In this document: piece after piece, positions 1-64,000 of the stretch | How positions within the stretch are numbered: position 1 is the stretch's first letter | Layout: every line of letters begins with the position of its first letter | Assembly: GCA_964457085.1 (NCBI GenBank) | Contig: CAYWDM010000002.1 | Span: 203,418-267,417 of the forward strand | Origin: an uncultured Pseudomonadales bacterium | GTDB taxonomy: Bacteria > Patescibacteriota > Microgenomatia > UBA1400 > PJMF01 | DNA length: 64,000 nucleotides | Direction: 5' to 3' | Notes under the pieces: generated by a model | What the model was told of the DNA's origin: nothing | Databases searched by the model: none | Seen by the model: the letters and a program-made list of their open reading frames with translations, nothing else | Program-made: the position numbers and the translations under genes

Positions 1-603
1 TGCAAAAGTGGCGATAGAGTAGTGAAAGAGCACTCCAATGGTGAAAACTATATGGAATAGTAGTAGCACTTTTAGTGAGCTATTTTTTATAACCTTAATA
101 CCCAGCATCACGATCAGTAGCGAAAGTGTGGGCAGATAACTACGTTGATAGATTGAAATGTTGTGTTGAGCAAGTGAGCTACTGAGGCTGAGGGCTAAGA
201 GGCAGAGCAAGCCCAACCATTTCCCGCCAATATCTTTGCCAATTTGATACCCGAAAAAAAGTGACAGAACATTAATTGCTGTAAAAATGTGCAGCATCGT
301 TATCTCATTTCCACCGATAGTCCAGAGAAATCCGAGCCAGTTATAGTAGAGGTATGAGTTTTTGAGATAGCCCTGCCCCATATTCGCTTTTGGCGAGATG
401 GGTACGAATGTTCTTGACTCACTGATCTTTTTGGCGATCAAAACGTCTCTAGCAGAATCATCAAACCATTGAGTACGATCCCAAATTGCATGAAATCTAG
501 TAAAGATTGCAATGCTAACGACCAAGCAGAGCAGCACAGAGAATAGTATCGCAGCAATTCTAGGGGTAAATTTTGAACGTAGTTGTGAGAGTATCGAAGA
601 CAT
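1..603 (-). CDS. partial integral membrane protein, GT-C/ArnT-like glycosyltransferase (5' part only; runs off window)
   Basis: Manual translation of the minus strand from the ATG at 603 gives an open frame to position 1 with no stop (MSSILSQLRSKFTPRIAAILFSVLLCLVVSIAIF...AIWDRTQWFDDSARDVL...). The sequence has multiple hydrophobic TM segments. It is absent from the ORF track because it has no stop within the window. Confidence 0.45.
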   Translation of the reverse strand, partial: MSSILSQLRSKFTPRIAAILFSVLLCLVVSIAIFTRFHAIWDRTQWFDDSARDVLIAKKISESRTFVPISPKANMGQGYLKNSYLYYNWLGFLWTIGGNEITMLHIFTAINVLSLFFGYQIGKDIGGKWLGLLCLLALSLSSSLAQHNISIYQRSYLPTLSLLIVMLGIKVIKNSSLKVLLLFHIVFTIGVLFHYSIATFA

Positions 604-715
604 AAGCAAATTGAGTTGACTATAAAAGTAATCATTAGTTTCTCATAAATCTACGGCAACACATAGCTGAGATCCAGATACAATATACTTAGAGCTTGGT
701 ACTATATATATTATT

Positions 716-2500
716 TTGAGTATGTGGGTTATTAAACGCCTCTATCAGTTCATTTGGCAGCAACCATTTAGCTATTGGTTCGGATCGCTGTTTATGGTGT
801 CAGGCATGGTGCTAGCAAACTTCGCACCATTTTTTGTCAAATGGTTGACACAAAGCGTTCAGGCAGATCAGTTGGATCATGCACTACAGCTCATTTTATT
901 GTTTGGAGCAATTTTGGTTGCTAGCAATGCTTTTGAGAGTTTAGCGTATTTCATCACTGATAAAAACATGGTTGGGACATCAACTCGAATATCGCAAGCG
1001 GTACTGACACACATTCATAATTTGGACTTTGCATATCACACTAATAAAAGCTCAGGACAGTTAATTAGTTTGATGAAGCGTGGTGACGATGCTTTTTTCG
1101 CCTATTACGATATTTTCAATCGACAGTTTTTAAATATTTTTATTAGTTTTATGGTGATGCTAGGAGCATTTACTCAGCTGCAATCACACTACATCTTTTT
1201 TGTTCTTGGACTAGTACTGCTTAGTTCATTAGTTTCAACATCATTGGTTAAGCTAAATATTAGTAAACGAAATATTTTTAATGCGGTCGATGATGAACTG
1301 TCTTCAGTACGTGTCGATAACTTAGTCAATTTTGATACGGTTAAATATTTTGCACACGAGGTGTTTGAACAGCAGCGATTTCAGTCTTTACTCAATGCAT
1401 GGAATAGAGCACTGCAAGGTTATTTTTTTACATTTCGTTTTTTTGATTTAATTTTGGGCAATATGATCAATGTAGCTCTGGTTGGCATGATGCTGCTGGC
1501 ACTTTGGGATGTGCAAAGAGGAGCGATCACCTTAGCAGAGTTTTTATTGGTAACGACTTTCTCAATGACGCTGTTACCCAAAATGATGAACTTTCTATTT
1601 AATTTGCGAGATTTGGCAAAAAAATACTCGGACTTAAATACCTATTTTTCACTTTTAGAGGAAAAAGTTTCAGTAACTGATCCATTGCAGCCACAACTTT
1701 TATCTAAAGGTGGAGAAATTGCGTTCAATCAAGTTACTTTTACATATGGTAATTCTGACACTCCCGTTTTAAAAGACTTTAATTTATCAATTAAAAGTGG
1801 CGAAGCGGTGGCACTCGTCGGATACTCTGGAGCAGGCAAGACAACTATCGCCAAGTTATTGATGCGTATGTATGACGCTCAGACAGGAGCTATTACAGTC
1901 AACGGAGTAGACGTGCGGCAACTAACCAAGCAGACACTGCGTCGTCGCATCGGCATAGTGCCTCAGGATCCGTTACTTTTCAATAACACTATTTACTACA
2001 ATATTGCCTATGCCAGAGACAAAGTTACTAAAGCTGAGGTGTTGGCTGCTGCTGAAGCCGCTCGGGTCAGTGATTTTGTCAAAAAACTAGCTCAAGGTTT
2101 TGAAACTGTTGTGGGTGAGCGAGGTATTAAATTGTCAGGAGGGCAGCGACAGCGATTAGCTATTGCACGAGTGCTTTTGGAGCAACCTGACATTTTAGTT
2201 TTCGATGAGGCAACCAGTGCTCTAGATTCCGCTTCAGAGCAAGTCATTCAAACAGCTTTTTGGAATTTAGTTCGTGATCCAAAGCGACCTCGCACTGCCA
2301 TCGTCATCGCCCACCGACTCTCAACAATTATGAAGGCGGATCGAATAGTGGTTATGGATAAAGGAAGTATCGTGGATATCGGTACCCATAGTGAATTACT
2401 TGCTAAGGGCGATGGTATTTATAATCAACTTTGGTCACTGCAGCGTAATGGGTTTATTGGAGATGGTGAATCCGAAGAGAACGACGAAATATCATTGTAA
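716..2500 (+). CDS. ABC transporter, fused permease/ATP-binding exporter (MsbA-like)
   Basis: 594 aa with an N-terminal 6-TM region, Walker A GYSGAGKTT, ABC signature LSGGQRQR and Walker B ILVFDEATSALD. Confidence 0.85.
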   Translation: MSMWVIKRLYQFIWQQPFSYWFGSLFMVSGMVLANFAPFFVKWLTQSVQADQLDHALQLILLFGAILVASNAFESLAYFITDKNMVGTSTRISQAVLTHIHNLDFAYHTNKSSGQLISLMKRGDDAFFAYYDIFNRQFLNIFISFMVMLGAFTQLQSHYIFFVLGLVLLSSLVSTSLVKLNISKRNIFNAVDDELSSVRVDNLVNFDTVKYFAHEVFEQQRFQSLLNAWNRALQGYFFTFRFFDLILGNMINVALVGMMLLALWDVQRGAITLAEFLLVTTFSMTLLPKMMNFLFNLRDLAKKYSDLNTYFSLLEEKVSVTDPLQPQLLSKGGEIAFNQVTFTYGNSDTPVLKDFNLSIKSGEAVALVGYSGAGKTTIAKLLMRMYDAQTGAITVNGVDVRQLTKQTLRRRIGIVPQDPLLFNNTIYYNIAYARDKVTKAEVLAAAEAARVSDFVKKLAQGFETVVGERGIKLSGGQRQRLAIARVLLEQPDILVFDEATSALDSASEQVIQTAFWNLVRDPKRPRTAIVIAHRLSTIMKADRIVVMDKGSIVDIGTHSELLAKGDGIYNQLWSLQRNGFIGDGESEENDEISL

Positions 2501-2511
2501 TCGGCTCAAGA

Positions 2512-3567
2512 CTAAGATTCTAACAATTCCTGTAGATATTTTTCCAATTCTTCATCCCCATTCCAAGCAATAATATGCTGTTCGGTGATTAAATCGAGAT
2601 GAATTTTTGGTGTTTTTCCCTGAAAATTTAAGACTTTGCCTCCAGCAGCTTCTACGACTCCAATAATTGGAGCTAGGTCATATGAAAGCTGCTTGGCTCG
2701 AATCAGTGCATCTAATTGTCCTCGAGCCGTCATGGCACCAGCATGCTGAATGTCGATGCCTGCATAGAGTCGCTGTGCGTGTAGTGCGAGTTTCTTGATG
2801 CCAGCATCCCAAACATCAGCTCTAAGATCTTTATGCCCAATCGAGACCACACAGCGTCTCACATCGTTTTGTACGTATTGGGATTTACTGACGTGAATGG
2901 TCTCACCGGCTAGATTCCAACAACCTGATCCTGGAATCCCAAGTACAAGTTGCTGCTGAGTCTGAACTTGGGGAAGAGCAATGGCTGAAGCAATAATGCC
3001 GCTATGTGTTTCATCTACAACTGTTGCATCGTATAGTGCCATGCCTACAGCCCAACCTTCATCGATCCCTCGAGTAAAACTAATTGATCCATCGATAGGA
3101 TCAATTGTAATAATCCTTCGACCTGAAAGGTTATATCCGCCGCTTTCTTCATCGAGGATTCCATAGGTTGGAAAATACTCTTTTACTAATGAGCTGAGTA
3201 CTAAACTTGAAATTGTGTCTCCTAGTGAGTAGGTTTCCCTTCCAGCTGCATCTTTGCTTTCCCCTAGGCCCACAAGATGTTTGACACTATCAGCGAGCGT
3301 TAGGCCGATGAGACAGGCTTGTGCCATGAGTAGACTAGCTTTCGCTGTCTCAGCTTGTGTTGTCGAGCTGACTGAAGAAACTAGCTTCTCATTGAGGATA
3401 GGTGTTCTCTTAAGACTTATTAAGAGTAAGTCTAATGTTCTTTGATCTATTCGTAGTTGCTGTTTTTTTGTGACCAAAACTTTTTGAGCCGAATCGAGTA
3501 ATTGTTGGGGAATCTGCGATAGAGAGTCAGACATATTTTCATTGTATATGTTTGCTCTAGTTGGCAA
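2512..3567 (-). CDS. inositol monophosphatase family protein with N-terminal extension
   Basis: Motifs ILDEESGG, IDPIDGS and a C-terminal YDLAPIIGVVEAAGG (WDxAAG-like) are typical of the IMPase/SuhB family. About 90 aa of unrelated N-terminus precede them. Confidence 0.7.
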   Translation of the reverse strand: MPTRANIYNENMSDSLSQIPQQLLDSAQKVLVTKKQQLRIDQRTLDLLLISLKRTPILNEKLVSSVSSTTQAETAKASLLMAQACLIGLTLADSVKHLVGLGESKDAAGRETYSLGDTISSLVLSSLVKEYFPTYGILDEESGGYNLSGRRIITIDPIDGSISFTRGIDEGWAVGMALYDATVVDETHSGIIASAIALPQVQTQQQLVLGIPGSGCWNLAGETIHVSKSQYVQNDVRRCVVSIGHKDLRADVWDAGIKKLALHAQRLYAGIDIQHAGAMTARGQLDALIRAKQLSYDLAPIIGVVEAAGGKVLNFQGKTPKIHLDLITEQHIIAWNGDEELEKYLQELLES

Positions 3568-3859
3568 TAGCAGCTAGTTTTTTGAGGTATATTTGATCAC
3601 AAACTACCCTGTTGTATTCTCGATACTACTCTTGTAAAATACAGCTTTGTTACTCAAGCAGATAACTCGAGGAAATATGCAGAAATGCATTATTTTCCAC
3701 TTCAACCGCCTGCACAAGTGTGTGCAGTGTTGATACAGAAATTTGACTTGAGGACTACTACGAACTCTGGGCTATACAGAAGATAAAACAACCGATATAA
3801 TTACGGCCTGTAGTTTTTAGACAGAAAATTGTACAAAAAGTAAACCTTAACAAAAAGCA

Positions 3860-4192
3860 ATGGCGAACAAAACCAGTAGCACCCAAAACAGTTATAAAAT
3901 CAGAGTCAGACTTAAGTCTTATGACCATCGAGTTATAGACGAAGCCTCACGCAAGATTTTGCAGACCGCGTTGTCTACCGGTGCGAAAATTGTGGGTCCA
4001 GTACCTTTACCGACCGATACCCGGTCGTTCACCGTATTGTCTTCACCTCATTCCGACAAGAATGCTCAAGAGCATTACGAGATGAGAACACACAAACGCT
4101 TAATTGATATTGTTAATCCAACTAATAAAACTATTGATTCGTTAATGCACCTGGAATTGCCCGCTGGTGTAGATATTCAAATCAAGATGTAG
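3860..4192 (+). CDS. rpsJ: 30S ribosomal protein S10
   Basis: [23 protein letters not shown]...GPVPLPT is conserved S10 sequence; it is the first gene of the S10 operon. Confidence 0.9.
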
Positions 4193-4298
4193 TTGGAAGG
4201 AATTTTTGTATATACCTTAAGTAGAGTCAACAGAAACGATTACTGGCTTAATCAGCTTGAGATCATAACTTAGTGCGGAGAGTTGCACACAACGACAT

Positions 4299-5093
4299 AT
4301 GCTAAATACTATTATCGCAACCAAAATTGGCATGACACAAGCCTGGTCTAAAGACGGCAAACGTCTTGCTGTGACCAAGTGTAAAGTTGGTCCAAACATG
4401 GTTGTTGGCCAACAACTTACCAAAGCACTCGAGAAAACATATAAAGCCTCAGATCTTAAACCATGTACCATTTTTGAAATTGGTTATGGCAAGAAGAAAA
4501 TTGCAAACACTAATAAACCACTCCGATCTAGATTAGAAAAGAGCGGTTTTTCGGTTGGCGTCCGTTCAGTCTCTGGCATTCGTCAATTTGAAGGTGAGAA
4601 CTTTGACTTAAAGGTGGGTGATACATTGGCAACTGATCGAGTATTATCGATCGGTGACGTAGTCGCAGTTCAGGGCCAAACTAAAGGTCGCGGTTTTGCA
4701 GGTGGTGTGAAGCGACATGGTTTTAAAGGTGGTCCTAAGACTCATGGTCAATCAGATCGTCAGCGTGCTATCGGTTCAATTGGTTGTCGTACTACTCCAG
4801 GTCGTGTTTGGCCAGGCAAACGCATGGCAGGTCATATGGGTAATGTTACTCAGTCAGTTTCTGGCTTAGTAGTGCTTTTCATTGACACTGACAACAACGA
4901 GATTTGGCTGAGTGGCCCAGTTCCAGGATCTAACACCTCCACAATTAAAATCACCAAAACTGGTGACAAAAAAGCTATCGAATTAGATTTATCACTAATG
5001 GGACTTGAGAAGGTTGCTCCAGCTGTAGAAGCTGTTGAAACTGCAGAAGTCGCAGAAGTTGCAGCAGAAACCACCGAGGAAATAAAGGCCTAA
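4299..5093 (+). CDS. rplC: 50S ribosomal protein L3 (with acidic Ala/Glu-rich C-terminal tail)
   Basis: KIGMTQAW...GVTKGRGFAG-like L3 core; the position after S10 supports the call. Confidence 0.9.
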   Translation: MLNTIIATKIGMTQAWSKDGKRLAVTKCKVGPNMVVGQQLTKALEKTYKASDLKPCTIFEIGYGKKKIANTNKPLRSRLEKSGFSVGVRSVSGIRQFEGENFDLKVGDTLATDRVLSIGDVVAVQGQTKGRGFAGGVKRHGFKGGPKTHGQSDRQRAIGSIGCRTTPGRVWPGKRMAGHMGNVTQSVSGLVVLFIDTDNNEIWLSGPVPGSNTSTIKITKTGDKKAIELDLSLMGLEKVAPAVEAVETAEVAEVAAETTEEIKA

Positions 5094-5096
5094 GAC

Positions 5097-5732
5097 ATGC
5101 AATTAACTTCAATCTCAGCAACCGGCGATAAAGGTACATTTAAAGCACAAGACACTGTCTTTGCAGTACCTGCAAATGATTCTTTATTGAGTCAAGCAAT
5201 TCACGTTTACCGCAATAATCAACGCCAAGGTACAAGTAAGGTTAAGACTCGTAGTGAGACTAATCGTACTAAGAAGAAATGGTACAAGCAAAAAGGTACT
5301 GGTAATGCACGACATGGTGCTCGTACACCAAGTTTATTTGTTGGTGGTGGTGTGGCTCATGGTCCTAATGGCATGCAAAACTGGTCACGTTCAATGACCA
5401 AGGCCATGGCTCGCCAGGCTATCAAAGTTGCATTATCTGCTCAAGTTAAAAACATCGTTATCTGTGATAGTTTGGAGAGACTTGATGGTAAGACTGCAAC
5501 TGCAGCCAAAATGCTCAAGAAAGTAGTGCCTAACAGTGTTCGCACTTTGGTAGTACTTCCAGAGACACAGGCTTTGATTGTTCGCGGTTTCCGCAACATG
5601 AATAGCGTTTTGACCACAACTGCACTTCGCTTAAATGTATATCAAGTTGCTGCCGCTGATACTATTTTGACTACTACCAGTGCTATTAAAGCTTTAGAGA
5701 CCCGCTTGTTGGGTGAGGAGGCAATAGCCTAA
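5097..5732 (+). CDS. rplD: 50S ribosomal protein L4
   Basis: Operon position plus L4-like sequence (KKWYKQKGTGNARHGARTPSLFVGGGVAHGP). Confidence 0.9.
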   Translation: MQLTSISATGDKGTFKAQDTVFAVPANDSLLSQAIHVYRNNQRQGTSKVKTRSETNRTKKKWYKQKGTGNARHGARTPSLFVGGGVAHGPNGMQNWSRSMTKAMARQAIKVALSAQVKNIVICDSLERLDGKTATAAKMLKKVVPNSVRTLVVLPETQALIVRGFRNMNSVLTTTALRLNVYQVAAADTILTTTSAIKALETRLLGEEAIA

Positions 5733-5735
5733 AGA

Positions 5736-6041
5736 TTGGACACTATCATGAAACCATATATCATTCGTCGCCCCATCATCACTGAAAAGTCATTACACAT
5801 GGCAAACCAGATGAATGTCTATGTGTTTGAAGTTGACCGTATGGCCAACAAAACCGAGATAAAAGAAGCAGTAGAAGATATTTTCAAGGTCAATGTTGAG
5901 GCCGTAAACACTGTGATGAGTCATAGTGCTACCAAATCAACTGGTCGCCGCCGCATTAAAGTGGTAACTGCCAAAACCAAGAAAGTCATGGTCAAGGTCA
6001 AAACAGGAGAGAAGATTCCCTTGTTTGATATTACCGGCTAA
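5736..6041 (+). CDS. rplW: 50S ribosomal protein L23
   Basis: Operon position; sequence EKSLHMANQMNVYVFEVDRMANKTEIKEAVEDIFKV. Confidence 0.9.
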   Translation: MDTIMKPYIIRRPIITEKSLHMANQMNVYVFEVDRMANKTEIKEAVEDIFKVNVEAVNTVMSHSATKSTGRRRIKVVTAKTKKVMVKVKTGEKIPLFDITG

Positions 6042-6053
6042 GGAATTATTACA

Positions 6054-6887
6054 ATGATACGTATAGCTACCCCAACCACTCCCGGAAGACGCAATCTCGC
6101 TTTAATTGATCGTAGCGACTTGAAGAAAACCGGTCCAGAGAAATCACTATTAGTTCCAGGACACAAGAAACGTCAGGGTCGTGGCTTTAGAGGTCACATC
6201 ACTGTTAGACATCGTGGTGCTGGTGTAAAGAAGAGATTGCGTGTCATTGATTGGCGCCGTGACAAATTGGACGTAGTTGGTATCGTTAAGAGTCTCGAGC
6301 ATGATCCCATGCGTTCAGCTCATATTGCTTTGATCTGGTATAAAGATGGCGAGAAGCGCTATATCGTTGCTCCTCATGATCTCAAAGTTGGTGCTGAGAT
6401 CATTGCCTCGGAAAAAGCTGAGCCTTTGGCAGGTAATGCTATGGCTCTCAAGAATATTCCTATTGGTGTGCCTATTCACTGTATCGAATTAGTTAAAGGC
6501 AAAGGTGCACAATTGGTTCGAGGTGCAGGTAACGCAGCATTGGTTCAAGCCAAAGATGAGAAATATGTCACCATTCTTTTACCTTCCAAGGAACAAAGAT
6601 TGATAAATGCGGATTGTTTCGCTACAATCGGCCAGGTTGGCAACTCAGATTGGAAGAATCAGAAGTTAGGTAAAGCTGGTCGCAAGCGTCTGATGGGTAT
6701 TCGTCCTTCAGTTCGTGGTACTGCTATGCATCCCAACAACCATCCACATGGTGGTGGTGAGGGTCGCTCAGGTGCTGGTTTGAAATATCAGAAGACCAAG
6801 TGGGGTAAAAATGCAGCTCCAGGTAAGAAGACCAGAAGTGTGCGTAAGAGCACCAAGATGATCGTCAAAGATCGAAGGGCCAAATAA
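6054..6887 (+). CDS. rplB: 50S ribosomal protein L2
   Basis: Conserved L2 motifs GRRNLALI...HPHGGGEGRS. Confidence 0.95.
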   Translation: MIRIATPTTPGRRNLALIDRSDLKKTGPEKSLLVPGHKKRQGRGFRGHITVRHRGAGVKKRLRVIDWRRDKLDVVGIVKSLEHDPMRSAHIALIWYKDGEKRYIVAPHDLKVGAEIIASEKAEPLAGNAMALKNIPIGVPIHCIELVKGKGAQLVRGAGNAALVQAKDEKYVTILLPSKEQRLINADCFATIGQVGNSDWKNQKLGKAGRKRLMGIRPSVRGTAMHPNNHPHGGGEGRSGAGLKYQKTKWGKNAAPGKKTRSVRKSTKMIVKDRRAK

Positions 6888-6899
6888 GGTTATAAAACT

Positions 6900-7184
6900 A
6901 TGTCGAGATCAAGTAAAAAAGGACCATACATTGACCCAAAGCTGATGACTAAAGTCAGTAAGCAGAAGTTAAGTGGTGACAAAGCTGGTATCAAAACTTG
7001 GAGTCGCGCTTGCGTGATTGCTCCAGATTTTGTTGGCCACACCTTCATGGTACATCAAGGTCGCAAATTTATTGAGGTATTCGTTACTGAAGCCATGGTT
7101 GGACATACTTTGGGTGAGTTTTCTCCCACTCGTACTTTCCGTGGTCACGGTAAAGTCATTAAACGAGTGTTGAGTAAGACTTAA
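6900..7184 (+). CDS. rpsS: 30S ribosomal protein S19
   Basis: [14 protein letters not shown]...[11 protein letters not shown] matches S19. Confidence 0.95.
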
Positions 7185-7203
7185 CATTTGAAAGTGGATT
7201 AAC

Positions 7204-7683
7204 ATGATAATTACTGCAGAACAAAAAAACTCTCGCCAATCGGACCGCAAAGTCTTGTTGGTGGCCAATGCTGTTAAAAAGCTTGAGATTCCTGAAGCAA
7301 TTAAACAACTTGGTGTAATCGAGAAAAAAGCTAGTATCGTGATACTCAAAGTATTGCGACAGGCTATCGCTAATGCCACTCATAACCATGGTTTGGCAGT
7401 AGCTGACTTAGCTATCAAAGCTATCATCATTGGTGGTGGCACACCATACAAGCGTTTCCGTGCAGCTAGTCGTGGTCGTGCTCACTCAATTTTGAAGAGA
7501 ACCTGTCACGTTCGTGTGGAGCTGATCACCAAAAGTGATATCCCCGTTAAAGCACTGAAGACTGATAAAAAAGCTATCGTTGCAGCTGATGTGAAGAAAG
7601 CAACCAAGGTCGTAGCTAAAGCTGCTAAGGCCACAATCGAGAAAACAACTAAGAAAGCAACTAAATCTAAGAAGGCTGAGTAA
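7204..7683 (+). CDS. rplV: 50S ribosomal protein L22 (with K/A-rich C-terminal tail)
   Basis: Operon position plus L22 core; the C-terminal KKATKVVAKAAKA tail is low-complexity. Confidence 0.9.
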   Translation: MIITAEQKNSRQSDRKVLLVANAVKKLEIPEAIKQLGVIEKKASIVILKVLRQAIANATHNHGLAVADLAIKAIIIGGGTPYKRFRAASRGRAHSILKRTCHVRVELITKSDIPVKALKTDKKAIVAADVKKATKVVAKAAKATIEKTTKKATKSKKAE

Positions 7684-7688
7684 ATAGT

Positions 7689-8339
7689 ATGGGACAAAAA
7701 GTTAATCCTACCGGTTTCAGATTGGGCATTATATTCGACTGGAAGTCTCGTTGGTTCGCCAACAAAAGTGACTACCCTTCTAAAGTGCTCGAAGATTATA
7801 AGCTACGCAAGTTCTTAAACGAGAAGTTGGTCAGTGCTGGTTTGGTGGATGTCTCAATTGAACGCTCGATTTCAAAGATGCGCATCGTTCTAACTGTTGG
7901 TCGCCCAGGTGTAGTGATTGGTAAGGGTGGCTCAAATCTAGAGATCTTGAAAAAAGATATCGAGAAATTAATTAACGTTGCTAAAATTGCTAAAGATAAA
8001 GTCAAGATCGACCTCAAAGTTGAAGAGGTGAGAGATCCAAATTTGAGTTCAAAATTAGTTGCTGAGAGAATCGTGAGTCAGATGTTGGCAAGATATCCTC
8101 ATCGACGCGCAGTTAACCAGGCTTTGGAAAAAGTTATGGCAGCTGGTGCTAAGGGTATTAAAATTCAGCTCTCAGGTCGTGTAGGCGGTGCAGAGATTGG
8201 TCGCAGTGAGAAATATTTCCGCGGTAGTGTGCCTACTCAAACACTTCGCGCCAACATTGATTATTTTGAAACTCCAGCTAAGACTCGATCAGGCTACGTC
8301 GGTATTAAAGTCTGGATTTATCGGGGAGAAATAGTTTAA
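7689..8339 (+). CDS. rpsC: 30S ribosomal protein S3
   Basis: MGQKVNPTGFRLGI...KH domain...GIKVWI matches S3. Confidence 0.95.
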   Translation: MGQKVNPTGFRLGIIFDWKSRWFANKSDYPSKVLEDYKLRKFLNEKLVSAGLVDVSIERSISKMRIVLTVGRPGVVIGKGGSNLEILKKDIEKLINVAKIAKDKVKIDLKVEEVRDPNLSSKLVAERIVSQMLARYPHRRAVNQALEKVMAAGAKGIKIQLSGRVGGAEIGRSEKYFRGSVPTQTLRANIDYFETPAKTRSGYVGIKVWIYRGEIV

Positions 8340-8357
8340 CTCAACTAGGTACTTACT

Positions 8358-8762
8358 ATGTTACAACCAAAGAAATCAAAACATCGCAAAGCCTTCCGAG
8401 GTAAAATTCGTGGCGTCGCGATTCGTGGCTCACAATTAGCCTTTGGTGAATTCGGTCTTCGTGCCACCACCAGTGGTCGCGTGACTGCTAAACAAATTGA
8501 AGCTGCTCGTAAAAAAATCTCCTTTGTGACCAAGCGTGTTGGTAAATATTGGATTAAGATTTTCCCTCACAAGCCATTCACTTTAAAACCACTTGGAGTC
8601 AAGATGGGCTCAGGTAAGGGTGCTGTGGATAAATACGTCGCTTCAATCAAACCAGGAATGATTCTATTCGAACTTGGTGGTGTGACTGAAGAGATGGCTA
8701 AAACTGCATTTACAAAAGCTGGTCATAAATTATCGGTGCAGACTGCCTTCATCAAGAAATAA
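8358..8762 (+). CDS. rplP: 50S ribosomal protein L16
   Basis: MLQPKKSKHRKAFRGK...GSGKGAVDKYVA matches L16. Confidence 0.95.
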   Translation: MLQPKKSKHRKAFRGKIRGVAIRGSQLAFGEFGLRATTSGRVTAKQIEAARKKISFVTKRVGKYWIKIFPHKPFTLKPLGVKMGSGKGAVDKYVASIKPGMILFELGGVTEEMAKTAFTKAGHKLSVQTAFIKK

Positions 8763-8774
8763 TCGGAAGTTATC

Positions 8775-8972
8775 ATGAAACACAAAGACATTGCTATCCT
8801 TCACCAAAAAACCACCACTGAGTTGGAGGTTGAATTGGAGAAGTTACTTAAAGAGTTAACTAAAGCTCGGTTGGAAAAAGCCACCGGCAAGCTCAGCAAT
8901 GTGGCATTGGTTCACACTTTGGCAGATGACGTTGCTAGAGTGCGTACCATCATAAAGGAGAAACTCGTATGA
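8775..8972 (+). CDS. rpmC: 50S ribosomal protein L29
   Basis: 65-aa coiled-coil protein located between L16 and S17. Confidence 0.85.
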   Translation: MKHKDIAILHQKTTTELEVELEKLLKELTKARLEKATGKLSNVALVHTLADDVARVRTIIKEKLV

Positions 8973-9211
8973 GAACCATCATCGGTAAAGTGGTTTCGTT
9001 AAAAACCCCACAGACTGCACAAGTGTTGGTGACTCGCCAATGGCAGCATCCCTTGTACAAGAAGTCGGTAAAACGAAGCAAAAAATACGCCTGTCACGTG
9101 AGCGAACTCGAGTTGGCAATGGGTGACAAGGTGGAAATTGCAGAGTGTGCACCTATCAGTGCTACGAAGCGATTTAAAGTAGTTTCCAAGATTGCGATTA
9201 AGGCATCTTAA
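8969..9211 (+). CDS. rpsQ: 30S ribosomal protein S17
   Basis: GKVVS.KTPQTAQVLVTR...YKKSVKRSKKYACH matches S17; there is a 4-nt overlap with L29. Confidence 0.9.
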   Translation: MRTIIGKVVSLKTPQTAQVLVTRQWQHPLYKKSVKRSKKYACHVSELELAMGDKVEIAECAPISATKRFKVVSKIAIKAS

Positions 9212-9281
9212 CCGTATAATATGCTTCTCCTGAAAAGGGGTAAGCAGTCAAGACTAAAATATAATTTGACTGGTACAAAAA

Positions 9282-9656
9282 ATGATACAGTTACGTTCGG
9301 TACTACAAGTAGCAGATAACAGTGGCGCAAAGAGAGTTCGCGTCATCCAAGTTTATGGTGGCTCAAAACGCCGCTTTGGCTATGTGGGTGATGTGGTCTG
9401 TGCTTCAGTAATCGTGGCAAGTCCTCAAGGTACACTTAAAAAAGGTGCTAAGATTCGTGCTGTGATTGTTCGCACTCGCAAAGAGAGCCGCCGCAGTAAT
9501 GGTGAGTACATTAAATTTGATGATAACGCAGTAGTGATCGTCGAGGCTCGAGATAACCCCAATCCAGTTGGAACTCGTGTTTTTGGTCCAATCGCTCGCG
9601 AAGTCAAAGATAAAGGTTTCGCCAAGATTTCCAGTTTAGCCCAGGAGGTACTATGA
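9282..9656 (+). CDS. rplN: 50S ribosomal protein L14
   Basis: [17 protein letters not shown]...VIVRTRKE matches L14. Confidence 0.95.
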
Positions 9657-9985
9657 AGTTACATATCGGCGACAGAGTTTTAGTTACTGCTGGTAAAGAC
9701 AAAGGCATTAAAAGTGAGATTACTAAAGTGATCCCTAAAGAGGCCAAAGTCGTGGTGAAGGGTGTGAACATTTACACTAAACACGTTAAGCCAATGGGTG
9801 ATCGCCCAGGTGAAAAACGCAAGATAGAACGACCTTTAGATATTGCTAAGGTGGCTATCTTAAATGACAAAGATCAAAGAGACAGAGTGGGATATAAAGT
9901 TATGGCTGATGGTCGCAAAGAGCGAGTATTCAAGAAGACTGGTAAGGTCGTTCCTGATGCTAAACAGCCAGCTAGTAAGAAATAA
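9653..9985 (+). CDS. rplX: 50S ribosomal protein L24
   Basis: [18 protein letters not shown] (KOW motif) plus operon position. Confidence 0.9.
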
Positions 9986-9987
9986 CT

Positions 9988-10554
9988 ATGAACCGTTTGA
10001 AGCAGAAATACCAATCAGAAGTGATCGCAGCTTTAACCAAAGAGTTCAAGCACGCTAATGTTTTTGAAGTCGCTACTGTGAAGAAAGTTACTTTGAACAT
10101 GGGTGTGACTGATCCTCAAGAGCCAAGAGCTCGCGAGCGAGTCATCGCTGGCATCATGAAGCAATTTGAATTAGTTGCAGGCCAAAAGCCAATGATGACC
10201 AAAGCCAAGAAAGCCATTGCTAACTTTAAGTTACGTGCTGGTGATCCACTCGGAGTCATGGTGACTCTTCGCGGTGAGTTAATGTGGGAGTTCATGGATA
10301 AATTGATCTCAATCACCTTACCTCGTGTCAAAGATTTTAGAGGTGTTTCTCGAAAAGCATTTGATGGTAAGGGTAATTATAGTTTAGGTCTTGAAGAGCA
10401 AATTGCTTTTCCAGAAATTGACTACGACAAGATTGACCGAATTCGCAGTTTACAAGTAAATATTACTTGTAAGTCAAAGAGTGACGCAGAGACATATCGT
10501 TTATTGGAACTCCTCGGCATGCCTTTTGCTAAGGAAGAAGACAAGAAGAACTAA
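9988..10554 (+). CDS. rplE: 50S ribosomal protein L5
   Basis: GVTDPQEPRA...LRGELMWEFMDKLISITLPRVKDFRG matches L5. Confidence 0.95.
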   Translation: MNRLKQKYQSEVIAALTKEFKHANVFEVATVKKVTLNMGVTDPQEPRARERVIAGIMKQFELVAGQKPMMTKAKKAIANFKLRAGDPLGVMVTLRGELMWEFMDKLISITLPRVKDFRGVSRKAFDGKGNYSLGLEEQIAFPEIDYDKIDRIRSLQVNITCKSKSDAETYRLLELLGMPFAKEEDKKN

Positions 10555-10566
10555 GGCAAGATAATT

Positions 10567-10797
10567 ATGGCTAAAAAATCGAAAATTGCTAAAACCGAAA
10601 AAATCCAAGCTCTACGCTCAAAGTATATTGCTTTAGGTGTAAAAAAAGTCAACAAAGTGTCGACTCGAGCAAACAACCGTTGTAAAATCACTGGTCGTCC
10701 CAGAGGTTTTATGCGCTTCTTTGGTTTAAGTAGAATTACATTTCGTGAGCTGGCTGTGAAGGGTGAATTACCCGGAGTAGTCAAAGCCAGTAAATAA
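10567..10797 (+). CDS. rpsN: 30S ribosomal protein S14 (76-aa intermediate, non-zinc form)
   Basis: The C-terminus [39 protein letters not shown] matches the S14 C-terminal signature; the gene lies between L5 and S8. Confidence 0.8.
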
Positions 10798-10814
10798 TTG
10801 AGAAAGATATACTA

Positions 10815-11204
10815 ATGACAGACCCTATTGCAGATATGATCGCCCGCATTAAGAATGCAGTTTTGGCACGCCATGAAACTGTGAGTATTCCTCATTCAGT
10901 TATCAAGCAGTCAATTGCAAAAATTTTGCAAGAGAATGGGTATATCGAGAGTTTTATAGTGACTGATGCTAAGCCTCAGCCAGAGATTATTGTGACCCTT
11001 AAGTATGTTAATAAAGCGCCCGTCATCACTGACATCAAGCGAACATCTAAACCAGGACGCCGCCTTTACAGTGGTTCCGGTTCAGTACCTCGCGTTTTGA
11101 ATGGTTATGGCATGAGTATCTTATCCACCAGTAAGGGTGTGATGAGTAACGCTCAAGCCAGAAAACAAAATGTTGGTGGCGAGCTTATTTGTCAAATTTG
11201 GTAA
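10815..11204 (+). CDS. rpsH: 30S ribosomal protein S8
   Basis: MTDPIADMIARIKNA...GGELICQIW matches S8. Confidence 0.95.
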   Translation: MTDPIADMIARIKNAVLARHETVSIPHSVIKQSIAKILQENGYIESFIVTDAKPQPEIIVTLKYVNKAPVITDIKRTSKPGRRLYSGSGSVPRVLNGYGMSILSTSKGVMSNAQARKQNVGGELICQIW

Positions 11205-11210
11205 ACTTTT

Positions 11211-11750
11211 ATGTCAAAGATCGGCAACAAACCTATTACTCTTCCAGCAAACACTACAGTCGTAGTTGAAAACGGCATGGTGTTGGTGAAGGGACAAAAA
11301 GGCGAGTCACAAGTTTCGCTCCCAGAGCTAATCACTTTGGTCGTTGCTGATGGCTTGGTTAAAGTAACTCGTGCTAATGATGAGAAACAAACCAAATCAC
11401 TGCACGGCTTAGTTCGCAGTTTGGTTTCTAATGCATTAACTGGCGTCACTGTCGGTTACCGCAAAACCCTTAAACTGATTGGTACAGGATATAAAGCTAC
11501 CTCAAAAGGCGTTGGTATCTCGCTCGCACTTGGTTATTCACATCCAATTGATGTGATGCCATTGCCAGGTATTAAAATCACCTTAGAAGGTCAAGATACT
11601 ATTCATGTTGATGGAATTGAAAAAGCAGTAGTGGGTCAGATGGCTGCGGATATCCGCACTCTTCGACCACCTGAGCCATATTTGGGCAAGGGTATTCGCT
11701 ACAGTGATGAAGTAGTTAGAAGAAAGGCTGGTAAAGCTGCAGCCGGCTAA
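11211..11750 (+). CDS. rplF: 50S ribosomal protein L6
   Basis: MSKIGNKPI...GYSHPI...GIRYSDE matches L6. Confidence 0.95.
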   Translation: MSKIGNKPITLPANTTVVVENGMVLVKGQKGESQVSLPELITLVVADGLVKVTRANDEKQTKSLHGLVRSLVSNALTGVTVGYRKTLKLIGTGYKATSKGVGISLALGYSHPIDVMPLPGIKITLEGQDTIHVDGIEKAVVGQMAADIRTLRPPEPYLGKGIRYSDEVVRRKAGKAAAG

Positions 11751-11768
11751 ACCCAGACCAAAATTTGT

Positions 11769-12131
11769 ATGCCAAAAGTAAGTCATAAATTATCAGCCAA
11801 ACAATCTCGCAAACAACGCGTTAGCGGTAAGATGAGCGGAACTGCAGAGCGACCTCGCTTGTCAGTTTTTCGTTCAAATGCTCACGTATTTTTGCAAGCC
11901 ATTGATGATCAGGCTGGTCAAACTCTTGCCAGTGCAAGTAGTTTAGGTAAAAAAGCTGCCAAATCGAAATTAACAAAGACTGAAAGTGCTGTTGCTGTGG
12001 CCAAAACCATGAGTGATGCACTTAAAGCCAAAAAAATATCCGCGGTGGTGTTCGATCGCGGTGCCAGTAGATATCATGGTCGAGTCAAAGCAGTAGCTGA
12101 AGCTCTTCGTGAGTCAGGCGTTAAGGTTTAA
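11769..12131 (+). CDS. rplR: 50S ribosomal protein L18
   Basis: [20 protein letters not shown]...FDRG...YHGRVKA matches L18. Confidence 0.9.
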
Positions 12132-12145
12132 CACATAAGGAATAA

Positions 12146-12922
12146 TTGGTGCAAACACATTCAGGAAAATCACGCATGAACGAACAAGCTAGTAGACGCC
12201 CTAACGCAGGTGAAGAGCGTTCGGACTTTGAGGAGAAAGTAATTTCTATCTCTCGCGTTTCAAAAAAGACCAAAGGTGGTAATAAAGTTGGTTTCTCAGT
12301 GCTGATGGTTGTTGGTGATAAAAAAGGCAAGGTTGGTTTAGGCCTTGGTAAAGCCAATGATGTTGCTTCAGCAATTAAAAAAGGTATCCGCAAAGCTAAA
12401 AAGAAAATGTTGGAAGTTCCTTTGGATGGAACAACCATTCCTTTTGCTATCACTCACAAAAAAGGTGCTGGCAAAGTAATGTTGAAGCCATCTCCAGCTG
12501 GTACCGGTGTTATCGCTGGTGGTCCAGTGCGAGCTGTGGTCGAGGCTGCAGGTATCCGTGATATCTCTGCCAAAATCATGGGTAGTGACAACCAATCTTC
12601 AAGTGTTTACGCTACATTTGCTGCTTTAGAGAAAATTGCTCAAATCGTTGCAGTTAAAAACATTAAACTGCGTTCAATCATTGAGGTTGAAGAGGAAGAC
12701 AAGAAGACACAACAGAAGTTACAAGAAGAAGCCAAGAAGCATGCAGTTGAAAAAGCTGCTGAGACTGCTCCAGTAGCTAAATCAGTCGCTGGAAAAGTTG
12801 CTGCTAAATCAACCGGTGCAGTTGCAGAGAAAACCGCAACTGAAAAGGTTGAAAAACCAGTCAAAAAAGTGATAGCCAAAAAACCAACAGTCAAGAAAAC
12901 AGCAAAAAAAGCTGTTAAATAA
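12146..12922 (+). CDS. rpsE: 30S ribosomal protein S5 with ~85-aa K/A/E-rich C-terminal extension
   Basis: S5 core (RVSKKTKGGNKVGFSVLMVVGD...GTGVIAGG) followed by a histone-like low-complexity tail. No L30 gene follows. Confidence 0.9.
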   Translation: MVQTHSGKSRMNEQASRRPNAGEERSDFEEKVISISRVSKKTKGGNKVGFSVLMVVGDKKGKVGLGLGKANDVASAIKKGIRKAKKKMLEVPLDGTTIPFAITHKKGAGKVMLKPSPAGTGVIAGGPVRAVVEAAGIRDISAKIMGSDNQSSSVYATFAALEKIAQIVAVKNIKLRSIIEVEEEDKKTQQKLQEEAKKHAVEKAAETAPVAKSVAGKVAAKSTGAVAEKTATEKVEKPVKKVIAKKPTVKKTAKKAVK

Positions 12923-12946
12923 TAAGCAGAATTCGTAAAGATCACT

Positions 12947-13384
12947 ATGTCGTTACTACACGCACTTATCAAAAGCACCAAGGTCGGCTCCAAGCGAGTT
13001 GGTCGTGGGTATGGCTCAGGTATTGGTGGCCACACTTCTGGTCGTGGTACCAAAGGTCAGCGTGCACGCGTAGGATCAAAGATTCCATTGTGGTTTGAGG
13101 GTGGCCAATTACCTTTGACCAAGAGATTGCCAATGCTTCGTGGTAAAGCACGTTTTAATGTGCTGAAGCCAACCATTGAATTGACTTTATCCGACTTACA
13201 AGCTTTAAAGATCGACACCATTACCCTTGAGTCACTCAAGCTAAACAAAGTTGTTGATCACAGAGCCAAAAAAGTCAAAATCATCAGTAAAGGTAAGTTG
13301 AGTAAAAAACTGACCATTTCTGGTATCGCTGCTACGCCGATGGCAAAAGCCGCGATCGAAAAAGCTGGTGGTTCTGTTAGCTGA
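12947..13384 (+). CDS. rplO: 50S ribosomal protein L15
   Basis: [26 protein letters not shown] matches L15. Confidence 0.9.
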
Positions 13385-13419
13385 TTTTCCAATCATAGAA
13401 GTTTGGAATAAGGGCAAGC

Positions 13420-14709
13420 GTGCTACAAACAATTGAACGTAAATTGAAGGCAATCCTTGCAAACGAACAGCTCAAACGTAAGCTCGGTTTTACCGCACTT
13501 ATTTTCTTAGTTTATAGACTCCTAGCTCACATCCCAGTTCCAGCTGTTGATATCACACGACTGCAATCTTTATTTTTAGATAATCAATTTTTGAGCCTAT
13601 TAAACGTTTTCTCAGGTGGTACTTTATCGCAATTTTCTTTAGTAGCTGTCGGTATCAATCCATATATTACCGCTTCCATCGTGTTGCAGCTTGGTGGCAT
13701 GGTATTTCCAGCCCTCAAGGAGATGCAAAAAGATGGCGAGAGTGGTCGAGCTAAAATGAATCAGTACACTCGATTATTGAGTGTACCTTTGGCGATTGTG
13801 CAGAGTGTTTCCATTATTACGTTACTCCGTTCTCAGTCCCTAATTACTACATTTGAACCATTACATTTAATTGCTATGGTGATGGCTTTAGTTGCTGGTG
13901 CCATGATTTTGATGTGGCTAGGTGAATTAGTCTCTGAATATGGCGTGGGCAATGGCATCTCAATGGTGCTGTTTGCCGGTATTATCAGTCAGCTTCCTGT
14001 TGCTTTTGCCCACACTTTTAGTGTCATTGATTCTGCACAGTGGATTACACTTATCACTTTTGCAGTGGTGGTGGTTGGCTTGATTGCTATGACCGTGTTC
14101 ATGAATGAAGCAATCCGTAAGATCAATATCCAGCATGCAAAGAGAATGCGTGGTAGTCGATTATATGGTGGCCAAACCACTCACTTGCCAATTAAAGTAA
14201 ATGTAGCTGGGGTGATGCCAATTATCTTTGCGGTTACCATCATGATGGTACCGTCTTTCTTGTCGAAATTCATGCTTGGTTCTACTAACAAGCAGTTGAT
14301 AAGCTTTGGACAGCAGCTGGGAATGGCATTTAGTCAGACTTCTTGGATATACATGGCAGTTTATTTCTTAATTGTGTTTGGTTTTACCTATTTTTCAGCA
14401 TTAATTTTCTTTAACGCTGGCGATATTTCCGAAGAATTGAAGAAGAGTGGTGCTTTTGTGCCGGGTATTAGACCAGGAAGTCCAACCAAAAAATTCTTAG
14501 AATTTGTAGTTACACGAATCACCTTTGCTGGAGCTATCTTTTTAGGATTGCTCGCAATTGTGCCTTCACTAGCTCAAAGTCTGACTGGTGTTGGATCACT
14601 AGCAATCGGTGGTACTAGCGTACTAATCGTGGTCTCGGTGGTATTGGAGACTGCCAAGCAAGTGGATAGTTTACTAGTCGGTCAAAATTACCAAAAATAT
14701 AAATTGTAA
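13420..14709 (+). CDS. secY: preprotein translocase subunit SecY
   Basis: 429-aa 10-TM protein; GINPYITASIVLQL is the SecY signature, and the gene sits between L15 and adk. Confidence 0.95.
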   Translation: MLQTIERKLKAILANEQLKRKLGFTALIFLVYRLLAHIPVPAVDITRLQSLFLDNQFLSLLNVFSGGTLSQFSLVAVGINPYITASIVLQLGGMVFPALKEMQKDGESGRAKMNQYTRLLSVPLAIVQSVSIITLLRSQSLITTFEPLHLIAMVMALVAGAMILMWLGELVSEYGVGNGISMVLFAGIISQLPVAFAHTFSVIDSAQWITLITFAVVVVGLIAMTVFMNEAIRKINIQHAKRMRGSRLYGGQTTHLPIKVNVAGVMPIIFAVTIMMVPSFLSKFMLGSTNKQLISFGQQLGMAFSQTSWIYMAVYFLIVFGFTYFSALIFFNAGDISEELKKSGAFVPGIRPGSPTKKFLEFVVTRITFAGAIFLGLLAIVPSLAQSLTGVGSLAIGGTSVLIVVSVVLETAKQVDSLLVGQNYQKYKL

Positions 14710-14730
14710 CAGCACGTTTGAGGGATATTC

Positions 14731-15267
14731 ATGAAAATTATTCTGATTGGAATCCAAGGCGCAGGAAAATCAACTCAGGGAAATATGCTCTCCCAAGAAC
14801 TTGACATTCCTTACCTCTCATCTGGCCATATTTTTCGAATGATGACCAAAGAGAAGACCGAGACAGGTCGATGGTTGAAGGAGACGCTTAACTCAGGTGC
14901 ACTCGTACCAGATGAAGAAGCGGTTAAAATCGTAATGGAATACCTCCAGAAACCTGAATATGACAAGGGGTATATTTTGGATGGTTTCCCACGAACTATT
15001 GCTCAAGCAAAAATCTTAAGTGATGGCACTGAGAAAGCTGTATTTATCAATGTTTCGGACAAAGAAGCACTGTGGCGTATTTCTGGTCGCACGAGTGACC
15101 GCGAAGATGAATCGCTGCAGGCAATTCGCAAACGTATTGGTCTCTTTCATGAGCTGACTGAGCAAGTAATTGAATACTATCGAGATAAAGGTAGTCTTAT
15201 CCAAGTTAATGGTGAAGAGGATGTTCAAGAAGTCTTCGGACAGATCATGAAGCATCTTCGTGACTAA
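14731..15267 (+). CDS. adk: adenylate kinase (short form, no zinc LID)
   Basis: P-loop GIQGAGKSTQ and LDGFPRT motifs in a 178-aa protein. Confidence 0.9.
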   Translation: MKIILIGIQGAGKSTQGNMLSQELDIPYLSSGHIFRMMTKEKTETGRWLKETLNSGALVPDEEAVKIVMEYLQKPEYDKGYILDGFPRTIAQAKILSDGTEKAVFINVSDKEALWRISGRTSDREDESLQAIRKRIGLFHELTEQVIEYYRDKGSLIQVNGEEDVQEVFGQIMKHLRD

Positions 15268-15292
15268 TCGTCTTTTGTTTGTATTTTAGAGA

Positions 15293-15322
15293 CCACCGGC
15301 TAAAAACCGGTGGTTTTTTGTT
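15293..15322 (+). terminator. rho-independent terminator after adk
   Basis: The hairpin accaccggc-taaaaa-ccggtggt is followed by tttttg. Confidence 0.7.
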
Positions 15323-15569
15323 ATTGACTTTTTTTGACTCGAAAGTCTCTAAATGATATACTATAGGATGTTTGTAATTACCTTCCATCAGATGATGGAG
15401 TGGGTGAAAGCAGACAATTCGCTCTTTGAAAATTTGCTAATTAAACCTGAAAATTTCATGAAACATGTCGAGGTGACGGCGCTGGCCATTTGACCAGAAT
15501 GGTGAGCGCCGTTACTTCAAGGCAAATCTAATTTTTGTGGCGGATTGAAATCTGTCACTTTGGAGAAAC

Positions 15570-16121
15570 ATGAACCGAATACTTGTTTTGCTCTCGCTTT
15601 TGCTTGTCGCCTGCACAGCAGTGACACCGTCCACCCCAAAGGCGACTATGCCGGTTGCCACTGAGACTCCGCTTGTTGCTACCGAAACTCCAGCAGCTGA
15701 GTCAACTGAAGACGCGTTCGCTGCCACTACGATTGTGGAGTGGACTCGAATTGGCGAAGAACCGAAACGCTTTACGATCCGCTCCCAAGGTCCGTTTGCG
15801 CAGATGCAAATAGACGAAGGCGAGTTGGATGGTACAGTTGTCTGCGGTGATACAGTGTTTGAGCTTGGTAACGAGCATTTACACACAATCACCGCCAAGC
15901 AATGCCCCGAACTCCTCACTACAGGAGCTGTGGTCCAGTTTATAACCACAGCTCGTTGGTATTTTCCCGCTGGAGTTGGTGGCACTTTGACTTTCGCCGA
16001 AGGTAATAACGGCGTTTGGACAGAGGTAAACGACCTCTGGGTTTGGAGGGCAGTCATTAAATTGACACCTGACGATTCGGGAATTCCGCCTAAGATCGAA
16101 ATCGAGAGGATGGTCGGCTAA
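15570..16121 (+). CDS. predicted lipoprotein, paralog 1 (inserted in r-protein cluster)
   Basis: Signal peptide with lipobox LLVAC and a T/P/E-rich linker. It shares the C-terminal pattern CG.TV...KQ.CPEL...WRA...L.P...P.I.IE with the next ORF. Confidence 0.6.
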   Translation: MNRILVLLSLLLVACTAVTPSTPKATMPVATETPLVATETPAAESTEDAFAATTIVEWTRIGEEPKRFTIRSQGPFAQMQIDEGELDGTVVCGDTVFELGNEHLHTITAKQCPELLTTGAVVQFITTARWYFPAGVGGTLTFAEGNNGVWTEVNDLWVWRAVIKLTPDDSGIPPKIEIERMVG

Positions 16122-16474
16122 TTGCCGACAAGGGGGGTTGATTGGCAAAAAACTTAAGGAGCAACATGTCCGCTTGGGTTAAACCTGGCGGACATTTGCG
16201 TTTAAGATCATTTTTACACCGATACATACTTGATATAGTTTGACATATTAATCCCCAGATATTAGACTATAGGCTAGTTTGGCTTTGCTGCTGCATATTT
16301 TTGTGTGGTTAGCGGTGTCAAGCTATCGCTCTTTGAAAAATTGTGATTTTATTGTCTTCATTGGGTTAATGGTGCTTGCTCACGCAATTTATTTTATTAG
16401 TTGTTTGGGTTAGCACCATTCAACCATTTTTTTTTATTCTTAGGTCGCATTTGTGATCTAAGACTGGAGGCAAT

Positions 16475-16990
16475 ATGCAAGCAGGAAAAAAGAATAAGTT
16501 CGAACGACACCACTGGATTTTGCTTTTGGTGGTGACGCTAATCGTGTTGTTGCTGTTGTTTTTTGGTAACTACACACCGGCACAGGTGCCAGCTAAGGAT
16601 GAGCTGATTTTACAGTACGCAGTGATGCGTGATGGAGTAAGACACTTCCCTTTTGTTGCTGAGGGGGTATATCCCGACATTTCTGTTGGGGTAAATGGAG
16701 TTGAGGTAAAAGTAATGTGCGGCCAAACCGTACATTACTTACCAAGTCCTCCAGTTAATGCCATTGGGAAGCAGGCTTGTCCAGAGTTGTTTTCAGCTCA
16801 GGGCGTCGCCATCATCCTAGTCAATTCCTCAGACGAGCACAACGAAATAGTGCCTGTCGATGCCGAGATGCAAATCTTGGAAGGTGGGGAATGGACTCAC
16901 GAATATGGTGGTGTAGTCGAGGTCTGGCGAGCGATCGTCAGGCTGGAGCCGCATGCTGGGGCTAAATACCCCGAAATCACAATCGAATAA
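16475..16990 (+). CDS. secreted/membrane-anchored protein, paralog 2
   Basis: N-terminal TM anchor and the same conserved Cys pair and C-terminal motif as paralog 1 (VMCGQTVHYL...KQACPELF...WRAIVRLEP...YPEITIE). Confidence 0.6.
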   Translation: MQAGKKNKFERHHWILLLVVTLIVLLLLFFGNYTPAQVPAKDELILQYAVMRDGVRHFPFVAEGVYPDISVGVNGVEVKVMCGQTVHYLPSPPVNAIGKQACPELFSAQGVAIILVNSSDEHNEIVPVDAEMQILEGGEWTHEYGGVVEVWRAIVRLEPHAGAKYPEITIE

Positions 16991-16992
16991 GA

Positions 16993-17036
16993 GCACTATG
17001 CTCGCCAGGGTAAAAACCTGGCGAGCATTTTGCGTT
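16993..17036 (+). terminator. rho-independent terminator after paralog 2
   Basis: The hairpin atgctcgccagg-gtaaaaa-cctggcgagcat is followed by a T-run. Confidence 0.7.
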
Positions 17037-17097
17037 TTAGTGCCAGAACACTTAAAAAGGTACTTTAAACCGAATAGAAAGCAAAACATGATCTGGC

Positions 17098-17126
17098 CTG
17101 ACTTTTTGAGGTTTTTTTGGTATAAT
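17098..17126 (+). promoter_or_regulatory. putative sigma70 promoter with extended -10 (TGgTATAAT) for infA transcription unit
   Basis: TATAAT at 17121-17126 preceded by TGg and a weak -35 (cTGACt) 17 nt upstream. It lies about 40 nt upstream of the infA start and just downstream of a terminator. Confidence 0.5.
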
Positions 17127-17168
17127 TGCCAGATCGAATGAGCCTTTTGTCATCGATGTGGAAAAAAT

Positions 17169-17483
17169 ATGGGTAAAGTTCAAGATCACAAGCGTTCGGC
17201 GAAAGCCAAACGACAAGTTGATACCACCGAGCAAAAAGCAGATCGTTCTGATCGTTTTGAGGTGGTTGGCTTGATCGAAGAATGTTTACCAAACACCATG
17301 TTCCGCGTGAAAGTAGTCGAGAGCGAAGTGGAACAGATGAAAGATCGGACATTACTTGGAAGCTTAGCAGGAAAAATGCGCCTGTTTAGAATTCGAGTTT
17401 TGCCTGGTGACATGGTTAAAGGTTATGTTTCTAAATATGACCTCACCAAGTGCAAAATCACCTATCGCACAATGAAGCGGTAA
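17169..17483 (+). CDS. infA: translation initiation factor IF-1 (with ~30-aa basic N-terminal extension)
   Basis: S1-like core EVVGLIEECLPNTMFRVKV...GKMR...RVLPGDMV matches IF-1. Confidence 0.9.
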   Translation: MGKVQDHKRSAKAKRQVDTTEQKADRSDRFEVVGLIEECLPNTMFRVKVVESEVEQMKDRTLLGSLAGKMRLFRIRVLPGDMVKGYVSKYDLTKCKITYRTMKR

Positions 17484-17600
17484 GTGTTTTTGAGAGATTG
17501 ACGGTGACGTCAGTACAAAATCAGTATGAATTAGCAAGCATTATCGGATAAACTGCATCTTTAATTTTTCGAGAAGTTGCGGTATATTTCAAGTTCGTCT

Positions 17601-17717
17601 ATGAAAGTGCGAGCATCATTAAAGAAAATCTGTAAAGAGTGTAAATTTATTAAACGCAAAGGAGTGCTGCGGGTGATTTGTCCTGTCAATCCTAAGCACA
17701 AGCAGCGTCAAGGGTAA
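17601..17717 (+). CDS. rpmJ: 50S ribosomal protein L36
   Basis: Found manually because it is below the ORF-track size cutoff: [38 protein letters not shown] is a C-C-C-H zinc ribbon typical of L36. Confidence 0.85.
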
Positions 17718-17722
17718 TTTGT

Positions 17723-18127
17723 ATGCCACGTATCGCCGGTATCGATATTCCAGATCATAAAAAAATTGCGTTTTCACTACGCTATGTATATGGTGTGGGT
17801 CCAAAAGTCTCAGCCGATATTCTTGAGAAGACTCGAGTCAATCCAGATAAGCGTTGTAGAGATTTAACTACTGATGAAATCAACAAAATTCAAGCAGCTT
17901 TAGAGAAGTATATGGTTGAGGGTGACCTTCGCCGAGCTGTGAGTGACAATATTAACCGCTTAAAGCGCGTTAAGGCGTATCGCGGTATTCGACACATGAT
18001 GGGTTTACCAGTTCGAGGTCAGCGAACTCGCTCAAACGCCCGTACCAAACGTGGCGGTCGTCGAACAATTGGTGCAATGAGTAAAGAATTAGCAACTAAG
18101 CTGGATTCAGCCAAATCTGCTAAATAA
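17723..18127 (+). CDS. rpsM: 30S ribosomal protein S13
   Basis: MPRIAGIDIP...RGQRTRSNARTKRG matches S13. Confidence 0.95.
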   Translation: MPRIAGIDIPDHKKIAFSLRYVYGVGPKVSADILEKTRVNPDKRCRDLTTDEINKIQAALEKYMVEGDLRRAVSDNINRLKRVKAYRGIRHMMGLPVRGQRTRSNARTKRGGRRTIGAMSKELATKLDSAKSAK

Positions 18128-18149
18128 GAAGTAAATCGAAGATACAAAT

Positions 18150-18545
18150 ATGGCAATCGTCAAGAAAGAGACTACAAAAAAGAAAATCACCCGAGTGGTG
18201 CCAAAGGGACGACTATACGTAGCCGCCACTTTTAACAACACTATCATCAGTATTACTGATGAAAAAGGTGGGGTATTGTGCTGGTCATCCACAGGTGTGG
18301 CTGGTTTTACTGGTTCACGTAAATCTACTCCTTACGCAGCCACCATCACAGTTGAGAATGTTTTGAATAAAGCTAAAACATACGGTATGAGTCAGGTTGA
18401 CGTTTTCATTAAGGGTCCAGGTCCAGGTCGTGATGTGGCACTTCGAGTGCTGCGTGCGCAGGGTATTAGAGTCGGCATGATTGCTGACATTACTCCCATT
18501 CCTCACAATGGTACTAGACCACGGAAAGCTAAACACAACAGGTAA
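18150..18545 (+). CDS. rpsK: 30S ribosomal protein S11
   Basis: ATFNNTIISITDEKGGVLCWSSTG...TPIPHNG matches S11. Confidence 0.95.
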   Translation: MAIVKKETTKKKITRVVPKGRLYVAATFNNTIISITDEKGGVLCWSSTGVAGFTGSRKSTPYAATITVENVLNKAKTYGMSQVDVFIKGPGPGRDVALRVLRAQGIRVGMIADITPIPHNGTRPRKAKHNR

Positions 18546-18548
18546 ACT

Positions 18549-19157
18549 ATGGCAAGATATAACGGTCCAAAACAACGCTTACAACGCCAAATCGGCGAAG
18601 ATCTTGGTCTTAAAACTAATGCTTTGCGTACAGCCAAGCGTATTTCTAGTAGACCAGGTCAACATGGTGCAAAACAACGCCGCAAGTTGTCAAACTTTGG
18701 CGTGCAGCTAAAAGAGAAGCAAAAAGTTAAATATATCTATGGTATTTTGGAAAAGCAGCTAAAGGCTTTATACGAAAAAGCCACCAAGAATCCAGGTGCC
18801 ACTGGCTCAGCATTGCTTGGTTTATTAGAGCGACGCTTAGACAATGTGGTTTACCGTTTGGGTTGTGCTCCTACCAGAGCAGCAGCTCGCCAAATTGTGA
18901 GTCACAATCAGGTGATGGTGAACAACAAAAAAATGAATATCCCTTCATATCAAGTTAAGGTTGATGACATCATCGTCCTTAAGGATAAAGCAGCTAAGAT
19001 CCCAGCTGTGGCTGATTTACTCAAGAGTGAATCAATTGCTATTCCAGCTTGGTTAGTTCGCAAACAACAGGTAGCTAAAGTTACTCGTTTGCCAGAACGT
19101 GAGGATATTAAAGAAACAATTGATGAGCAGCAGATTGTTGAGTATTACAGTCGTTAA
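18549..19157 (+). CDS. rpsD: 30S ribosomal protein S4
   Basis: MARYNGPKQRLQRQ...S4 domain RLDNVVYRLG matches S4. Confidence 0.95.
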   Translation: MARYNGPKQRLQRQIGEDLGLKTNALRTAKRISSRPGQHGAKQRRKLSNFGVQLKEKQKVKYIYGILEKQLKALYEKATKNPGATGSALLGLLERRLDNVVYRLGCAPTRAAARQIVSHNQVMVNNKKMNIPSYQVKVDDIIVLKDKAAKIPAVADLLKSESIAIPAWLVRKQQVAKVTRLPEREDIKETIDEQQIVEYYSR

Positions 19158-19272
19158 TAAGTCACATGCCAGTTAGAAAATTGGCAAAATAATAAATAGA
19201 TATTAAATTATAAATAATCCAGATACAGATTCTCACTAAATAGGTGAGGAGAAGAAACAAGGAGACACAGAT

Positions 19273-20217
19273 ATGAGTCAAGATTTAAGCAAATATGCAC
19301 CAATGAACCCAAGTTTCGGCGTCACCGAGACCGAGAGTTTGGCGGATCGTGCCACTTTAGTGATTGAACCTCTTGAACAGGGTTATGGTCACACTTTAGG
19401 CAACGCTCTTCGTCGCGTGCTTTTAACCTCACTGCCAGGTTGCGCCATTACTTCAGTGACCATTGAAGGCGTAGATCATCAATTTTCAACCTACCAAGGT
19501 TTGAAAGAGGATATCGTTGAATTGATTTTAAATCTTAAGTTAGTGCGTGTCAGAGCCACCGGTGATGAAAAAGGTGTACTTCGCTTAAACGTCAAAGGTG
19601 CTAAAGAAGTTACTGCAGCTGATATTGAATGCGAAGCTGGTTTTGAGGTTATCAACACCACTCAACACATTGCAACTTTAGCTAAAGGCAAGAACTTATC
19701 CATCGAAATGACTGTCGAGCCAGGTATGGGATATCGCGTCGCCGCAGATACCAAAGCTGAGCTATTAGGTCAGATCATGGTTGACGCATTGTTTTCACCA
19801 GTCACCAAAGTTTCATACAAGGTTGAGGCAACTCGTGTCGGTCGCAAGACTGACTATGATCGAATTGTTCTTGATGTACAGACTGACGGTAGTATCACTC
19901 CAGTTGAGGCAGTTCGCCAAGCTGCAAAGATTCTAGCTCGTCAGTTCGCTCAAGTTGTGGAGCCAGTGTTGCCAGAAGTGCACACTGAGAGTCCTTCACT
20001 TAGTCCTGAAGAGGCAGAAGTATTGCGTTTAACAGTAGAAGAGCTTGATTTGCCAACTCGTATTGCTAATGCACTGCGAAAAGGCGGATATAAGACTGTG
20101 GGTGATTTGCTCAGTTCCACCAAACCCGTAATTGCCAAGGTTAAGAACTTGGGCGGCAAGAGTGTAGATTTGATCAATGATGCCTTGCAGAAAAAAGGCG
20201 TCACTTTAGAGGATTAA
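19273..20217 (+). CDS. rpoA: DNA-directed RNA polymerase subunit alpha
   Basis: [23 protein letters not shown] in the N-terminal domain, and a C-terminal domain with helix-hairpin-helix ([11 protein letters not shown]). Confidence 0.95.
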   Translation: [314 protein letters not shown]

Positions 20218-20221
20218 TCAA

Positions 20222-20740
20222 ATGAGACATCGTATTAAAAACAAAAAATTCAACCGTGATGCTAACCACCGCAAAGCTTTGCTTCGCAACTTGGTGAGAT
20301 CATTGGTCGAAAATGGTGAAGTTACTACCACTGAGATCAAAGCTAAAGAGCTGCGACGCTTGAGTGACAAGTTAATTCACAAAGCACAAACAGATACCAT
20401 TGCGAGTCGTCAATTAATCCACAGATTTTTTGGCAAACGCGATGTGGTCAACACTTTAGTTGATCGAATTGCTCCATTGATGACTGATCGTGTTTCTGGT
20501 TTTACCACTTTGGTGAAAATCGGCAAACGTAAAGGTGACAATAGTCCAGTAATTAAAGTTGCTTTGGTTAAAATGCCAGCAGGCATGGGCTCATTAAAGG
20601 CTCCCAAGGCAGCTGAGGTAGTCGCTTCAAGCACACCAAAAACATCAGTTAAGGCTAAAGTAGCTGTCAAAGCTGCTCCAAAGGCTAAGGTTGAGAAGAA
20701 AGTGGTTGCTAAAAAGGCGAGTAGCGCGAAAGCAAAATAA
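20222..20740 (+). CDS. rplQ: 50S ribosomal protein L17 (with K/A-rich C-terminal tail)
   Basis: MRHRIKNKKFNRDANHRKALLRNL matches the L17 N-terminus; the gene follows rpoA. Confidence 0.9.
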   Translation: MRHRIKNKKFNRDANHRKALLRNLVRSLVENGEVTTTEIKAKELRRLSDKLIHKAQTDTIASRQLIHRFFGKRDVVNTLVDRIAPLMTDRVSGFTTLVKIGKRKGDNSPVIKVALVKMPAGMGSLKAPKAAEVVASSTPKTSVKAKVAVKAAPKAKVEKKVVAKKASSAKAK

Positions 20741-20746
20741 GTATCT

Positions 20747-21166
20747 ATGCAGCACAAAACCTTCATGCAGCGTACAGAGGATGTTAAGAGAGATTGGCAT
20801 ATTGTTGATGCCACCGATCGAGTTCTTGGTGACGTTGCTTCAGAAATTGCACTTAAGTTAATGGGTAAGGCTAAACCAACCTTTACTCCACATACTGATG
20901 GTGGCGACTTTGTAGTAGTGATTAATGCCGTTAAGGTAGTAGTTACTCGCAACAAGGCAAATACTAAGATTTATTCATGGCACTCTGGTTTTCCAGGTGG
21001 CTTAAAGCAAAAAACATTTGCTGAATTAATTACTTCCGATCCAGGATATGTGTTTGCTCACGCTGTGAGTGGCATGTTACCAAAAAATAAGCTTCGCGAT
21101 GTGCGATTGGCACGTCTCAAGGTCTATCCAGACACTGAGCATCCACATCAAGGTCAAGTCAAGTAA
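20747..21166 (+). CDS. rplM: 50S ribosomal protein L13
   Basis: WHIVDATDRVLG...HTDGGDFVVVINA matches L13. Confidence 0.95.
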   Translation: MQHKTFMQRTEDVKRDWHIVDATDRVLGDVASEIALKLMGKAKPTFTPHTDGGDFVVVINAVKVVVTRNKANTKIYSWHSGFPGGLKQKTFAELITSDPGYVFAHAVSGMLPKNKLRDVRLARLKVYPDTEHPHQGQVK

Positions 21167-21181
21167 GAGGAATCAATCGAT

Positions 21182-21697
21182 ATGGCAATTAAAATGTCCA
21201 AAAAAACCACAAAGGTGCAGCGAGTAGTCAAGAAAGCTACCCCTGTAACTGCTGCTGGTCACTCAAAAGCTGCTGTCACTTTGGCCAACTTTAAGATTCC
21301 TAAGAAAGAATATATTGGAGCTGTAGGTCGACGCAAAACTGCTATTTGTCGTGTTCGTATTTACGAAGGACAAGGTGATTTTGTGGTCAACAATATGGTT
21401 GTTGGTGAGTACTTCACTACAGTCCGTAATGCAGTTGCCAAATACAATCTACCATTTGAGCTAACTGGTACTAAGGGAAAGTTTGCAGTCACCGCTAAGG
21501 TAAGTGGTTCAGGTACCGCAGCTCAGCTTGGTGCGTTAACACATGGATTATCAAGAGCTTTAGTGAAGTATAACGGCGAATTCCGTACTTTCCTTAAAGC
21601 AGCAGGATTGTTAACTCGTGATGACCGCATGAAAGAAACTCGTAAAATTGGTATGGGTGGTAAGGCCCGCCGTAAGCGACAATCGCCAAAGCGTTAA
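21182..21697 (+). CDS. rpsI: 30S ribosomal protein S9
   Basis: GRRKTAICRVRI...C-terminal GGKARRKRQSPKR matches S9. Confidence 0.95.
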   Translation: MAIKMSKKTTKVQRVVKKATPVTAAGHSKAAVTLANFKIPKKEYIGAVGRRKTAICRVRIYEGQGDFVVNNMVVGEYFTTVRNAVAKYNLPFELTGTKGKFAVTAKVSGSGTAAQLGALTHGLSRALVKYNGEFRTFLKAAGLLTRDDRMKETRKIGMGGKARRKRQSPKR

Positions 21698-21720
21698 TCA
21701 GCTTTTGTTATATTGTAATC

Positions 21721-21746
21721 AAATCCCAGCTTCGGCTGGGATTTTT
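21721..21746 (+). terminator. rho-independent terminator after rpsI
   Basis: aaatcccagc-ttcg-gctgggattttt. Confidence 0.75.
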
Positions 21747-21810
21747 GGTTTGTGTTAATTCTAGTAAATTTGAGTTGAACTAGTTGACCCCTGTGAGGTG
21801 ATCGACCACA

Positions 21811-23277
21811 ATGTATCAGATGCGTGGTTTTATAAAACAAAATATACATAGATTTAAAACAGCTGCGAAAAAGTATCGTGAGTTTTTAATTGGGTTGTTT
21901 TATTTAGTTGTGGTTGCGATCGTGATGTGGCCACAGTTTTTACAAAAAAATCCAGCACTCATAGATGATGGAACTGACTTGCTACAAGTGAGGCAATTGA
22001 GTTATGGACAGTTATTCCAGATCGATTTGTTGGAGCAACAGCGTACTTGGCCTCTGAGACTACAAGTTCGTAAGGTTATGTATGATCTATTCGGAAGTAA
22101 AATAGGTTTGCACTTTTTGGTTTGGGCTGGCATTCTTTGGTCGGTGATTTGGCTCTTTCGTCAAGTTTGCAAAAAGAATGCAGTGCCAGACATAGTAGCT
22201 GTCACTGTTCCTTTGCTGCTGTTGGCTGAACCGAGTATTTACGGCAATTTTTATCGCTTAGGTACTGCTGAGCCGCTGCAAACAGCACTCCTTTTTTTAG
22301 GAATCTTTTTTCTAATGAGCGAGAAAATTACGATTGCTACAGTTTTTTTTGTGGCTAATTTATTTGTAAAAGAAACCTCGATTTTTTACCTATTACCATT
22401 TCTGACTTATTTACTGATTAGCAAAAAAAAATGGCATTTTGTTGTTAGTTTATTATTTTTTTTGGAATTTGCTGCACTATTGGTTTTTAAGCACGAGTTT
22501 GTTTCTGGATACTATACAGCGAGAACATATTTCTCAATGGAGTATCTTGCTAGAGCAATGCATTGGCAAACATGGACTTTCGGCTTATTGCTGATAGTTA
22601 CTACGTTGCTGTTTTTTAGCAATCACTTTAATGTAAAAAGATTTTTCTTGTTATTTTTATACTTGAGTACATTTGCACCTTTTTTTATCTGGAATATGGG
22701 GATACAGGAATATTATCAATTACCAAACCATAGTATTGGAATGGTAATTGTCATCATTCTACTCGCCGACTTTTTGAGAGATGAATTTAAAAAACAGCAT
22801 TTATTACTATTATTATTTATTTTTATGTTCTACGGGTACTATTTAACAAAAGTGTTGATTCCAAACACACTGCTTACAATTAAGTACTGGCAAAGGGAGT
22901 ATGAGATTGGTGGAAATTTAGTTGGATACCTCTTGATTACCGATTTGTCAGAAAAATCAGTTTACAATGCAGTGCGTGATTTTGAGCGTCATGACAAGAT
23001 CTTGTTATTTGTTAATGGGTGGAGAAACAATAAAGCATATATTGTTCCAAGCGGTGATAAATGGACTGCAGCTCAGAGTGATGACTTTATTCGTCAGCAG
23101 TTAGTGGATGAGGCAATAAGTGAATTTTCAAAAAGCACTACTCAGGATAAAATTTTAATCACTGATCAGCCGATTTTCGATTTGGAAAGTACAACAGAGA
23201 GAGTTGCCTTTTGTGGTGATTTTATGAGTAATTTCCAAAGTTGTTGGTATTATGTGTATCTACCAAAATCGAAGTAA
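21811..23277 (+). CDS. polytopic membrane protein, possible GT-C family glycosyltransferase
   Basis: 488 aa with at least 10 predicted TM helices and a DDGTD loop after the first TM. No catalytic motif could be confirmed by eye. Confidence 0.4.
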   Translation: MYQMRGFIKQNIHRFKTAAKKYREFLIGLFYLVVVAIVMWPQFLQKNPALIDDGTDLLQVRQLSYGQLFQIDLLEQQRTWPLRLQVRKVMYDLFGSKIGLHFLVWAGILWSVIWLFRQVCKKNAVPDIVAVTVPLLLLAEPSIYGNFYRLGTAEPLQTALLFLGIFFLMSEKITIATVFFVANLFVKETSIFYLLPFLTYLLISKKKWHFVVSLLFFLEFAALLVFKHEFVSGYYTARTYFSMEYLARAMHWQTWTFGLLLIVTTLLFFSNHFNVKRFFLLFLYLSTFAPFFIWNMGIQEYYQLPNHSIGMVIVIILLADFLRDEFKKQHLLLLLFIFMFYGYYLTKVLIPNTLLTIKYWQREYEIGGNLVGYLLITDLSEKSVYNAVRDFERHDKILLFVNGWRNNKAYIVPSGDKWTAAQSDDFIRQQLVDEAISEFSKSTTQDKILITDQPIFDLESTTERVAFCGDFMSNFQSCWYYVYLPKSK

Positions 23278-23302
23278 TTTTTAGGATTTACGTCTGAGTA
23301 CA

Positions 23303-23328
23303 AAAAACCCGGTTTTGACCGGGTTTTC
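23303..23328. terminator. bidirectional terminator between convergent genes
   Basis: aaaaaacccggt-tttga-ccgggtttt has A and T runs on both sides. Confidence 0.7.
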
Positions 23329-23348
23329 AAATTCTAACTTTACAACTA

Positions 23349-23624
23349 TTACCAGACTAAGCGTTTGAGTGGCTTTCCAACGCGGAAGTTTACTACACGG
23401 TGGCCCTTAACGACCTGACGTTTGTCTTTAGCTCCAAATGGCTCAACATGCTTGTCTTTTACTTTTCCAACATAAAACGTGCCAAAACTACTGATGACGA
23501 CTTTGTCACCTTTTTTCAAAGCACGACTCACCTCATCAAACATTGCCTCGACAGCGTCGTTGGAAGCTTTCTTGGTCAAATGAGCTTTTTTTGCTACAAC
23601 ATTGATCAATTGGGATTTTGTCAT
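23349..23624 (-). CDS. hup: DNA-binding protein HU
   Basis: MTKSQLINVVAKKAHLTKKASNDAVEAMFDEV...FGTFYV...PFGAKDKRQ is the HU/IHF fold. Confidence 0.9.
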   Translation of the reverse strand: MTKSQLINVVAKKAHLTKKASNDAVEAMFDEVSRALKKGDKVVISSFGTFYVGKVKDKHVEPFGAKDKRQVVKGHRVVNFRVGKPLKRLVW

Positions 23625-23786
23625 AATACTCCTTTACTAGTTATAAATTGTTACTTTAAGAATTAGATAACAAAGTGAGCTTTTAGTGTAATAGTTTGAT
23701 CTAACAAGTCAATGGGTAATCAATGCAGCAAATGCAGCCTTCTATAGCGATAATTAACTGTTTTGACTATTAGAAAATGTTTGAGT

Positions 23787-24167
23787 TCAGATTACTTTAA
23801 ATTTCCAAAACATCGCGATGCTGGCACCCAAAAAATCATAACCAATATCACGTAGTGTTGCGGTTCTGCCAAGAACAAGTGATTGATGGAACTCATCTGT
23901 AAGTGCATACGCCACAGACAACACTAACGGTAGATAATAAATAGTATGTGCGTGATTATGGTGATTAAGTGTCAACGCTAAACCTCTGAAAATCCAAAAA
24001 TACAGACCAGCATACACAAATATATGTGCACATTTTTTAAACACAAAATTGAAAAATACGTCATTTGGTCCTGGCAGTGCTTTTTGTGAGCTGAACACGT
24101 AAATCATTACCGCCCAGATAATTACTGGAGTGTATGCGATAAAGTATTTCTTGAAATACATGCTCAT
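23787..24167 (-). CDS. VanZ-like family membrane protein
   Basis: Four TM segments and a C-terminal DEFHQSLVLGRTATLRDIGYDFLGA pattern typical of the VanZ family. Confidence 0.5.
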   Translation of the reverse strand: MSMYFKKYFIAYTPVIIWAVMIYVFSSQKALPGPNDVFFNFVFKKCAHIFVYAGLYFWIFRGLALTLNHHNHAHTIYYLPLVLSVAYALTDEFHQSLVLGRTATLRDIGYDFLGASIAMFWKFKVI

Positions 24168-24187
24168 ATGTAAACCCTAAACCACAT

Positions 24188-25105
24188 TCAGAATAACAAC
24201 TGCTGGGATTTCCAATAGTGCCAAACAATCCAGCCATAATAACTGGCTATTATTAAGCCACCAATTATAACATTTACTGGTGCCCATGGATTCTGTTTTT
24301 TTGAAAAAAAGACTAGTTTTGATCTGGAAAAATATAGTTTATTTGTTGAAGCTGTAGCAACAGCTTGAGTTTGAAGTTGTTGCCTATTCGTTTCGGCTGA
24401 GGGTGAGGCTCTTTTCCCTAGATTAGGAGTTGGTTGCGTTTTAATGATTAGATTGATTCTGTTTGCTAGGTTAGTGGTTGTTTCCGAAACTACGGTTTCA
24501 TTTTTATTGATGAACTGACTGAATTCACTTTGTAAGGATGCAGTCGGAGTCGGTGGCTGTGTGTGGTTTTTTGTTGGTGTGGGTTGTTTCAGGGTAGTGA
24601 CTGTGGCACTAAGTTTTGGGGTTGGTGAAGAAAAAATAGTGGTGGGTTGCGACTGATTTTCTGTCTGTGTTGGGGTATTTAGGTTGGTTGGCGTGGGTGT
24701 AGTTTGTATTGTGATGGTTGGGCTTGCGACTGGTGGGATTATGAAAAAATTAGGACTGGGAGTTTGCCATTCGTAGATGTTCTCTCCAACTAGGGTATAG
24801 CCCAGATCAGTTTTTGCATTTGTATACACAATAGAGCTAATTGGTTCACCAATTTCATTGTAGAGAATTACTCCATCACCAGAGTCATTTAATTTCTTAG
24901 TGACTTCTACCAAAACAGTGCTGTTTGGTGCAAGACTAAAATCACCAAAAGTGTAGAGCAAGCTGGGTTGACTCAACTGATCCCAAAGGGTCCAGCTTTC
25001 TAAACTAAAGCTGGTGACAGCTGGGTTATATAGTTCGATCCATTCAAGGCCATCACTTGGCTTGGGAAAAATCTCGGTAATATATGGCAGTACTGTGGTT
25101 AACAC
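24188..25105 (-). CDS. cell-surface protein with lamin-tail-like domain, Thr/Pro-rich linker and C-terminal TM anchor
   Basis: The N-terminal ITEIFPKPSDGLEWIELYNP resembles an LTD domain. A long PT-rich low-complexity linker and a C-terminal hydrophobic helix follow. Confidence 0.5.
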   Translation of the reverse strand: MLTTVLPYITEIFPKPSDGLEWIELYNPAVTSFSLESWTLWDQLSQPSLLYTFGDFSLAPNSTVLVEVTKKLNDSGDGVILYNEIGEPISSIVYTNAKTDLGYTLVGENIYEWQTPSPNFFIIPPVASPTITIQTTPTPTNLNTPTQTENQSQPTTIFSSPTPKLSATVTTLKQPTPTKNHTQPPTPTASLQSEFSQFINKNETVVSETTTNLANRINLIIKTQPTPNLGKRASPSAETNRQQLQTQAVATASTNKLYFSRSKLVFFSKKQNPWAPVNVIIGGLIIASYYGWIVWHYWKSQQLLF

Positions 25106-25250
25106 GATAACAGTATGTTGCTGTTATCTGACACGACACTGTTAATCAAATTAGTTGGGCTCACCTGATTATCAAGTGGCTTTAATTGACCAATAATTTA
25201 TCTTGGTCAAGAGTACCAGTCATGATATACTGGCAACGTTTTAAGGCACT

Positions 25251-25337
25251 GGAAGCGTCGCATAGTGGCCTAGTGCAGCGGGTTGCTAACCCGCGGTATC
25301 GAAAGATGCCTCGTGGGTTCGAATCCCTCCGCTTCCG
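25251..25337 (+). tRNA. tRNA-Ser (anticodon GCU), class II with long variable arm; CCA not encoded
   Basis: Hand-folded: acceptor GGAAGCG/CGCTTCC, 3-bp D stem, anticodon stem GCGGG/CCCGC with loop TTGCTAA, an 18-nt variable arm, and T arm GTGGG-TTCGAAT-CCCTC (one U-U mismatch). Confidence 0.7.
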
Positions 25338-25470
25338 CACCGTTTTTCAATCCTGCGAAGCAGGTATTGGAAGACGGTATGAATTGGATGAGAAAGCAAG
25401 GTACCTCGCCAAGCGAGTACTTTGATATAAGTCATAATCGAGCCTGGAAAGGTAAATCCCTCCGCTTCCG

Positions 25471-25509
25471 CTGTATATCTAAACTGCCGTTGGCAGCTTA
25501 GATATACAG
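25471..25509. repeat. near-perfect 18-bp-stem palindrome
   Basis: ctgtatatctaaactgcc-gtt-ggcagcttagatatacag has a single mismatch. Confidence 0.6.
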
Positions 25510-25529
25510 TTGAGTTAGCTAAGTAATTC

Positions 25530-25605
25530 TTTGATCCTGCCGGCAAGAGCAGAGCTCCTGCCTAATGCCGCGAAGCGGCCTCCGCTTCCGCACTCAATTT
25601 TTTTG
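25530..25605 (+). other. element A: conserved tRNA-adjacent RNA-like motif plus terminator
   Basis: CCTGCCGGCAAG...CTGCCTAATGCC-GCGAAGCGG-CCTCCGCTTCCGCAC (the last 15 nt match the tRNA 3' end), followed by a T-run. It is related to elements B and C at 56057 and 56607. Confidence 0.5.
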
Positions 25606-25742
25606 TCAAAACATTCCAATTTTGTGTATTTAGACTGTATTTGTTGTGGTTGGTAAACAAAAATACTTGCTTGTAAAACAATGGTACCTTTGTCTGACCA
25701 GATGTTTGACAGACGAACAGAATATGCCCACAATGGGTGTAG

Positions 25743-27044
25743 ATGGAAAAGGCTCGCACAGAAAAGAAATGGTCTTTAGTGGCCAAAATTGTGTTGTCAG
25801 TTACGCTAATTATTTTGGTCTTTGGTGCTGTCGCTGTTTCACTAGTTTCAAAATTGGTCTATGGACAACTGCTGCAACAAAAACAGGAGCAGTTGTCAAA
25901 CTTGACACTCGAGCAAGCACATGAGTCTGAGATCGTACTGTCAAAGACACATGCCATTATTGGACAAATTGCTAAAAATCGAGAGCTAATTGCTTACCTA
26001 ATAAAAAAAGCTCCTGAAGTTCAGAATGGTGAGATCGTGGAATTACTAAATGAATTCAACATTGGCAATTCATTTTCAGCACTATATTTAATTGCAGTGG
26101 ATGGAACGACCATGGTTTCAACTGATCAGAAACTTGTGGGTCAAAATTATGGTTTTCGAGAATATTTCACTCAGGCGATGGAAGGAGAGCCAGGGTTTGA
26201 TGTGGCTGTTGGAGTTACCACAGGTGAATTGGAGTATTACTTGGCGATGCCGGTAGTGTTAAATGATCATGTATTGGCAGTCGTTGCTGGAAAGATGCGA
26301 CCGACTGTTCTGTTGGCGGAAATTAGGCAGAACGATGCAGAAGCATTAATAGAAAGCAGGCCAAAAAAATATTTGGTGGATAAATATGGTGTGGTGATTT
26401 TTACCAGTGAACAAAAAAAACTATTTAGTAGTTTAGGAGAGTTGCCAGTGAATCTACTTGATGAGACTACTAAACGACAGCGGTATGGCAACTCAACAAT
26501 TTCAGCACTAGATTATCAAGTTGAACTAGATGCAGTATTAAGTGGAACAACGCGAAACCAGAGAAAATTCGATGATGTGAAAGATGGCGAGTTTGAGATC
26601 CTGACGCTAGCCAAAGTTAATAATTATCCTATATATGCGTTTTCTGAGATGGATGTGGACAAGACGCTTGCTGCAGTTAAAGCTGTTGTGCTAATGATTA
26701 GCTCAGTTGTGATTGTGGGAGTATTCGTAACTGCATTGATCGTTGCGGGACTCATTGCTGCTTGGCTGAAACCATTGGCAAATATGCGTCAGCTAGCAAC
26801 TAAAATAGCTGAGGGAGATTTTGATAGTAGAATCACTGATTTGTCAGATGACGAGCTTGGTGATTTGGCCAGATCATTTAATAGAATGACCGACTCTTTG
26901 GTCAAAGCCAAGAAGAATGTTGAGCAGCAAGTAGACATTCGTACCTCAGAACTATCAAAACTGAATCAGTTTATGGTAGGTCGAGAATTAAAAATGGTTG
27001 AATTAAAAAAACAATTGAGGGAAGTTGAAGATGAGAAAAACTGA
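25743..27044 (+). CDS. membrane sensor protein with extracellular Cache-like domain and HAMP domain, no kinase core
   Basis: N-terminal TM, an extracellular region of about 280 aa, a second TM, then HAMP (LANMRQLATKIAEGDFDSRITDLSDDELGDLARSFNRM) and a coiled coil. There is no H-box or ATPase. Confidence 0.65.
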   Translation: MEKARTEKKWSLVAKIVLSVTLIILVFGAVAVSLVSKLVYGQLLQQKQEQLSNLTLEQAHESEIVLSKTHAIIGQIAKNRELIAYLIKKAPEVQNGEIVELLNEFNIGNSFSALYLIAVDGTTMVSTDQKLVGQNYGFREYFTQAMEGEPGFDVAVGVTTGELEYYLAMPVVLNDHVLAVVAGKMRPTVLLAEIRQNDAEALIESRPKKYLVDKYGVVIFTSEQKKLFSSLGELPVNLLDETTKRQRYGNSTISALDYQVELDAVLSGTTRNQRKFDDVKDGEFEILTLAKVNNYPIYAFSEMDVDKTLAAVKAVVLMISSVVIVGVFVTALIVAGLIAAWLKPLANMRQLATKIAEGDFDSRITDLSDDELGDLARSFNRMTDSLVKAKKNVEQQVDIRTSELSKLNQFMVGRELKMVELKKQLREVEDEKN

Positions 27045-29250
27045 AACTGCCATCAAATGGGGTCTGGGAGTTGCACTATTTACACTATTGGTGGGTTATC
27101 TTAATTTACTCGCGTATCAACGAATCAAAGCCGATATTTTGCAGGATTGGGAGTTATTCGCTCAAAATATTGTAAACGGTTTAAATCCAGTAAGCATCGG
27201 TGGCCTGCAAGCGAGTAGCGAGGACTTGGGGTCAGCTGATTATCTGTATATCCAAGATCAGTTGCATAAAATGATGACGGTTGGAGTCATAAAAAATGTG
27301 CGTTGGTTGTACTTGATGAAAGTAGTAAATGGTGATCAAGTAAAATTTACTATAGATTCTGTTCCAGAAAATGATTCCAATCATGCAGTTCCTGGTGAGG
27401 ATTATCTTGATTATCCACAAGCAATTTTAGATGCTCAAGCAACAAAAAAGCGACAATTAGTCGAAAATTATGTTGATGAGTGGGGTAATTTTCTGTCGGT
27501 TTTTGTTCCAGTTATGGATTCAAACAATGAGGTGGTGGGTGTCTTAGGTTTGGATGTTGATGGATCAGCATATCTCGCGGATATTCGTCAAAAAATGATG
27601 TGGCCATTGTTGGTGACAGTGATTGTAGCTGGTCTTTTGATGCTGCTGGCTATTGAATTAAACAGCCAAAAGACCTTACGAGAAAATGCAGCACTCTTCC
27701 ATGCATTGTCTGAAGGGGTGTTGGACGCAATCGTGGCGGTTGATGGTTCGGGACACATAGCATTGTGGAATAAGGCTGCGGAGAAAATGTTTGGCTGGAG
27801 TGATGAAGCGGCAATTGGCCAGCAATTATTCGAACTAATTGCTTCAAAGGATGCCGACAAGGCTATTTGGGAAGAATTGAAGCATTTTTCTCAAGTTAAT
27901 CACGGTATGTTGACGGGCAAAGTTGTGGAGTTAGAGGTTAAACGTAAAAATAAGGATTTGTTTAATGTACAAATCTCTGCATCTACAGTTCAGCTCTGGG
28001 GTACGTGGCATGTAATTGGGATTGTGCACGACATAACGATGAAGGTACAAGAAAATAAAGAACTGCTTTCTAAGAGTCTGGAAATTGAGGATCAACGAAA
28101 AGCAATATTAAATGTGTTGGAAGATGTGAATGAAGAGAAGGATAAAGTAAAGAAACATGCCGAAGAACTCAAAAAGTTCGAGGCTGCTGTACATCTATCA
28201 AATGAAATGATGGTGTTCGTTGATTCGGAGGGAATAGTACTGTGGGGTAATCCAGCAGTTAAAAAAGTTACTGGTTTTACTGCTGCTGAAGCAAGAGGTA
28301 AAAAGGCTGGAGTCTTGTGGGGTAATTTGATGAATGACGAGTGGTATGCACACTTGTGGCATAGAATTAAGGTGGAGAAGAAGATTTTTATTGATACGAT
28401 CACTAACCATCGTAAGAGTGGTGAAAAATTTGTTTCATTACTAACTATTTATCCACTGCTTGATGATCAGGGCGATGTGAAGATTTTTGTGGCTACCCAG
28501 CGTGATGTGACCAGAGAAAAAGAAATTGATCGGATGAAGACTGATTTTATTTCGTTGGCCTCACATCAGTTAAGAACTCCATTGTCGGCAATGAAATGGT
28601 TTTTGGAAATGTTACTTGCGGGTGACATGGGAAAATTGAGTAAAGAACAAAAAGAGGCGGTAACAAATGTGGAAACCTCTAATGAAAGAATGATTTCTTT
28701 GGTAAACGGTTTACTCAACATCTCTCGTATTGAATCTGGTCGAATCATTATTGAACCAGAACCGACTAACATAGCGACTCTGGCAAAATCTATAATAACC
28801 GAATTAACGCCAAAGTTTAAACAAAAACAGCAAACAATACTAATAAGTGCCAGCAGTCGTTTGCCAGAAATCAATCTCGATCCTAGGTTAATACGTCAAG
28901 TATTTATGAATTTGCTTACCAATGCAAATAAATACACTCCTAAAAAAGGTGAGATTACGATATTTATTTCAAAGAAAAATGATGAGGTGGTGGTACAAGT
29001 ATCTGATGATGGCTATGGCATACCAGAGGATGAACAGAACAAGATATTTATGCGGTTTTTCCGTGCTTCTAATGCAGTCAAGCAAGAAACAGATGGCAAT
29101 GGTTTAGGACTTTTCTTGGTCAAGGCAGTTGTGGAGTCATCTGGTGGAAAAATTTGGTTTAAGAGTAAAATAGATTCAGGCACCAGTTTTTGGTTTACTT
29201 TGCCAGTAAAAGGTGTTAAAGCTAAGAAGGGTGAAGTACGATTAAGTTAA
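27025..29250 (+). CDS. sensor histidine kinase with PAS domains
   Basis: Two TM segments flank a periplasmic domain, followed by PAS repeats, H-box SLASHQLRTPL, an N box, and G1 DDGYGIPED / G2 GNGLGLFLVK. Confidence 0.85.
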   Translation: MKMRKTETAIKWGLGVALFTLLVGYLNLLAYQRIKADILQDWELFAQNIVNGLNPVSIGGLQASSEDLGSADYLYIQDQLHKMMTVGVIKNVRWLYLMKVVNGDQVKFTIDSVPENDSNHAVPGEDYLDYPQAILDAQATKKRQLVENYVDEWGNFLSVFVPVMDSNNEVVGVLGLDVDGSAYLADIRQKMMWPLLVTVIVAGLLMLLAIELNSQKTLRENAALFHALSEGVLDAIVAVDGSGHIALWNKAAEKMFGWSDEAAIGQQLFELIASKDADKAIWEELKHFSQVNHGMLTGKVVELEVKRKNKDLFNVQISASTVQLWGTWHVIGIVHDITMKVQENKELLSKSLEIEDQRKAILNVLEDVNEEKDKVKKHAEELKKFEAAVHLSNEMMVFVDSEGIVLWGNPAVKKVTGFTAAEARGKKAGVLWGNLMNDEWYAHLWHRIKVEKKIFIDTITNHRKSGEKFVSLLTIYPLLDDQGDVKIFVATQRDVTREKEIDRMKTDFISLASHQLRTPLSAMKWFLEMLLAGDMGKLSKEQKEAVTNVETSNERMISLVNGLLNISRIESGRIIIEPEPTNIATLAKSIITELTPKFKQKQQTILISASSRLPEINLDPRLIRQVFMNLLTNANKYTPKKGEITIFISKKNDEVVVQVSDDGYGIPEDEQNKIFMRFFRASNAVKQETDGNGLGLFLVKAVVESSGGKIWFKSKIDSGTSFWFTLPVKGVKAKKGEVRLS

Positions 29251-29274
29251 GGTTGAATAAAATAAAGGTTTTTT

Positions 29275-29679
29275 ATGAGTGATACAAGAAAGTACACTGT
29301 GTTGGTTTTAGAGGATGAGCCGCTATTACTGAGGGCGATTACACTCAAGCTTAAAAAGCTGGATATTGACTCATTGTCCTGTACTACTGGCAAGCAGGCA
29401 TTGGGCTATTTGGAAGATTTGACTGGTACGGATGATTTACCAGATGCGATCTGGCTCGACTATTATCTTACTGATATGAATGGCTTGGAGTTTATTCAAG
29501 AACTGAAGATACATGAAGGTTGGCAGAATATTCCTGTAGTAGTGGTATCAAATTCCGCTAGCGATGAGAAAGCAAAAAACATGTTGGCACTTGGAGTTAA
29601 AAAGTATATTTTAAAGGCCGATTATCGTTTAGAAGAGATTGTCGATATCCTGAAAACAGTGGTTAAGGATAATATATGA
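29275..29679 (+). CDS. single-domain response regulator (CheY-like receiver)
   Basis: LVLEDEP, phospho-acceptor D in IWLDYYLTDMNG, VVVVSNS and a conserved K in KKYILKA. Confidence 0.8.
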   Translation: MSDTRKYTVLVLEDEPLLLRAITLKLKKLDIDSLSCTTGKQALGYLEDLTGTDDLPDAIWLDYYLTDMNGLEFIQELKIHEGWQNIPVVVVSNSASDEKAKNMLALGVKKYILKADYRLEEIVDILKTVVKDNI

Positions 29680-29758
29680 GGAAATTTCTAGTAGTGGAGG
29701 ATGACCCCTAGCTAATACATATCCCGTTAATTTGTTTTTATAATGAAATGTGATTCTT

Positions 29759-29790
29759 CCCGGGTGTATTCAATACACCCGGGTTTTTTT
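29759..29790 (+). terminator. rho-independent terminator after response regulator
   Basis: cccgggtgtat-tcaa-tacacccggg is followed by ttttttt. Confidence 0.75.
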
Positions 29791-29848
29791 ATTCAGGCTT
29801 TTTAGGTAGTGTAGATCTATCTCAAGAACTGTTATATTTCTGTAGCAT

Positions 29849-31039
29849 ATGTTGGCACATTTTTCTAGAATTTACCGATTAATTTGTGATTTTTTCACAA
29901 CTGAAAGACGCTATATTTTAGGGCTGTTTATAGTGTCGAGACTCTTTTTCTTTGTGAGTGCATATATCTTGCCACAGTTTGTGATGAAGGGACCTTTTCC
30001 TGAGCAAATATATGACGGAAATGGCATTTTTGATTATTTTATTTTTTGGGATGCAAATTGGTATCAGGTAATTGCAAAGCAAGGTTACTCATTGGTAATT
30101 GGTGGCCAATCAGCCACTGCTTTCTTTCCCTTTTATCCATTACTTACCCGATTAGCTAGCTATATTTTTGTCGATTATAATTTTTCACAGATACTGGTTT
30201 CAAATGTTTCCTTTTTGTTGGCAATGAATGTGTTGTACAAATTGGTGTTGGATGAAAGTAAAAATAGCACAACTGCACGCTTATCATTGATTTTTTTGAG
30301 TTTTAGTTATGGCACGCCTTGGTTGGCTACTGGATATAGTGAATCACTTTTTCTATGGCTAACAATCAGCTACTTTTACTACGCAAAAAAAGATAAAAAC
30401 ATATTGGCGTTTATTTTTGGATTTTTAACTGGCATAACCAGAGGTGGTGCAATATATAGTCTGCTTTTGATTGCAGTAATGTATTCAAAGAAAATGTTTA
30501 CTATCAGCACAAAAAAATTCTTGATGGTATTACTTGTTTCAATTGCTCCATTGATTGGTTTTGTTGCATATTTATTTTTTCTACAACTCGCAGTTGGGGA
30601 TTGGCGAGTTTATTTTCAGACGAACCAGTCTGGTTGGGGGGCAGTGTATACATTCTCACTTGAAGTGATTAAGCAAAAAATCCCGTTGATTGGGTATCAG
30701 TTGGTTACTGCTGATCCACATTTAAATTTTATTAACTGGTCTTGGTTAGGGATGAGTTTTTTTGCAGGACTGTCCATAGTTGTCTTGCTGTGGAAGAAAA
30801 CTGCACTTTGGTTGCCAGCATATATCCTTTGCTTTATTGGTTTTTTTCTGTTCACGCTTCAACGAGAGGGTCTAATGGACTCAATGGCCAGATACTCGAT
30901 TACTGTTTTCCCGATATACTATGCGTTGGGTATTGTCAGCACTCACAGTGAGTTGTTTAAAACTGTGCTGCTCTCACTATTTGTGATGGCTCAGTCGCTA
31001 ATAACAATTATGATTTTTACTGGATACATTGTTAACTAA
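29849..31039 (+). CDS. polytopic membrane protein, possible mannosyltransferase-like glycosyltransferase
   Basis: 396 aa with at least 9 TM helices and aromatic-rich loops; there is no soluble domain. The function is a guess. Confidence 0.35.
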   Translation: MLAHFSRIYRLICDFFTTERRYILGLFIVSRLFFFVSAYILPQFVMKGPFPEQIYDGNGIFDYFIFWDANWYQVIAKQGYSLVIGGQSATAFFPFYPLLTRLASYIFVDYNFSQILVSNVSFLLAMNVLYKLVLDESKNSTTARLSLIFLSFSYGTPWLATGYSESLFLWLTISYFYYAKKDKNILAFIFGFLTGITRGGAIYSLLLIAVMYSKKMFTISTKKFLMVLLVSIAPLIGFVAYLFFLQLAVGDWRVYFQTNQSGWGAVYTFSLEVIKQKIPLIGYQLVTADPHLNFINWSWLGMSFFAGLSIVVLLWKKTALWLPAYILCFIGFFLFTLQREGLMDSMARYSITVFPIYYALGIVSTHSELFKTVLLSLFVMAQSLITIMIFTGYIVN

Positions 31040-31048
31040 TTTTTTTAT

Positions 31049-31666
31049 ATGGCGATCACTTTTTATTTAGCTCGGCATGGAGAGTCATTTGGCAATATTG
31101 GTGGCGATATTACCGGATCAAATCCAGAGCTAACTCCACTTGGGTGGCGACAAGCTGACACATTGGCAAAGAAGTTTTCGCATATTCCGCTGACTGCTGT
31201 ATATGCCTCAACCTTAATACGTTCTCAACAGACGGCAATGGCAATAGCCTCCGCTAAGAATATTCCATTGCAAATAACTGCCGCTTTGAATGAACGACAC
31301 TTTGGGTCTTTAGAGGGCGTGTCTGGATTACAAGTGCAAGCACTTCACGGTGAGAAATATCGTGCATTTAGCAATGCACCACTTACTGAACAGTTGAATT
31401 GGAAGTTGGTTGCTGATGAAGAAACATTCGGAGAGGTCATTGGTCGGATGCTGGATTTTTTTGATGGTTTTGATGATGAACAGCCCAATCAACAAGTTTT
31501 GTTGGTGTCACATGCAAATGTATTAGTGCCTCTGTTGGTCCATCTTGGTTTTGCAACTTTTAGTGAGATACCAAAAGGCTCAGTTACCAATACAGGTTTT
31601 ATCAAAATAATTAAGGATGTGGCTGGAAATAGAATCGTAGGAGTAGATGGTATCTCCAAGGAGTAA
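31049..31666 (+). CDS. histidine phosphatase family protein (phosphoglycerate mutase-like)
   Basis: N-terminal YLARHGESFGN (RHG catalytic motif) and SHANV later. Confidence 0.8.
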   Translation: MAITFYLARHGESFGNIGGDITGSNPELTPLGWRQADTLAKKFSHIPLTAVYASTLIRSQQTAMAIASAKNIPLQITAALNERHFGSLEGVSGLQVQALHGEKYRAFSNAPLTEQLNWKLVADEETFGEVIGRMLDFFDGFDDEQPNQQVLLVSHANVLVPLLVHLGFATFSEIPKGSVTNTGFIKIIKDVAGNRIVGVDGISKE

Positions 31667-31677
31667 GTTTTTGAAAA

Positions 31678-33105
31678 TTAGGGAGTAGCTGTTTCGGCGA
31701 TAATATCGTCGATTATCTTGTCTACAGAAACGGCACTGCTGGCCATTCCATCAAGATTCAGAGAAATTCGATGTTGCAAGGCGGGGCGAATGAAAGCTTG
31801 AATATCTTCTATTGAAACCGTGGTCCTATTATCCAGCAATGCACGTGCTTTCGCTCCACGTATGATGGCATGTTCACCACGTACTGAAGCTCCAATTTCG
31901 ACATATTTTTGTACTGAGGCAACTGTTGATTTTTTTGGGTGAGTGTTGATTAAAATTTTGCCAGCATATTCAATTAACTTTGATGAAACTGCGATGCTTT
32001 CAATAGTTTTTTGAATAGCTAGTACGTCTTTTACATTGGCTAGTTGTTGGTGTTTTTCATTGTTTTCTCCAACTAATGTTTGTCCAATTATTTGGTTTAA
32101 TACTGATAACTCTGGCAAGTCCAAATGTACTATGAAACCAAATCTGTCCAATTGAGCTTCAGGTAAGGGATATGTCCCAACACTACCATGATTGTTTTGA
32201 GTAGCAATTACGAAAAAAGGCCTGGGTAGGGAGCGCATCCTACCATTTGTTACTTGCCTCTCTTCCATTGCTTCGAGTAGTGCAGCTTGTGTTTTAGGAG
32301 TGGCTCGATTAATCTCGTCAACTAATACGATATTTGCAAATATTGGTCCTTTTTTAAACTCATCGGCATTTTTAGTGCCAGCAGCTCCATGCATTGAAAA
32401 ACCGAGTATGTCTGTGGCCATTAGATCTGGGGTACATTGTATGCGAGTAGATTTTAAGCCTAATATTTTTCCTAATGATTTAGCTAGTTTTGTCTTACCC
32501 AGTCCTGAATTACTCTCTAGAAGTACGTGCCCTCCAGTAAATAAGGCGATGAGAACTAAACGTACTGCCTCCTCCTGACCGATTAGTATTTCATTCAATT
32601 TCTTTTCGACAGTTGCTATTTTTTGAGTTGCTTCTTTGTAGTTAAGCGGTGCCTCATTATTTGACCCAGTTTCCCACTCTTTAAATAAATCAAGGTATGA
32701 TTGCAAAAGCGAAAGTAACTGAGTTAGTTTATCTACAACCTCTGAAGTATCTTCTGTTTTTTTAGGAAATGTGGATTCCAGTTTTCCATCAAAGACTTCT
32801 GCTAACTCAGCAGTATTAATAAGCTCATCAATCTTGTCGATAGCTGTATGAATTATTTTTTCATATAACGCTATTTTTCTTTTGTCTCGTGCAACTTCAA
32901 TGTTACCAATACCTTTGGTTGCATCTTCATACAGATGCAGTGCTGACGCAAAGGTACCACCATCATTGGTGAATAGTTTTTCCTCAAGTACTTCAATCAG
33001 GTTCATAACACTTTGTGCACCTTCAACTTGCAAAGAGTTTATATCTATTGCAGCCTCAATTTGCTGTATTTGCTGTTCTACCTCTGGTCTCATATACAGT
33101 ATCAT
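31678..33105 (-). CDS. MoxR-family AAA+ ATPase with ~170-aa N-terminal coiled-coil extension
   Basis: Walker A NSGLGKTKLAKSLG, RIQCTPDLMATDILG, and Walker B/sensor VLVDEINRATPKTQAALLEAMEERQVT. Confidence 0.8.
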   Translation of the reverse strand: MILYMRPEVEQQIQQIEAAIDINSLQVEGAQSVMNLIEVLEEKLFTNDGGTFASALHLYEDATKGIGNIEVARDKRKIALYEKIIHTAIDKIDELINTAELAEVFDGKLESTFPKKTEDTSEVVDKLTQLLSLLQSYLDLFKEWETGSNNEAPLNYKEATQKIATVEKKLNEILIGQEEAVRLVLIALFTGGHVLLESNSGLGKTKLAKSLGKILGLKSTRIQCTPDLMATDILGFSMHGAAGTKNADEFKKGPIFANIVLVDEINRATPKTQAALLEAMEERQVTNGRMRSLPRPFFVIATQNNHGSVGTYPLPEAQLDRFGFIVHLDLPELSVLNQIIGQTLVGENNEKHQQLANVKDVLAIQKTIESIAVSSKLIEYAGKILINTHPKKSTVASVQKYVEIGASVRGEHAIIRGAKARALLDNRTTVSIEDIQAFIRPALQHRISLNLDGMASSAVSVDKIIDDIIAETATP

Positions 33106-33186
33106 CGTAGCATTTTAAAAATTGAAAAACTACCAATAATCGACAGCAAGTGGTGGTTTGATTGGGATAATCTAGCTATACTGTTG

Positions 33187-36100
33187 ATGATAATGACCGA
33201 AAAAATTAGTATATTTGTTGGCAATAAACTGGCCGAGTTGGGTCTAAAACCACCTAGTTTAACTGATGGATTACTACTTGCTGATGATCCCATCCTGCAT
33301 CGTCATGTCAAACAGCGGATTCGACATAGGTTGGAAGAGAGCGGACAACCACTAAGATCATCGGAAGTTGATGCTGTATTGTCTAATGAAACCTCCATTT
33401 ACTTGATCGAAGAGGTCGAGTTGGAGAGTGTTGACTTTCTAATTGCAAGTGAAAAACTACACAAGCCAGTTTTTGAAAAGATACTGAGGAACATAGCACA
33501 TTTAGACTTTAGAAGTTTTGCGAGTGCACAACAGAGTGAAATCTCTCTTTATGATCCAGAGGTGATTACACCTCAAGTTTCTTGGGCGGTGGAACAAATT
33601 TTTCAAAATTTACCTGGTTTCTTTGAGTCGTTTGAAATAATGATGCAGCATGATCAGGCTTTTGAAGAAGAGCAAACCGATATTGTTCGCAATATCTTCA
33701 TTATTGGATATCTGCATGGCTTTTTAAGCGAGGAAAATCAGAATTTAACCACAGCCAAAGTATTTTTAGCTCATGCTATTAGAAAAAGTAACTCTGACGA
33801 AGAAAAACTAAAGCCATATCCTGCTTTCTTAAGGAGAATAGTGGATAAAGATGAATCAGCTCAGGTTTCACCAAGACTTGAACATCTAAAAAATCATTGG
33901 CTACAGCAACTTGCTCGTCGTTGGTTGTTGTTGTCCAGAACAGATGAAGCTTCAGCTGACACCTTAAGTCAATCGACCAGACAACAGTTGGATGAGCATT
34001 TACCAAAAGACAGAAGACCCGCTGAGAATAGTGCTGTTGCGAGAAAAATGGATTCATTGAATAAAACGAGAACAACATTTCAAGGTGAAGTTGGTAGCTC
34101 CAACGGAAATGCTGATCAGGGATTTAATGAGAGTGCACAAATTAGAGAAGAACTGCAACTTACGGTTGATGTTGCCCAACAGCAACAGTCGACAATTATG
34201 CACATGAGAGATATCTTGCGTCTCTATCAGGGAAATAACCAAGAAGTTTTTCATAATGGTCATCAAAATACAGAAAAATGGTTGCCATTTAAAGTTGCTG
34301 CAGAACCCATTTTGCAAAAGTTAGTTTTAGGTTTTGGTTTGCTTAACGATTCAAAAAATGATGATGCCAGATTTGATTCTGCCGTGGACACAATTGTTAA
34401 ATCAATGATTCAGAGTTTAGCAAATTCTGGTGATGCCCAACACATCAGAGGGATGTTTGGGGCAGATTTTTTTAATTTGGCTCAAGTTGAACAGCTTTGC
34501 TTACTGTCATTTACAGCTCTTTCTTTTATCAATAGGGAGACCAGTACATCTAAGTTGGCAATTCAAATTTTAGATAGAACGGTTATTCCTCGTCTCAATC
34601 AGTATTTCGATTTAGATCGTTACAAAGAGCTATCAACCGAAAATGTACCAGCCTTCAATTTTTCTACTTATGATCAGCGAGTATATGAAGATAAATCTCA
34701 GCACGCAAAATCAGTACTTGGAGATCTGCAGCCAGCTGATGAATTAGTGGGTGTTGATAGTGCTGTTTTTCGGCAGTTGCTTGAAAGAAATAAACAACAA
34801 TTATCAGGTGTCTCCAAGATTTATTCTTTATTTGCTTCACTAACCAGTGAAAACTGGGGAGAACATACGAAGCCGCATACAATAATCTTAGGCGAGATTT
34901 TTGTGATGACGGCTTTTATTTCTGGTCATCTCAACTTTAATTTATCTGAGAGTTTATTAACTGAATCATTAAAAACAATTTTCTCTGAAGACCCATATCT
35001 CTTTTTATTGAAAATAGCCCCAATACCACTAACACTGGCAAGTGGAGCTCTATTGATGGGTGATAAGGCTAGGAAAGACTTTAAGAAATTATTATTATCT
35101 TCTTCAGAATTAAAAAAAGATCTAAAGAAATTTTCTAAAGGTGGATGGAGGCAGATTGCGATGATGCTCATGTTAAGCACATATGCTTTGAGTTCAACCT
35201 TTCCTTTATGGCAAAACCAAGCTGATGAACTGTGGGATTCTGCCAAGGATCGTTGGGAAGAGCTGTTCGATGATGATGAGGTAGTAGAAGGAGAAGATTC
35301 TACTGATGGTATGAGAAATTTTTGGGAGGATAGAAATCCTGAGGCAGTTGATGCCAATGATTTGCTGGACATAGAGAAAGTTGACTGGGGAGAAATTGCA
35401 ATTGAAGAAGACGTGTATGGTAAAGATCCTAATGCCCCAATAGGTTTTATAAACACTTATGTTGTTTCTCCTATAGTAGCTGAGTCTGAGGATCAACAAT
35501 ATAACACTGAGTCAAACATGACTGATTTTGACGCCTTATCTAATGCAGACGATATTATCGTAAATGCGAGTGGCTATGTAATTAGAAATGACGAGATTGA
35601 ATTTACACTTGCAAATGGCGATACCTACATTCAACCTGCTGCAGGTGCAGATTTTGTTGTTAAAAATGGCATAGTTAATGGTCATAATTGGTTTGCAAGA
35701 TTCTTAGAAACAGGCAAATATCTTGACAAAATTATTGTTGTGTCAAAACCTGACAGCCCGAATAATTTTTTCTCCAATGGAGAATTGTTTAATAGATATG
35801 ATTATCCTGACCGATATGTAGCTTCTCTTACTGAGAGTCATGATGAATATTTTGTGGTATATAAAACAAATCCAGATGCTGCAAACGAATTGAATCGATA
35901 TAAGTTGCGACTTGATGAAAATTTAGTCTTTTGGCAAACTCATGCTGCAGATCGAGAAATTGCCCTGACAGTTTTAGAAAAAGAGAATCCAGCAGCAGCA
36001 GCTCTTTATGCACAAATGTTAGCAGAACAGAACCTATTCTGGGCAAATTATGATCCTCAGAATAATCATGAAATTGACTATCTTAAAATGATTGATAAAC

Positions 36101-37389
36101 AGATAACTGCGTATACTCTTTTTGTAAAAACTAACCATGTATACAGTCTTAAATACAAGCCAAAAACGAATTATGCAGAGAAGTATCCTGATGTCGGCGT
36201 TATGCTCGATGTGATGGCACTTAAAAAAGGTGGCTATTATTGTTTAACTGCACATTTGGCTGCACAGGAATGGTTTCTTTCTCTAGGAGTTCCGATGGAT
36301 GGTTTGTATGGATATCATATATATGATGATGCAGGCATGGCTAGATCACGCATTGGTCATGTTCAGACTGGTATTTATGGAGCAGTTCATGATTTTACTC
36401 CTTCCACTCCAAATCCTGGAGAAGATTTACGAGCATTAGATTTCAATAAAAATACTGCTGTGAGTGGACAATTAGATACTCAGGCTGTTGAGCAACCCAC
36501 TATTGTCGATTTATTACAAAAATTTGCAAACGTTGATAATTTATCACTACTTATTCTTTTGTTATCGACAGTGGGAGTTGGATATTCCATTAAATTGGGA
36601 ATACAACAAGCAATGGGTAAAACCACCAAAGATGACTTTGATACAGTAGAACAAGTTAAAAATATTTTGCCCGATACTGAACTTGCATTGAGAGGTTTAA
36701 CCTCGGCATTACTGCAATTATTAAATTTGATTGCAGAAGTTGATCCATCATTTCCAGATAGTGAGGATGGCAGTAAAGACCGAAGGCAGATACTTTCGCA
36801 AATTGTTACGGAGAGTTTGATTTTGGCAACCAAACCCTCAAACACGCAAGCTGAAATATCTAGCAGCATGTCAATGAATCCCGAGGTACTTGCATTGCTG
36901 CAGTTAGTGGGATTAGGTAATGGTACATTGAGTGAGAATGCTCGAGAGCAAGTGGAAAGTTTATGGCAAAAACTCAATAGCAATCAAAGACAGACGAAAC
37001 AGCTACTACAAGAAGTTCTTGGATTACTGGATAGCATATCAACCAACTTCGGAAAAGCATCAGAGATCAAAAGGAAACTGGTGGGTAAGTCAGTGAGAAA
37101 ATTACAAAAGCAACTGATGAGAACGAGAAAAAAAGAAAATAGAATATATGGCATGTATGGTGCATTTTTAGAAAAATCACACTTGGCAAAAGATGAGAAA
37201 ATCAATGAACTTAGAAAATCAATTACTGCAGATTATTTAGCCATTCATCATCAATTAGAGCAACAAAGTAATGAGTTACAACAACTAAACACGCAAGCAA
37301 AACTATTACCTACAAATGTAAAAAGTCTCAAAAAAGTTTTGAGGTTTATGCTTAACCATAGTACAGCACACGACATAGCTCATGAATAA
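33187..37389 (+). CDS. giant hypothetical protein (1401 aa), MoxR-associated
   Basis: The track ORF begins at 33013, inside the divergent MoxR gene. The start is revised to ATG 33187 (MIMTEKISIF), the first ATG after the MoxR start. No recognisable catalytic motifs. One hydrophobic segment (LSLLILLLSTVGVGY) and a C-terminal coiled coil. Confidence 0.55.
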   Translation: MIMTEKISIFVGNKLAELGLKPPSLTDGLLLADDPILHRHVKQRIRHRLEESGQPLRSSEVDAVLSNETSIYLIEEVELESVDFLIASEKLHKPVFEKILRNIAHLDFRSFASAQQSEISLYDPEVITPQVSWAVEQIFQNLPGFFESFEIMMQHDQAFEEEQTDIVRNIFIIGYLHGFLSEENQNLTTAKVFLAHAIRKSNSDEEKLKPYPAFLRRIVDKDESAQVSPRLEHLKNHWLQQLARRWLLLSRTDEASADTLSQSTRQQLDEHLPKDRRPAENSAVARKMDSLNKTRTTFQGEVGSSNGNADQGFNESAQIREELQLTVDVAQQQQSTIMHMRDILRLYQGNNQEVFHNGHQNTEKWLPFKVAAEPILQKLVLGFGLLNDSKNDDARFDSAVDTIVKSMIQSLANSGDAQHIRGMFGADFFNLAQVEQLCLLSFTALSFINRETSTSKLAIQILDRTVIPRLNQYFDLDRYKELSTENVPAFNFSTYDQRVYEDKSQHAKSVLGDLQPADELVGVDSAVFRQLLERNKQQLSGVSKIYSLFASLTSENWGEHTKPHTIILGEIFVMTAFISGHLNFNLSESLLTESLKTIFSEDPYLFLLKIAPIPLTLASGALLMGDKARKDFKKLLLSSSELKKDLKKFSKGGWRQIAMMLMLSTYALSSTFPLWQNQADELWDSAKDRWEELFDDDEVVEGEDSTDGMRNFWEDRNPEAVDANDLLDIEKVDWGEIAIEEDVYGKDPNAPIGFINTYVVSPIVAESEDQQYNTESNMTDFDALSNADDIIVNASGYVIRNDEIEFTLANGDTYIQPAAGADFVVKNGIVNGHNWFARFLETGKYLDKIIVVSKPDSPNNFFSNGELFNRYDYPDRYVASLTESHDEYFVVYKTNPDAANELNRYKLRLDENLVFWQTHAADREIALTVLEKENPAAAALYAQMLAEQNLFWANYDPQNNHEIDYLKMIDKQITAYTLFVKTNHVYSLKYKPKTNYAEKYPDVGVMLDVMALKKGGYYCLTAHLAAQEWFLSLGVPMDGLYGYHIYDDAGMARSRIGHVQTGIYGAVHDFTPSTPNPGEDLRALDFNKNTAVSGQLDTQAVEQPTIVDLLQKFANVDNLSLLILLLSTVGVGYSIKLGIQQAMGKTTKDDFDTVEQVKNILPDTELALRGLTSALLQLLNLIAEVDPSFPDSEDGSKDRRQILSQIVTESLILATKPSNTQAEISSSMSMNPEVLALLQLVGLGNGTLSENAREQVESLWQKLNSNQRQTKQLLQEVLGLLDSISTNFGKASEIKRKLVGKSVRKLQKQLMRTRKKENRIYGMYGAFLEKSHLAKDEKINELRKSITADYLAIHHQLEQQSNELQQLNTQAKLLPTNVKSLKKVLRFMLNHSTAHDIAHE

Positions 37390-40300
37390 TCAGGAATTTT
37401 TATCAGTTGAACCAGAAGGTAAGCAAATAGATACTGCAGTGGATGCAGCAGCCTCTGAGTCTGATATGTTGGAGCTTAAAATTGCTGAAATTTTGGGTCA
37501 ATCCTCTGTAGATTTTATTGAAAAGACTGTTTCTGAACATTTGGGAGATGGTTATGAAAGCAATGACTTAGGACTTGTTGAAAAAATTAATTTAATTTTA
37601 ATCTTAGCTTCAAAAAAGAAAATAGTTGTCTCATCTGGATTACTACGAGCTGTAAAGAGTGTCACTACTATTTTGCCGAATGGTCAAATTGATATCGAGT
37701 ATCTAATCCATCTAAAAGGTGAAAAAAGAAAACACTTATTTCAAGTTATAAGTTCATTGATTCTATTGCTTGGATTAAGTTTCGGTGTCGGAAATGAATT
37801 AGTTGGTCGGATTCAAAATACGGAGAATCGAAATAAAGTTGAGTTGTCAGCAAGTGCGGTTGATGATGAGAATGCTAAGGCATTGGAGTCACGAACTAAA
37901 TTTGAAAGACAATTTAGTAGTGATCTGGAGACTGTAGTGGCAGAGATGGGATGGCAAGACTTCTTAGGTGAATATACCAAAGAAAATAATGAGAGTGTGT
38001 GGTCATCAGAGGAGGTTTTCCAGTTGTTGCGCACACAAGAGCCACGGTATTGGGGTTATTACATCATCGCTTATCCAAATACTTTTGTCGAAGCTGTTGA
38101 TACTTCACAAGTATCACAAGTTGAGTTTATGAGTTCGTGTGGTGATGTCCGCTTTTTCAGTTATTTACAGACTCAGATGGGTGGTGACGTTACTTGGCTT
38201 GATTTGTGGAGTGCTGATGAATTGTTCGAAACACTTAGAATGACAAACCCAAATTGGGGAAAAATAGTGGCAAATAATCAGGTGTTATTTGTTGGTGTTT
38301 TGGATAGAGAAGATTTGACACCACTGGTTCACATGCTAGCTCCTACTGCTAATTCTGCAGATATGCACTATTTCTTGAGAGATTACGAAAACGACTGGGA
38401 TCAGACATGGTCAAGGCGAGAACTTTTAGATGCAATGAAGGCAGACGGTAGTGTCAGCTGGGGGTTCTATGTAAAGCGCTACATGCACCTTTTTGCGAGC
38501 GACATAACCGAAGAAGAATTGTCGGAAGTTATAGAGGATATTTCATTTAGCAGTTCAGGTCTTTACCCTAGCACAAATGACTTAGCATTTTTTTCTGACT
38601 ACTATAAATTGCAGCTTTATGAGGTCGTTGATCCTGCAGCATTTGTACGACTTATTGAAACACATTTTAGCAAAGAAATTGCAGCTCAAATTCTTGCTAA
38701 TTATCCAGAGTTAAATCAATTAGAGCAAAGTAACATTGAGCGATTATTTGAAACTGAAGCAATTAATTATGTATTAGATAACTATGCTCAGTGGGAGTCT
38801 GTATATCCAATAGTAGATATCATGACCTTTTTACGGGACAGTGACCAGAAATATCATTACGCTTTAATTGTGCCGCATCCAGAGTTGTTTCAAGAAATAT
38901 CATTCACTGATGATGAGGTTGTCTTACTTGCTTTTCGAAACAATTTTATGGAAACAACTGGTGAAAAAAAGAAATTTTTTCACAACTATCAGGGACAATT
39001 TGGCTGGGAAAATCAAATTCCTGTGGAGAGAATGCTGAAACTTGGAAGAAGTAAACCAGGTGACGGTATGTATACTGCCGCTCTTTATTTTCCAGAAATA
39101 TTTTTACCTCATTTCACGGATGAGGATATGTATCAATTAGTGCTTTCAAATTCTATTGATTTAGAAGAAGTGGATGTTTTACATTCCACAAATCCAATCT
39201 GGAAACCTTTTACCACTGTAGAGCGTAGGCACACGATGCTTGAATTAGCAAAAAATGATACTGAGCAAGATTGGGAAGAGTTGGTGGCTTCTAGATTCTA
39301 TTTTTTTGAGGATATTTTGACTTTTGATGAAGCAAAAGATATTTTGAGTAAGTATCACTCTAGTACCATTAGAAATAGTCCGCTTTGGCAGAACAACGTA
39401 ACTCCTGAGTGGGAATATTCTTTTTTCAAAGAATCAAATGAAGATATTTTTATTCATTTAATTGCCAATGATCCTGTCTATTTTAGTGAGCAACTTACAG
39501 AAGGTGATAAGTTGTTGGTGTTAAAAAATAAACCAGAGGTAATATTAGATAATTATCTTTTTTGGCAAAAGTTTTTTTCACCAGAATTTATCTTAGACTA
39601 TTTTTACAGTGGTCAGAGTGCGGAGAATTATGGTTATTTTGTTTTAAGAAACAAACACATATTTGGGCATGTTTTTTATAACAGTGGATATGATTTAAAA
39701 AACTCAATTATGCATGGTGGATTAGATACCCTGTTTGATACTAACTATGATACCGACCAATATTACTATGAGGAGTGGTCCGAGTTCGTAAGCATTGAAG
39801 AATTGTTTTACATACTGGAAGGATTTGAAGATGGCAGAGTGAAGATACTTACCAGACCAAACTTATTCTTTGAATTTGTTGAGTTTTCTGACCTAAACCA
39901 GTTTGTGCAAACTGAACATTGCATTTCAGCATTACTAGGTAGCTATGACGATTGGCAGGAGTTATGGAGCTTTGCAGATATCTATGAGGCTGTTAAGGCT
40001 ACTGATCCAAGTTATTCGGCATTCGAACTATTTAGCAGTGATTATGCCGAAGATTTTATTAAATTGACTAGCCATGATGATTTACAATTTTTGATCAGGT
40101 CATATCCTGATGACCTCTCGTATATATTTGGGAGTAACTTGGAAATACTCTTGAAAAAATGGACTGCTGAAGAAATATTAACGGCTCTAAAACAAGAACA
40201 TCCAGATACCTGGGGTGCATTCGTAACGGATGGAATTGTACATTTTGATGCGTTATTATCGCAAAGTGATTTAGAATCGCTGATCGCTCATGGGGCAAAT

Positions 40301-40594
40301 CCGGCTGGATTAATGGAGACTGGTTTGTGGGAGGTAGACGAAGTCTTTGATGTCTATAAAAATAATTTCCCTGAAAAGTGGGGAGAAATTATTCTTACTA
40401 ATAGTGAAATTTTCATGGAGGAGGTTATTCGAAGAGACGTGTCATTACAACAGCTACTTGAGTTTACAGACATTACTATCGCATACGAATATACATACTA
40501 CTGGAGAGATGTCTGGTCAGAAATTGAGATTGAAGACGCTCTGCATGCAGTGTATGGAGATGCACTTCCAGTATATGATGAGGCAGCTGGTTAA
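37382..40594 (+). CDS. giant hypothetical protein (1070 aa) built from ~12-14 degenerate ~75-aa tandem repeats
   Basis: The start overlaps the upstream stop (ATGAATAA). Repeats follow the pattern [D/E]E[V/L]F..L....P..WG..[I/V]...P.LF.E........L (e.g. EEVFQLLRTQEPRYWGYYIIAYPNTFVEAV, DELFETLRMTNPNWGKIVANNQVLFVGV, EEILTALKQEHPDTWGAFVTDGIVHFDAL). The protein is acidic and aromatic-rich. Confidence 0.6.
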   Translation: MNNQEFLSVEPEGKQIDTAVDAAASESDMLELKIAEILGQSSVDFIEKTVSEHLGDGYESNDLGLVEKINLILILASKKKIVVSSGLLRAVKSVTTILPNGQIDIEYLIHLKGEKRKHLFQVISSLILLLGLSFGVGNELVGRIQNTENRNKVELSASAVDDENAKALESRTKFERQFSSDLETVVAEMGWQDFLGEYTKENNESVWSSEEVFQLLRTQEPRYWGYYIIAYPNTFVEAVDTSQVSQVEFMSSCGDVRFFSYLQTQMGGDVTWLDLWSADELFETLRMTNPNWGKIVANNQVLFVGVLDREDLTPLVHMLAPTANSADMHYFLRDYENDWDQTWSRRELLDAMKADGSVSWGFYVKRYMHLFASDITEEELSEVIEDISFSSSGLYPSTNDLAFFSDYYKLQLYEVVDPAAFVRLIETHFSKEIAAQILANYPELNQLEQSNIERLFETEAINYVLDNYAQWESVYPIVDIMTFLRDSDQKYHYALIVPHPELFQEISFTDDEVVLLAFRNNFMETTGEKKKFFHNYQGQFGWENQIPVERMLKLGRSKPGDGMYTAALYFPEIFLPHFTDEDMYQLVLSNSIDLEEVDVLHSTNPIWKPFTTVERRHTMLELAKNDTEQDWEELVASRFYFFEDILTFDEAKDILSKYHSSTIRNSPLWQNNVTPEWEYSFFKESNEDIFIHLIANDPVYFSEQLTEGDKLLVLKNKPEVILDNYLFWQKFFSPEFILDYFYSGQSAENYGYFVLRNKHIFGHVFYNSGYDLKNSIMHGGLDTLFDTNYDTDQYYYEEWSEFVSIEELFYILEGFEDGRVKILTRPNLFFEFVEFSDLNQFVQTEHCISALLGSYDDWQELWSFADIYEAVKATDPSYSAFELFSSDYAEDFIKLTSHDDLQFLIRSYPDDLSYIFGSNLEILLKKWTAEEILTALKQEHPDTWGAFVTDGIVHFDALLSQSDLESLIAHGANPAGLMETGLWEVDEVFDVYKNNFPEKWGEIILTNSEIFMEEVIRRDVSLQQLLEFTDITIAYEYTYYWRDVWSEIEIEDALHAVYGDALPVYDEAAG

Positions 40595-40602
40595 TTTTCT
40601 AT

Positions 40603-40632
40603 AAATAGAGTAAAAACGTCTCGGGGACTACG
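40603..40632. terminator. possible bidirectional terminator between convergent genes
   Basis: aaaacgt-ctcggggact-acgttttt. Confidence 0.4.
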
Positions 40633-42415
40633 TTTTTAATCTACTAGCTCTAATTGCATTGAGTATTACTAGTACGTCAATAACTTCTTGTGTTAATGCT
40701 CCTGCAATCGGCGGAATTTTACCCATACTTGAAAGAATCATGCCGATGATACTGAGTCCGAGTCCGATCCAAATACTTTGTAGCGCAATCGCAATTGTTC
40801 CGTTCGAAATGGTGATTAATTGAGTTACGGCGGATAGTTTGTTAGTGATTAGCACTACGTCTGCTGCATTTGACGATGCTGACTCCTCATCATGACTGAA
40901 AACAATGCCCACGTCGGCAGTTGCGAGTGCAGGAGCATCATTAATGCCATCACCGATCATTGTCACCACTGCGTGCTGTTTTTGCAAATCAGTAATATAG
41001 TCAGTTTTTGATTTAGGAGTGCACTTTGATTTTGACAGAATAGGAACTTTTAATACAGCGACTAGCTCAGAGACTCTAGAGGCAATATCGCCACTAAGCA
41101 GATGCAACTTAAGCCCAGCCGACTGTAATTCCGAGAGGATTTTTGATGATTCTGGTTTAGGTTGATCTTGAAGTTCAATCTCACCGATCATCATCTTATT
41201 TTCGTACAATGTAATTACCATTCCCTCATGTGAGGAGTTTTTGAGTGAGTATTTATTATTTTTAATTTCTGCAGAAATGCCAGATCCAACGACTTCGATG
41301 GTATTTTCTGTTTTTGGTAACAGCAACTGTTGTTTGTTGGCTTCACTCACTATAGCTTTTGCGATCGGGTGCAGCGAACTTCGTTCAATAGCTGCAGCAA
41401 TGGTAAGAATTTGTTTTTTTGTGTACGACCTAACTAATGGAGTCACTGCAGATACCTCCAGCTCTCCGAGAGTCAGTGTGCCTGTTTTATCAAAAACTAA
41501 ATCAGTTGTTTGGCTGAGTAATTCGATGCTCGCTAAATTTTTGATAATGATGCCTCGCTTTGCAAGCGAATTCATGCCTCCCAGTAAGGCGATTGGGGTG
41601 GCAAGAATCAGCGGGCAAGGTGTCGCCATCACCAAAACTGCTAAAGCTCGATCAATCGAACCAGAAAAAAGCCAGGTGATGAACGCTAAGAAAAAAGTGA
41701 AAATAGTGAAGAATCCACTATATCTGTCTGCCAAACGAATCAATGGACTTTTATTATTCTGTGCCTTTTCTACTAATGCGATAATCTTATGATAGGTTGA
41801 TTGTGCACCAGTCTTTGTTACTTCAATAATGAGTTGATCGCCAACATTTACTGTGCCACTTGAAACCAGATCTCCACTGGTTTTATGGGCAGGCAAAGCT
41901 TCGCCAGTGAGTGACGATTCGTCAATCTGTGCCTCATCAGAAATGAGTCTTCCGTCTATTGGGAGTACTTCGCCACGTCTGACCACAACATGCTGGCCAA
42001 TTTGAACATCTTTCACCAATATTTCTGCACCTAGGGCATTATTAACCCAGAGATAAATAGTATCTGGAATGCGGCTCACTAAGGCTTTAAGTGAGGATTT
42101 GGCTCTGTTTCTAGCATATTTCTCCAGTTCGTTACCGCCAGCGAGCATTAGACAAATGACTGCAGCCACAAATAATTGTCCAGACAACACTCCAGTCACA
42201 ATTGCAGTCAAAGCAATATAGTCCAGTGCAAATCTTTTGTGTTGCAGTGAATAAATTGTTTGTTTAACAAGTTCAAAACTACCAATCAAGATAACTACGA
42301 TTAATACTATCTGTGCTAAAAATGGTTGTGAAGCTTGAGTCAATACGAATGCAACGACCATTCCGATTAAAATAGTTAGAGGAACAAAATGAGTAAATAG
42401 TTTCAGCGACTGCAT
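40628..42415 (-). CDS. P-type cation-transporting ATPase (P1B-like, no N-terminal metal-binding domain)
   Basis: TGE (SLTGEALP), phosphorylation site DKTGTLT, hinge GDGINDAPAL and a TPC motif in a TM helix, all in 595 aa. Confidence 0.8.
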   Translation of the reverse strand: MQSLKLFTHFVPLTILIGMVVAFVLTQASQPFLAQIVLIVVILIGSFELVKQTIYSLQHKRFALDYIALTAIVTGVLSGQLFVAAVICLMLAGGNELEKYARNRAKSSLKALVSRIPDTIYLWVNNALGAEILVKDVQIGQHVVVRRGEVLPIDGRLISDEAQIDESSLTGEALPAHKTSGDLVSSGTVNVGDQLIIEVTKTGAQSTYHKIIALVEKAQNNKSPLIRLADRYSGFFTIFTFFLAFITWLFSGSIDRALAVLVMATPCPLILATPIALLGGMNSLAKRGIIIKNLASIELLSQTTDLVFDKTGTLTLGELEVSAVTPLVRSYTKKQILTIAAAIERSSLHPIAKAIVSEANKQQLLLPKTENTIEVVGSGISAEIKNNKYSLKNSSHEGMVITLYENKMMIGEIELQDQPKPESSKILSELQSAGLKLHLLSGDIASRVSELVAVLKVPILSKSKCTPKSKTDYITDLQKQHAVVTMIGDGINDAPALATADVGIVFSHDEESASSNAADVVLITNKLSAVTQLITISNGTIAIALQSIWIGLGLSIIGMILSSMGKIPPIAGALTQEVIDVLVILNAIRASRLKT

Positions 42416-42498
42416 ACTAGTAGATAAGTATACGAGTTGGCGGAAGATATTGACACAACATTTTGTGTTTTTAGCTGCAAAAAGCTTATACTAATTAA

Positions 42499-43401
42499 AT
42501 GTCAGAAAAATTGGATACTCCAATAGCAAATGAATTGCCCCAATTAGAGATTCCACCCGAAAGCTTGGTTGAAAGTCCAGTAACTCTAGTCAAAACAAAT
42601 CAGAAAAAGCCATTTTTTTTGCTGTTATTGCTGTTGGCAATGGTTTTTGTCAGCATTGGAGTTTGGCTATTCACTCAAAACCAGTTCTCTCAGAAACAAG
42701 TAACAGAAGATACGCTTGAGGAGGAGATGCAGCTAGCTGAAGAATTATCGCCTACACCCAATCCAGGCGAATTTCCATTTGAGGAGGATCAATCATTGGT
42801 TGCAACTGATGAGGCGACTCCTAGTCCAACAGTGGCAGTTAAGTCTGGTGTGTATACAGTGAAGATGACTTTGCTCGATAGTTTAAAAAAACCGACTACT
42901 CAAAATGGATATTTTACTTTGGTTAAATATCTTGCATCGCGGCTCAAATTTTCTGCTGATGAAGCTGCTGTTTATTTTGATACACGAATTACCCAGGACA
43001 TGAATCGTGATAGTGGTATGTTTAATGGTCAATATATTTTGTGGCTCAAATCTGGATTGTTAGAAACTCCAATTGAGGATGAAGATGGCTTTGTGAAGTT
43101 GTTAGTGACTTCACTGGATGAAAAAATCATACCGTATCTACACAATCCACAAACAAATGCCAATGACGCAATGTATTGTGAAGTGAATGGTGACTGCTCT
43201 GTTCGAGATAATATTTGTTCGATTGGTGCATACAATTCATACCAAATATTTGTCGATGTCTATGGTTGTGGTCCTGATGGACAGTACGAAATTAGTAAAG
43301 ATGGTAGTTGTTGGCGTAAAAAAAAGCTCAGCAATCCTCGCTGTATTAAGAATACTTGTACTGCCACAGTTGAACTGGGTGTTTGTCAGTCTGGCCCCTA
43401 G
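42499..43401 (+). CDS. membrane-anchored secreted protein with Cys-rich C-terminal domain
   Basis: N-terminal TM (FFLLLLLLAMVFVSIGVWLF), an acidic linker and 10 Cys in the last 90 aa. Confidence 0.5.
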   Translation: MSEKLDTPIANELPQLEIPPESLVESPVTLVKTNQKKPFFLLLLLLAMVFVSIGVWLFTQNQFSQKQVTEDTLEEEMQLAEELSPTPNPGEFPFEEDQSLVATDEATPSPTVAVKSGVYTVKMTLLDSLKKPTTQNGYFTLVKYLASRLKFSADEAAVYFDTRITQDMNRDSGMFNGQYILWLKSGLLETPIEDEDGFVKLLVTSLDEKIIPYLHNPQTNANDAMYCEVNGDCSVRDNICSIGAYNSYQIFVDVYGCGPDGQYEISKDGSCWRKKKLSNPRCIKNTCTATVELGVCQSGP

Positions 43402-44009
43402 TTTTTTATAGTTTTTCGAGCCAAGATAATTTGGTGAGCTTCTTGATTGCTGCGATCAATTTCATCAACCAAAATCTCAAATCCAGCTTCGGCGAGTAGC
43501 TGTCTATTTTTATTTGGTCCGAATTGACTTGACCACATTTGTTGTCCATAAAAATCGTGCCAATCTTCAAAATCACTTTCTCCCATGCTGATCAACAGCA
43601 ACCCATTTTCAGGTAAAAAACTAGAAATAGTTTTTAACCATTCACCATGTGTTTCTCGTTGGAGATGAAAAAGAGTGTACAAGCAAATAATTGCGTTAGT
43701 AGAAAATTCAAATGGTTTGAGCAATGCGATGTCTTGTTGCAGATATCGACCTGCAGGACAGTCTCGACGAGCTAAAGCTAGTTGTGATGCCGAAAAATCA
43801 ATGCCGGTGAGTAAATGACCTTTTTTAATAATCTGGTCGTCAATTGGCGTCCCCGCACCACAGCCAAGATCAAGCACTTCTGATTGGGGAGGAAGTAATT
43901 CTAAGAATTTAGTGAGGTATTTTTGGGTTCGGAAATGTTGACGATCTTGATTGTATGCTTTAGTTGTTTGGTTATAGGCTTTGCGAATGAGATCTCGAGT
44001 GTCGGACAT
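43398..44009 (-). CDS. class I SAM-dependent methyltransferase
   Basis: Motif I VLDLGCGAGT. Confidence 0.8.
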   Translation of the reverse strand: MSDTRDLIRKAYNQTTKAYNQDRQHFRTQKYLTKFLELLPPQSEVLDLGCGAGTPIDDQIIKKGHLLTGIDFSASQLALARRDCPAGRYLQQDIALLKPFEFSTNAIICLYTLFHLQRETHGEWLKTISSFLPENGLLLISMGESDFEDWHDFYGQQMWSSQFGPNKNRQLLAEAGFEILVDEIDRSNQEAHQIILARKTIKN

Positions 44010-44105
44010 AGGTACAGCATATCATGCGAGGTGTGTTCTGGAATTTGTCGTTACTGTTGGTTTGTTGTTAGTTTTGGCCACGATGATTGCGGTACAATTA
44101 ACAAC

Positions 44106-45170
44106 ATGTTGCAACTCTTTAGCTATACAGATGAATTATCAAAAAGAACTAGTCAGGCAGTGCGAGATTTTCAAGAGCAGTATCGACAATTTGATTTCGA
44201 TGCTGAATTATTGGCTCCAGCAAGTGCTTTTGTTACTCGAGGCAAGTTATTTAGAGGCTCGTTGTGTCTAGTAACTTCTCAGCTGTTGATGAGACAAGCA
44301 ACTCCTGTTGCCGGTGCATGGAGTGCAGCTGTGGCTTTGGAGTTAGCTGGATCGGCTATCTTGATTCAAGATGATGTCATGGATGCATCTGAGATGCGAC
44401 GCGATCAACCTACGCTGCATCGTCAATATCAAAAACACTGGCGTGGTGATGCGACCACCGCATCATTATTTGGGGAGAGCATGTCGGTCTGTGTTAGCGA
44501 CACACTGTTTTTTTGGTCTAGTCGATTGCTGACAGCAGCTGATTTACCTGCATCGGTTAAGCTTGACTTGGTAGCGGCCATGGGTCTCGAAATTGCAACT
44601 TTGGCAATGGCTCAAGCAGAGGAGATGCGCTTTAGTGCTTTGTCACTATCCGATCCCACGGTCAACCAAGAAAGCATTTTAAAAATACTAATTGGAAAAA
44701 CTGCCAGATATACAGCAGCTTGGCCCCTGAGATTTGCAGGCATTATTGCTGGAGCTGATGAGCCGACCACAAAAGCACTACAAGAGTTTGGCGAAGCAAT
44801 GGGTTTGGTTTTTCAGCTGAGTGATGATCGATTGGGGTTGTTTGGTGATCCAACAAAAACTGGTAAAGACGTGGACGGCGATGCAAAGTCAGGTAAAAAA
44901 ACACTCTACGCATTGTTTGCTAGAGATTATCTGACTGGGGAGAGTGAGCAACGATTTATGGAGTTGTATGGAAAGTTGGATTTAACAGCGGTAGAACTCA
45001 GCGAACTGCAGCAATTACTGAAAATAAATGGCATCTATGATCGATTTGAAGCATTTACAGCCAATCAGGTTGAAATCGCCAAAAACTGTCTAAAAAAACT
45101 CGAGGAATATCCAGAATTAGTGGCGATGCTCACGCAAACAGTGGAGTTTTTAGCTACTCGCCAGCGATAA
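44106..45170 (+). CDS. polyprenyl (isoprenyl) diphosphate synthase
   Basis: First DDxxD motif LIQDDVMDASE and second Asp-rich motif FQLSDDRLGLFGD. The start is revised from 43923 (which overlaps the divergent methyltransferase) to ATG 44106. Confidence 0.8.
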   Translation: MLQLFSYTDELSKRTSQAVRDFQEQYRQFDFDAELLAPASAFVTRGKLFRGSLCLVTSQLLMRQATPVAGAWSAAVALELAGSAILIQDDVMDASEMRRDQPTLHRQYQKHWRGDATTASLFGESMSVCVSDTLFFWSSRLLTAADLPASVKLDLVAAMGLEIATLAMAQAEEMRFSALSLSDPTVNQESILKILIGKTARYTAAWPLRFAGIIAGADEPTTKALQEFGEAMGLVFQLSDDRLGLFGDPTKTGKDVDGDAKSGKKTLYALFARDYLTGESEQRFMELYGKLDLTAVELSELQQLLKINGIYDRFEAFTANQVEIAKNCLKKLEEYPELVAMLTQTVEFLATRQR

Positions 45171-45172
45171 GC

Positions 45173-45409
45173 TTACTTCTTGTCGATAATTGAGTTGGCT
45201 AGTTTGGCCACAAGTCCGAGTGCTAGCGGATAGCCAACCAATAACCAGAGTGCGGAGATAAATGGCAAGTGAATAGCTTGATTGAAGAAACTGCTCACCG
45301 AAGTACCCTGAAAAAAGCTATACCAATTCGGCATTTTTAATGTTGCTGCCAACCAGTTGACTATCATTGCACCAATTAATATCAGAACACCATGAAGATA
45401 TGTTTTCAT
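45173..45409 (-). CDS. small two-TM membrane protein
   Basis: 78 aa, hydrophobic; tightly packed between neighbouring genes. Confidence 0.4.
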   Translation of the reverse strand: MKTYLHGVLILIGAMIVNWLAATLKMPNWYSFFQGTSVSSFFNQAIHLPFISALWLLVGYPLALGLVAKLANSIIDKK

Positions 45410-45426
45410 ACGCTATAGTATAAAGC

Positions 45427-46389
45427 GTGCACATAAATGAATCCAATCCACCCCAATTAGTGTTAGCTGGTTCGCTCTCAATTGACCACATTTTGCAGTA
45501 CGGTGGCTCATTGTCTGAGCAGTTACAGTCAGCACCGCTCGAGTCATTGTCATTATCAGTTTTGTTGTCCGGAGTGACCAATTCTGAGGGTGGAATTGCG
45601 GGTAATATTGCTTATTCATCAGCTCTGCTTGGAGAACAGCCAATTTTGTTTGGCTCAATTGGCGATGATCAACCGAGCTATTTGGCCAAATTAACAAAAA
45701 TGGGTGTGCAAACTGACCAAACGCATATCTCTAAGTTGCCTACTGCTAGCTTTACCGTTATTACTGACGCAAAAAGTTGTCAAATTGGTGGCTTTCATCC
45801 GGGAGCGATGACTGACTCAGAGTCATTATCGCTTGAAAAGTTTATCGATCAAAATGTCTTGATTGTGCTCTCTGCACATGATCCGGCTCAGATGCAGCGA
45901 CACATTGAACAAGCTGCAAAATATAAGCTGCGATTAGTGTTTGATATTGGTCAACAAATTGCTGCCTTAAGTACTGAGGTGGTTTTAGCAGGATTAAGAA
46001 CTGCTGAGTTACTACTGGTGAATGAATATGAGCTGGAGCTAGTCTTACAGCGTGCCGCAATTACCAAGGCCGAGTTATTAGATATGGTGCCATTAGTGGT
46101 GGTGACATTGGGGAAAGAGGGCTGTCAAATCTATCAGCAAGGTAAAGAACTGCGGGTCAAAGCAGTTACTGCAAAGATGGTTGATCCAACTGGAGCCGGT
46201 GATGCGTTTCGAGCTGGTTTTTTCTATGGCTATGTGCGAAACTGGCCTTTGACTCTGAGTGCACAACTTGGTGCTACAGTCGCAGCTTTCGCTGTAGAAA
46301 CTAGTGGCACACAGCAACATGTTTTTACTAGAGCTCAACTTGATCAGAGGTATAAGAAACAATATCAAGGAATTATTAACTGGACATGA
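45427..46389 (+). CDS. PfkB-family carbohydrate/nucleoside kinase (adenosine kinase-like)
   Basis: C-terminal [13 protein letters not shown] is the PfkB signature. The gene overlaps adenosylhomocysteinase by 4 nt. Confidence 0.75.
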
Positions 46390-47714
46390 AAAAAAGCAAT
46401 TCAAATATGAAAAAAACTGACTATAAAGTCGCAGATATTAAATTAGCTGAGTGGGGTCGCAGAGAAATAACCTTAGCTGAGAAGGAAATGCCAGGCTTGA
46501 TGGCTGTACGGGCAGAATATTCCAAGGAACAGCCACTCAAAGGTGCTCGTATTGCTGGTTCACTGCACATGACTATCCAAACTGCGGTGCTGATTGAGTC
46601 ACTCGTCGCACTAGGTGCACAGGTTCGTTGGGCCTCATGCAATATTTTTTCAACTCAAGATCATGCAGCCGCAGCAATTGCAGCACAAGGTATCCCCGTT
46701 TTTGCTTGGAAGGGTGAAACCGAGGAAGAATATTGGTGGACGACTGAGCAAACACTGCTTTTTACTGATGCTAAAGGAAAAGTAATTGGTCCAAACATGA
46801 TTTTGGATGATGGCGGTGATCTCACTGGTTTAGTGCACAGCAAACACCCAGAATTACTTGACCAAATTAAGGGAGTTTCAGAAGAGACAACTACAGGGGT
46901 GCATCATCTCTACCAGATGCTGAAAGAGGGCAAGCTTAAATTACCAGCAATCAATGTTAATGACAGTGTCACCAAATCTAAGTTTGATAATTTATACGGT
47001 TGCCGTGAATCCTTGGTTGATGGCATTCGTCGTGCAACCGACGTGATGTTGGCTGGCAAGGTTGCTCTAGTGGCCGGTTTTGGTGATGTCGGTAAGGGCA
47101 GTGCCCAATCACTTCGAAATAACGGTGCTCGGGTAATTGTCACAGAAGTTGATCCCATCTGTGCTTTGCAGGCCGCAATGGAAGGGTATGAAGTGAGGCG
47201 GATGGAGGATGTGGTTGATCAAGTAGATGTGTTTGTGACCGCCACTGGCTGTAGCGATGTAATTAGAGTGGAACACATGAAGAAAATGAAAGATACCGCC
47301 ATCGTTTGTAATATCGGCCACTTTGATGTGGAGATTGATGTAGCTGGTTTGAAAGCAATTAAAGGTATCAAACATCAGGTGGTTAAACCTCAGGTTGATA
47401 TGTTCACTTTTGCCGATGGTCGACGGTTAATCTTATTGGCCGAAGGTCGACTGGTAAATCTTGGTTGTGCCATGGGTCATCCTTCATTCGTAATGTCTTG
47501 CTCATTTACTAACCAGGTTTTAGCTCAAATTGAACTCTTCACCAAGAAATATGACATTGGCGTGTACATGTTGCCCAAGCATCTTGATGAAAAAGTTGCA
47601 GCTTTGCACTTAGCTCATGTAGGTGCAGACTTAACCAAGTTGTCTGCAAAACAAGCCAAGTACCTTGGAGTACCTGTTACAGGACCATTCAAGGCAGTTC
47701 AGTACCGATATTAA
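46386..47714 (+). CDS. ahcY: adenosylhomocysteinase
   Basis: NAD-binding [20 protein letters not shown] and conserved S-adenosylhomocysteine hydrolase N- and C-terminal blocks. Confidence 0.95.
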
Positions 47715-47741
47715 TTTAAAGTTATTTGTAAGGTCGTTAAA

Positions 47742-48008
47742 ATGCTCAAAAATCATTTGAATCAGCCAGTTACACAGATCACTGTCTACGGTGCAGAGTG
47801 GTGTGGTGATTGTTTTCGTGCCAAGGCTTTTTTTGATTCACATCACATTGTGTACCAAAGCTTTGATATCGACCAGTCAGCTGAAATGGCTGAGTTCGTG
47901 ATACAGGTCAATAATGGCAGTCGCAGTATTCCAACTATTTTATTTCCAGATGGCAGTATTTTGGTGGAACCAAGCAACCAAGAGTTGGCCGAAAAATTAG
48001 AGAAATAG
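47742..48008 (+). CDS. glutaredoxin-like thioredoxin-fold protein
   Basis: VYGAEWCGDCFRAK (CxxC) in an 88-aa protein. Confidence 0.75.
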   Translation: MLKNHLNQPVTQITVYGAEWCGDCFRAKAFFDSHHIVYQSFDIDQSAEMAEFVIQVNNGSRSIPTILFPDGSILVEPSNQELAEKLEK

Positions 48009-48050
48009 TTTTTGCAGTATTTTGTTGGTATATAAGTGTAAAAATCCACG

Positions 48051-48080
48051 AAAAAGGCGCCCCTTGCGAGGCGCCTTTTA
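48051..48080. terminator. rho-independent terminator
   Basis: aaaaaggcgcc-ccttgcga-ggcgcctttta. Confidence 0.75.
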
Positions 48081-48091
48081 TCTTGTACATT

Positions 48092-48811
48092 TTATTGCTG
48101 AAAACTCCAGTCAAAACCGTATTTGAGCTGTCGTATGATCTCTCGTAGAAACACGATCGTCATCATAGTCCACAGCACTGCACCGCTAAGGAACCAGAAA
48201 TGCGGGAAGACTGCTGAGGCACAAACAAAGCCAACGCCGATGATCATTATCCAGCCGTTACCATCATCAGTGCTGTCTGAGTCAGTATCCGGAATTGTGT
48301 CTCCCGCATAATAACTCGAGTAATAGAGGATTTGGTTCGCCGCTCTACCACTGATGGTGCTGTCGTATGAATAGACCTCTTGTCTGGGGCCATTTTCAGT
48401 CAAGAAAACGCCCACCAGTGTTGAGGACACAAGAAAAATGACTAACATGAGCATGGTAGCCCATTCAGTCACTTCTTCGCGATATGTAAACCAATTTGTG
48501 AACACCAGGATAAGTGTCACGAAAATGGCACAAATCGCGGCATATATCCAGACAGGTGTGTTAAACCATGTCGAGGATATTTTGTTAAATCCGGTTACAA
48601 AGATCCAGAACCATCCCAACGATCCCATGCAAACGAATCCAAATATCAACGAGCGGATGCCGTCAAATGGAGCTAAAGCTTTTTCAAGCCGCTTGCTGAA
48701 TCGTTTGTAAACTTTCATGGTCTCTTTGAAGAGATGTGAAAATAGGGGATATAGAACTGGAACAAGTGCCGGCAATGATGTTGCACAAATGGTGAGTAGA
48801 ATGTCTGACAT
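48092..48811 (-). CDS. polytopic membrane protein, hypothetical
   Basis: 239 aa with at least 6 TM helices. Confidence 0.5.
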   Translation of the reverse strand: MSDILLTICATSLPALVPVLYPLFSHLFKETMKVYKRFSKRLEKALAPFDGIRSLIFGFVCMGSLGWFWIFVTGFNKISSTWFNTPVWIYAAICAIFVTLILVFTNWFTYREEVTEWATMLMLVIFLVSSTLVGVFLTENGPRQEVYSYDSTISGRAANQILYYSSYYAGDTIPDTDSDSTDDGNGWIMIIGVGFVCASAVFPHFWFLSGAVLWTMMTIVFLREIIRQLKYGFDWSFQQ

Positions 48812-49131
48812 TAGATTACCTCCATGTAATCTGGTTTTAATTTTGATTATGATTTTGATTGCAAAAATAGCCTCGAGACAGACAGTACTTTTTATATCTG
48901 CCTTGTGGCTATTTCTGCTAAGAGTGTTCAGCTGTTAATGTGCCAAGATATTTGTTGTTTGAGTAGAAACATATCTGTCGCAATGACGGAGCGCTCCAGA
49001 TCAAACACTATAATGATACAGATTTACGTCTCAATTGTCAATATTATAGGCTTATATTTAGCCTCGGCCTTGTGTGAGAGTCAATTTCTAACAGCTTTTT
49101 AGTGAATGCCAATTGAAACTTACCGTACATT

Positions 49132-49911
49132 ATGGCTATCATAGAGCTTGAGGAAAATAATATGGGTGAAGCTCCAGCATATGTTCCAGAAGATGAAGTT
49201 GCGTCGTTACCTGATGTAGATGATGGTTCTGTTACTGCGGCTGGTGAGGCAGCTGCTGTTTTGCCAGATGTGGATGGTGATGCTAATCCAGATAAATTTG
49301 CTGAGTATAAAGATAAAGGGAGAGATGTTTATGATGCTGCTTGGAATGCACTCCAAAAGCGAATGCAGGCAATTCGTGCCCGAATGACGACGGCTTCGGC
49401 GAGAGAGATGGGCCGTGAGCTTATGGGGCAGGCATTTACCGTTCCTGCACGACTTGAGACAGCATGGCAGTCTGGTCGAACACGTTTAGGTGAAATCATG
49501 ACCAGTTCTGACGGTAGAATTGGTTCAGCTCGGGCAGGTTTTAATCGAGCTCGAGAGGCAATTTCTAGTGGCGTTTCTGATCGACTGGCAAGTATCCGTG
49601 CGAGTTCTGCAGAACGATCAAAGGCTAAAAAAGAAAAAAATGCAGCAGAATTTACTCGAATTCGCCAGGAACAAATTGATCGATTGTTGGGTAAAGTGAC
49701 TGATCTACGTGCGGAGCGCGATGCTAAAAATATGGAGATTATGCAAGCTGCTTATGCAAAAGTAAAAGAGAATCGAGCTGAGTATCGAGGAAAGATCGGT
49801 GAGAGTCAAAAAGCGATCGCTGAGCTACAGGCAAATACTTCTGGAAATGTAAACAGCTTAAATCACATGGCTTATGATTACTCGAATACCTATATTATGC
49901 ATCCAGTGTAA
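49132..49911 (+). CDS. hypothetical alpha-helical protein
   Basis: 259 aa with an acidic N-terminus and an R/A-rich helical region; local GC is higher than neighbouring sequence. Confidence 0.45.
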   Translation: MAIIELEENNMGEAPAYVPEDEVASLPDVDDGSVTAAGEAAAVLPDVDGDANPDKFAEYKDKGRDVYDAAWNALQKRMQAIRARMTTASAREMGRELMGQAFTVPARLETAWQSGRTRLGEIMTSSDGRIGSARAGFNRAREAISSGVSDRLASIRASSAERSKAKKEKNAAEFTRIRQEQIDRLLGKVTDLRAERDAKNMEIMQAAYAKVKENRAEYRGKIGESQKAIAELQANTSGNVNSLNHMAYDYSNTYIMHPV

Positions 49912-49936
49912 TTTATTCTTGAAAAGAAACTAATAC

Positions 49937-50299
49937 ATGACTGATACCAATACCAATTTACCTCCACCAGTTGAGAAAAAAAGTTTTCTTGCAGGGATAC
50001 AGGCTGCAGCATTATCAGACGATATTAAAGTTGTGATGCAAAATTGGGTTGTAGACCAACCTGGGGAAACACTGAGTCCAGATGATATTCGCATCTTTTT
50101 GATGGAACTGACGGAGATCGAGCAAACTGCGGCCAATACTCTCTCAGATGCCAGACGAGAATTATCTAGGGCGGCGGAGGATGAGGATAGAATTGATGAG
50201 CGTGAAACCATTGAAGAGCTCGAAATCATGCACAGCACGCTACGAGATGGCGAACAACAAGTTGCTTTGCTGGAGCAACTCACTCAAAGCCCAGACTAA
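49937..50299 (+). CDS. hypothetical acidic protein
   Basis: 120 aa, downstream of the previous ORF on the same strand. Confidence 0.4.
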   Translation: MTDTNTNLPPPVEKKSFLAGIQAAALSDDIKVVMQNWVVDQPGETLSPDDIRIFLMELTEIEQTAANTLSDARRELSRAAEDEDRIDERETIEELEIMHSTLRDGEQQVALLEQLTQSPD

Positions 50300-50302
50300 C
50301 TT

Positions 50303-50944
50303 TTATCTCTCGATTACACCTCGAAAAATATAGCCGACTGTCTTGTTGTCTACCACGACAGGCACAATGACTTCTTTGCCCCCGGTATACATGATGAAAT
50401 CTTGCCACATCAAAATTGGTTGCTGCTTGAGCAAGTAATTTGCCAGATCATTGCGTACAGTGTCGTCAAAACTGAAGTGACTGAATGGTTGCCCATCATG
50501 CAATGAACGAAGCTGGTTATATTTACCAGATGCTTCGATGAGCTCGTAATCACCATTGGTAATTCTGACATAGGCAACTGCTGATGAATCTTTTAGTTGA
50601 TTTACATCGAGCTTGGCCAGCTGAGTAATGGCCGCAGGACAGCTGATATCGGAACTTTTCTGGACAACTGACTCGAGTGACTGCTGCTTCTCAAGGGTTT
50701 TTTTACAGTCATCAAAAGTGTTTGTGAATAGCTCTAGACTTGCTGCCTGTTTATTACCAACTAAATCAGTAGTTTCTTTGGTGTACCGATCAATGATTAC
50801 TTTGCGGCGTTGCTGATTGAAATACAGTGCTCCTGTGATGGCAAAGCCTACAATAATCACAATCAAGGCAAAGCTAGTGAGGGCAGCTTTTAATGATAAA
50901 TTATCACTGGGATCTGGGGTGACGAGGGTATATGGTTCTGACAT
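50303..50944 (-). CDS. single-pass membrane protein with extracytoplasmic domain, hypothetical
   Basis: N-terminal TM (LTSFALIVIIVGFAITGALYF). Confidence 0.5.
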   Translation of the reverse strand: MSEPYTLVTPDPSDNLSLKAALTSFALIVIIVGFAITGALYFNQQRRKVIIDRYTKETTDLVGNKQAASLELFTNTFDDCKKTLEKQQSLESVVQKSSDISCPAAITQLAKLDVNQLKDSSAVAYVRITNGDYELIEASGKYNQLRSLHDGQPFSHFSFDDTVRNDLANYLLKQQPILMWQDFIMYTGGKEVIVPVVVDNKTVGYIFRGVIER

Positions 50945-50946
50945 GT

Positions 50947-51252
50947 TTATTTCCGTTTCTGTTGTCGAGATTCGTCAAGAATACGGCCAGCATATTCTGC
51001 CAATCGTGAAACATTAAGCATAATATTTATTAATGCGGACGACATAATTAAAACCAAGATGGAAGCACCAAAAAAGTAGAGTATTTTCTCGAGAAATGGA
51101 GGAAAAATATCCCAAGCAAAAATACCATTGGCAATGAGTAAAATGCTGCCAAATGCTAGTGTGGTAGTTAGGGCTACCACTAGTGAGGCAGTGATGCGCT
51201 CGAGAAAAGTGCGGGACATAAAAGTTCTCCTTAAATTCATTATAGCTGACAA
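50947..51252 (-). CDS. small membrane protein
   Basis: 101 aa with two or three TM segments; a 2-nt gap separates it from the downstream gene. Confidence 0.45.
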   Translation of the reverse strand: MSAIMNLRRTFMSRTFLERITASLVVALTTTLAFGSILLIANGIFAWDIFPPFLEKILYFFGASILVLIMSSALINIMLNVSRLAEYAGRILDESRQQKRK

Positions 51253-51300
51253 TCTAAACTGAAGCTGAAAAAATGCTACTCTCGATTACAATACAGGTAC

Positions 51301-51651
51301 ATGCACTCACAACCAACAGCAATTAACTCATTTGCAGGGCTCAAGACTGATGACTCGCTGTTGCAATTGATGAAGTCATTTCCAATTGGTTGGGTAGTCT
51401 ATATCCTCGAGTGTGAGGATGGCAGTTTGTACACTGGAGTTTCCAATGATCTGGCAAAGAGACTGAAGACACACATCACAGGTCGAGGTGCCAAATACAC
51501 CAGAAGTCATATTCCAACTCGACTGGCATATGTTGAGCCACGTCACAGTCAGTCTGATGCATTGCAGCGTGAAGCAGAGATTAAGCAATTTCCCCGAGAG
51601 AAAAAACTCAAGTTAATCCGTGCACTCACTGCAGTAGCTTCAAAATTCTAA
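51301..51651 (+). CDS. GIY-YIG nuclease domain protein (UPF0213-like)
   Basis: GWVVYILECEDGSLYTGVSNDLAKRLKTH is a GIY-YIG motif. Confidence 0.8.
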   Translation: MHSQPTAINSFAGLKTDDSLLQLMKSFPIGWVVYILECEDGSLYTGVSNDLAKRLKTHITGRGAKYTRSHIPTRLAYVEPRHSQSDALQREAEIKQFPREKKLKLIRALTAVASKF

Positions 51652-52689
51652 TTTTTTTTTGAGAATTGAAAAAGGCTTCAGGGCTTTGTGGAATCTTTCC
51701 AAGCGTTCTGGGTTAAGCAGGTTAAATTTGAGGTTGTGGACTACTTTCCAGATGATGGTTCGAAGTCGATATAGATGTATCATTTCTTGATAGTTTTCTG
51801 GAAGTATGGCGACAGACTGATAACCTTTAAGTAGTTGCGACTCGCGTTCATACAACGTTTTCCAAGTTGGAGCTGAAGCTAAATCAAGCAATGGATCTGA
51901 GACGCAAACTGCTTCCCAGTCAAACAAGCCCGTAATCTTGAATGTTTGTGGGTCGTAGAAAAAATTATGATCGGCAAGATCATAGTGGACGATTGATCCG
52001 GGACAATTATTGATTAAATCTTTGGCATCTTGGAAAATTTGGAGTATTTTGGCACCTTGGCTGTCGTTGAGCAGCTTGGCTTCAATTACGGTTTGAATTT
52101 GACTTTCAAGTTCCAGAGAAATGTATTCAAAATTTGAGTTGCAGGTGGCGACGAGACGGTTTTCAGTCAGAGCAATCTGCTTATCGAATCGTCCGAAACC
52201 ATCAATGTGAACTGTTGATAATTTACCGATTATCTGTCCCAGTTCAAATGATAATTTGTCGTAGTCCTGCTGTGTGCCTTGAAAATTATGCTCTGGAGTT
52301 TTGCCAGAAATTTTTTCTTGAATCTGAAAATCAAATTGGTATTTTTGGCGTGAGCAATCCACATGGATAATGGTATTTGAGGGAACCCCAGCTTTTTTGA
52401 CTAAATCAGCAACTAGTTTTTCGATTAACAGTTCAATTTCAGGTGATTCATTTCCGAGGTTAGCTCTAAAACAATATTCGTGATTGTCTTGAGTTTTTAC
52501 AAAATAAGTGACATGTGGCAAACCTACAATTTCTGGTTTGGTGATTTCAGTGACTTCAAGTTTCAGGACGTGATTGAAAATTTCTTTAATAATCTTGGTA
52601 TCAAAGAGTTCATATTTTCGTTGTAACACCGCTACCTCAGCCAGGGTTTTGGCAGCACCACCACCAACATAGAAGAAATCTTTTGTCAT
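51640..52689 (-). CDS. aminoglycoside/choline kinase-like phosphotransferase (APH family)
   Basis: Brenner motif IVHYDLADHNFFYD and a DWE motif (LFDWEAV). Confidence 0.7.
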   Translation of the reverse strand: MTKDFFYVGGGAAKTLAEVAVLQRKYELFDTKIIKEIFNHVLKLEVTEITKPEIVGLPHVTYFVKTQDNHEYCFRANLGNESPEIELLIEKLVADLVKKAGVPSNTIIHVDCSRQKYQFDFQIQEKISGKTPEHNFQGTQQDYDKLSFELGQIIGKLSTVHIDGFGRFDKQIALTENRLVATCNSNFEYISLELESQIQTVIEAKLLNDSQGAKILQIFQDAKDLINNCPGSIVHYDLADHNFFYDPQTFKITGLFDWEAVCVSDPLLDLASAPTWKTLYERESQLLKGYQSVAILPENYQEMIHLYRLRTIIWKVVHNLKFNLLNPERLERFHKALKPFSILKKKLEF

Positions 52690-52789
52690 AGGGTTGACTG
52701 ATTATACCTATACATTTGACTAGTGTCATAAGGACTACTTTGGCTAATTTTCTTGAGCAAAATTGGAAATAAATTAGGTGTGATACAAT

Positions 52790-53059
52790 ATATTTTGAAA
52801 AGCGTTTGAGTCTATCGCAATAGATGAGCAGCGTAGCAGAAAGCCATTTGTGGCATAACTACGACGGAAGTCCACCGTAAAATCAGACAAGGAGTGTCGG
52901 CAACGGAGCTCTGAAATAAGGTTTGACCACTTGTTTTCAGTTGTTCCGCCGTAAGGCGGATTTTTAGTGGTAAAACAAAGAAGGGTGGTACCGCGACATG
53001 ACAGTCGCCCCTTTCAATCTTTAGGCATTTTCCTAGAGGTTGGGAGGGGCGATTTTTTT
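52790..53059 (+). promoter_or_regulatory. T-box riboswitch leader upstream of argH-argG
   Basis: Conserved T-box sequence AAGGGTGGTACCGCG at 52981-52995; a terminator hairpin cgcccct...aggggcg plus T-run at 53006-53059 overlaps it; a GATGAG K-turn-like start sits near 52828. Confidence 0.65.
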
Positions 53060-54424
53060 ATGAAAAAATTATGGCAAAAAGATTGGCAACTAAATGTTGT
53101 GATCGAAGCATTTGAAACGAGCGGTGATTTACTGCTGGATCAAATGTTGGTTGAGTCAGATGTATTTGGGTCGCTGGCACATGCAAAAGGATTGAAAAAA
53201 AGTGGCATTCTGAGTCAACAGGAATTATCAAAAATAATACTGGGATTACAGCAAATAATCCAATTAAATCAACAGGGCAAATTTCAGCTTGTTGCCGGTG
53301 ATGAGGATATTCATACTAAAATTGAAAATTATTTATTAGAATCATTTGGTGAAGTAGGCAAGAAAATTCATACCGGTAGATCTAGAAATGATCAGGTGCT
53401 TACAGCAATTAGACTTTTTACCAATGAGCAGTTGCTGCTGATTTGGGATGCGTTGTTGGTGCTAATACAAACGTTATTAGTTTTCTCAAAACAGCATGAA
53501 TTCGATGTTATTTCTGGATATACCCATACGCAGAAGGCAATGCCATCTACTGTAGGCATGTGGTCAACTGCTTTGGTTGAGGGATTATTTGACAGTCTAC
53601 TTTCATTGAAGTCAGCTTATGAATTAAACAATCAGTCACCATTGGGGTCAGCAGCAGGTTATGGAATTCCACTGAGAATTGATAGAGAGTATACGGCGAA
53701 ATTGTTGGGGTTCAAAAAAGTTCAAGCAAATTCGTTGTATTGCCAAAATTCTAGAGGAAAAATCGAGGCCATAATTCTTGCTTCGTTGATCTCAATTTTG
53801 CAGGACATCAATAAATTTGCTACAGATGTGGTTTTGTTTTCAACTTCCGAATTTGGATATTTTGCTGTAGCCAAAGAACTGTGTACTGGTAGCAGCATCA
53901 TGCCACAAAAGAAAAATGTTGACGTGGCTGAATTACTACGGAGCAAATTGCATTTAGTGGTGGGCAACTATATGCAAATGGTAGGACTATCTGCAAATTT
54001 ATTGTCTGGTTACAACCGAGATTTTCAAGATAGTAAAAAACCATTATTTGAAAGTTTGGCAATTACACTGGGCTCGCTTAAGGTGGCGACAATTTTGGTG
54101 AATGGGATCAATGTTAACCTGCAAGCATTGCAAAAGTCGCTCACTCCGGAAATTTTTGCCACCCATCAGGCTCTAGATTTGGTTGCACATGGCATGCCAT
54201 TTCGAAGTGCTTATCAACAGGCTGGTAAGGATATTATGACGATTAAGTTCGACCCTATTAGTGCTGTTAAAAAGTCTACACATATTGGTAGCACAGGCAA
54301 CTTAGGACTTAAACAACTGTCAAAGTTGCGTCAAAAAGAGTCGGCTTTTTTTAAAATCGAAACAACTGCTTACTGTACAAATAAAAATAATCTTTTAGAA
54401 AAGGATACTAATAATGAAAAATAA
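53060..54424 (+). CDS. argH: argininosuccinate lyase
   Basis: Signature GSSIMPQKKNVD. The start is revised to ATG 53060, just after the leader terminator and preceded by GGAGGGG. Confidence 0.9.
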   Translation: MKKLWQKDWQLNVVIEAFETSGDLLLDQMLVESDVFGSLAHAKGLKKSGILSQQELSKIILGLQQIIQLNQQGKFQLVAGDEDIHTKIENYLLESFGEVGKKIHTGRSRNDQVLTAIRLFTNEQLLLIWDALLVLIQTLLVFSKQHEFDVISGYTHTQKAMPSTVGMWSTALVEGLFDSLLSLKSAYELNNQSPLGSAAGYGIPLRIDREYTAKLLGFKKVQANSLYCQNSRGKIEAIILASLISILQDINKFATDVVLFSTSEFGYFAVAKELCTGSSIMPQKKNVDVAELLRSKLHLVVGNYMQMVGLSANLLSGYNRDFQDSKKPLFESLAITLGSLKVATILVNGINVNLQALQKSLTPEIFATHQALDLVAHGMPFRSAYQQAGKDIMTIKFDPISAVKKSTHIGSTGNLGLKQLSKLRQKESAFFKIETTAYCTNKNNLLEKDTNNEK

Positions 54425-55664
54425 AACAAATTATATTAAGGCTGCTTCGTACGAAGCAAAAATTGGCGAAGTAAAAAATATTTTACTGCTCTATTCTGGC
54501 GGACTAGACACAAGTGTGATGCTGAAGTGGATACAAGATCAGTATCATGCCGATGTGATAGCTCTGACTCTAGATATCGGTCAGCAGCATGATGATCTGG
54601 AGAAAGTTCGGCTCAAAGCACTTAAGCTGGGAGCAGTCAAAGTAATTATGCTAGATGCTAAAGACGAATTTGCTAATGAGTTTTTGTCTCATGGTATTAA
54701 GGCGAACGCTAGCTATCAAGGTGACTACCATTTATCAACTCCAATTGGTCGGGCTATTTTGGCAAAAAAAGCTGTGGAAATAGCGAAGCAAGAAAACGCA
54801 GACTGCATTGCACATGGGTGCACCGGTAAGGGCAACGATCAAGTTAGAATTGAAGGATACGCTCTTACTCTGAATCCTGCAATTAAAATAATTGCACCAG
54901 TGCGAGAATGGGCGATGGACAGAAATGAGGAAATTGCATACGCTAAAAAGCACGGCATTGAAGTCCCAACCTCAATTGATTTTCCGTATAGTGTTGATGA
55001 CAATATGTGGGGGATGACTTGGGAAGGTGGTGAGATCGAGGAGCCAGAAATTATTTCTCCAATTGAGAAATTTTTGACCACGTATACGTTAGCAAAGAAC
55101 GCTTCAAATGATGGTGAGCTAATCAACTTAGAATTTTATCAAGGTTTACCCATCTCATTAAATGGCCAACAGTTGTCACTTGCTGATTTAATTATCAAAC
55201 TAAATACTTTGGCAGGTAAACACGGAGTTGGGGTAACTCACATGTTTGAGGATAGATTAGTGGGAGTTAAAAATGGTGGTGTGTATGAACTCCCTGCGGC
55301 TCATGTGATTATAGAGGCACATAAGGCTTTGGAAAAATATGTTAGCACCAGACAACTTAATGAGCTAAAAGCTACTATGGACATCAAGTGGGGCTACTTG
55401 TGTTACGGTGCATTGTGGTACGACCCAATCATGAGTGCACTGAATGCTTTTAATGACTTTGTAAATCAAAAAGTTACTGGTAAAGTCACCATCAAGCTTT
55501 TTAAGGGGAGTGTCACTGTGGTGGCAATGGAGTCTGCGTATGGTTTAGATCATGCCTCATTTAATAACTTGGGTGGATATAACTTCAATGTGAACGCAAG
55601 TGCAGGTTTTGCAGAAATATATTCACTGCAGATGAAGTTAGCTAATCAAGTGCTTGTGCCGTGA
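54414..55664 (+). CDS. argG: argininosuccinate synthase
   Basis: LLYSGGLDTSV signature; 11-nt overlap with argH. Confidence 0.9.
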   Translation: MKNKTNYIKAASYEAKIGEVKNILLLYSGGLDTSVMLKWIQDQYHADVIALTLDIGQQHDDLEKVRLKALKLGAVKVIMLDAKDEFANEFLSHGIKANASYQGDYHLSTPIGRAILAKKAVEIAKQENADCIAHGCTGKGNDQVRIEGYALTLNPAIKIIAPVREWAMDRNEEIAYAKKHGIEVPTSIDFPYSVDDNMWGMTWEGGEIEEPEIISPIEKFLTTYTLAKNASNDGELINLEFYQGLPISLNGQQLSLADLIIKLNTLAGKHGVGVTHMFEDRLVGVKNGGVYELPAAHVIIEAHKALEKYVSTRQLNELKATMDIKWGYLCYGALWYDPIMSALNAFNDFVNQKVTGKVTIKLFKGSVTVVAMESAYGLDHASFNNLGGYNFNVNASAGFAEIYSLQMKLANQVLVP

Positions 55665-55714
55665 TCTTTTGACAGTGAACAAAACTAGAGTGCGGGCTTA
55701 AGTGACGCTAAAAC

Positions 55715-55834
55715 TTAGTCGTCAAATGGTTCATACTCTTTTTGTCTGGCATCGGTGTAGGTCTCGGTTTTGGCTGTGACCTTCAAAACACCGATTTTCT
55801 TCAAAAACGCCATCAGTTTTTGGAATATGTTCAT
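55715..55834 (-). CDS. possible 39-aa small protein
   Basis: Manual translation gives MNIFQKLMAFLKKIGVLKVTAKTETYTDARQKEYEPFDD; no other support. Confidence 0.2.
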   Translation of the reverse strand: MNIFQKLMAFLKKIGVLKVTAKTETYTDARQKEYEPFDD

Positions 55835-55927
55835 GTGGCAATCATAGCACTGTTACTTACTCAAGTGATTTGATACAATTCTGATGTTTTGATTGGCCAC
55901 TCTGATGGCATAATCAAAGTCACAATT

Positions 55928-56015
55928 GGAGAGGTCGCATAGTGGCCTAGTGCAGCAGTTTACTAAACTGCCGTATCGCAAGATACCCAGGGTTCGAATC
56001 CCTGCCTCTCCGCCA
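55928..56015 (+). tRNA. class-II tRNA, Ser-like paralog with atypical anticodon loop UUACUAA (anticodon ACU); CCA encoded
   Basis: Acceptor GGAGAGG/CCTCTCC, the same D arm as the tRNA at 25251, anticodon stem GCAGT/ACTGC, a 16-nt variable arm, and T arm CAGGG-TTCGAAT-CCCTG followed by GCCA. Confidence 0.65.
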
Positions 56016-56027
56016 GATAAAAACTAA

Positions 56028-56052
56028 GCCCGCAATAGCGGGTTTTATTTTT
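56028..56052 (+). terminator. terminator after tRNA
   Basis: gcccgc-aata-gcgggt is followed by tttattttt. Confidence 0.7.
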
Positions 56053-56056
56053 ATCT

Positions 56057-56170
56057 GATGGAACTTGGAAGTGACTTCCTTAAATCCTGCCGGCAAGCGA
56101 ATTGGTGTTATTGGTGGGGAACTAAACTAACAAACGCCTGCCTAATGCCGGAACGGCCAGCCTCTCCGCA
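56057..56170 (+). repeat. element B: conserved structured repeat (GATGGAAC-GGAAGtgaCTTCC-CCTGCCGGCAAGCGAA...CTGCCTAATGCCGGAACGGCC...GCCTCTCCGCA)
   Basis: Shares a conserved core with elements A and C; compensatory changes relative to C support RNA helices. Confidence 0.55.
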
Positions 56171-56252
56171 ACCATTGGTTTCCATCAAAATAGCAGCTTT
56201 ATTTGATGCCAGTGCTATACTTTCACTTAAGTACTATTTTATTTCTTTTTTT

Positions 56253-56462
56253 ATGTCAGAAATATCTCGATTTCAAGGACTAAAGCTTAAAGACTTAAGC
56301 GATGCTGATGCTGAGAAAGTATTGGTTGAAGCAGGTTTCCCAGCCGGAAGTGCAAGAATAGCTAAGTCAGGATGGTCGGGCAATACTGAAGTGAATCCAA
56401 TAGCATTAGCGACGCTTTTGGCTGGAGCTATAGCAGAAGCTGAAGCACAGTCACACAAGTAG
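56253..56462 (+). CDS. small hypothetical protein (69 aa)
   Basis: The track ORF from 56058 overlaps element B, so it is trimmed to the first downstream ATG (MSEISRFQGLKLKDL...). Confidence 0.35.
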   Translation: MSEISRFQGLKLKDLSDADAEKVLVEAGFPAGSARIAKSGWSGNTEVNPIALATLLAGAIAEAEAQSHK

Positions 56463-56550
56463 ACAGCTGGTTAGTTATTTTTCGCTGTTAACGCTCGCGT
56501 TATTTCTGCGTGAATAAATCACCACTCTTAGCTAAAATATTTCCAACAGC

Positions 56551-56600
56551 TACCCAGGCACTCCGCCAAGTACAGAAAACCCGCGTATGCGGGACTTTTT
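56551..56600 (+). repeat. degenerate copy of tRNA 3' end plus terminator preceding element C
   Basis: tacccaggcactccgccaag matches the tRNA T-arm/acceptor (acccagg...ctccgcca); it is followed by cccgc-gtat-gcggg and acttttt. Confidence 0.5.
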
Positions 56601-56606
56601 GTACTT

Positions 56607-56706
56607 GATGGAACAAGGAAGAGACTTCCATAAATTCTGCTGGCAAGCGAACGGTGGGGAAGGTATATAAAACGTCTGCCTAATGCCAGAATGGCGTGCC
56701 TCTCAA
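56607..56706 (+). repeat. element C: second copy of structured repeat
   Basis: GATGGAAC-GGAAGagaCTTCC-TCTGCTGGCAAGCGAA...CTGCCTAATGCCAGAATGGCG-TGCCTCTC. Confidence 0.55.
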
Positions 56707-56780
56707 TACATTAACTAATGGTTGGGATGCTGTATATGCATACATAATTAAGCTATCATTGGTGGAATTAGGAAAGAACC

Positions 56781-57509
56781 ATGTCTGAAACAATTGAAGT
56801 GGCCGGCTTACAAACTCCAAGTGTTGAAGTAGAATTTAAAATAGGCACCACACCAGAGATGGCAGCTGAATTCTCAGTGAGGTTGATGGATGAAATTTTG
56901 CTCTATCTTGAGACGGAGGCACAACAGGGAGAGAAGCCGACAGTACTCGGCGGATTTTGGGTAGATACCCCAGGTGGAGAGATGGATCACATCAATTTAA
57001 GTTTTGCCAAAACCACTTATATTGGAAATCTAACCAACACAGCAAGACTTTGCGGTGTGAGATTGGTTGGTCCAGTTGAAGCAGAGCGCATCGGGAGAAT
57101 TACTGATGCAAAGCTTGCTATTAAAATTATCCCTATTCTAAAAGAAAAGTTGTCGCCAAAGCTGCTTGGTATGCTTGAAGCTACTTTGCCAAAAATTGGT
57201 GAATTACTCAAATCAACTCTTCGAAACAGAGAAATTTTAGAAAATGAGGTGTCAAATCGTCCTGGTGCACACAAAATTGATATAAAAAGAGTCTTGGCAT
57301 CTGTTTTTTCTCCTTTGCAGCCTATTTTTGAGCGTAAACCAAAGCCTCAAAAAATTGATGATGATGAGGAGTTACCAAAAGTTGCAGTTGAAGTTGTTTT
57401 TGAAAAAAGTCGCGGTACACTGAGTTCAGGTAAGAAACAAAGGTTATATTTGATAAAAACATTTCCTCTCAAGCAATTAGAAGAAAAAATGACTGAAGAA
57501 TGGAATTAG
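56781..57509 (+). CDS. hypothetical protein
   Basis: 242-aa soluble protein with no recognised motif. Confidence 0.5.
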   Translation: MSETIEVAGLQTPSVEVEFKIGTTPEMAAEFSVRLMDEILLYLETEAQQGEKPTVLGGFWVDTPGGEMDHINLSFAKTTYIGNLTNTARLCGVRLVGPVEAERIGRITDAKLAIKIIPILKEKLSPKLLGMLEATLPKIGELLKSTLRNREILENEVSNRPGAHKIDIKRVLASVFSPLQPIFERKPKPQKIDDDEELPKVAVEVVFEKSRGTLSSGKKQRLYLIKTFPLKQLEEKMTEEWN

Positions 57510-57690
57510 GTGGTAAATCTTTGGCTGAAATCGTTTCAACAGTCGACCACGCTTTTTACCACTTTTCATTGAAAAAATGAATAGGTTCTTAAGTACTGCT
57601 CCAGGCAATCTCTGTCCCCTCCATATTATCAGTGCATGATGGGGTCCAAGAATTCTTATGAATTTATCTAGATTTTTTCTAATTTATTTT

Positions 57691-58443
57691 TTATTCATTA
57701 AAAAGTTCGATGGGGTTAATTTTGAACTGGAGCATATTGGCAGTATTCCTACCACCATCACCACCTTTTCGCTGCATTGTTACTTTACCTATTTTAAGAC
57801 TTCCTAAATGAGTTACTACAACATCACCTTTACTATATGTGTTCAAAACAGAATTCATGTTTTTAAGAACCCATTTTGTACTATTTCCCACCTTAACTGC
57901 AACAAGCATCCAATTGGCAGAAAACTGTCCATTTCCCTTTAAAATATCGGCAATGACAAGAGTTTTTTTATCTGTAAAGAATGTTACGACTGCAGCTTGC
58001 TCTTCAAAAGAGAGTTCATTTAAAAATACTCGTCTCTCATCTCTTCCTTTAATACTTGGGGCAATTTCACCAGTGAATCTCATTAATACATTCTCTATCT
58101 GAATAGGCATATCCCACATTGAGACATAATTCTTAACCCATCTCTTATCTACTTGATTAAATCCGGTTGGATTACTCACCAGTTTTATGGAAATATTTTG
58201 TTCATCAGCAACTTCTTTAGAGGAAGTAGTTATCTGAACTTGAACATCAGTCTTATACCCATGAAGTTTGATGGCAATTATTTTTTTAATTTCAGCCAAC
58301 TCATATCCCATTATTTTCAACCACACTTGTGCGTCATGATCAGATTTCCAGTTATTGAATTTAGCAACGATATCATCCTCATTCGAAAAACCATTTTTCG
58401 CTGTAGTTGATCCTAGTTCAATCAGTGCATCTTTATTTCTCAT
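57691..58443 (-). CDS. putative type II restriction endonuclease (cognate to adjacent C5-methyltransferase)
   Basis: Immediately downstream of the dcm-like gene on the same strand, overlapping it by 11 nt. No homology could be verified by eye. Confidence 0.45.
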   Translation of the reverse strand: MRNKDALIELGSTTAKNGFSNEDDIVAKFNNWKSDHDAQVWLKIMGYELAEIKKIIAIKLHGYKTDVQVQITTSSKEVADEQNISIKLVSNPTGFNQVDKRWVKNYVSMWDMPIQIENVLMRFTGEIAPSIKGRDERRVFLNELSFEEQAAVVTFFTDKKTLVIADILKGNGQFSANWMLVAVKVGNSTKWVLKNMNSVLNTYSKGDVVVTHLGSLKIGKVTMQRKGGDGGRNTANMLQFKINPIELFNE

Positions 58444-59437
58444 TTGTATTCTTTTCTACTGTTATTATTATTTGATTAAGAATCGCTTTTAAAACATCAA
58501 CTACAACACTATTGCCAAATTGCTTATACGCTTGAGCATCGGTAACCGGTATTTTAAAATTTTCTCCAAATCCCATTATATTTGCACACTCTCTTGGAGT
58601 TAACTTTCGAATTAAGCCATCGATCAGATATGCTCCTGTCTTACTTGCGGCACCACCGCCATACGCAGAGAATGTAATTGCATGGCCAAGTGGACTATAT
58701 ATCCGCTCTCCTTGTCCACCCTTGCCAATGGTACCAATTCTAATGGGTTTTTGTGGATATTTACCATAAATATCTGGGAATATCTCAACATTCTTAAGTC
58801 TTATGTCATCTCTCTTAATAATACATTTAGCATTTTGGTCAACTTTTTCAAGAAAATCCAACACTTTATGATGCGAAACAATTGGATCTGGATAGGTGAA
58901 GTTCTTTATTCCCAGATCCTTTCTAAAGCAGATTATGTAGATTCTTTCTCTTGCTGTTGGAGCTCCATAATGACTAGCGTTAAGAACCTTATGGTTAACA
59001 TCGTAACCAATTTCTTCTAAGGTTTTCACAACTGTTTGAAGAGTTTTCCCATTATCGTGTTTACCAAAGTTCTTTACATTCTCCAAAAATAATATTTCAG
59101 GCTTATGCTGTTTGGCTATTCGTGCAATATGAAAAAATAATGTTCCACGAGTATCTTCAAAACCTCTTCTTTTGCCTGAAATGCTAAATGCCTGACAGGG
59201 AAATCCAGCACATATGATGTTGTGTTCTGGAATTGTTTTCTCGTCAACTTTTGTAATATCTCCGTCAGGATTGTCGCCATAATTAGCAACATACGTTTTC
59301 TGTGCAAATGTATCCCATTCAGATGAGTAAACGCACTGCAAACCACGCGATTCCAATGCTGCTCTAAAACCACCTATACCTGCAAACAAGTCGATGAACT
59401 TTGCACTTTTTATATCAAATTTATTTCGATTTTTCAC
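58433..59437 (-). CDS. DNA (cytosine-5)-methyltransferase
   Basis: Motif I FIDLFAGIGGF, motif IV GFPCQAFS, motif VI ENVKNF, and a C-terminal QFGNSV. Confidence 0.9.
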   Translation of the reverse strand: MKNRNKFDIKSAKFIDLFAGIGGFRAALESRGLQCVYSSEWDTFAQKTYVANYGDNPDGDITKVDEKTIPEHNIICAGFPCQAFSISGKRRGFEDTRGTLFFHIARIAKQHKPEILFLENVKNFGKHDNGKTLQTVVKTLEEIGYDVNHKVLNASHYGAPTARERIYIICFRKDLGIKNFTYPDPIVSHHKVLDFLEKVDQNAKCIIKRDDIRLKNVEIFPDIYGKYPQKPIRIGTIGKGGQGERIYSPLGHAITFSAYGGGAASKTGAYLIDGLIRKLTPRECANIMGFGENFKIPVTDAQAYKQFGNSVVVDVLKAILNQIIITVEKNTNEK

Positions 59438-59560
59438 TGTAATATCCTACCATGTGGCTTTTTTATTAGTGAAAGGAGACCAAGTGATTCACTCTTGTGA
59501 TTCATGATTCACTGGTTCGTAACTGTGTGTAGAATAATGCCAGAGATGCAAAGTATTTTT

Positions 59561-59875
59561 TTAGTCAGCCTTATCTCGTTTTTTTTCTAAACCTTCAACA
59601 AACGCTATCATATCAGTATCGTTAACTGTCATTCTTGTTTCACGACTTCCACTTCTAATACGTTGGCTTGCCATTGAAATACGCTGACCAGCCATTGCAA
59701 AACGTGATTTATATCCTTCAAATATTCCTCTATTTTTTTCATTCAGTGCTGGCAATTTAAATACTCGTTCTGCCCAAGTAGTCGACGTAAAGGTAATACC
59801 ATCACCATATCTTTCACTCATAACATTTACTATAGCAGCTTGTAGCAATTTCACACCGCGTTTTTCGCCATCACA
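59561..59875 (-). pseudogene. degraded vsr-like (very short patch repair endonuclease) remnant
   Basis: The in-frame upstream extension reads ...IFCDGEKRG (compare Vsr xIFVDGCFWH), then TSTTWAERVFKLPALNEKNRG (compare P.TN..FW..K...N..RD) and GQRISMASQ (compare GWRVLIVWE). The active-site FWH is lost and the N-terminus is truncated by the terminator. Confidence 0.3.
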
Positions 59876-59892
59876 AAAAATCCCGCTGTAGC
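59865..59892. terminator. bidirectional terminator (serves eno on minus strand)
   Basis: aaaaaatcccgc-tgta-gcggga is followed by ttttta. Confidence 0.7.
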
Positions 59893-59923
59893 GGGATTTT
59901 TATACTCTAATAAAACTCTAGCT

Positions 59924-61210
59924 TTATTTCTTGAATGGAAACACAAAATAGCGAGCTTTATCACCTAATTGACGCTCAATTCTCATCAGGCGGTTGTATT
60001 TAGCAACGCGCTCACTTCTAGCTGGAGCACCAGTCTTGATTTGGCCAGTTCCCATGGCAACCACAAAATCAGCAATGAAAGTGTCTTCAGTTTCACCGCT
60101 ACGATGTGAGACAACTGAGGTCATGCCATGCTTGCGAGCAAGCAGAATTGCATCAATGGTTTCAGTCAGTGTCCCAATTTGATTAAGTTTAATCAAAATT
60201 GAGTTTGCTGCTTTGTTATCAATACCTTTTTGCAAGCGACTGACATTTGTGACATATAGGTCATCACCCATGATTTGTACATGAGAGCCAATCTCGGCAG
60301 TCATCTTCTGGAATCCAGACCAGTCGTCTTCAGCAAAGATGTCTTCACAGGAAACGATAGGGTATTTTGCTATTAATTGCTTAAAGAACTCAGCGAGTTC
60401 ATCACTGGATACTGTCTTACCTTCCTTCTTCAAGGTATAGCTGCCATCTTTGTAGAATTCAGTGGCTGCTGGGTCAATTCCGAATGAAATATCTTTTCCA
60501 AGTTCATAGCCGGCTTTTTTAATGGCTTCGGACATAAGTTGGAAAGGTTCTTCGTTGGAAACCGAGTTGGGAGCGTAGCCGCCTTCATCACCCACACTAA
60601 TGGCATATCCTTTAGCTTTCAGAATACCTTTGAGTTGCTGGTAGACCTCAGCGTTCATCCGAACTGCCTCAACCACATTTTTTGCCCCAATAGGGAACAG
60701 CATGTACTCTTGGATATCAGTTGCCCAGTTAGCATGTTTACCACCGTTCATGACATTCATTTCTGGAATAGGCATGATGTAGGTACCATCGAAATCAGGG
60801 TTGAACTTGGTCAGGTATACGTATAGCTCTTTCTTTTCAGATGTAGCTTGAGCACGAGCAGCACTCAGTGATACAGCTAAAATGGCATTAGCACCAAGTT
60901 TGGCTTTATTTGCGGTACCATCCAGCTTAATCATTGTTTCATCTAACAGACGTTGGTCTGCTGCATCAAGACCGATCACTGCTGGAGCAATGATGGTATT
61001 AACATTGGCAACTGCTGTGAGCACACCGGTTCCTAGAAATCGAGTGGAGTCACCATCTCGAAGCTCTACGGCCTCATATTGGCCAGTTGATGCTCCAGAG
61101 GGAACAGCTGCCCAGCCAGTTGAGCCATCTTCCAATGTGACAACTGCTTCGACAGTGGGATTTCCACGACTATCTAAAATTTCTTGTGCTTGAACGGATA
61201 CAATTTTCAT
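59924..61210 (-). CDS. eno: enolase (phosphopyruvate hydratase)
   Basis: [24 protein letters not shown], catalytic-loop residues SHRSGETED and the [10 protein letters not shown] block. Confidence 0.95.
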
Positions 61211-61340
61211 AGTGTTATTTTCCCTCCTTGGAGAAACGATTTATCTCCCTTAATAATACGGTAGGCTTTATTTCTGTCAAGCCAGCCAGTGACTTTGGCC
61301 CATTTATTTTTCTATATGTTATTTTACTTTTTCGTCTATA

Positions 61341-62048
61341 TTATTTTGCCATCACTTGTAATTTTAATTCTTTTGGCATTTTCTCTATTGCATAGCGAAG
61401 AGCTGTTCGGGGCATTGTAGCTTTATGTTTTAGTACATATTCGAACACTTCATTTTGATGAGCTTGACTGGCGACTTTGAGCATCCATCCGTACCCTTTT
61501 TGTACTAGATCATCTTCGTCCATCAGTAACTCCTCAGCAATGCCAAAAATTTCTGGCAAAAATTTACCCTGTCTGGCCGGAACAATCAAGGAAACTGCCG
61601 CGGCTCGACGCATCCAGCGGTTTTTTGACTTTGTCCATTTTTTCAAATTCTCTAAATATTCAGGATACATTTCTATAAACTTTCCAATTGTGTGGTTACA
61701 TAAAGTGTCGCAGGATGCCCAATTAGAAACGTACTCGTTTACCCATTTTTCAAAGACCTTAAAATCTGCCGGCTGATACGATTTACGGATTAGATAAGAA
61801 AAATGGCAGGCGATAAATGATTCTTCCATGTAGCCCGATTGCCACAATTCATCGCATAGTGTAAATGCTGCTTTTTTATCTAATGCTGCCACATCTTTGT
61901 CATAAGCTTTACCTATCTTGATGACAGTAGCTGTTTTAATACCATACATTTTTACTTTTTCTTTAAAAAAACTTTGGCCTGTGGTTTGAGTTTGTGGATC
62001 GCTGTTTTGTTTTAGTTCTTTTCTGAGTGTGATGACAATTGATTCCAT
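61341..62048 (-). CDS. DNA alkylation repair protein (AlkC/AlkD-like HEAT-repeat glycosylase family)
   Basis: HEAT-like repeats with KNRWMRRAAAVSL and an EKW/NW aromatic cage pattern. Confidence 0.7.
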   Translation of the reverse strand: MESIVITLRKELKQNSDPQTQTTGQSFFKEKVKMYGIKTATVIKIGKAYDKDVAALDKKAAFTLCDELWQSGYMEESFIACHFSYLIRKSYQPADFKVFEKWVNEYVSNWASCDTLCNHTIGKFIEMYPEYLENLKKWTKSKNRWMRRAAAVSLIVPARQGKFLPEIFGIAEELLMDEDDLVQKGYGWMLKVASQAHQNEVFEYVLKHKATMPRTALRYAIEKMPKELKLQVMAK

Positions 62049-62108
62049 ATGTGCAGTATATCAATTCTGCACTCTGACATTTAATTTTTCTCTCAGAGAA
62101 GTCCTTAA

Positions 62109-62146
62109 AACCAAATTGACCCTGTTCTCACGAACAGGGTCAATTC
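62109..62146. terminator. strong hairpin terminator
   Basis: ttgaccctgttc-tcac-gaacagggtcaa is followed by a T-rich run. Confidence 0.7.
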
Positions 62147-62166
62147 TTCTTGCAATATTAGCGTAC

Positions 62167-62550
62167 CTACAGTTCCAGATCGTCTCTGACCACGGTCACT
62201 CCTTTCGGATGACCTTCCAAGGTGAACTGGAAGGAGTCGTGATGAGTTTGTCTCGGCAAAACTGTCATCCAGATTTGGTCGTTGCCGAGGTCTACCAGCA
62301 TGCTCATGCAGTCACCTGAGTGGCTTGCACGTGCAAGCATCTCGCGAGTGACATCACCGCAATCAAACAACCCAGTGACCATGTGTTGTTCAACCTGCAA
62401 TTCGATGATGCTAATCTGCAACTCACTCTCGGCAATTTGCCGAGTGAGGTGCCGATATGCAGCCGTGACTTGAGCCAGGGTCTTGGGACTAACGGGCTTG
62501 AGGTACATGCCATTGAACTTGAGAACGTCATCTTCAATTCGCCAATCCAT
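62167..62550 (-). CDS. hypothetical protein (127 aa), locally GC-rich
   Basis: Single ORF; GC is visibly above the window average. Confidence 0.45.
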   Translation of the reverse strand: MDWRIEDDVLKFNGMYLKPVSPKTLAQVTAAYRHLTRQIAESELQISIIELQVEQHMVTGLFDCGDVTREMLARASHSGDCMSMLVDLGNDQIWMTVLPRQTHHDSFQFTLEGHPKGVTVVRDDLEL

Positions 62551-62794
62551 ATTCGTTTTTCTCCTAAACAGTGAAATGTGGCCTGCTACTTATATTGGAT
62601 GTCCGAGCAGGGTGGTAGAAAGACAAAAAATCTTACCACCACCCTGCTCTCGAAATTATCTGTAACTAGTACGCTGTTAAAGTGCAAAAAGAACACCTTC
62701 ACTTAATCGCCAACAATTCGCAATAAATCCAGGCAATGTAATTGAAGTTGATGATTATACCAAATTGTATTGAATTATGGCTATTTTTATATTC

Positions 62795-63787
62795 TTACCA
62801 TCTTTGATGAACCAAAGGCTTAATGTCAGTGGTGTAGATTCGGTCAATTTCAGCTAAGGTTTGTGGATCTAAATTTGGCAAGTCACTAGCCTTACAGTTT
62901 TCTAAAACCTGAGCTGGAGTCTTACCACCCGCGATCACCGTAGATACTGCTGGGTGCATTAATATCCATTTCAGGGCAAGTTGCGGTAAAGTAAAACCTG
63001 CAGGGACAATCTTCTTAAGTTTCTCAACAGCTCGAAGGCCAGTCTCAAAATCTACACCTGCAAAAGTCTCACCAACATCAAATGCTTGGCCTTGACGGTT
63101 GTATTGGCGATGATCATTGGCAGTAAATTTTGAGTCTGAGGTAAATTTGCCAGTCAGCAAACCACTTGCCAACGGCACTCTGACAATTACTCCAATGTTC
63201 TTTTCAGCTGCCAATTGGAAAAATTGTTCCATCGGTCGCTGTCGAAAAATATTAAAAATAATCTGGACAGTAGCCACTCCCGGAAACTCTAAGGCTTTGA
63301 AGGCTTCCTCAACTTTTTCGACACTTACGCCATAGTGTTTAATCTTACCTTCGGACACCAACGCATCAAGGGCGGCAAAAGTATCTGGTTGGTAATAGAC
63401 CTGAGTGGGTGGGCAATGAAGCTGTAATAAATCCAAACTATTTGTCTGAAGATTTTGCAGACTTCTAGTCACAAATGCAGATAAATTTTGGGAATTGTAA
63501 CCTTCTGCACTATGAGGACTGAGTCGACGACCAGCTTTAGTGGCTACGGTAAAATCATAATCAGTTGCGGCTGGACTCTCTAAAAATTTCGCAATGATTT
63601 TTTCACTGCGACCATCGCCGTACACATCAGCAGTATCTATGAAATTAACCCCAGCTTTTGGAAGAGTTTCGAGAACACTTTGAGCTGTAGCTTCAGAGAC
63701 ATCCCCCCAATCAGCACCAAGTGACCATGAGCCATACCCAATTTCAGAAACTTGATAGCCTGTTTTACCTAGAGTGCGATATTTCAT
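62795..63787 (-). CDS. aldo/keto reductase family oxidoreductase
   Basis: MKYRTLGKTGYQVSEIGYGSWSLG...INFIDTADVYGDGRSE is the AKR N-terminal signature. Confidence 0.9.
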   Translation of the reverse strand: MKYRTLGKTGYQVSEIGYGSWSLGADWGDVSEATAQSVLETLPKAGVNFIDTADVYGDGRSEKIIAKFLESPAATDYDFTVATKAGRRLSPHSAEGYNSQNLSAFVTRSLQNLQTNSLDLLQLHCPPTQVYYQPDTFAALDALVSEGKIKHYGVSVEKVEEAFKALEFPGVATVQIIFNIFRQRPMEQFFQLAAEKNIGVIVRVPLASGLLTGKFTSDSKFTANDHRQYNRQGQAFDVGETFAGVDFETGLRAVEKLKKIVPAGFTLPQLALKWILMHPAVSTVIAGGKTPAQVLENCKASDLPNLDPQTLAEIDRIYTTDIKPLVHQRW

Positions 63788-64000
63788 GACCCTAGTATAA
63801 AGTGCTGAAGTGGTACAAGCGAGGTCGGATTTTAAAATAGTTCAGGCTATTAAGAATCTCATGTATTTACCGAATTAATGCCATGGGTTCTGTACTGATG
63901 ATCAGCGACCATGTCGCAGCAAAAAAAACAGTGGCAGCAATTATTACACCTGCAAAGTGGGGATAGAATCGATGTAAAGAAGACTTTTTTTTGATTAAAT

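What the first reader, a model, noticed from the sequence alone, without database searches (positions are those of the whole stretch)
56016..59900. tRNA-linked island with a restriction-modification module and a decayed vsr between argG and eno
Downstream of the atypical tRNA lie two copies of a tRNA-3'-end/terminator/element repeat and two hypothetical ORFs. On the opposite strand a Dcm-type C5-methyltransferase overlaps by 11 nt a 250-aa ORF best read as its restriction endonuclease. A vsr-like remnant follows with recognisable IF.DG, TxTxW..K...N..R and G.R[VI] blocks but the catalytic FWH lost. Dcm methyltransferases commonly travel with vsr, and restriction-modification systems often sit in tRNA-integrated islands. 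The housekeeping genes argG and eno flank the island.
Basis: partly seen in the sequence, partly recalled or inferred. Interest (0 to 1): 0.55.

Follow-up and report, generated by a model that had tools for sequence, protein, structure and literature searches.

The report
GCGC restriction-modification genes beside tRNA-Ser repeats
An uncultured Patescibacteria (Microgenomates) genome carries an ordinary, apparently working HinP1I/HhaI-type restriction-modification pair that targets GCGC; there is no decayed vsr gene, but the repeat next to the tRNA belongs to a small undescribed family of structured elements tied to tRNA-Ser genes.

Summary
M (58433-59437, -) overlaps R (57691-58443, -) by 11 nt. 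M is 57% identical to M.HhaI, including its target-recognition loops. R is 50% identical to R.HinP1I, with the catalytic and GCGC-contacting residues kept. GCGC is the most depleted 4-mer palindrome in the window (observed/expected 0.31, against 1.04 in 59 related loci), so a GCGC system has acted on this lineage for a long time.

The "vsr remnant" (97-aa ORF, 59561-59854) is not supported. It has no Vsr Pfam match and only chance similarity to E. coli Vsr. It is an ORFan with coding-like codon bias.

Whether the region is an island cannot be settled. It has no integrase and no clear distal repeat, its composition deviates only mildly, and no close relative exists for an empty-site test.

The two repeat copies are real (about 85% identical). 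They belong to a rare family ("E") found after tRNA-Ser(ACU), tRNA-Ser(GCU) and tRNA-Ser(GGA) genes in a few related metagenomic genomes. E has two covarying hairpins and a 3' tail that copies the neighbouring tRNA's acceptor strand. The "atypical" tRNA-Ser(ACU) is itself a conserved, widespread gene.

The R-M module is a new member of a known kind. E is the part worth following up.

The parts
54414..55664 (+). argG (argininosuccinate synthase), left housekeeping flank
   Evidence: Pfam Arginosuc_synth on the called gene; 68-80% identical to ArgG of 80 Patescibacteria MAGs
55928..56015 (+). tRNA-Ser, anticodon ACU, class II, encoded CCA
   Evidence: ARAGORN; Rfam tRNA 52 bits; same tRNA type intact in 77 of 80 metagenome loci, 64 distinct sequences
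56026..56045 (.). terminator hairpin after the tRNA, terminator-like on both strands
   Evidence: one search lists it on + (56026-56045) and - (56042-56029)
56016..56171 (.). repeat element E, copy A (structured core 56078-56171). It ends in GCCTCTCCGCAA, a copy of the tRNA 3' end
   Evidence: covariance model hit of 62.8 bits; tail matches own tRNA 13/15
56253..56462 (+). 69-aa hypothetical ORF (orf69); reality uncertain
   Evidence: no Pfam, NCBIfam, PADLOC or PHROG hit; not searched in the large protein databases
56553..56568 (+). relic of the tRNA 3' end (13/16 identical) that precedes copy B
   Evidence: 3 matches in the window against 0.17 expected
56569..56709 (.). repeat element E, copy B (core 56628-56709), with its own terminator hairpin at 56580-56593
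   Evidence: covariance model hit of 54.4 bits
56781..57509 (+). 242-aa protein of unknown function. It belongs to a tiny family
   Evidence: only a self-hit in 5.8 billion proteins; two distant homologues at 37% and 34% in 1.8 billion representatives; no family hit; AlphaFold2 pLDDT 50
57691..58443 (-). R: HinP1I-family type IIP restriction endonuclease (predicted G^CGC)
   Evidence: PF11463 E=1.8e-77; PADLOC REase_II E=6e-95; PDB 1ynm E=6e-79, 50% identity. E22, D66, S85-x-K87, Q97, K100 and K226 correspond to HinP1I E18, D62, Q81-x-K83, Q93, K96 and K223
58433..59437 (-). M: M.HhaI-like C5-cytosine methyltransferase (predicted GmCGC)
   Evidence: PF00145 E=9e-93; TIGR00675; PDB 10mh E=4e-119, 57% identity over residues 10-321, including the GKGGQGERIYS and SAYGGG recognition loops
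59561..59854 (-).
   Evidence: GC3 0.19 and host-like synonymous codon score; AlphaFold2 model all-helical but of low confidence
59877..59900 (-). terminator hairpin of eno
   Evidence: sequence read; weak HMM match to the terminator part of E
59924..61210 (-). eno (enolase), right housekeeping flank
   Evidence: Pfam Enolase_N and Enolase_C on the called gene
25457..25592 (.). third copy of element E in the window. It lies 118 nt after tRNA-Ser(GCU) (25251-25338) and is flanked on both sides by copies of that tRNA's 3' end
   Evidence: nhmmer E=5.8e-6; covariance model hit of 66.2 bits; sequence read; tail matches the GCU tRNA 14/15

Best explanation
The core of the region is a two-gene type IIP restriction-modification operon on the minus strand. 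An M.HhaI-like C5-methyltransferase methylates the inner cytosine of GCGC. A monomeric HinP1I-family endonuclease nicks both strands of unmethylated GCGC, predicted as G^CGC. The 11-nt M-R overlap implies co-transcription and probably coupled translation (inferred). The system, or a predecessor with the same specificity, has been active in this Microgenomates lineage long enough to remove about two thirds of the expected GCGC sites. No vsr gene or remnant accompanies it. The 97-aa ORF upstream of M and the 242-aa and 69-aa ORFs on the other strand are lineage-specific genes of unknown function. The module lies 1.7 kb downstream of a conserved chromosomal tRNA-Ser(ACU) gene. That gene's 3' flank carries two tandem copies of a tRNA-Ser-associated structured element, E. 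The whole 3.9-kb interval is probably a variable, accreted region, but no mobility machinery or clean borders are detectable.
For: Identity and specificity of R and M:
- Family and structure matches are full length and highly significant.
- The catalytic and GCGC-contacting residues named for HinP1I and M.HhaI in PMC7026639 are conserved here and in 17 homologues.
- The M-R order and the 11-nt overlap are the same in the closest relatives, L087-L090.

Activity over time:
- GCGC is observed 30 times against 95.6 expected (ratio 0.31), the lowest of all 16 palindromic 4-mers. Every 8-kb bin is below expectation.
- In 59 related loci the pooled ratio is 1.04 and the minimum is 0.66.

No vsr.

ORFans.

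The tRNA is conserved in the lineage.

Element E.
Against: - Activity is inferred from sequence and site depletion only. There is no methylome or enzymology.
- The catalytic Q81 of HinP1I is serine here, although S-x-K is the rule in 15 of 17 close homologues.
- GCGC depletion could stem from another or an earlier GCGC system in the genome, or from 5mC deamination rather than selection.
- The GC of R and M is at the low edge of the host range (z -2.1 and -1.7), so later acquisition of this particular copy is not excluded.
Confidence: 0.75

Rival explanations
1. A genomic island integrated site-specifically into the 3' end of the tRNA, bounded by att repeats. It brought in the two ORFs, the R-M pair and a vsr gene that has since decayed.
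For: - A 16-nt relic of the tRNA 3' end lies at 56553-56568.
- R, M and ORF97 share low GC3 of 0.27, 0.26 and 0.19, against a host mean of 0.36.
- The closest R-M relatives sit in mobile contexts with a transposase or T4SS genes.
- The same tRNA-Ser 3' end is an attachment site of IMG/VR proviruses.
- The genes between tRNA-Ser(ACU) and eno differ in L153.
Against: - No integrase family matched any island ORF.
- No significant distal repeat was found. The best candidate, 57599-57625, reaches only the 99th percentile of background.
- The repeat extends about 150 nt beyond the tRNA, and it also follows tRNA-Ser genes in housekeeping contexts elsewhere.
- vsr is not detectable.
- argG-eno adjacency is not ancestral in any of 80 relatives.
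- Genome-wide GCGC depletion argues for long residence.
Confidence: 0.15
2. Cassette accretion. E is the recombination site of small integrase-dependent or single-strand-recombining cassettes that insert at tRNA-Ser 3' ends and duplicate them. On this reading E_A+orf69 and E_B+orf242, and possibly the R-M block, are successive cassettes. They would resemble CIME/ICE accretion arrays or integron cassettes, and the recombinase would be encoded elsewhere.
For: - Every E copy is flanked by copies of the local tRNA's 3' end, and these co-vary between the ACU, GCU and GGA tRNAs.
- L142 has tandem and partial copies with a small ORF between them.
- Some copies are attached only to truncated tRNA relics (L203; winG in this window).
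- ORFan cargo lies between the copies in this window.
- The hairpins have variable loops, as in folded recombination sites.
Against: - No recombinase lies near any copy, and the neighbours elsewhere are housekeeping genes.
- No copy was found in IMG/VR or by exact pattern in JGI metagenomes.
- No terminal inverted repeats were seen.
- The distal border of the putative R-M cassette is not significant.
Confidence: 0.3
3. E is a small RNA gene, probably transcribed from the minus strand, convergent with the tRNA and ending at the shared bidirectional terminator. Its 5' segment would be complementary to the 3' acceptor strand of the neighbouring tRNA-Ser. It would therefore act on that tRNA or its precursor. 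The two copies here would result from a local duplication.
For: - Two helices are supported by covariation: 90.9% of cells paired, 6 of 11 pairs changed on both sides, 0 of 500 shuffles as high, and slid controls at or below 0.086 against 0.495.
- The conserved A.C in helix P1 on the + strand is a G.U on the - strand in 8 of 9 copies.
- The hairpins between the tRNA and E are terminator-like on both strands.
- Conserved unpaired motifs are present, and the P1 loop ranges from 3 to 35 nt.
Against: - Single-sequence folding energies are not better than shuffles (z between -1.1 and +0.4).
- No promoter was identified, and there are no expression data.
- The structure was derived from these same sequences, with the P1 loops trimmed for alignment.
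- Only about 7 independent lineages are available.
Confidence: 0.35
4. The R-M pair is no longer functional: either an orphan methylase with a dead nuclease, or both genes inactive.
For: - Q81 of HinP1I is replaced by Ser.
- The small third ORF that follows R in relatives is missing here.
Against: - Both ORFs are intact and full length.
- All other catalytic and recognition residues are kept, and S-x-K is typical of the subfamily.
- GCGC avoidance is strong.
Confidence: 0.08

Closest known systems
HinP1I restriction-modification system of Haemophilus influenzae P1 (R.HinP1I, PDB 1YNM/2FKC), with M.HhaI of H. haemolyticus as the structural reference for the methylase
   Same: - Same two-gene makeup.
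- R matches the R-HINP1I family end to end (50% identity). It has the S/T-D...x-K active site and the Q93, K96 and K223 equivalents that read GCGC.
- M is 57% identical to M.HhaI, including the target-recognition loops (Q237 and R240 equivalents).
- The predicted site is GCGC.
   Different: - The host is an uncultured Patescibacterium.
- The middle catalytic residue is Ser instead of Gln, as in most CPR homologues.
- The cleavage position and the methylated base have not been measured.
Vsr very-short-patch repair endonuclease (Pfam PF03852), as paired with Dcm in E. coli
   Same: Only the context: a small ORF lies next to a C5-methyltransferase.
   Different: - No sequence similarity.
- No FWH/D51/H69 catalytic core.
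- The predicted structure is all-helical (low confidence).
- No vsr was found anywhere in the 64-kb window, nor next to the R-M of relatives.
tRNA-gene-integrated genomic islands and ICE/CIME accretion arrays (cis-mobilisable elements flanked by att sites, described for the Streptococcus thermophilus ICESt1/ICESt3 family; recalled from memory)
   Same: - Repeated copies of a tRNA 3' end downstream of an intact tRNA.
- Tandem units with small cargo ORFs.
- R-M as typical cargo.
   Different: - No integrase or excisionase.
- The repeats are bipartite, with a tRNA-end copy on both sides of a 100-155-nt structured core.
- The same core follows three different tRNA-Ser isoacceptors, with matching ends.
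- In other genomes the element sits among housekeeping genes.
Integron attC sites and clusters of attC sites lacking an integrase (CALINs)
   Same: - Structure rather than sequence is conserved.
- The hairpins have variable-length loops.
- They alternate with short ORFan genes.
   Different: - No IntI.
- No R''/R' (RYYYAAC...GTTRRRY) core sites were seen by eye.
- The link to tRNA 3' ends is not an integron feature.
- This was not formally tested.

Membership tests
Type IIP R-M, HinP1I/HhaI specificity group (GCGC) | Endonuclease belongs to the R.HinP1I family over its full length | tested here: met
   PF11463 residues 45-248 of 250, E=1.8e-77; PDB 1ynm residues 3-246 of 247, E=6e-79, 50% identity
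Type IIP R-M, HinP1I/HhaI specificity group (GCGC) | PD-(D/E)XK-type catalytic residues present (HinP1I E18, D62, Q81-x-K83) | tested here: met
   E22, D66 and K87 are invariant. Q81 is Ser85, as in 15 of 17 aligned homologues. The residue roles are from memory of Yang et al. 2005 and from PMC7026639
Type IIP R-M, HinP1I/HhaI specificity group (GCGC) | Base-contacting residues for GCGC conserved in R (Q93, K96, K223) and in M (Q237, R240) | tested here: met
   Q97, K100 and K226 in R; GGQGERIY in M. The residues are named in PMC7026639
Type IIP R-M, HinP1I/HhaI specificity group (GCGC) | Cognate C5-methyltransferase adjacent, with motifs I, IV, VI, VIII and X | tested here: met
   PF00145 and TIGR00675 match over the full length. 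FAGIGGF, GFPCQAFS, ENVKN, RERIY and GNSV are present. The 11-nt overlap with R is shown
Type IIP R-M, HinP1I/HhaI specificity group (GCGC) | Host genome shows the footprint of the specificity (site avoidance) | tested here: met
   GCGC observed/expected 0.31 here, against 1.04 in relatives
Type IIP R-M, HinP1I/HhaI specificity group (GCGC) | Measured cleavage at G^CGC and methylation at GmCGC | not testable with these tools
   Needs enzymology or a methylome
Vsr endonuclease (PF03852) | Detectable match to the Vsr domain | tested here: not met
   No hit at E<=10 in the three minus frames of 59430-59930. tblastn and BLASTP with E. coli Vsr give chance hits only
Vsr endonuclease (PF03852) | Catalytic core (D51, FWH with H69, and the rest) or recognisable remains in the right order | tested here: not met
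tRNA-integrated genomic island | Integrase or recombinase gene next to the tRNA or within the island | tested here: not met
   None of the five ORFs matches an integrase in Pfam, NCBIfam, PADLOC or PHROGs
tRNA-integrated genomic island | Direct repeats of the tRNA 3' end at both borders | tested here: inconclusive
   Proximal relics lie at 56156-56171 and 56553-56568. The distal candidates (57599-57625 and about 59866-59877) are not above background
tRNA-integrated genomic island | Absent from the same site in close relatives | not testable with these tools
   The best ArgG relative is 80% identical. The Eno 90%-identity cluster has a single member. Synteny is scrambled in all relatives
tRNA-integrated genomic island | Deviant composition | tested here: inconclusive
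   R and M have GC z of -2.1 and -1.7 and GC3 z of -1.5 and -1.7, but a host-like synonymous codon score. orf242 is typical
Integron cassette array / CALIN | attC core sites (R'', L'', L', R') and IntI | not tested
   Inspected by eye only. No IntI-like ORF lies in the region
Controller (C) protein of R-M systems | Small HTH protein upstream of the R-M genes | tested here: not met
   ORF97 has no HTH family hit, and its AlphaFold2 model is uninformative

The most novel reading that the evidence does not exclude
Element E is a previously undescribed class of tRNA-Ser-linked element in a subclade of Microgenomates. Its structured core is 65-95 nt, with two covarying hairpins. Its end copies the acceptor strand of whichever tRNA-Ser gene (ACU, GCU or GGA) it follows; read on the other strand, the end is complementary to that acceptor strand. 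It would be one of two things. It could be a small RNA that pairs with the 3' end of its neighbouring tRNA. Or it could be the folded recombination site of miniature cassettes that home to tRNA-Ser 3' ends and build variable regions such as the one holding this R-M system.
Probability: 0.4. Interest if true: 0.65.

Novelty: new member of a known kind. Interest (0 to 1): 0.4.

Why it matters
**The R-M pair.** On its own it adds one more HinP1I-type system to several thousand known homologues. Two points are still useful:
- It predicts the methylation motif (GmCGC) and a restriction barrier for a lineage that nobody can yet transform.
- The roughly threefold, genome-specific GCGC depletion is a clean example of an R-M footprint in a CPR genome that has no Vsr. 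Selection against restriction sites and 5mC-deamination decay could be told apart there.

**By-products with more value.**
- tRNA-Ser(ACU), an A34 tRNA of a kind considered extremely rare in bacteria, is a conserved gene in many groundwater and sediment genomes.
- tRNA-Ser genes in one subclade carry a structured companion element whose end tracks the tRNA's acceptor stem. Depending on what that element is, it could reveal a new tRNA-directed small RNA or a new way of building variable regions next to tRNA genes.

Tried and rejected
- **Vsr.** A Pfam scan at E<=10 of the three minus frames, BLASTP and tblastn with E. coli Vsr over the island, the window and relatives' R-M loci all gave nothing above chance.
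- **Remnant of the 92-98-aa ORF that follows R in relatives.** A weak hit with composition statistics switched off (E=0.095) disappeared in a whole-window search. Rejected.
- **Logan contig L001 as evidence of island borders.** Its ends coincide with the tRNA and the eno terminator (window 55986-59900). The ends are explained by k-mers shared with other tRNA-Ser genes, and other runs break elsewhere. Rejected.
- **Synteny and empty-site test.** In 80 GTDB relatives around argG there is no tRNA and no eno within 10 kb. No closer relative exists.
- **Function of orf242 and ORF97.** Pfam, NCBIfam, PADLOC and PHROGs gave nothing. AlphaFold2 models had pLDDT 50 and 44, so no fold search was run.
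- **orf69 and orf242 as paralogues.** Only 5 of the first 11 residues match.
- **E as a protein-coding sequence.** The differences between the copies change the amino acid in both candidate frames (read).
- **E as a known RNA.** No Rfam match at E<=1.
- **E in viral or JGI collections by exact pattern.** No matches.
- **The 17-nt inverted repeat 57504-57520 / 59954-59970.** About one such repeat is expected by chance in this region (my estimate).
- **A distal tRNA-end relic.** The best score equals the 99th percentile of background.

Full report
**Organism and setting**

ArgG of the window is 68-80% identical to ArgG of 80 uncultured Patescibacteria, mostly Microgenomates (Roizman-, Davies- and Gottesmanbacteria MAGs). 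The window's own proteins occur only in one NCBI contig of 280 kb and in Logan assemblies of runs SRR12261223-25. The 90%-identity cluster of its enolase has a single member. No close relative is therefore available anywhere in the collections.

**What is in the sequence**

On the + strand:
- argH 52967-54424 and argG 54414-55664.
- A class II tRNA-Ser with anticodon ACU and an encoded CCA, at 55928-56015.
- A terminator hairpin at 56026-56045.
- Repeat copy A, up to 56171.
- A 69-aa ORF at 56253-56462.
- A 16-nt relic of the tRNA 3' end at 56553-56568, with 13 of 16 bases identical. The pattern matches 3 times in the window against 0.17 expected.
- Repeat copy B, up to 56709.
- A 242-aa ORF at 56781-57509.

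On the - strand:
- eno 59924-61210 and its terminator at 59877-59900.
- A 97-aa ORF at 59561-59854.
- M at 58433-59437 and R at 57691-58443. M and R overlap by 11 nt.

The two repeat copies align over about 165 nt with one 10-nt indel, at 83-86% identity in the gap-free blocks. The descriptive part of the finding is therefore confirmed, apart from the vsr remnant.

**The restriction-modification pair**

- R matches Pfam R-HINP1I (E=1.8e-77), the PADLOC type II REase model (E=6e-95), and the crystal-structure sequence of R.HinP1I over residues 3-246 of 247 (E=6e-79, 50% identity).
- M matches PF00145 and TIGR00675. It matches M.HhaI over residues 10-316 (E=4e-119, 57% identity), including the variable target-recognition region.
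- PMC7026639 states that HinP1I recognises G^CGC as a monomer. It reads the bases with Q93, K96 and K223, while M.HhaI uses Q237 and R240. The equivalents here are Q97, K100 and K226 in R and GGQGERIY in M. They are all present, and the R residues are invariant in 18 aligned family members.
- The catalytic E18, D62 and K83 equivalents (E22, D66, K87) are invariant. Q81 is Ser85, as in 15 of the 17 closest homologues, so this is a subfamily trait and not a lesion.
- The family has more than 3,500 members at E<=1e-10, many of them annotated in Patescibacteria. The nearest is 70% identical.
- In the nearest relatives, M and R have the same order and the same 11-nt overlap. They lie beside a transposase or conjugation genes. 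The pair is therefore a mobile two-gene cassette that is common in this phylum.

**Evidence that it works**

- GCGC occurs 30 times in 64 kb against 95.6 expected from a second-order Markov model (ratio 0.31).
- This is the lowest of all 16 palindromic 4-mers. The next lowest is GGCC at 0.74, and GGCC is also low (0.71) in relatives.
- Every 8-kb bin is below expectation.
- In 59 related loci of at least 10 kb the pooled GCGC ratio is 1.04 and the minimum is 0.66.

The depletion is thus specific to this genome. It implies long exposure to GCGC restriction and/or methylation. The deamination product GTGC/GCAC is relatively enriched under a mononucleotide model (1.27 here against 0.82 in relatives), but not under the Markov model. 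This is compatible with 5mC decay in the absence of Vsr, and it is only suggestive.

**The supposed vsr remnant**

- The three minus-strand frames of 59430-59930 give no Vsr hit in Pfam even at E<=10. The only hit is a sub-threshold PsbU match.
- The E. coli Vsr sequence I used is identical to PDB 1cw0. BLASTP against ORF97 aligns six residues, E=0.28.
- tblastn over 55600-60000, over the whole window and over relatives' R-M loci gives only chance hits at unrelated places.
- ORF97 has no homologue other than itself in 5.8 billion proteins.
- Its GC3 is 0.19 against an overall GC of 0.36, and its synonymous-codon score is host-like. That is what a real AT-rich coding ORF looks like.
- It has no HTH or other family match. 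Its AlphaFold2 model has low confidence (pLDDT 44) and is all-helical.

I conclude that ORF97 is an ORFan of unknown function, possibly co-transcribed with M and R. It is not a decayed vsr.

**The other ORFs**

- orf242 has only itself in the word-indexed search. It has two distant homologues (37% and 34% identity) in the exhaustive search of 1.8 billion representatives, both on short contigs without informative neighbours.
- It has no family match, and its AlphaFold2 model has pLDDT 50.
- orf69 has no family match and was not searched in the large databases. The 134-aa version overlaps the repeat and is probably a spurious extension.

**Is it an island?**

Evidence for:
- The tRNA-end relic.
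- The ORFan content.
- The low GC3 of R, M and ORF97.
- The mobile contexts of the closest R-M relatives.
- The same 26-nt tRNA-Ser 3' end occurs, with and without a whole tRNA, in 11 IMG/VR contigs. Such ends are therefore used as attachment sites.

Evidence against, or missing:
- There is no integrase.
- No distal repeat rises above background.
- R and M are only about 2 sd from the host GC mean and use host-preferred codons.
- None of 80 relatives has a tRNA or eno within 10 kb downstream of argG.
- In loci that share the tRNA, the gene for the DNA-alkylation-repair protein or eno lies nearby, but in other orders and orientations. No ancestral empty site can therefore be reconstructed.
- Logan contig L001 equals window 55986-59900 exactly, which looked like border evidence. 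Its left end is simply the 30-mer shared with other tRNA-Ser genes, and other runs break at other places. I do not count it.
- The GCGC footprint shows that GCGC restriction is old in this lineage.

My verdict is that this is a variable region next to a tRNA. An island in the strict sense is unproven.

**The tRNA is not aberrant**

- In the first 80 loci, 77 carry an intact class II tRNA with anticodon ACU.
- There are 64 distinct sequences, with compensatory changes in the acceptor, anticodon, variable and T stems.
- The tRNA often sits next to tRNA-Ser(GCU), (UGA), (CGA) or (GGA).

According to PMC11066159, A34 tRNAs other than tRNA-Arg are extremely rare in bacteria. This conserved tRNA-Ser(ACU) therefore deserves its own study.

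**The repeat element (E)**

Where it occurs:
- An HMM of the two copies found the same element directly after tRNA-Ser(ACU) in L142, L151, L157 and L207.
- It also lies directly after tRNA-Ser(GGA) in L151 and L219.
- It lies next to truncated tRNA relics in L203 and, in this window, 118 nt after tRNA-Ser(GCU) (25457-25592).
- In L136 it lies 680 nt upstream of the tRNA.
- A covariance model recovers exactly these copies in 1.6 Mb and nothing else.

Anatomy on the tRNA's strand, in order:
1. The tRNA 3' end.
2. A hairpin that is terminator-like on both strands.
3. The motif TTTAAATCCyGmC.
4. Helix P1 (GGCAAGnnn / nnnCCTGCC) with a loop of 3 to 35 nt.
5. TAAT.
6. A short hairpin, P2.
7. A 10-15-nt tail that repeats the acceptor 3' strand of the neighbouring tRNA.

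The tail co-varies with the tRNA type. It matches 13/15 for ACU, 14/15 for GCU and 12/15 for GGA, against 6-10/15 for mismatched pairs.

Structure:
- P1 and P2 are supported by covariation. 90.9% of cells are paired and 6 of 11 pairs change on both sides.
- The covariation score is 0.495, against 0.199 in shuffles (0 of 500 as high) and at most 0.086 in slid controls.
- Two caveats apply. The P1 loops were trimmed to align the copies, and the structure was derived from these same sequences.
- A conserved A.C in P1 on the + strand is a G.U on the - strand in 8 of 9 copies. This hints at an RNA made from the - strand, whose 5' part would be complementary to the tRNA's 3' end.
- Single-sequence folding energies are unremarkable.
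- Rfam has no match.
- Neighbouring genes in the other genomes are housekeeping genes, and none looks like a recombinase (read from the translations).

Two readings remain open, and I cannot decide between them:
- A small RNA gene tied to tRNA-Ser.
- The folded recombination site of miniature cassettes that home to tRNA-Ser 3' ends. On this reading E_A+orf69 and E_B+orf242 would be cassettes, and the R-M block possibly a third.

Either way, the repeat is a family feature of tRNA-Ser loci in a subclade. It is not simply an attL/attR pair of one island.

**Comparison with the known, and verdict**

The R-M pair passes every sequence-level test for the HinP1I/HhaI GCGC group, so it is a new member of a known kind. 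Vsr membership fails. Strict tRNA-island membership fails on the integrase test and is inconclusive on the other tests. The most novel reading that the evidence does not exclude concerns E. Overall interest is moderate. The item as reported is ordinary, but it led to two under-described features of CPR tRNA-Ser loci.

Noticed in passing
window 55928-56015; loci L104-L223: tRNA-Ser with anticodon ACU (A34) is a conserved, widespread gene in metagenomic, mostly CPR-type genomes. The pattern scan gave more than 120 hits. Of the 80 loci inspected, 77 hold an intact tRNA, with 64 distinct sequences and compensatory stem changes. It usually coexists with tRNA-Ser(GCU). Non-Arg A34 tRNAs are described as extremely rare in bacteria (PMC11066159).
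   Followed up: partly
window 25457-25592 (after tRNA-Ser(GCU) 25251-25338): A third copy of element E lies here, flanked on both sides by copies of the GCU tRNA's 3' end. The 118 nt between the tRNA and this copy may be a further degenerate copy.
   Followed up: partly
window 52796-53015 (+): A T-box-leader-like match lies upstream of argH-argG. It scores 43 bits, E=6e-7, below Rfam's gathering score of 93. The terminator/antiterminator end is well conserved. The specifier was not examined.
   Followed up: no
window 62167-62550 (-): A 127-aa ORF between the DNA-alkylation-repair gene and the aldo-keto reductase gene has GC 0.51 and GC3 0.60 (z=+4). It is the strongest compositional outlier near the region, has no family match, and was called as a gene in the Logan contigs.
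   Followed up: no
whole window: GCGC is about threefold depleted while CGCG and CCGG are not. The 5mC-deamination products GTGC/GCAC are relatively enriched under a mononucleotide model (1.27 against 0.82 in relatives). Eighteen of the 30 remaining GCGC sites lie between 6 and 21 kb.
   Followed up: partly
L087 6786-7082; L088 6771-7049 (also L089, L090): The closest HinP1I-type R-M modules carry a conserved 92-98-aa ORF of unknown function directly after R. The two versions are 33% identical to each other (E=4e-17). It is absent from the window.
   Followed up: partly
L093-L103 (IMG/VR): The 26-nt 3' end of this tRNA is identical in tRNA-Ser(GGA/UGA) genes and in tRNA fragments of 11 viral contigs. 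One 13.8-kb contig (L094) has it at both ends, like att sites of a provirus or a terminal repeat.
   Followed up: no
window 57599-57625 (+): A stretch between orf242 and R (GCTCCAGGCAATCTCTGTCCCCTCC) resembles a tRNA-Ser T-arm/acceptor 3' end. It is closest to the L151-type tRNA. Its score reaches only the 99th percentile of background.
   Followed up: partly
L142 844-1620: Downstream of tRNA-Ser(ACU) lies a tandem array: a full E, a second tRNA-end copy with a terminator, a 74-aa ORF, a partial E, a third tRNA-end copy, and a terminator about 85% identical to the first.
   Followed up: partly

Follow-up and report, generated by a model that had tools for sequence, protein, structure and literature searches.

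What is a GC-rich, hairpin-forming module of 60-90 bases that occurs in three copies in the window (the whole stretch of DNA that was analysed, 64 kb in length), and why does each copy lie where it does? An initial annotation of this DNA had proposed that the copies carry compensatory base changes supporting two mutually exclusive RNA helices, as would be expected of a riboswitch or an attenuator, or of a structured mobile-element end. The anatomy of the modules, the tRNA genes that adjoin them, their folding and covariation, and the search for relatives are considered here in turn.

Anatomy of the modules

The three units, A, B and C (Table 1), are clearly related and are the sole matches to one another in the 64 kb. 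The 12-mer CTGCCTAATGCC, which covers the 3′ strand of a stem (P1), a linker and the start of a second hairpin (P2), occurs exactly three times in the window, once per unit, and a covariance model derived from the three units, which scores them as given in Table 1, reaches no more than 12.4 bits anywhere else in the 64 kb. The GC content of the modules is 0.48-0.64, compared with approximately 40% for the genome. From 5′ to 3′, each module is composed of a 5′ box, P1, the linker TAAT, P2 and, after 0-2 nt, a tail. The consensus of the 5′ box is (C/T)CTGC(C/T)GGCAAG, and its core, TGCCGGCA, is a perfect palindrome in A and B. P1, in which GGCAAGNG is paired with CNYCTGCC, is a local stem of 8-9 bp whose loop measures 3 nt in A, 23 nt in C and 35 nt in B. 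All three copies of P1 share an A.C mismatch, which on the opposite strand would be a G.U pair. P2 has the form GCCR-GAA-YGGC, with one additional pair in A.

The sequences on which the initial annotation was built are indeed present, namely CCGGCA (56090-56095), TGCCGG (56146-56151) and GCCG-GAA-CGGC in B, CTGGCA (56640-56645), TGCCAG (56684-56689) and GCCA-GAA-TGGC in C, and GCCGC-GAA-GCGGC in A. The palindromic box and P1 had been missed, and P1 is a stronger local stem than the pairings proposed at that time.

A coding origin of the module was rejected: a 134-aa ORF runs through B, but most of the changes that separate B from C look non-synonymous by eye, C reaches a stop after 20 codons and A has no start. 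Descent from the decayed 3′ half of a class II tRNA, in which the elements follow a parallel order, was likewise rejected, the similarity beyond the tail having p ~0.17.

Table 1. Features of the two loci, in window coordinates
Feature	Position	Strand	Description
tRNA-Ser(GCU), locus A	25251-25338	+	ARAGORN; Rfam tRNA 51 bits; anticodon GCT
Insert E1	25339-25436	+	19-bp hairpin with GAA loop (25339-25378), then ~60 nt with small hairpins
Displaced decayed tRNA A 3′ fragment	25437-25471	+	last 17 nt exact, upstream part degenerate
Hairpin H_A	25471-25509	+	18-bp arms, 3-nt loop; inverted repeat 94% complementary
Unit A	25536-25593	+	module and tail
Module A	25536-25579	+	5′ box CCTGCCGGCAAG; TAAT; covariance model 65 bits
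Module A, stem P1	25542-25550 / 25554-25562	+	
Module A, hairpin P2	25567-25579	+	GCCGC-GAA-GCGGC
Tail A	25579-25593	+	CCTCCGCTTCCGCAC; identical to the final 15 nt of the tRNA A gene region
tRNA-Ser, locus B	55928-56015	+	unusual anticodon ACT; ARAGORN; Rfam 52 bits
Hairpin H_B	56009-56062	+	25-nt arms; begins within the tRNA B 3′ end
Mini-hairpin, unit B	56067-56079	+	GGAAG-TGA-CTTCC
Unit B	56086-56169	+	module and tail
Module B	56086-56157	+	5′ box 56086-56097; TAAT; covariance model 93 bits
Module B, stem P1	56092-56099 / 56135-56142	+	35-nt loop
Module B, hairpin P2	56147-56157	+	GCCG-GAA-CGGC
Tail B	56160-56169	+	GCCTCTCCGC; exact copy of the tRNA B 3′ end
Orphan ORF, 69 aa	56253-56462	+	between unit B and the displaced tRNA fragment; no family match
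Displaced decayed tRNA-Ser 3′ part	56520-56568	+	repeat families; alignment to tRNA B, p ~0.03
Hairpin H_C	56562-56612	+	terminator core 56580-56593
Mini-hairpin, unit C	56617-56629	+	GGAAG-AGA-CTTCC
Unit C	56636-56704	+	module and tail
Module C	56636-56695	+	5′ box TCTGCTGGCAAG; TAAT; covariance model 100 bits
Module C, stem P1	56642-56649 / 56673-56680	+	
Module C, hairpin P2	56685-56695	+	GCCA-GAA-TGGC
Tail C	56698-56704	+	GCCTCTC; decayed copy of the tRNA B 3′ end

tRNA-Ser genes and displaced tRNA ends

Every module sits just behind a tRNA-Ser gene or a tRNA remnant, and the tails of all three units are copies of tRNA ends, a feature that the initial annotation had overlooked. At locus A, the repeated core is the last 17 nt of tRNA A, AATCCCTCCGCTTCCGC; 13-15 nt of tail A, CCTCCGCTTCCGC(AC), are tRNA A sequence, and a further exact 17-nt copy of the tRNA A end is found at 25455-25471. 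At locus B, the core is the 3′ end of tRNA B, GCCTCTCCGC, which has two exact sites in the 64 kb, the tRNA B end and tail B. The repeats are unequal in length (10 versus 13-17 nt). Because module A has the boxes of B and C joined to an A-type tail, the conserved part of the units and the tail have different histories. The possibility that the tail is a primer-binding site for a tRNA 3′ end was rejected, because the complementary strand mismatches the terminal CCA.

Longer, decayed tRNA fragments lie upstream of H_A and H_C in the same orientation as the intact tRNA. When the fragment at locus A was aligned locally to tRNA A, none of 1000 shuffles (0/1000) gave an alignment as good. The well supported stretch of the fragment at locus B is 56548-56568, with a 14-nt deletion in the T-loop, and its weaker upstream stretch contains TTAGCTAA, which resembles the anticodon loop of a GCT tRNA.

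A long hairpin is found directly behind every tRNA end or remnant (H_E1, H_A, H_B and H_C). H_A, directly behind the displaced end of tRNA A, folds with -24.8 kcal/mol. A rho-independent terminator lies inside H_B (56026-56045), the outer stem of H_C shows compensatory changes relative to that of H_B, and both hairpins are predicted to be bidirectional rho-independent terminators. A CCCGC-N4-GCGGG terminator and a GGAAG mini-hairpin had been ascribed to each unit; both are found in B and C, and A has neither, an unrelated 18-bp hairpin being present there.

Locus A is composed of the tRNA, a hairpin with ~60 nt, a tRNA remnant, a second hairpin, module A and its tail. At locus B, the tRNA is followed by a hairpin, module B, its tail, the 69-aa ORF and a tRNA remnant, and then by another hairpin, module C, its tail, a 242-aa ORF, a restriction-modification pair and enolase. 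The hairpin-plus-module units span 105-145 bp between the repeats, and E1, which contains no ORF, is only 133 bp in size.

Closely spaced direct repeats of a tRNA 3′ end (133 and 120 nt apart at A, 156 and ~550 nt apart at B/C), with no recombinase gene nearby, might be produced by local segmental duplication, in which unequal crossing-over or replication slippage behind tRNA genes acts without a dedicated recombinase, and for which the 178-bp repeats behind E. coli tyrT offer a precedent. This explanation is rather unlikely in our judgement. The B and C units are 83-86% identical and the DNA after each is unrelated, which argues against simple tandem duplication, and the two inserts at locus A (E1, and H_A with the module) are not copies of each other. 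Moreover, such duplication cannot place the same module at a second tRNA-Ser gene with that locus's own tail, and unequal crossing-over is therefore given low weight.

Covariation and folding

The pairing of the 5′ box with the 5′ strand of P2, which would form the long-range helix CYGGCA/TGCCRG, was the basis for the proposed alternation of helices. This helix shows one double change (in C) and contains a C.C mismatch in A (CCGGCA versus TGCCGC). P1 likewise shows one double change, being C-G in B and C and A-T in A, and an additional G-C to G.T change in C that favours the opposite strand. In P2, the double change is from G-C to A-T in C, where the G-to-A change is matched at both alternative partners. 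One double change per helix is therefore what stands of the compensatory changes reported in the initial annotation, and they lack statistical support: with three sequences, the observed covariation score was reached by 49/500 shuffles for the local hairpins P1 and P2 and by 172/500 for the long-range helix, and because there are only three sequences, these shuffle controls have no statistical power. For the threefold match of B with C, a rough estimate made post hoc lies at about 10^-2 to 10^-3.

The minimum free energy of A, with a z-score of -2.3, is modestly better than that of shuffled sequence, whereas the z-scores of B (+0.16) and C (+0.32) show no such advantage. When the long-range helix was enforced, the folds had -24.4 kcal/mol in A, -21.1 in B and -12.6 in C, versus -24.3, -21.9 and -14.1 kcal/mol for the local ones, and were thus no better. 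The claim of mutually exclusive helices gains no support from the folding energies, the alternative long-range fold being not favoured. No strand is consistently favoured by folding. The tail of A (CCGCTTC) can pair with the P2 loop and 3′ arm (GAAGCGG); of the 7 bp in the resulting hairpin, six correspond to pairs of the tRNA A acceptor stem. The local hairpins seem to have been maintained.

Transcriptional context and downstream genes

Units B and C lie directly behind rho-independent terminators. Consensus scans detected no promoter-like site between terminator and module, none upstream of the modules on either strand and none on the minus strand pointing through the modules. The same type of scan revealed promoter-like sequences between module A and its ORF (TTGACA-17-CACAAT, 25706-25734) and between module B and its ORF (an extended -10, TGcTATACT, 56213-56221). 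None of the three units has a U-tract after P2, its 3′ hairpin, or sequesters a ribosome-binding site, the ORFs starting 75-150 nt beyond the modules.

The initial annotation had raised the possibility that the downstream ORFs share a function, and they turned out to be unrelated: the ORF downstream of A encodes a dCache/HAMP sensor, and the other two are orphans. The orphan downstream of C, of 242 aa, has two remote relatives among 1.8 billion representatives (37% and 34% identity), both on short contigs with neither a tRNA nor a module, and its structure prediction is uninformative (pLDDT 31). A 40-nt similarity in one contig (L287), apparently within the coding extension of a homologue of the 242-aa protein, was rejected as a chance match.

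Attenuators and riboswitches resemble the modules in that the 5′ strand of P2 can pair with either its 3′ strand or the 5′ box. Unlike them, however, the modules lie outside a 5′ UTR and have neither an expression platform nor a conserved family, and the genes downstream are unrelated. The riboswitch or attenuator reading is not supported, given the terminators before B and C, the unrelated downstream ORFs and the missing expression platform.

A structured RNA could be conceived more broadly, as a small RNA derived from a tRNA trailer or as a cis-acting switch in which P1 and P2 alternate with the long-range helix; its 3′ tail would be a mimic of the adjoining tRNA-Ser acceptor strand. Such an RNA would agree with the GC-richness of the modules, with the single compensatory change that P1, P2 and the long-range helix each show, with the doubly matched G-to-A change in C, with the retention of P1 despite a loop of 3-35 nt, and with the acceptor-like pairs formed by P2 and the tail in A. 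We nevertheless regard it as unlikely, because there are three copies only and the shuffle controls are not significant, B and C show no folding advantage over shuffled sequence and the alternative fold is not favoured, and the promoter-like sites lie only between the modules and the ORFs, with terminators preceding B and C. Furthermore, every copy has the A.C mismatch of P1 on the plus strand while the G.T change in C speaks for the other one, so that neither strand is consistently better; the downstream genes have nothing in common; and neither Rfam, even at E below 10, nor the collections searched yielded a homologue.

Search for relatives and the host lineage

In an Rfam search of the window, only the two tRNAs reach the gathering score, and nothing meaningfully overlaps the modules at E below 10, in agreement with the earlier failure to match a known RNA family. 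When a genome collection was scanned with the pattern GGCAAG-N(10-40)-CTGCCTAATGCC, only chance ones were seen among the matches listed; recurrent matches to the module pattern in Psychrobacter were rejected, because they lie inside coding sequence. A 22-base version of the pattern gave a single chance match in the metagenome scan, which falls in a ClpP-like coding region (protein identity by eye). Three module-pattern scans of viral contigs gave nothing real, and blastn against phages and plasmids returned terminator-like matches only. The modules have been seen in one genome only.

The loci of relatives of the window's proteins were also inspected. No adjoining tRNA-Ser and no module was found at the loci of ArgG relatives (81 and 80% identity) or of sensor-protein relatives (49 and 37%), and the loci of the closest relatives show no synteny at all with the window. 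The best named ArgG relatives are Patescibacteria (Gottesmanbacteria, Levybacteria and Saccharibacteria) at 77-79% identity, and the nearest homologue of the sensor protein is 49% identical; these values suggest a host from an isolated, Patescibacteria-like lineage. Contigs from the same samples are identical to the window, and break inside tRNA B and near 59872-59900, which could reflect low coverage only.

Neither an empty site, nor a circular junction, nor a related element was found in the databases searched. A direct repeat of ~56 nt that ends in the same tRNA-Ser 3′ sequence borders one provirus contig (L256) on both sides, and several viral contigs carry the tRNA-Ser 3′ fragment only. 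In other organisms, viral contigs do show tRNA-Ser genes with these 3′ ends as attachment sites.

Proposed insertion at the 3′ ends of tRNA-Ser genes

The best explanation, in which we have about even confidence, is that the units are att-type junctions left by nested, site-specific duplicative insertions into the 3′ part of two tRNA-Ser genes. Its observed base is the set of exact direct repeats of tRNA 3′ ends, together with the longer, decayed fragments in the same orientation. As at att junctions, direct repeats identical to the 3′ end of the intact tRNA lie downstream of it in the same orientation, and displaced partial tRNA copies (25437-25471 and 56520-56568) mark what would be earlier junctions. 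The features follow the nested order of tRNA, hairpin, (module, tail), cargo, tRNA remnant, hairpin, module and tail, and the module is homologous across the two loci, the tails differing and each matching the local tRNA.

In the proposed sequence of events, each insertion would bring a replacement tRNA 3′ end and a long hairpin acting as a terminator, and would displace the previous tRNA 3′ end downstream, where it would decay. The GC-rich module would then represent the arm on the element side in one family of right-hand junctions, and the displaced 3′ end of the local tRNA-Ser gene, a host-derived core, would form the variable tail. Fusion of an element arm to a host-derived core would explain why the tail follows the local tRNA and the module does not. 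The 69-aa ORF would be the cargo of a ~550-bp insertion. The insertions would have been performed by a tyrosine-type integrase encoded elsewhere, and the units would now be without a recombinase gene, like decayed cis-mobilizable remnants. P1 and P2 may have been kept as protein-binding inverted repeats, as extruded DNA hairpins or through hairpin-templated mutation. Both mobility and mechanism are what we infer from the arrangement of the sequence.

The region behind tRNA B is compatible with such a history. Between tRNA B and the enolase gene lie orphan ORFs and a type II restriction-modification pair (an R.HinP1I-like enzyme and a C5 methylase), and the GC content there is 0.34-0.37, versus 0.40-0.44; the stretch with the enzyme and the methylase is lower in GC than the DNA flanking it. 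Low GC, orphan ORFs and a restriction-modification pair are typical of a variable tRNA-linked region.

Several observations weaken the insertion reading. The units, at 105-145 bp, are far below the size of any described integrative element; two different cores would need two element variants or a tolerant recombinase; and an att arm needs neither compensatory changes nor a P1 that is kept despite a loop of 3-35 nt. It is also weakened by the fact that no integrase was found within the regions tested: ORFs of at least 100 aa in 19-31 kb and 33-64 kb contain no recombinase domain and no integrase that would belong to the element, and no transposase was found in the window. Guide RNAs of the IS110 bridge or TnpB type were rejected, there being no recombinase or nuclease gene and the geometry of the repeats being unfit. 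In a comparison with MITE or IS200/IS605 elements, hairpins are seen at both ends, terminal inverted repeats are not, and the repeats are of unequal length.

The alternative wording of the initial annotation, a structured mobile-element end, fits better than the RNA switch in view of the duplicated tRNA-Ser 3′ ends and the displaced fragments, with the reservation that no recombinase was found. Simple duplicated att sites without conserved structure had been named there as the outcome that would speak against its proposal. Duplicated att sites match the outcome, and the words on conserved structure do not fully, since the hairpins seem to be maintained.

Folded recombination sites as an alternative

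The maintained hairpins could also be explained if a tRNA-anchored cassette system, comparable with integron attC/attI, used the modules as folded-DNA recombination sites. The attachment site would consist of the tRNA 3′ part, the hairpin, the module and the tail, and duplication of this site would allow small cassettes, the 69-aa ORF among them, to be captured between its copies. Indeed, the segment with the 69-aa ORF (~350 bp) is bracketed by two homologous composites of ~230 bp, each made of a tRNA 3′ part, a hairpin, the GGAAG hairpin, a module and a tail, an arrangement that fits a cassette-sized circle recombining with a resident site. The conserved stems, variable central loop and conserved mismatch recall the architecture of attC. 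Integron attC sites are likewise imperfect inverted repeats (60-140 bp) in which the central loop varies and one unpaired position is conserved, and they likewise border small, promoterless-looking ORFs. A possible third site after the 242-aa ORF (57588-57627) scores weakly (covariance model E = 0.6; alignment p = 0.34) and is not significant.

Unlike attC sites, however, the units lack the RYYYAAC/GTTRRRY core and are anchored on a tRNA 3′ end, and no IntI gene or other integron-type integrase was found in the regions tested. Only one clear cassette is present, E1 at locus A has no ORF, and no other array was found in the collections searched. A cassette system of this kind is therefore quite improbable.

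Comparison with known tRNA-associated repeats

In E. coli, 178-bp repeats lie downstream of tyrT, each ending in the last nucleotides of tRNA-Tyr. Like these repeats, the units described here are short and carry a copy of the tRNA 3′ end behind a tRNA gene. The tyrT repeats, however, are near-identical tandem copies at one locus, whereas here unrelated DNA separates the units, which are spread over two loci and have tails specific to each. Integrases reportedly differ in the sublocation that they prefer within tRNA genes, as Williams is said to have described in 2002.

That decayed elements can retain attL and attR, and that such elements accrete in tandem at tRNA 3′ ends, is established (PMC5704250). 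The CIMEs (cis-mobilizable elements) and tandem att repeats of that kind (PMC5704250) resemble the present loci in several respects: direct repeats of the tRNA 3′ end behind an intact tRNA, equally oriented displaced tRNA fragments with several nested junctions, a remnant without an integrase, and variable cargo adjoining the tRNA (here the restriction-modification pair and orphan ORFs). They differ in size, the described CIME remnants being kilobases long and the units here 105-145 bp. In addition, and unlike CIMEs, the same arm is found here at two different tRNA-Ser genes with different cores, its hairpins show compensatory changes, the host is Patescibacteria-like, and no cognate integrase or active relative was found in the collections searched.

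Implications

Read as insertion scars, the units are an unusual miniature variant of a familiar phenomenon, the use of tRNA genes as insertion hot spots. It is improbable, in our view, that they represent something new in kind, whether an undescribed tRNA-anchored cassette-capture or insertion system of a Patescibacteria-like lineage, with a recombinase recognising folded DNA or RNA hairpins, or a new structured RNA with a tRNA-matched tail. If the module proved to be such a recombination site or RNA, it would hint at a previously unseen type of miniature insertion system that is specific to the ends of tRNA genes. The lesson of this locus is that an RNA switch finds little support in apparent compensatory changes between as few as two or three paralogous repeats, and that duplicated tRNA ends should be looked for in the flanks first. 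If the best reading, that of insertion into tRNA-Ser genes, is true, the units would be a small-scale case of a known process in a poorly studied Patescibacteria-like lineage, and this process would account for the restriction-modification pair and the orphan genes behind tRNA-Ser.

Module structure and reading frames

In module A, one of three related GC-rich units of two hairpins, the segment at 25572-25588 can form a perfect hairpin of 7 bp, in which an arm from the second hairpin (P2) pairs with one from the tail, the copy of the 3′-end of the adjacent tRNA-Ser that closes each module. This hairpin mirrors six acceptor-stem pairs of tRNA A, and no counterpart of it is found in modules B and C. 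Module B is crossed by a 134-aa ORF (56058-56462) whose frame continues as the 69-aa ORF. On the matching contig, the publicly annotated gene comprises 105 aa (56145-56462) and starts at the ATG within the TAATGCC of the module; this annotation is probably over-extended. Directly 3′ of the 242-aa ORF, positions 57588-57627 are weakly similar to a module or tail together with the 3′-part of tRNA B (E = 0.6 with the covariance model; p = 0.34 for the alignment), and could be either a strongly decayed additional junction or a chance resemblance.

Positions of hairpin arms, neighboring genes and repeat sites
Feature	Location	Part
GAAGCGG	module A, hairpin 25572-25588	P2 loop and 3′ arm
CCGCTTC	module A, hairpin 25572-25588	tail
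R.HinP1I-like restriction enzyme and C5 cytosine methylase	window 57691-59437 (− strand)	
Orphan 97-aa ORF, after the restriction enzyme/methylase pair	window 59561-59854 (− strand)	
Direct-repeat sites of L256	313-333 and 13717-13737	

Neighboring genes

The restriction enzyme, the methylase and the 97-aa ORF lie in a stretch of lower GC content, with the tRNA-Ser region on one side and the enolase gene on the other, and GATTCA motifs are repeated in the intergenic region 59470-59520. A small ORF with a GIY-YIG nuclease domain (51301-51651, +) precedes tRNA B by about 4 kb and is accompanied by several orphan ORFs (48092-51252). Two very large neighboring ORFs of 1458 and 1070 aa (33013-40594, +) have no Pfam match, and the same holds for the ORFs at 21811-23277 and 29849-31039.

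The anticodon region of tRNA-Ser B

The tRNA-Ser B gene (55928-56015) carries the unusual anticodon ACT in a loop, TTACTAA, located at about 55959-55965. The displaced tRNA remnant downstream of it contains a loop-like sequence, TTAGCTAA (within 56520-56547), which suggests that a GCT anticodon was formerly present. In the assemblies of the source samples, breaks flank the segment of tRNA B that spans the anticodon and the variable arm, one contig ending at 55956 and the next starting at 55986; these breaks may reflect variation in the population, or merely low coverage.

L256 is a viral contig of 13.8 kb that belongs to an unrelated organism. It is bordered on both sides by direct repeats about 56 nt long (about 51 nt if counted only as far as the tRNA-Ser gene extends). 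The repeat corresponds to the 3′-half of a tRNA-Ser, and its terminal sequence is identical to that of tRNA B. The flanking repeats fit the attL and attR sites to be expected if a provirus had integrated at the anticodon loop.
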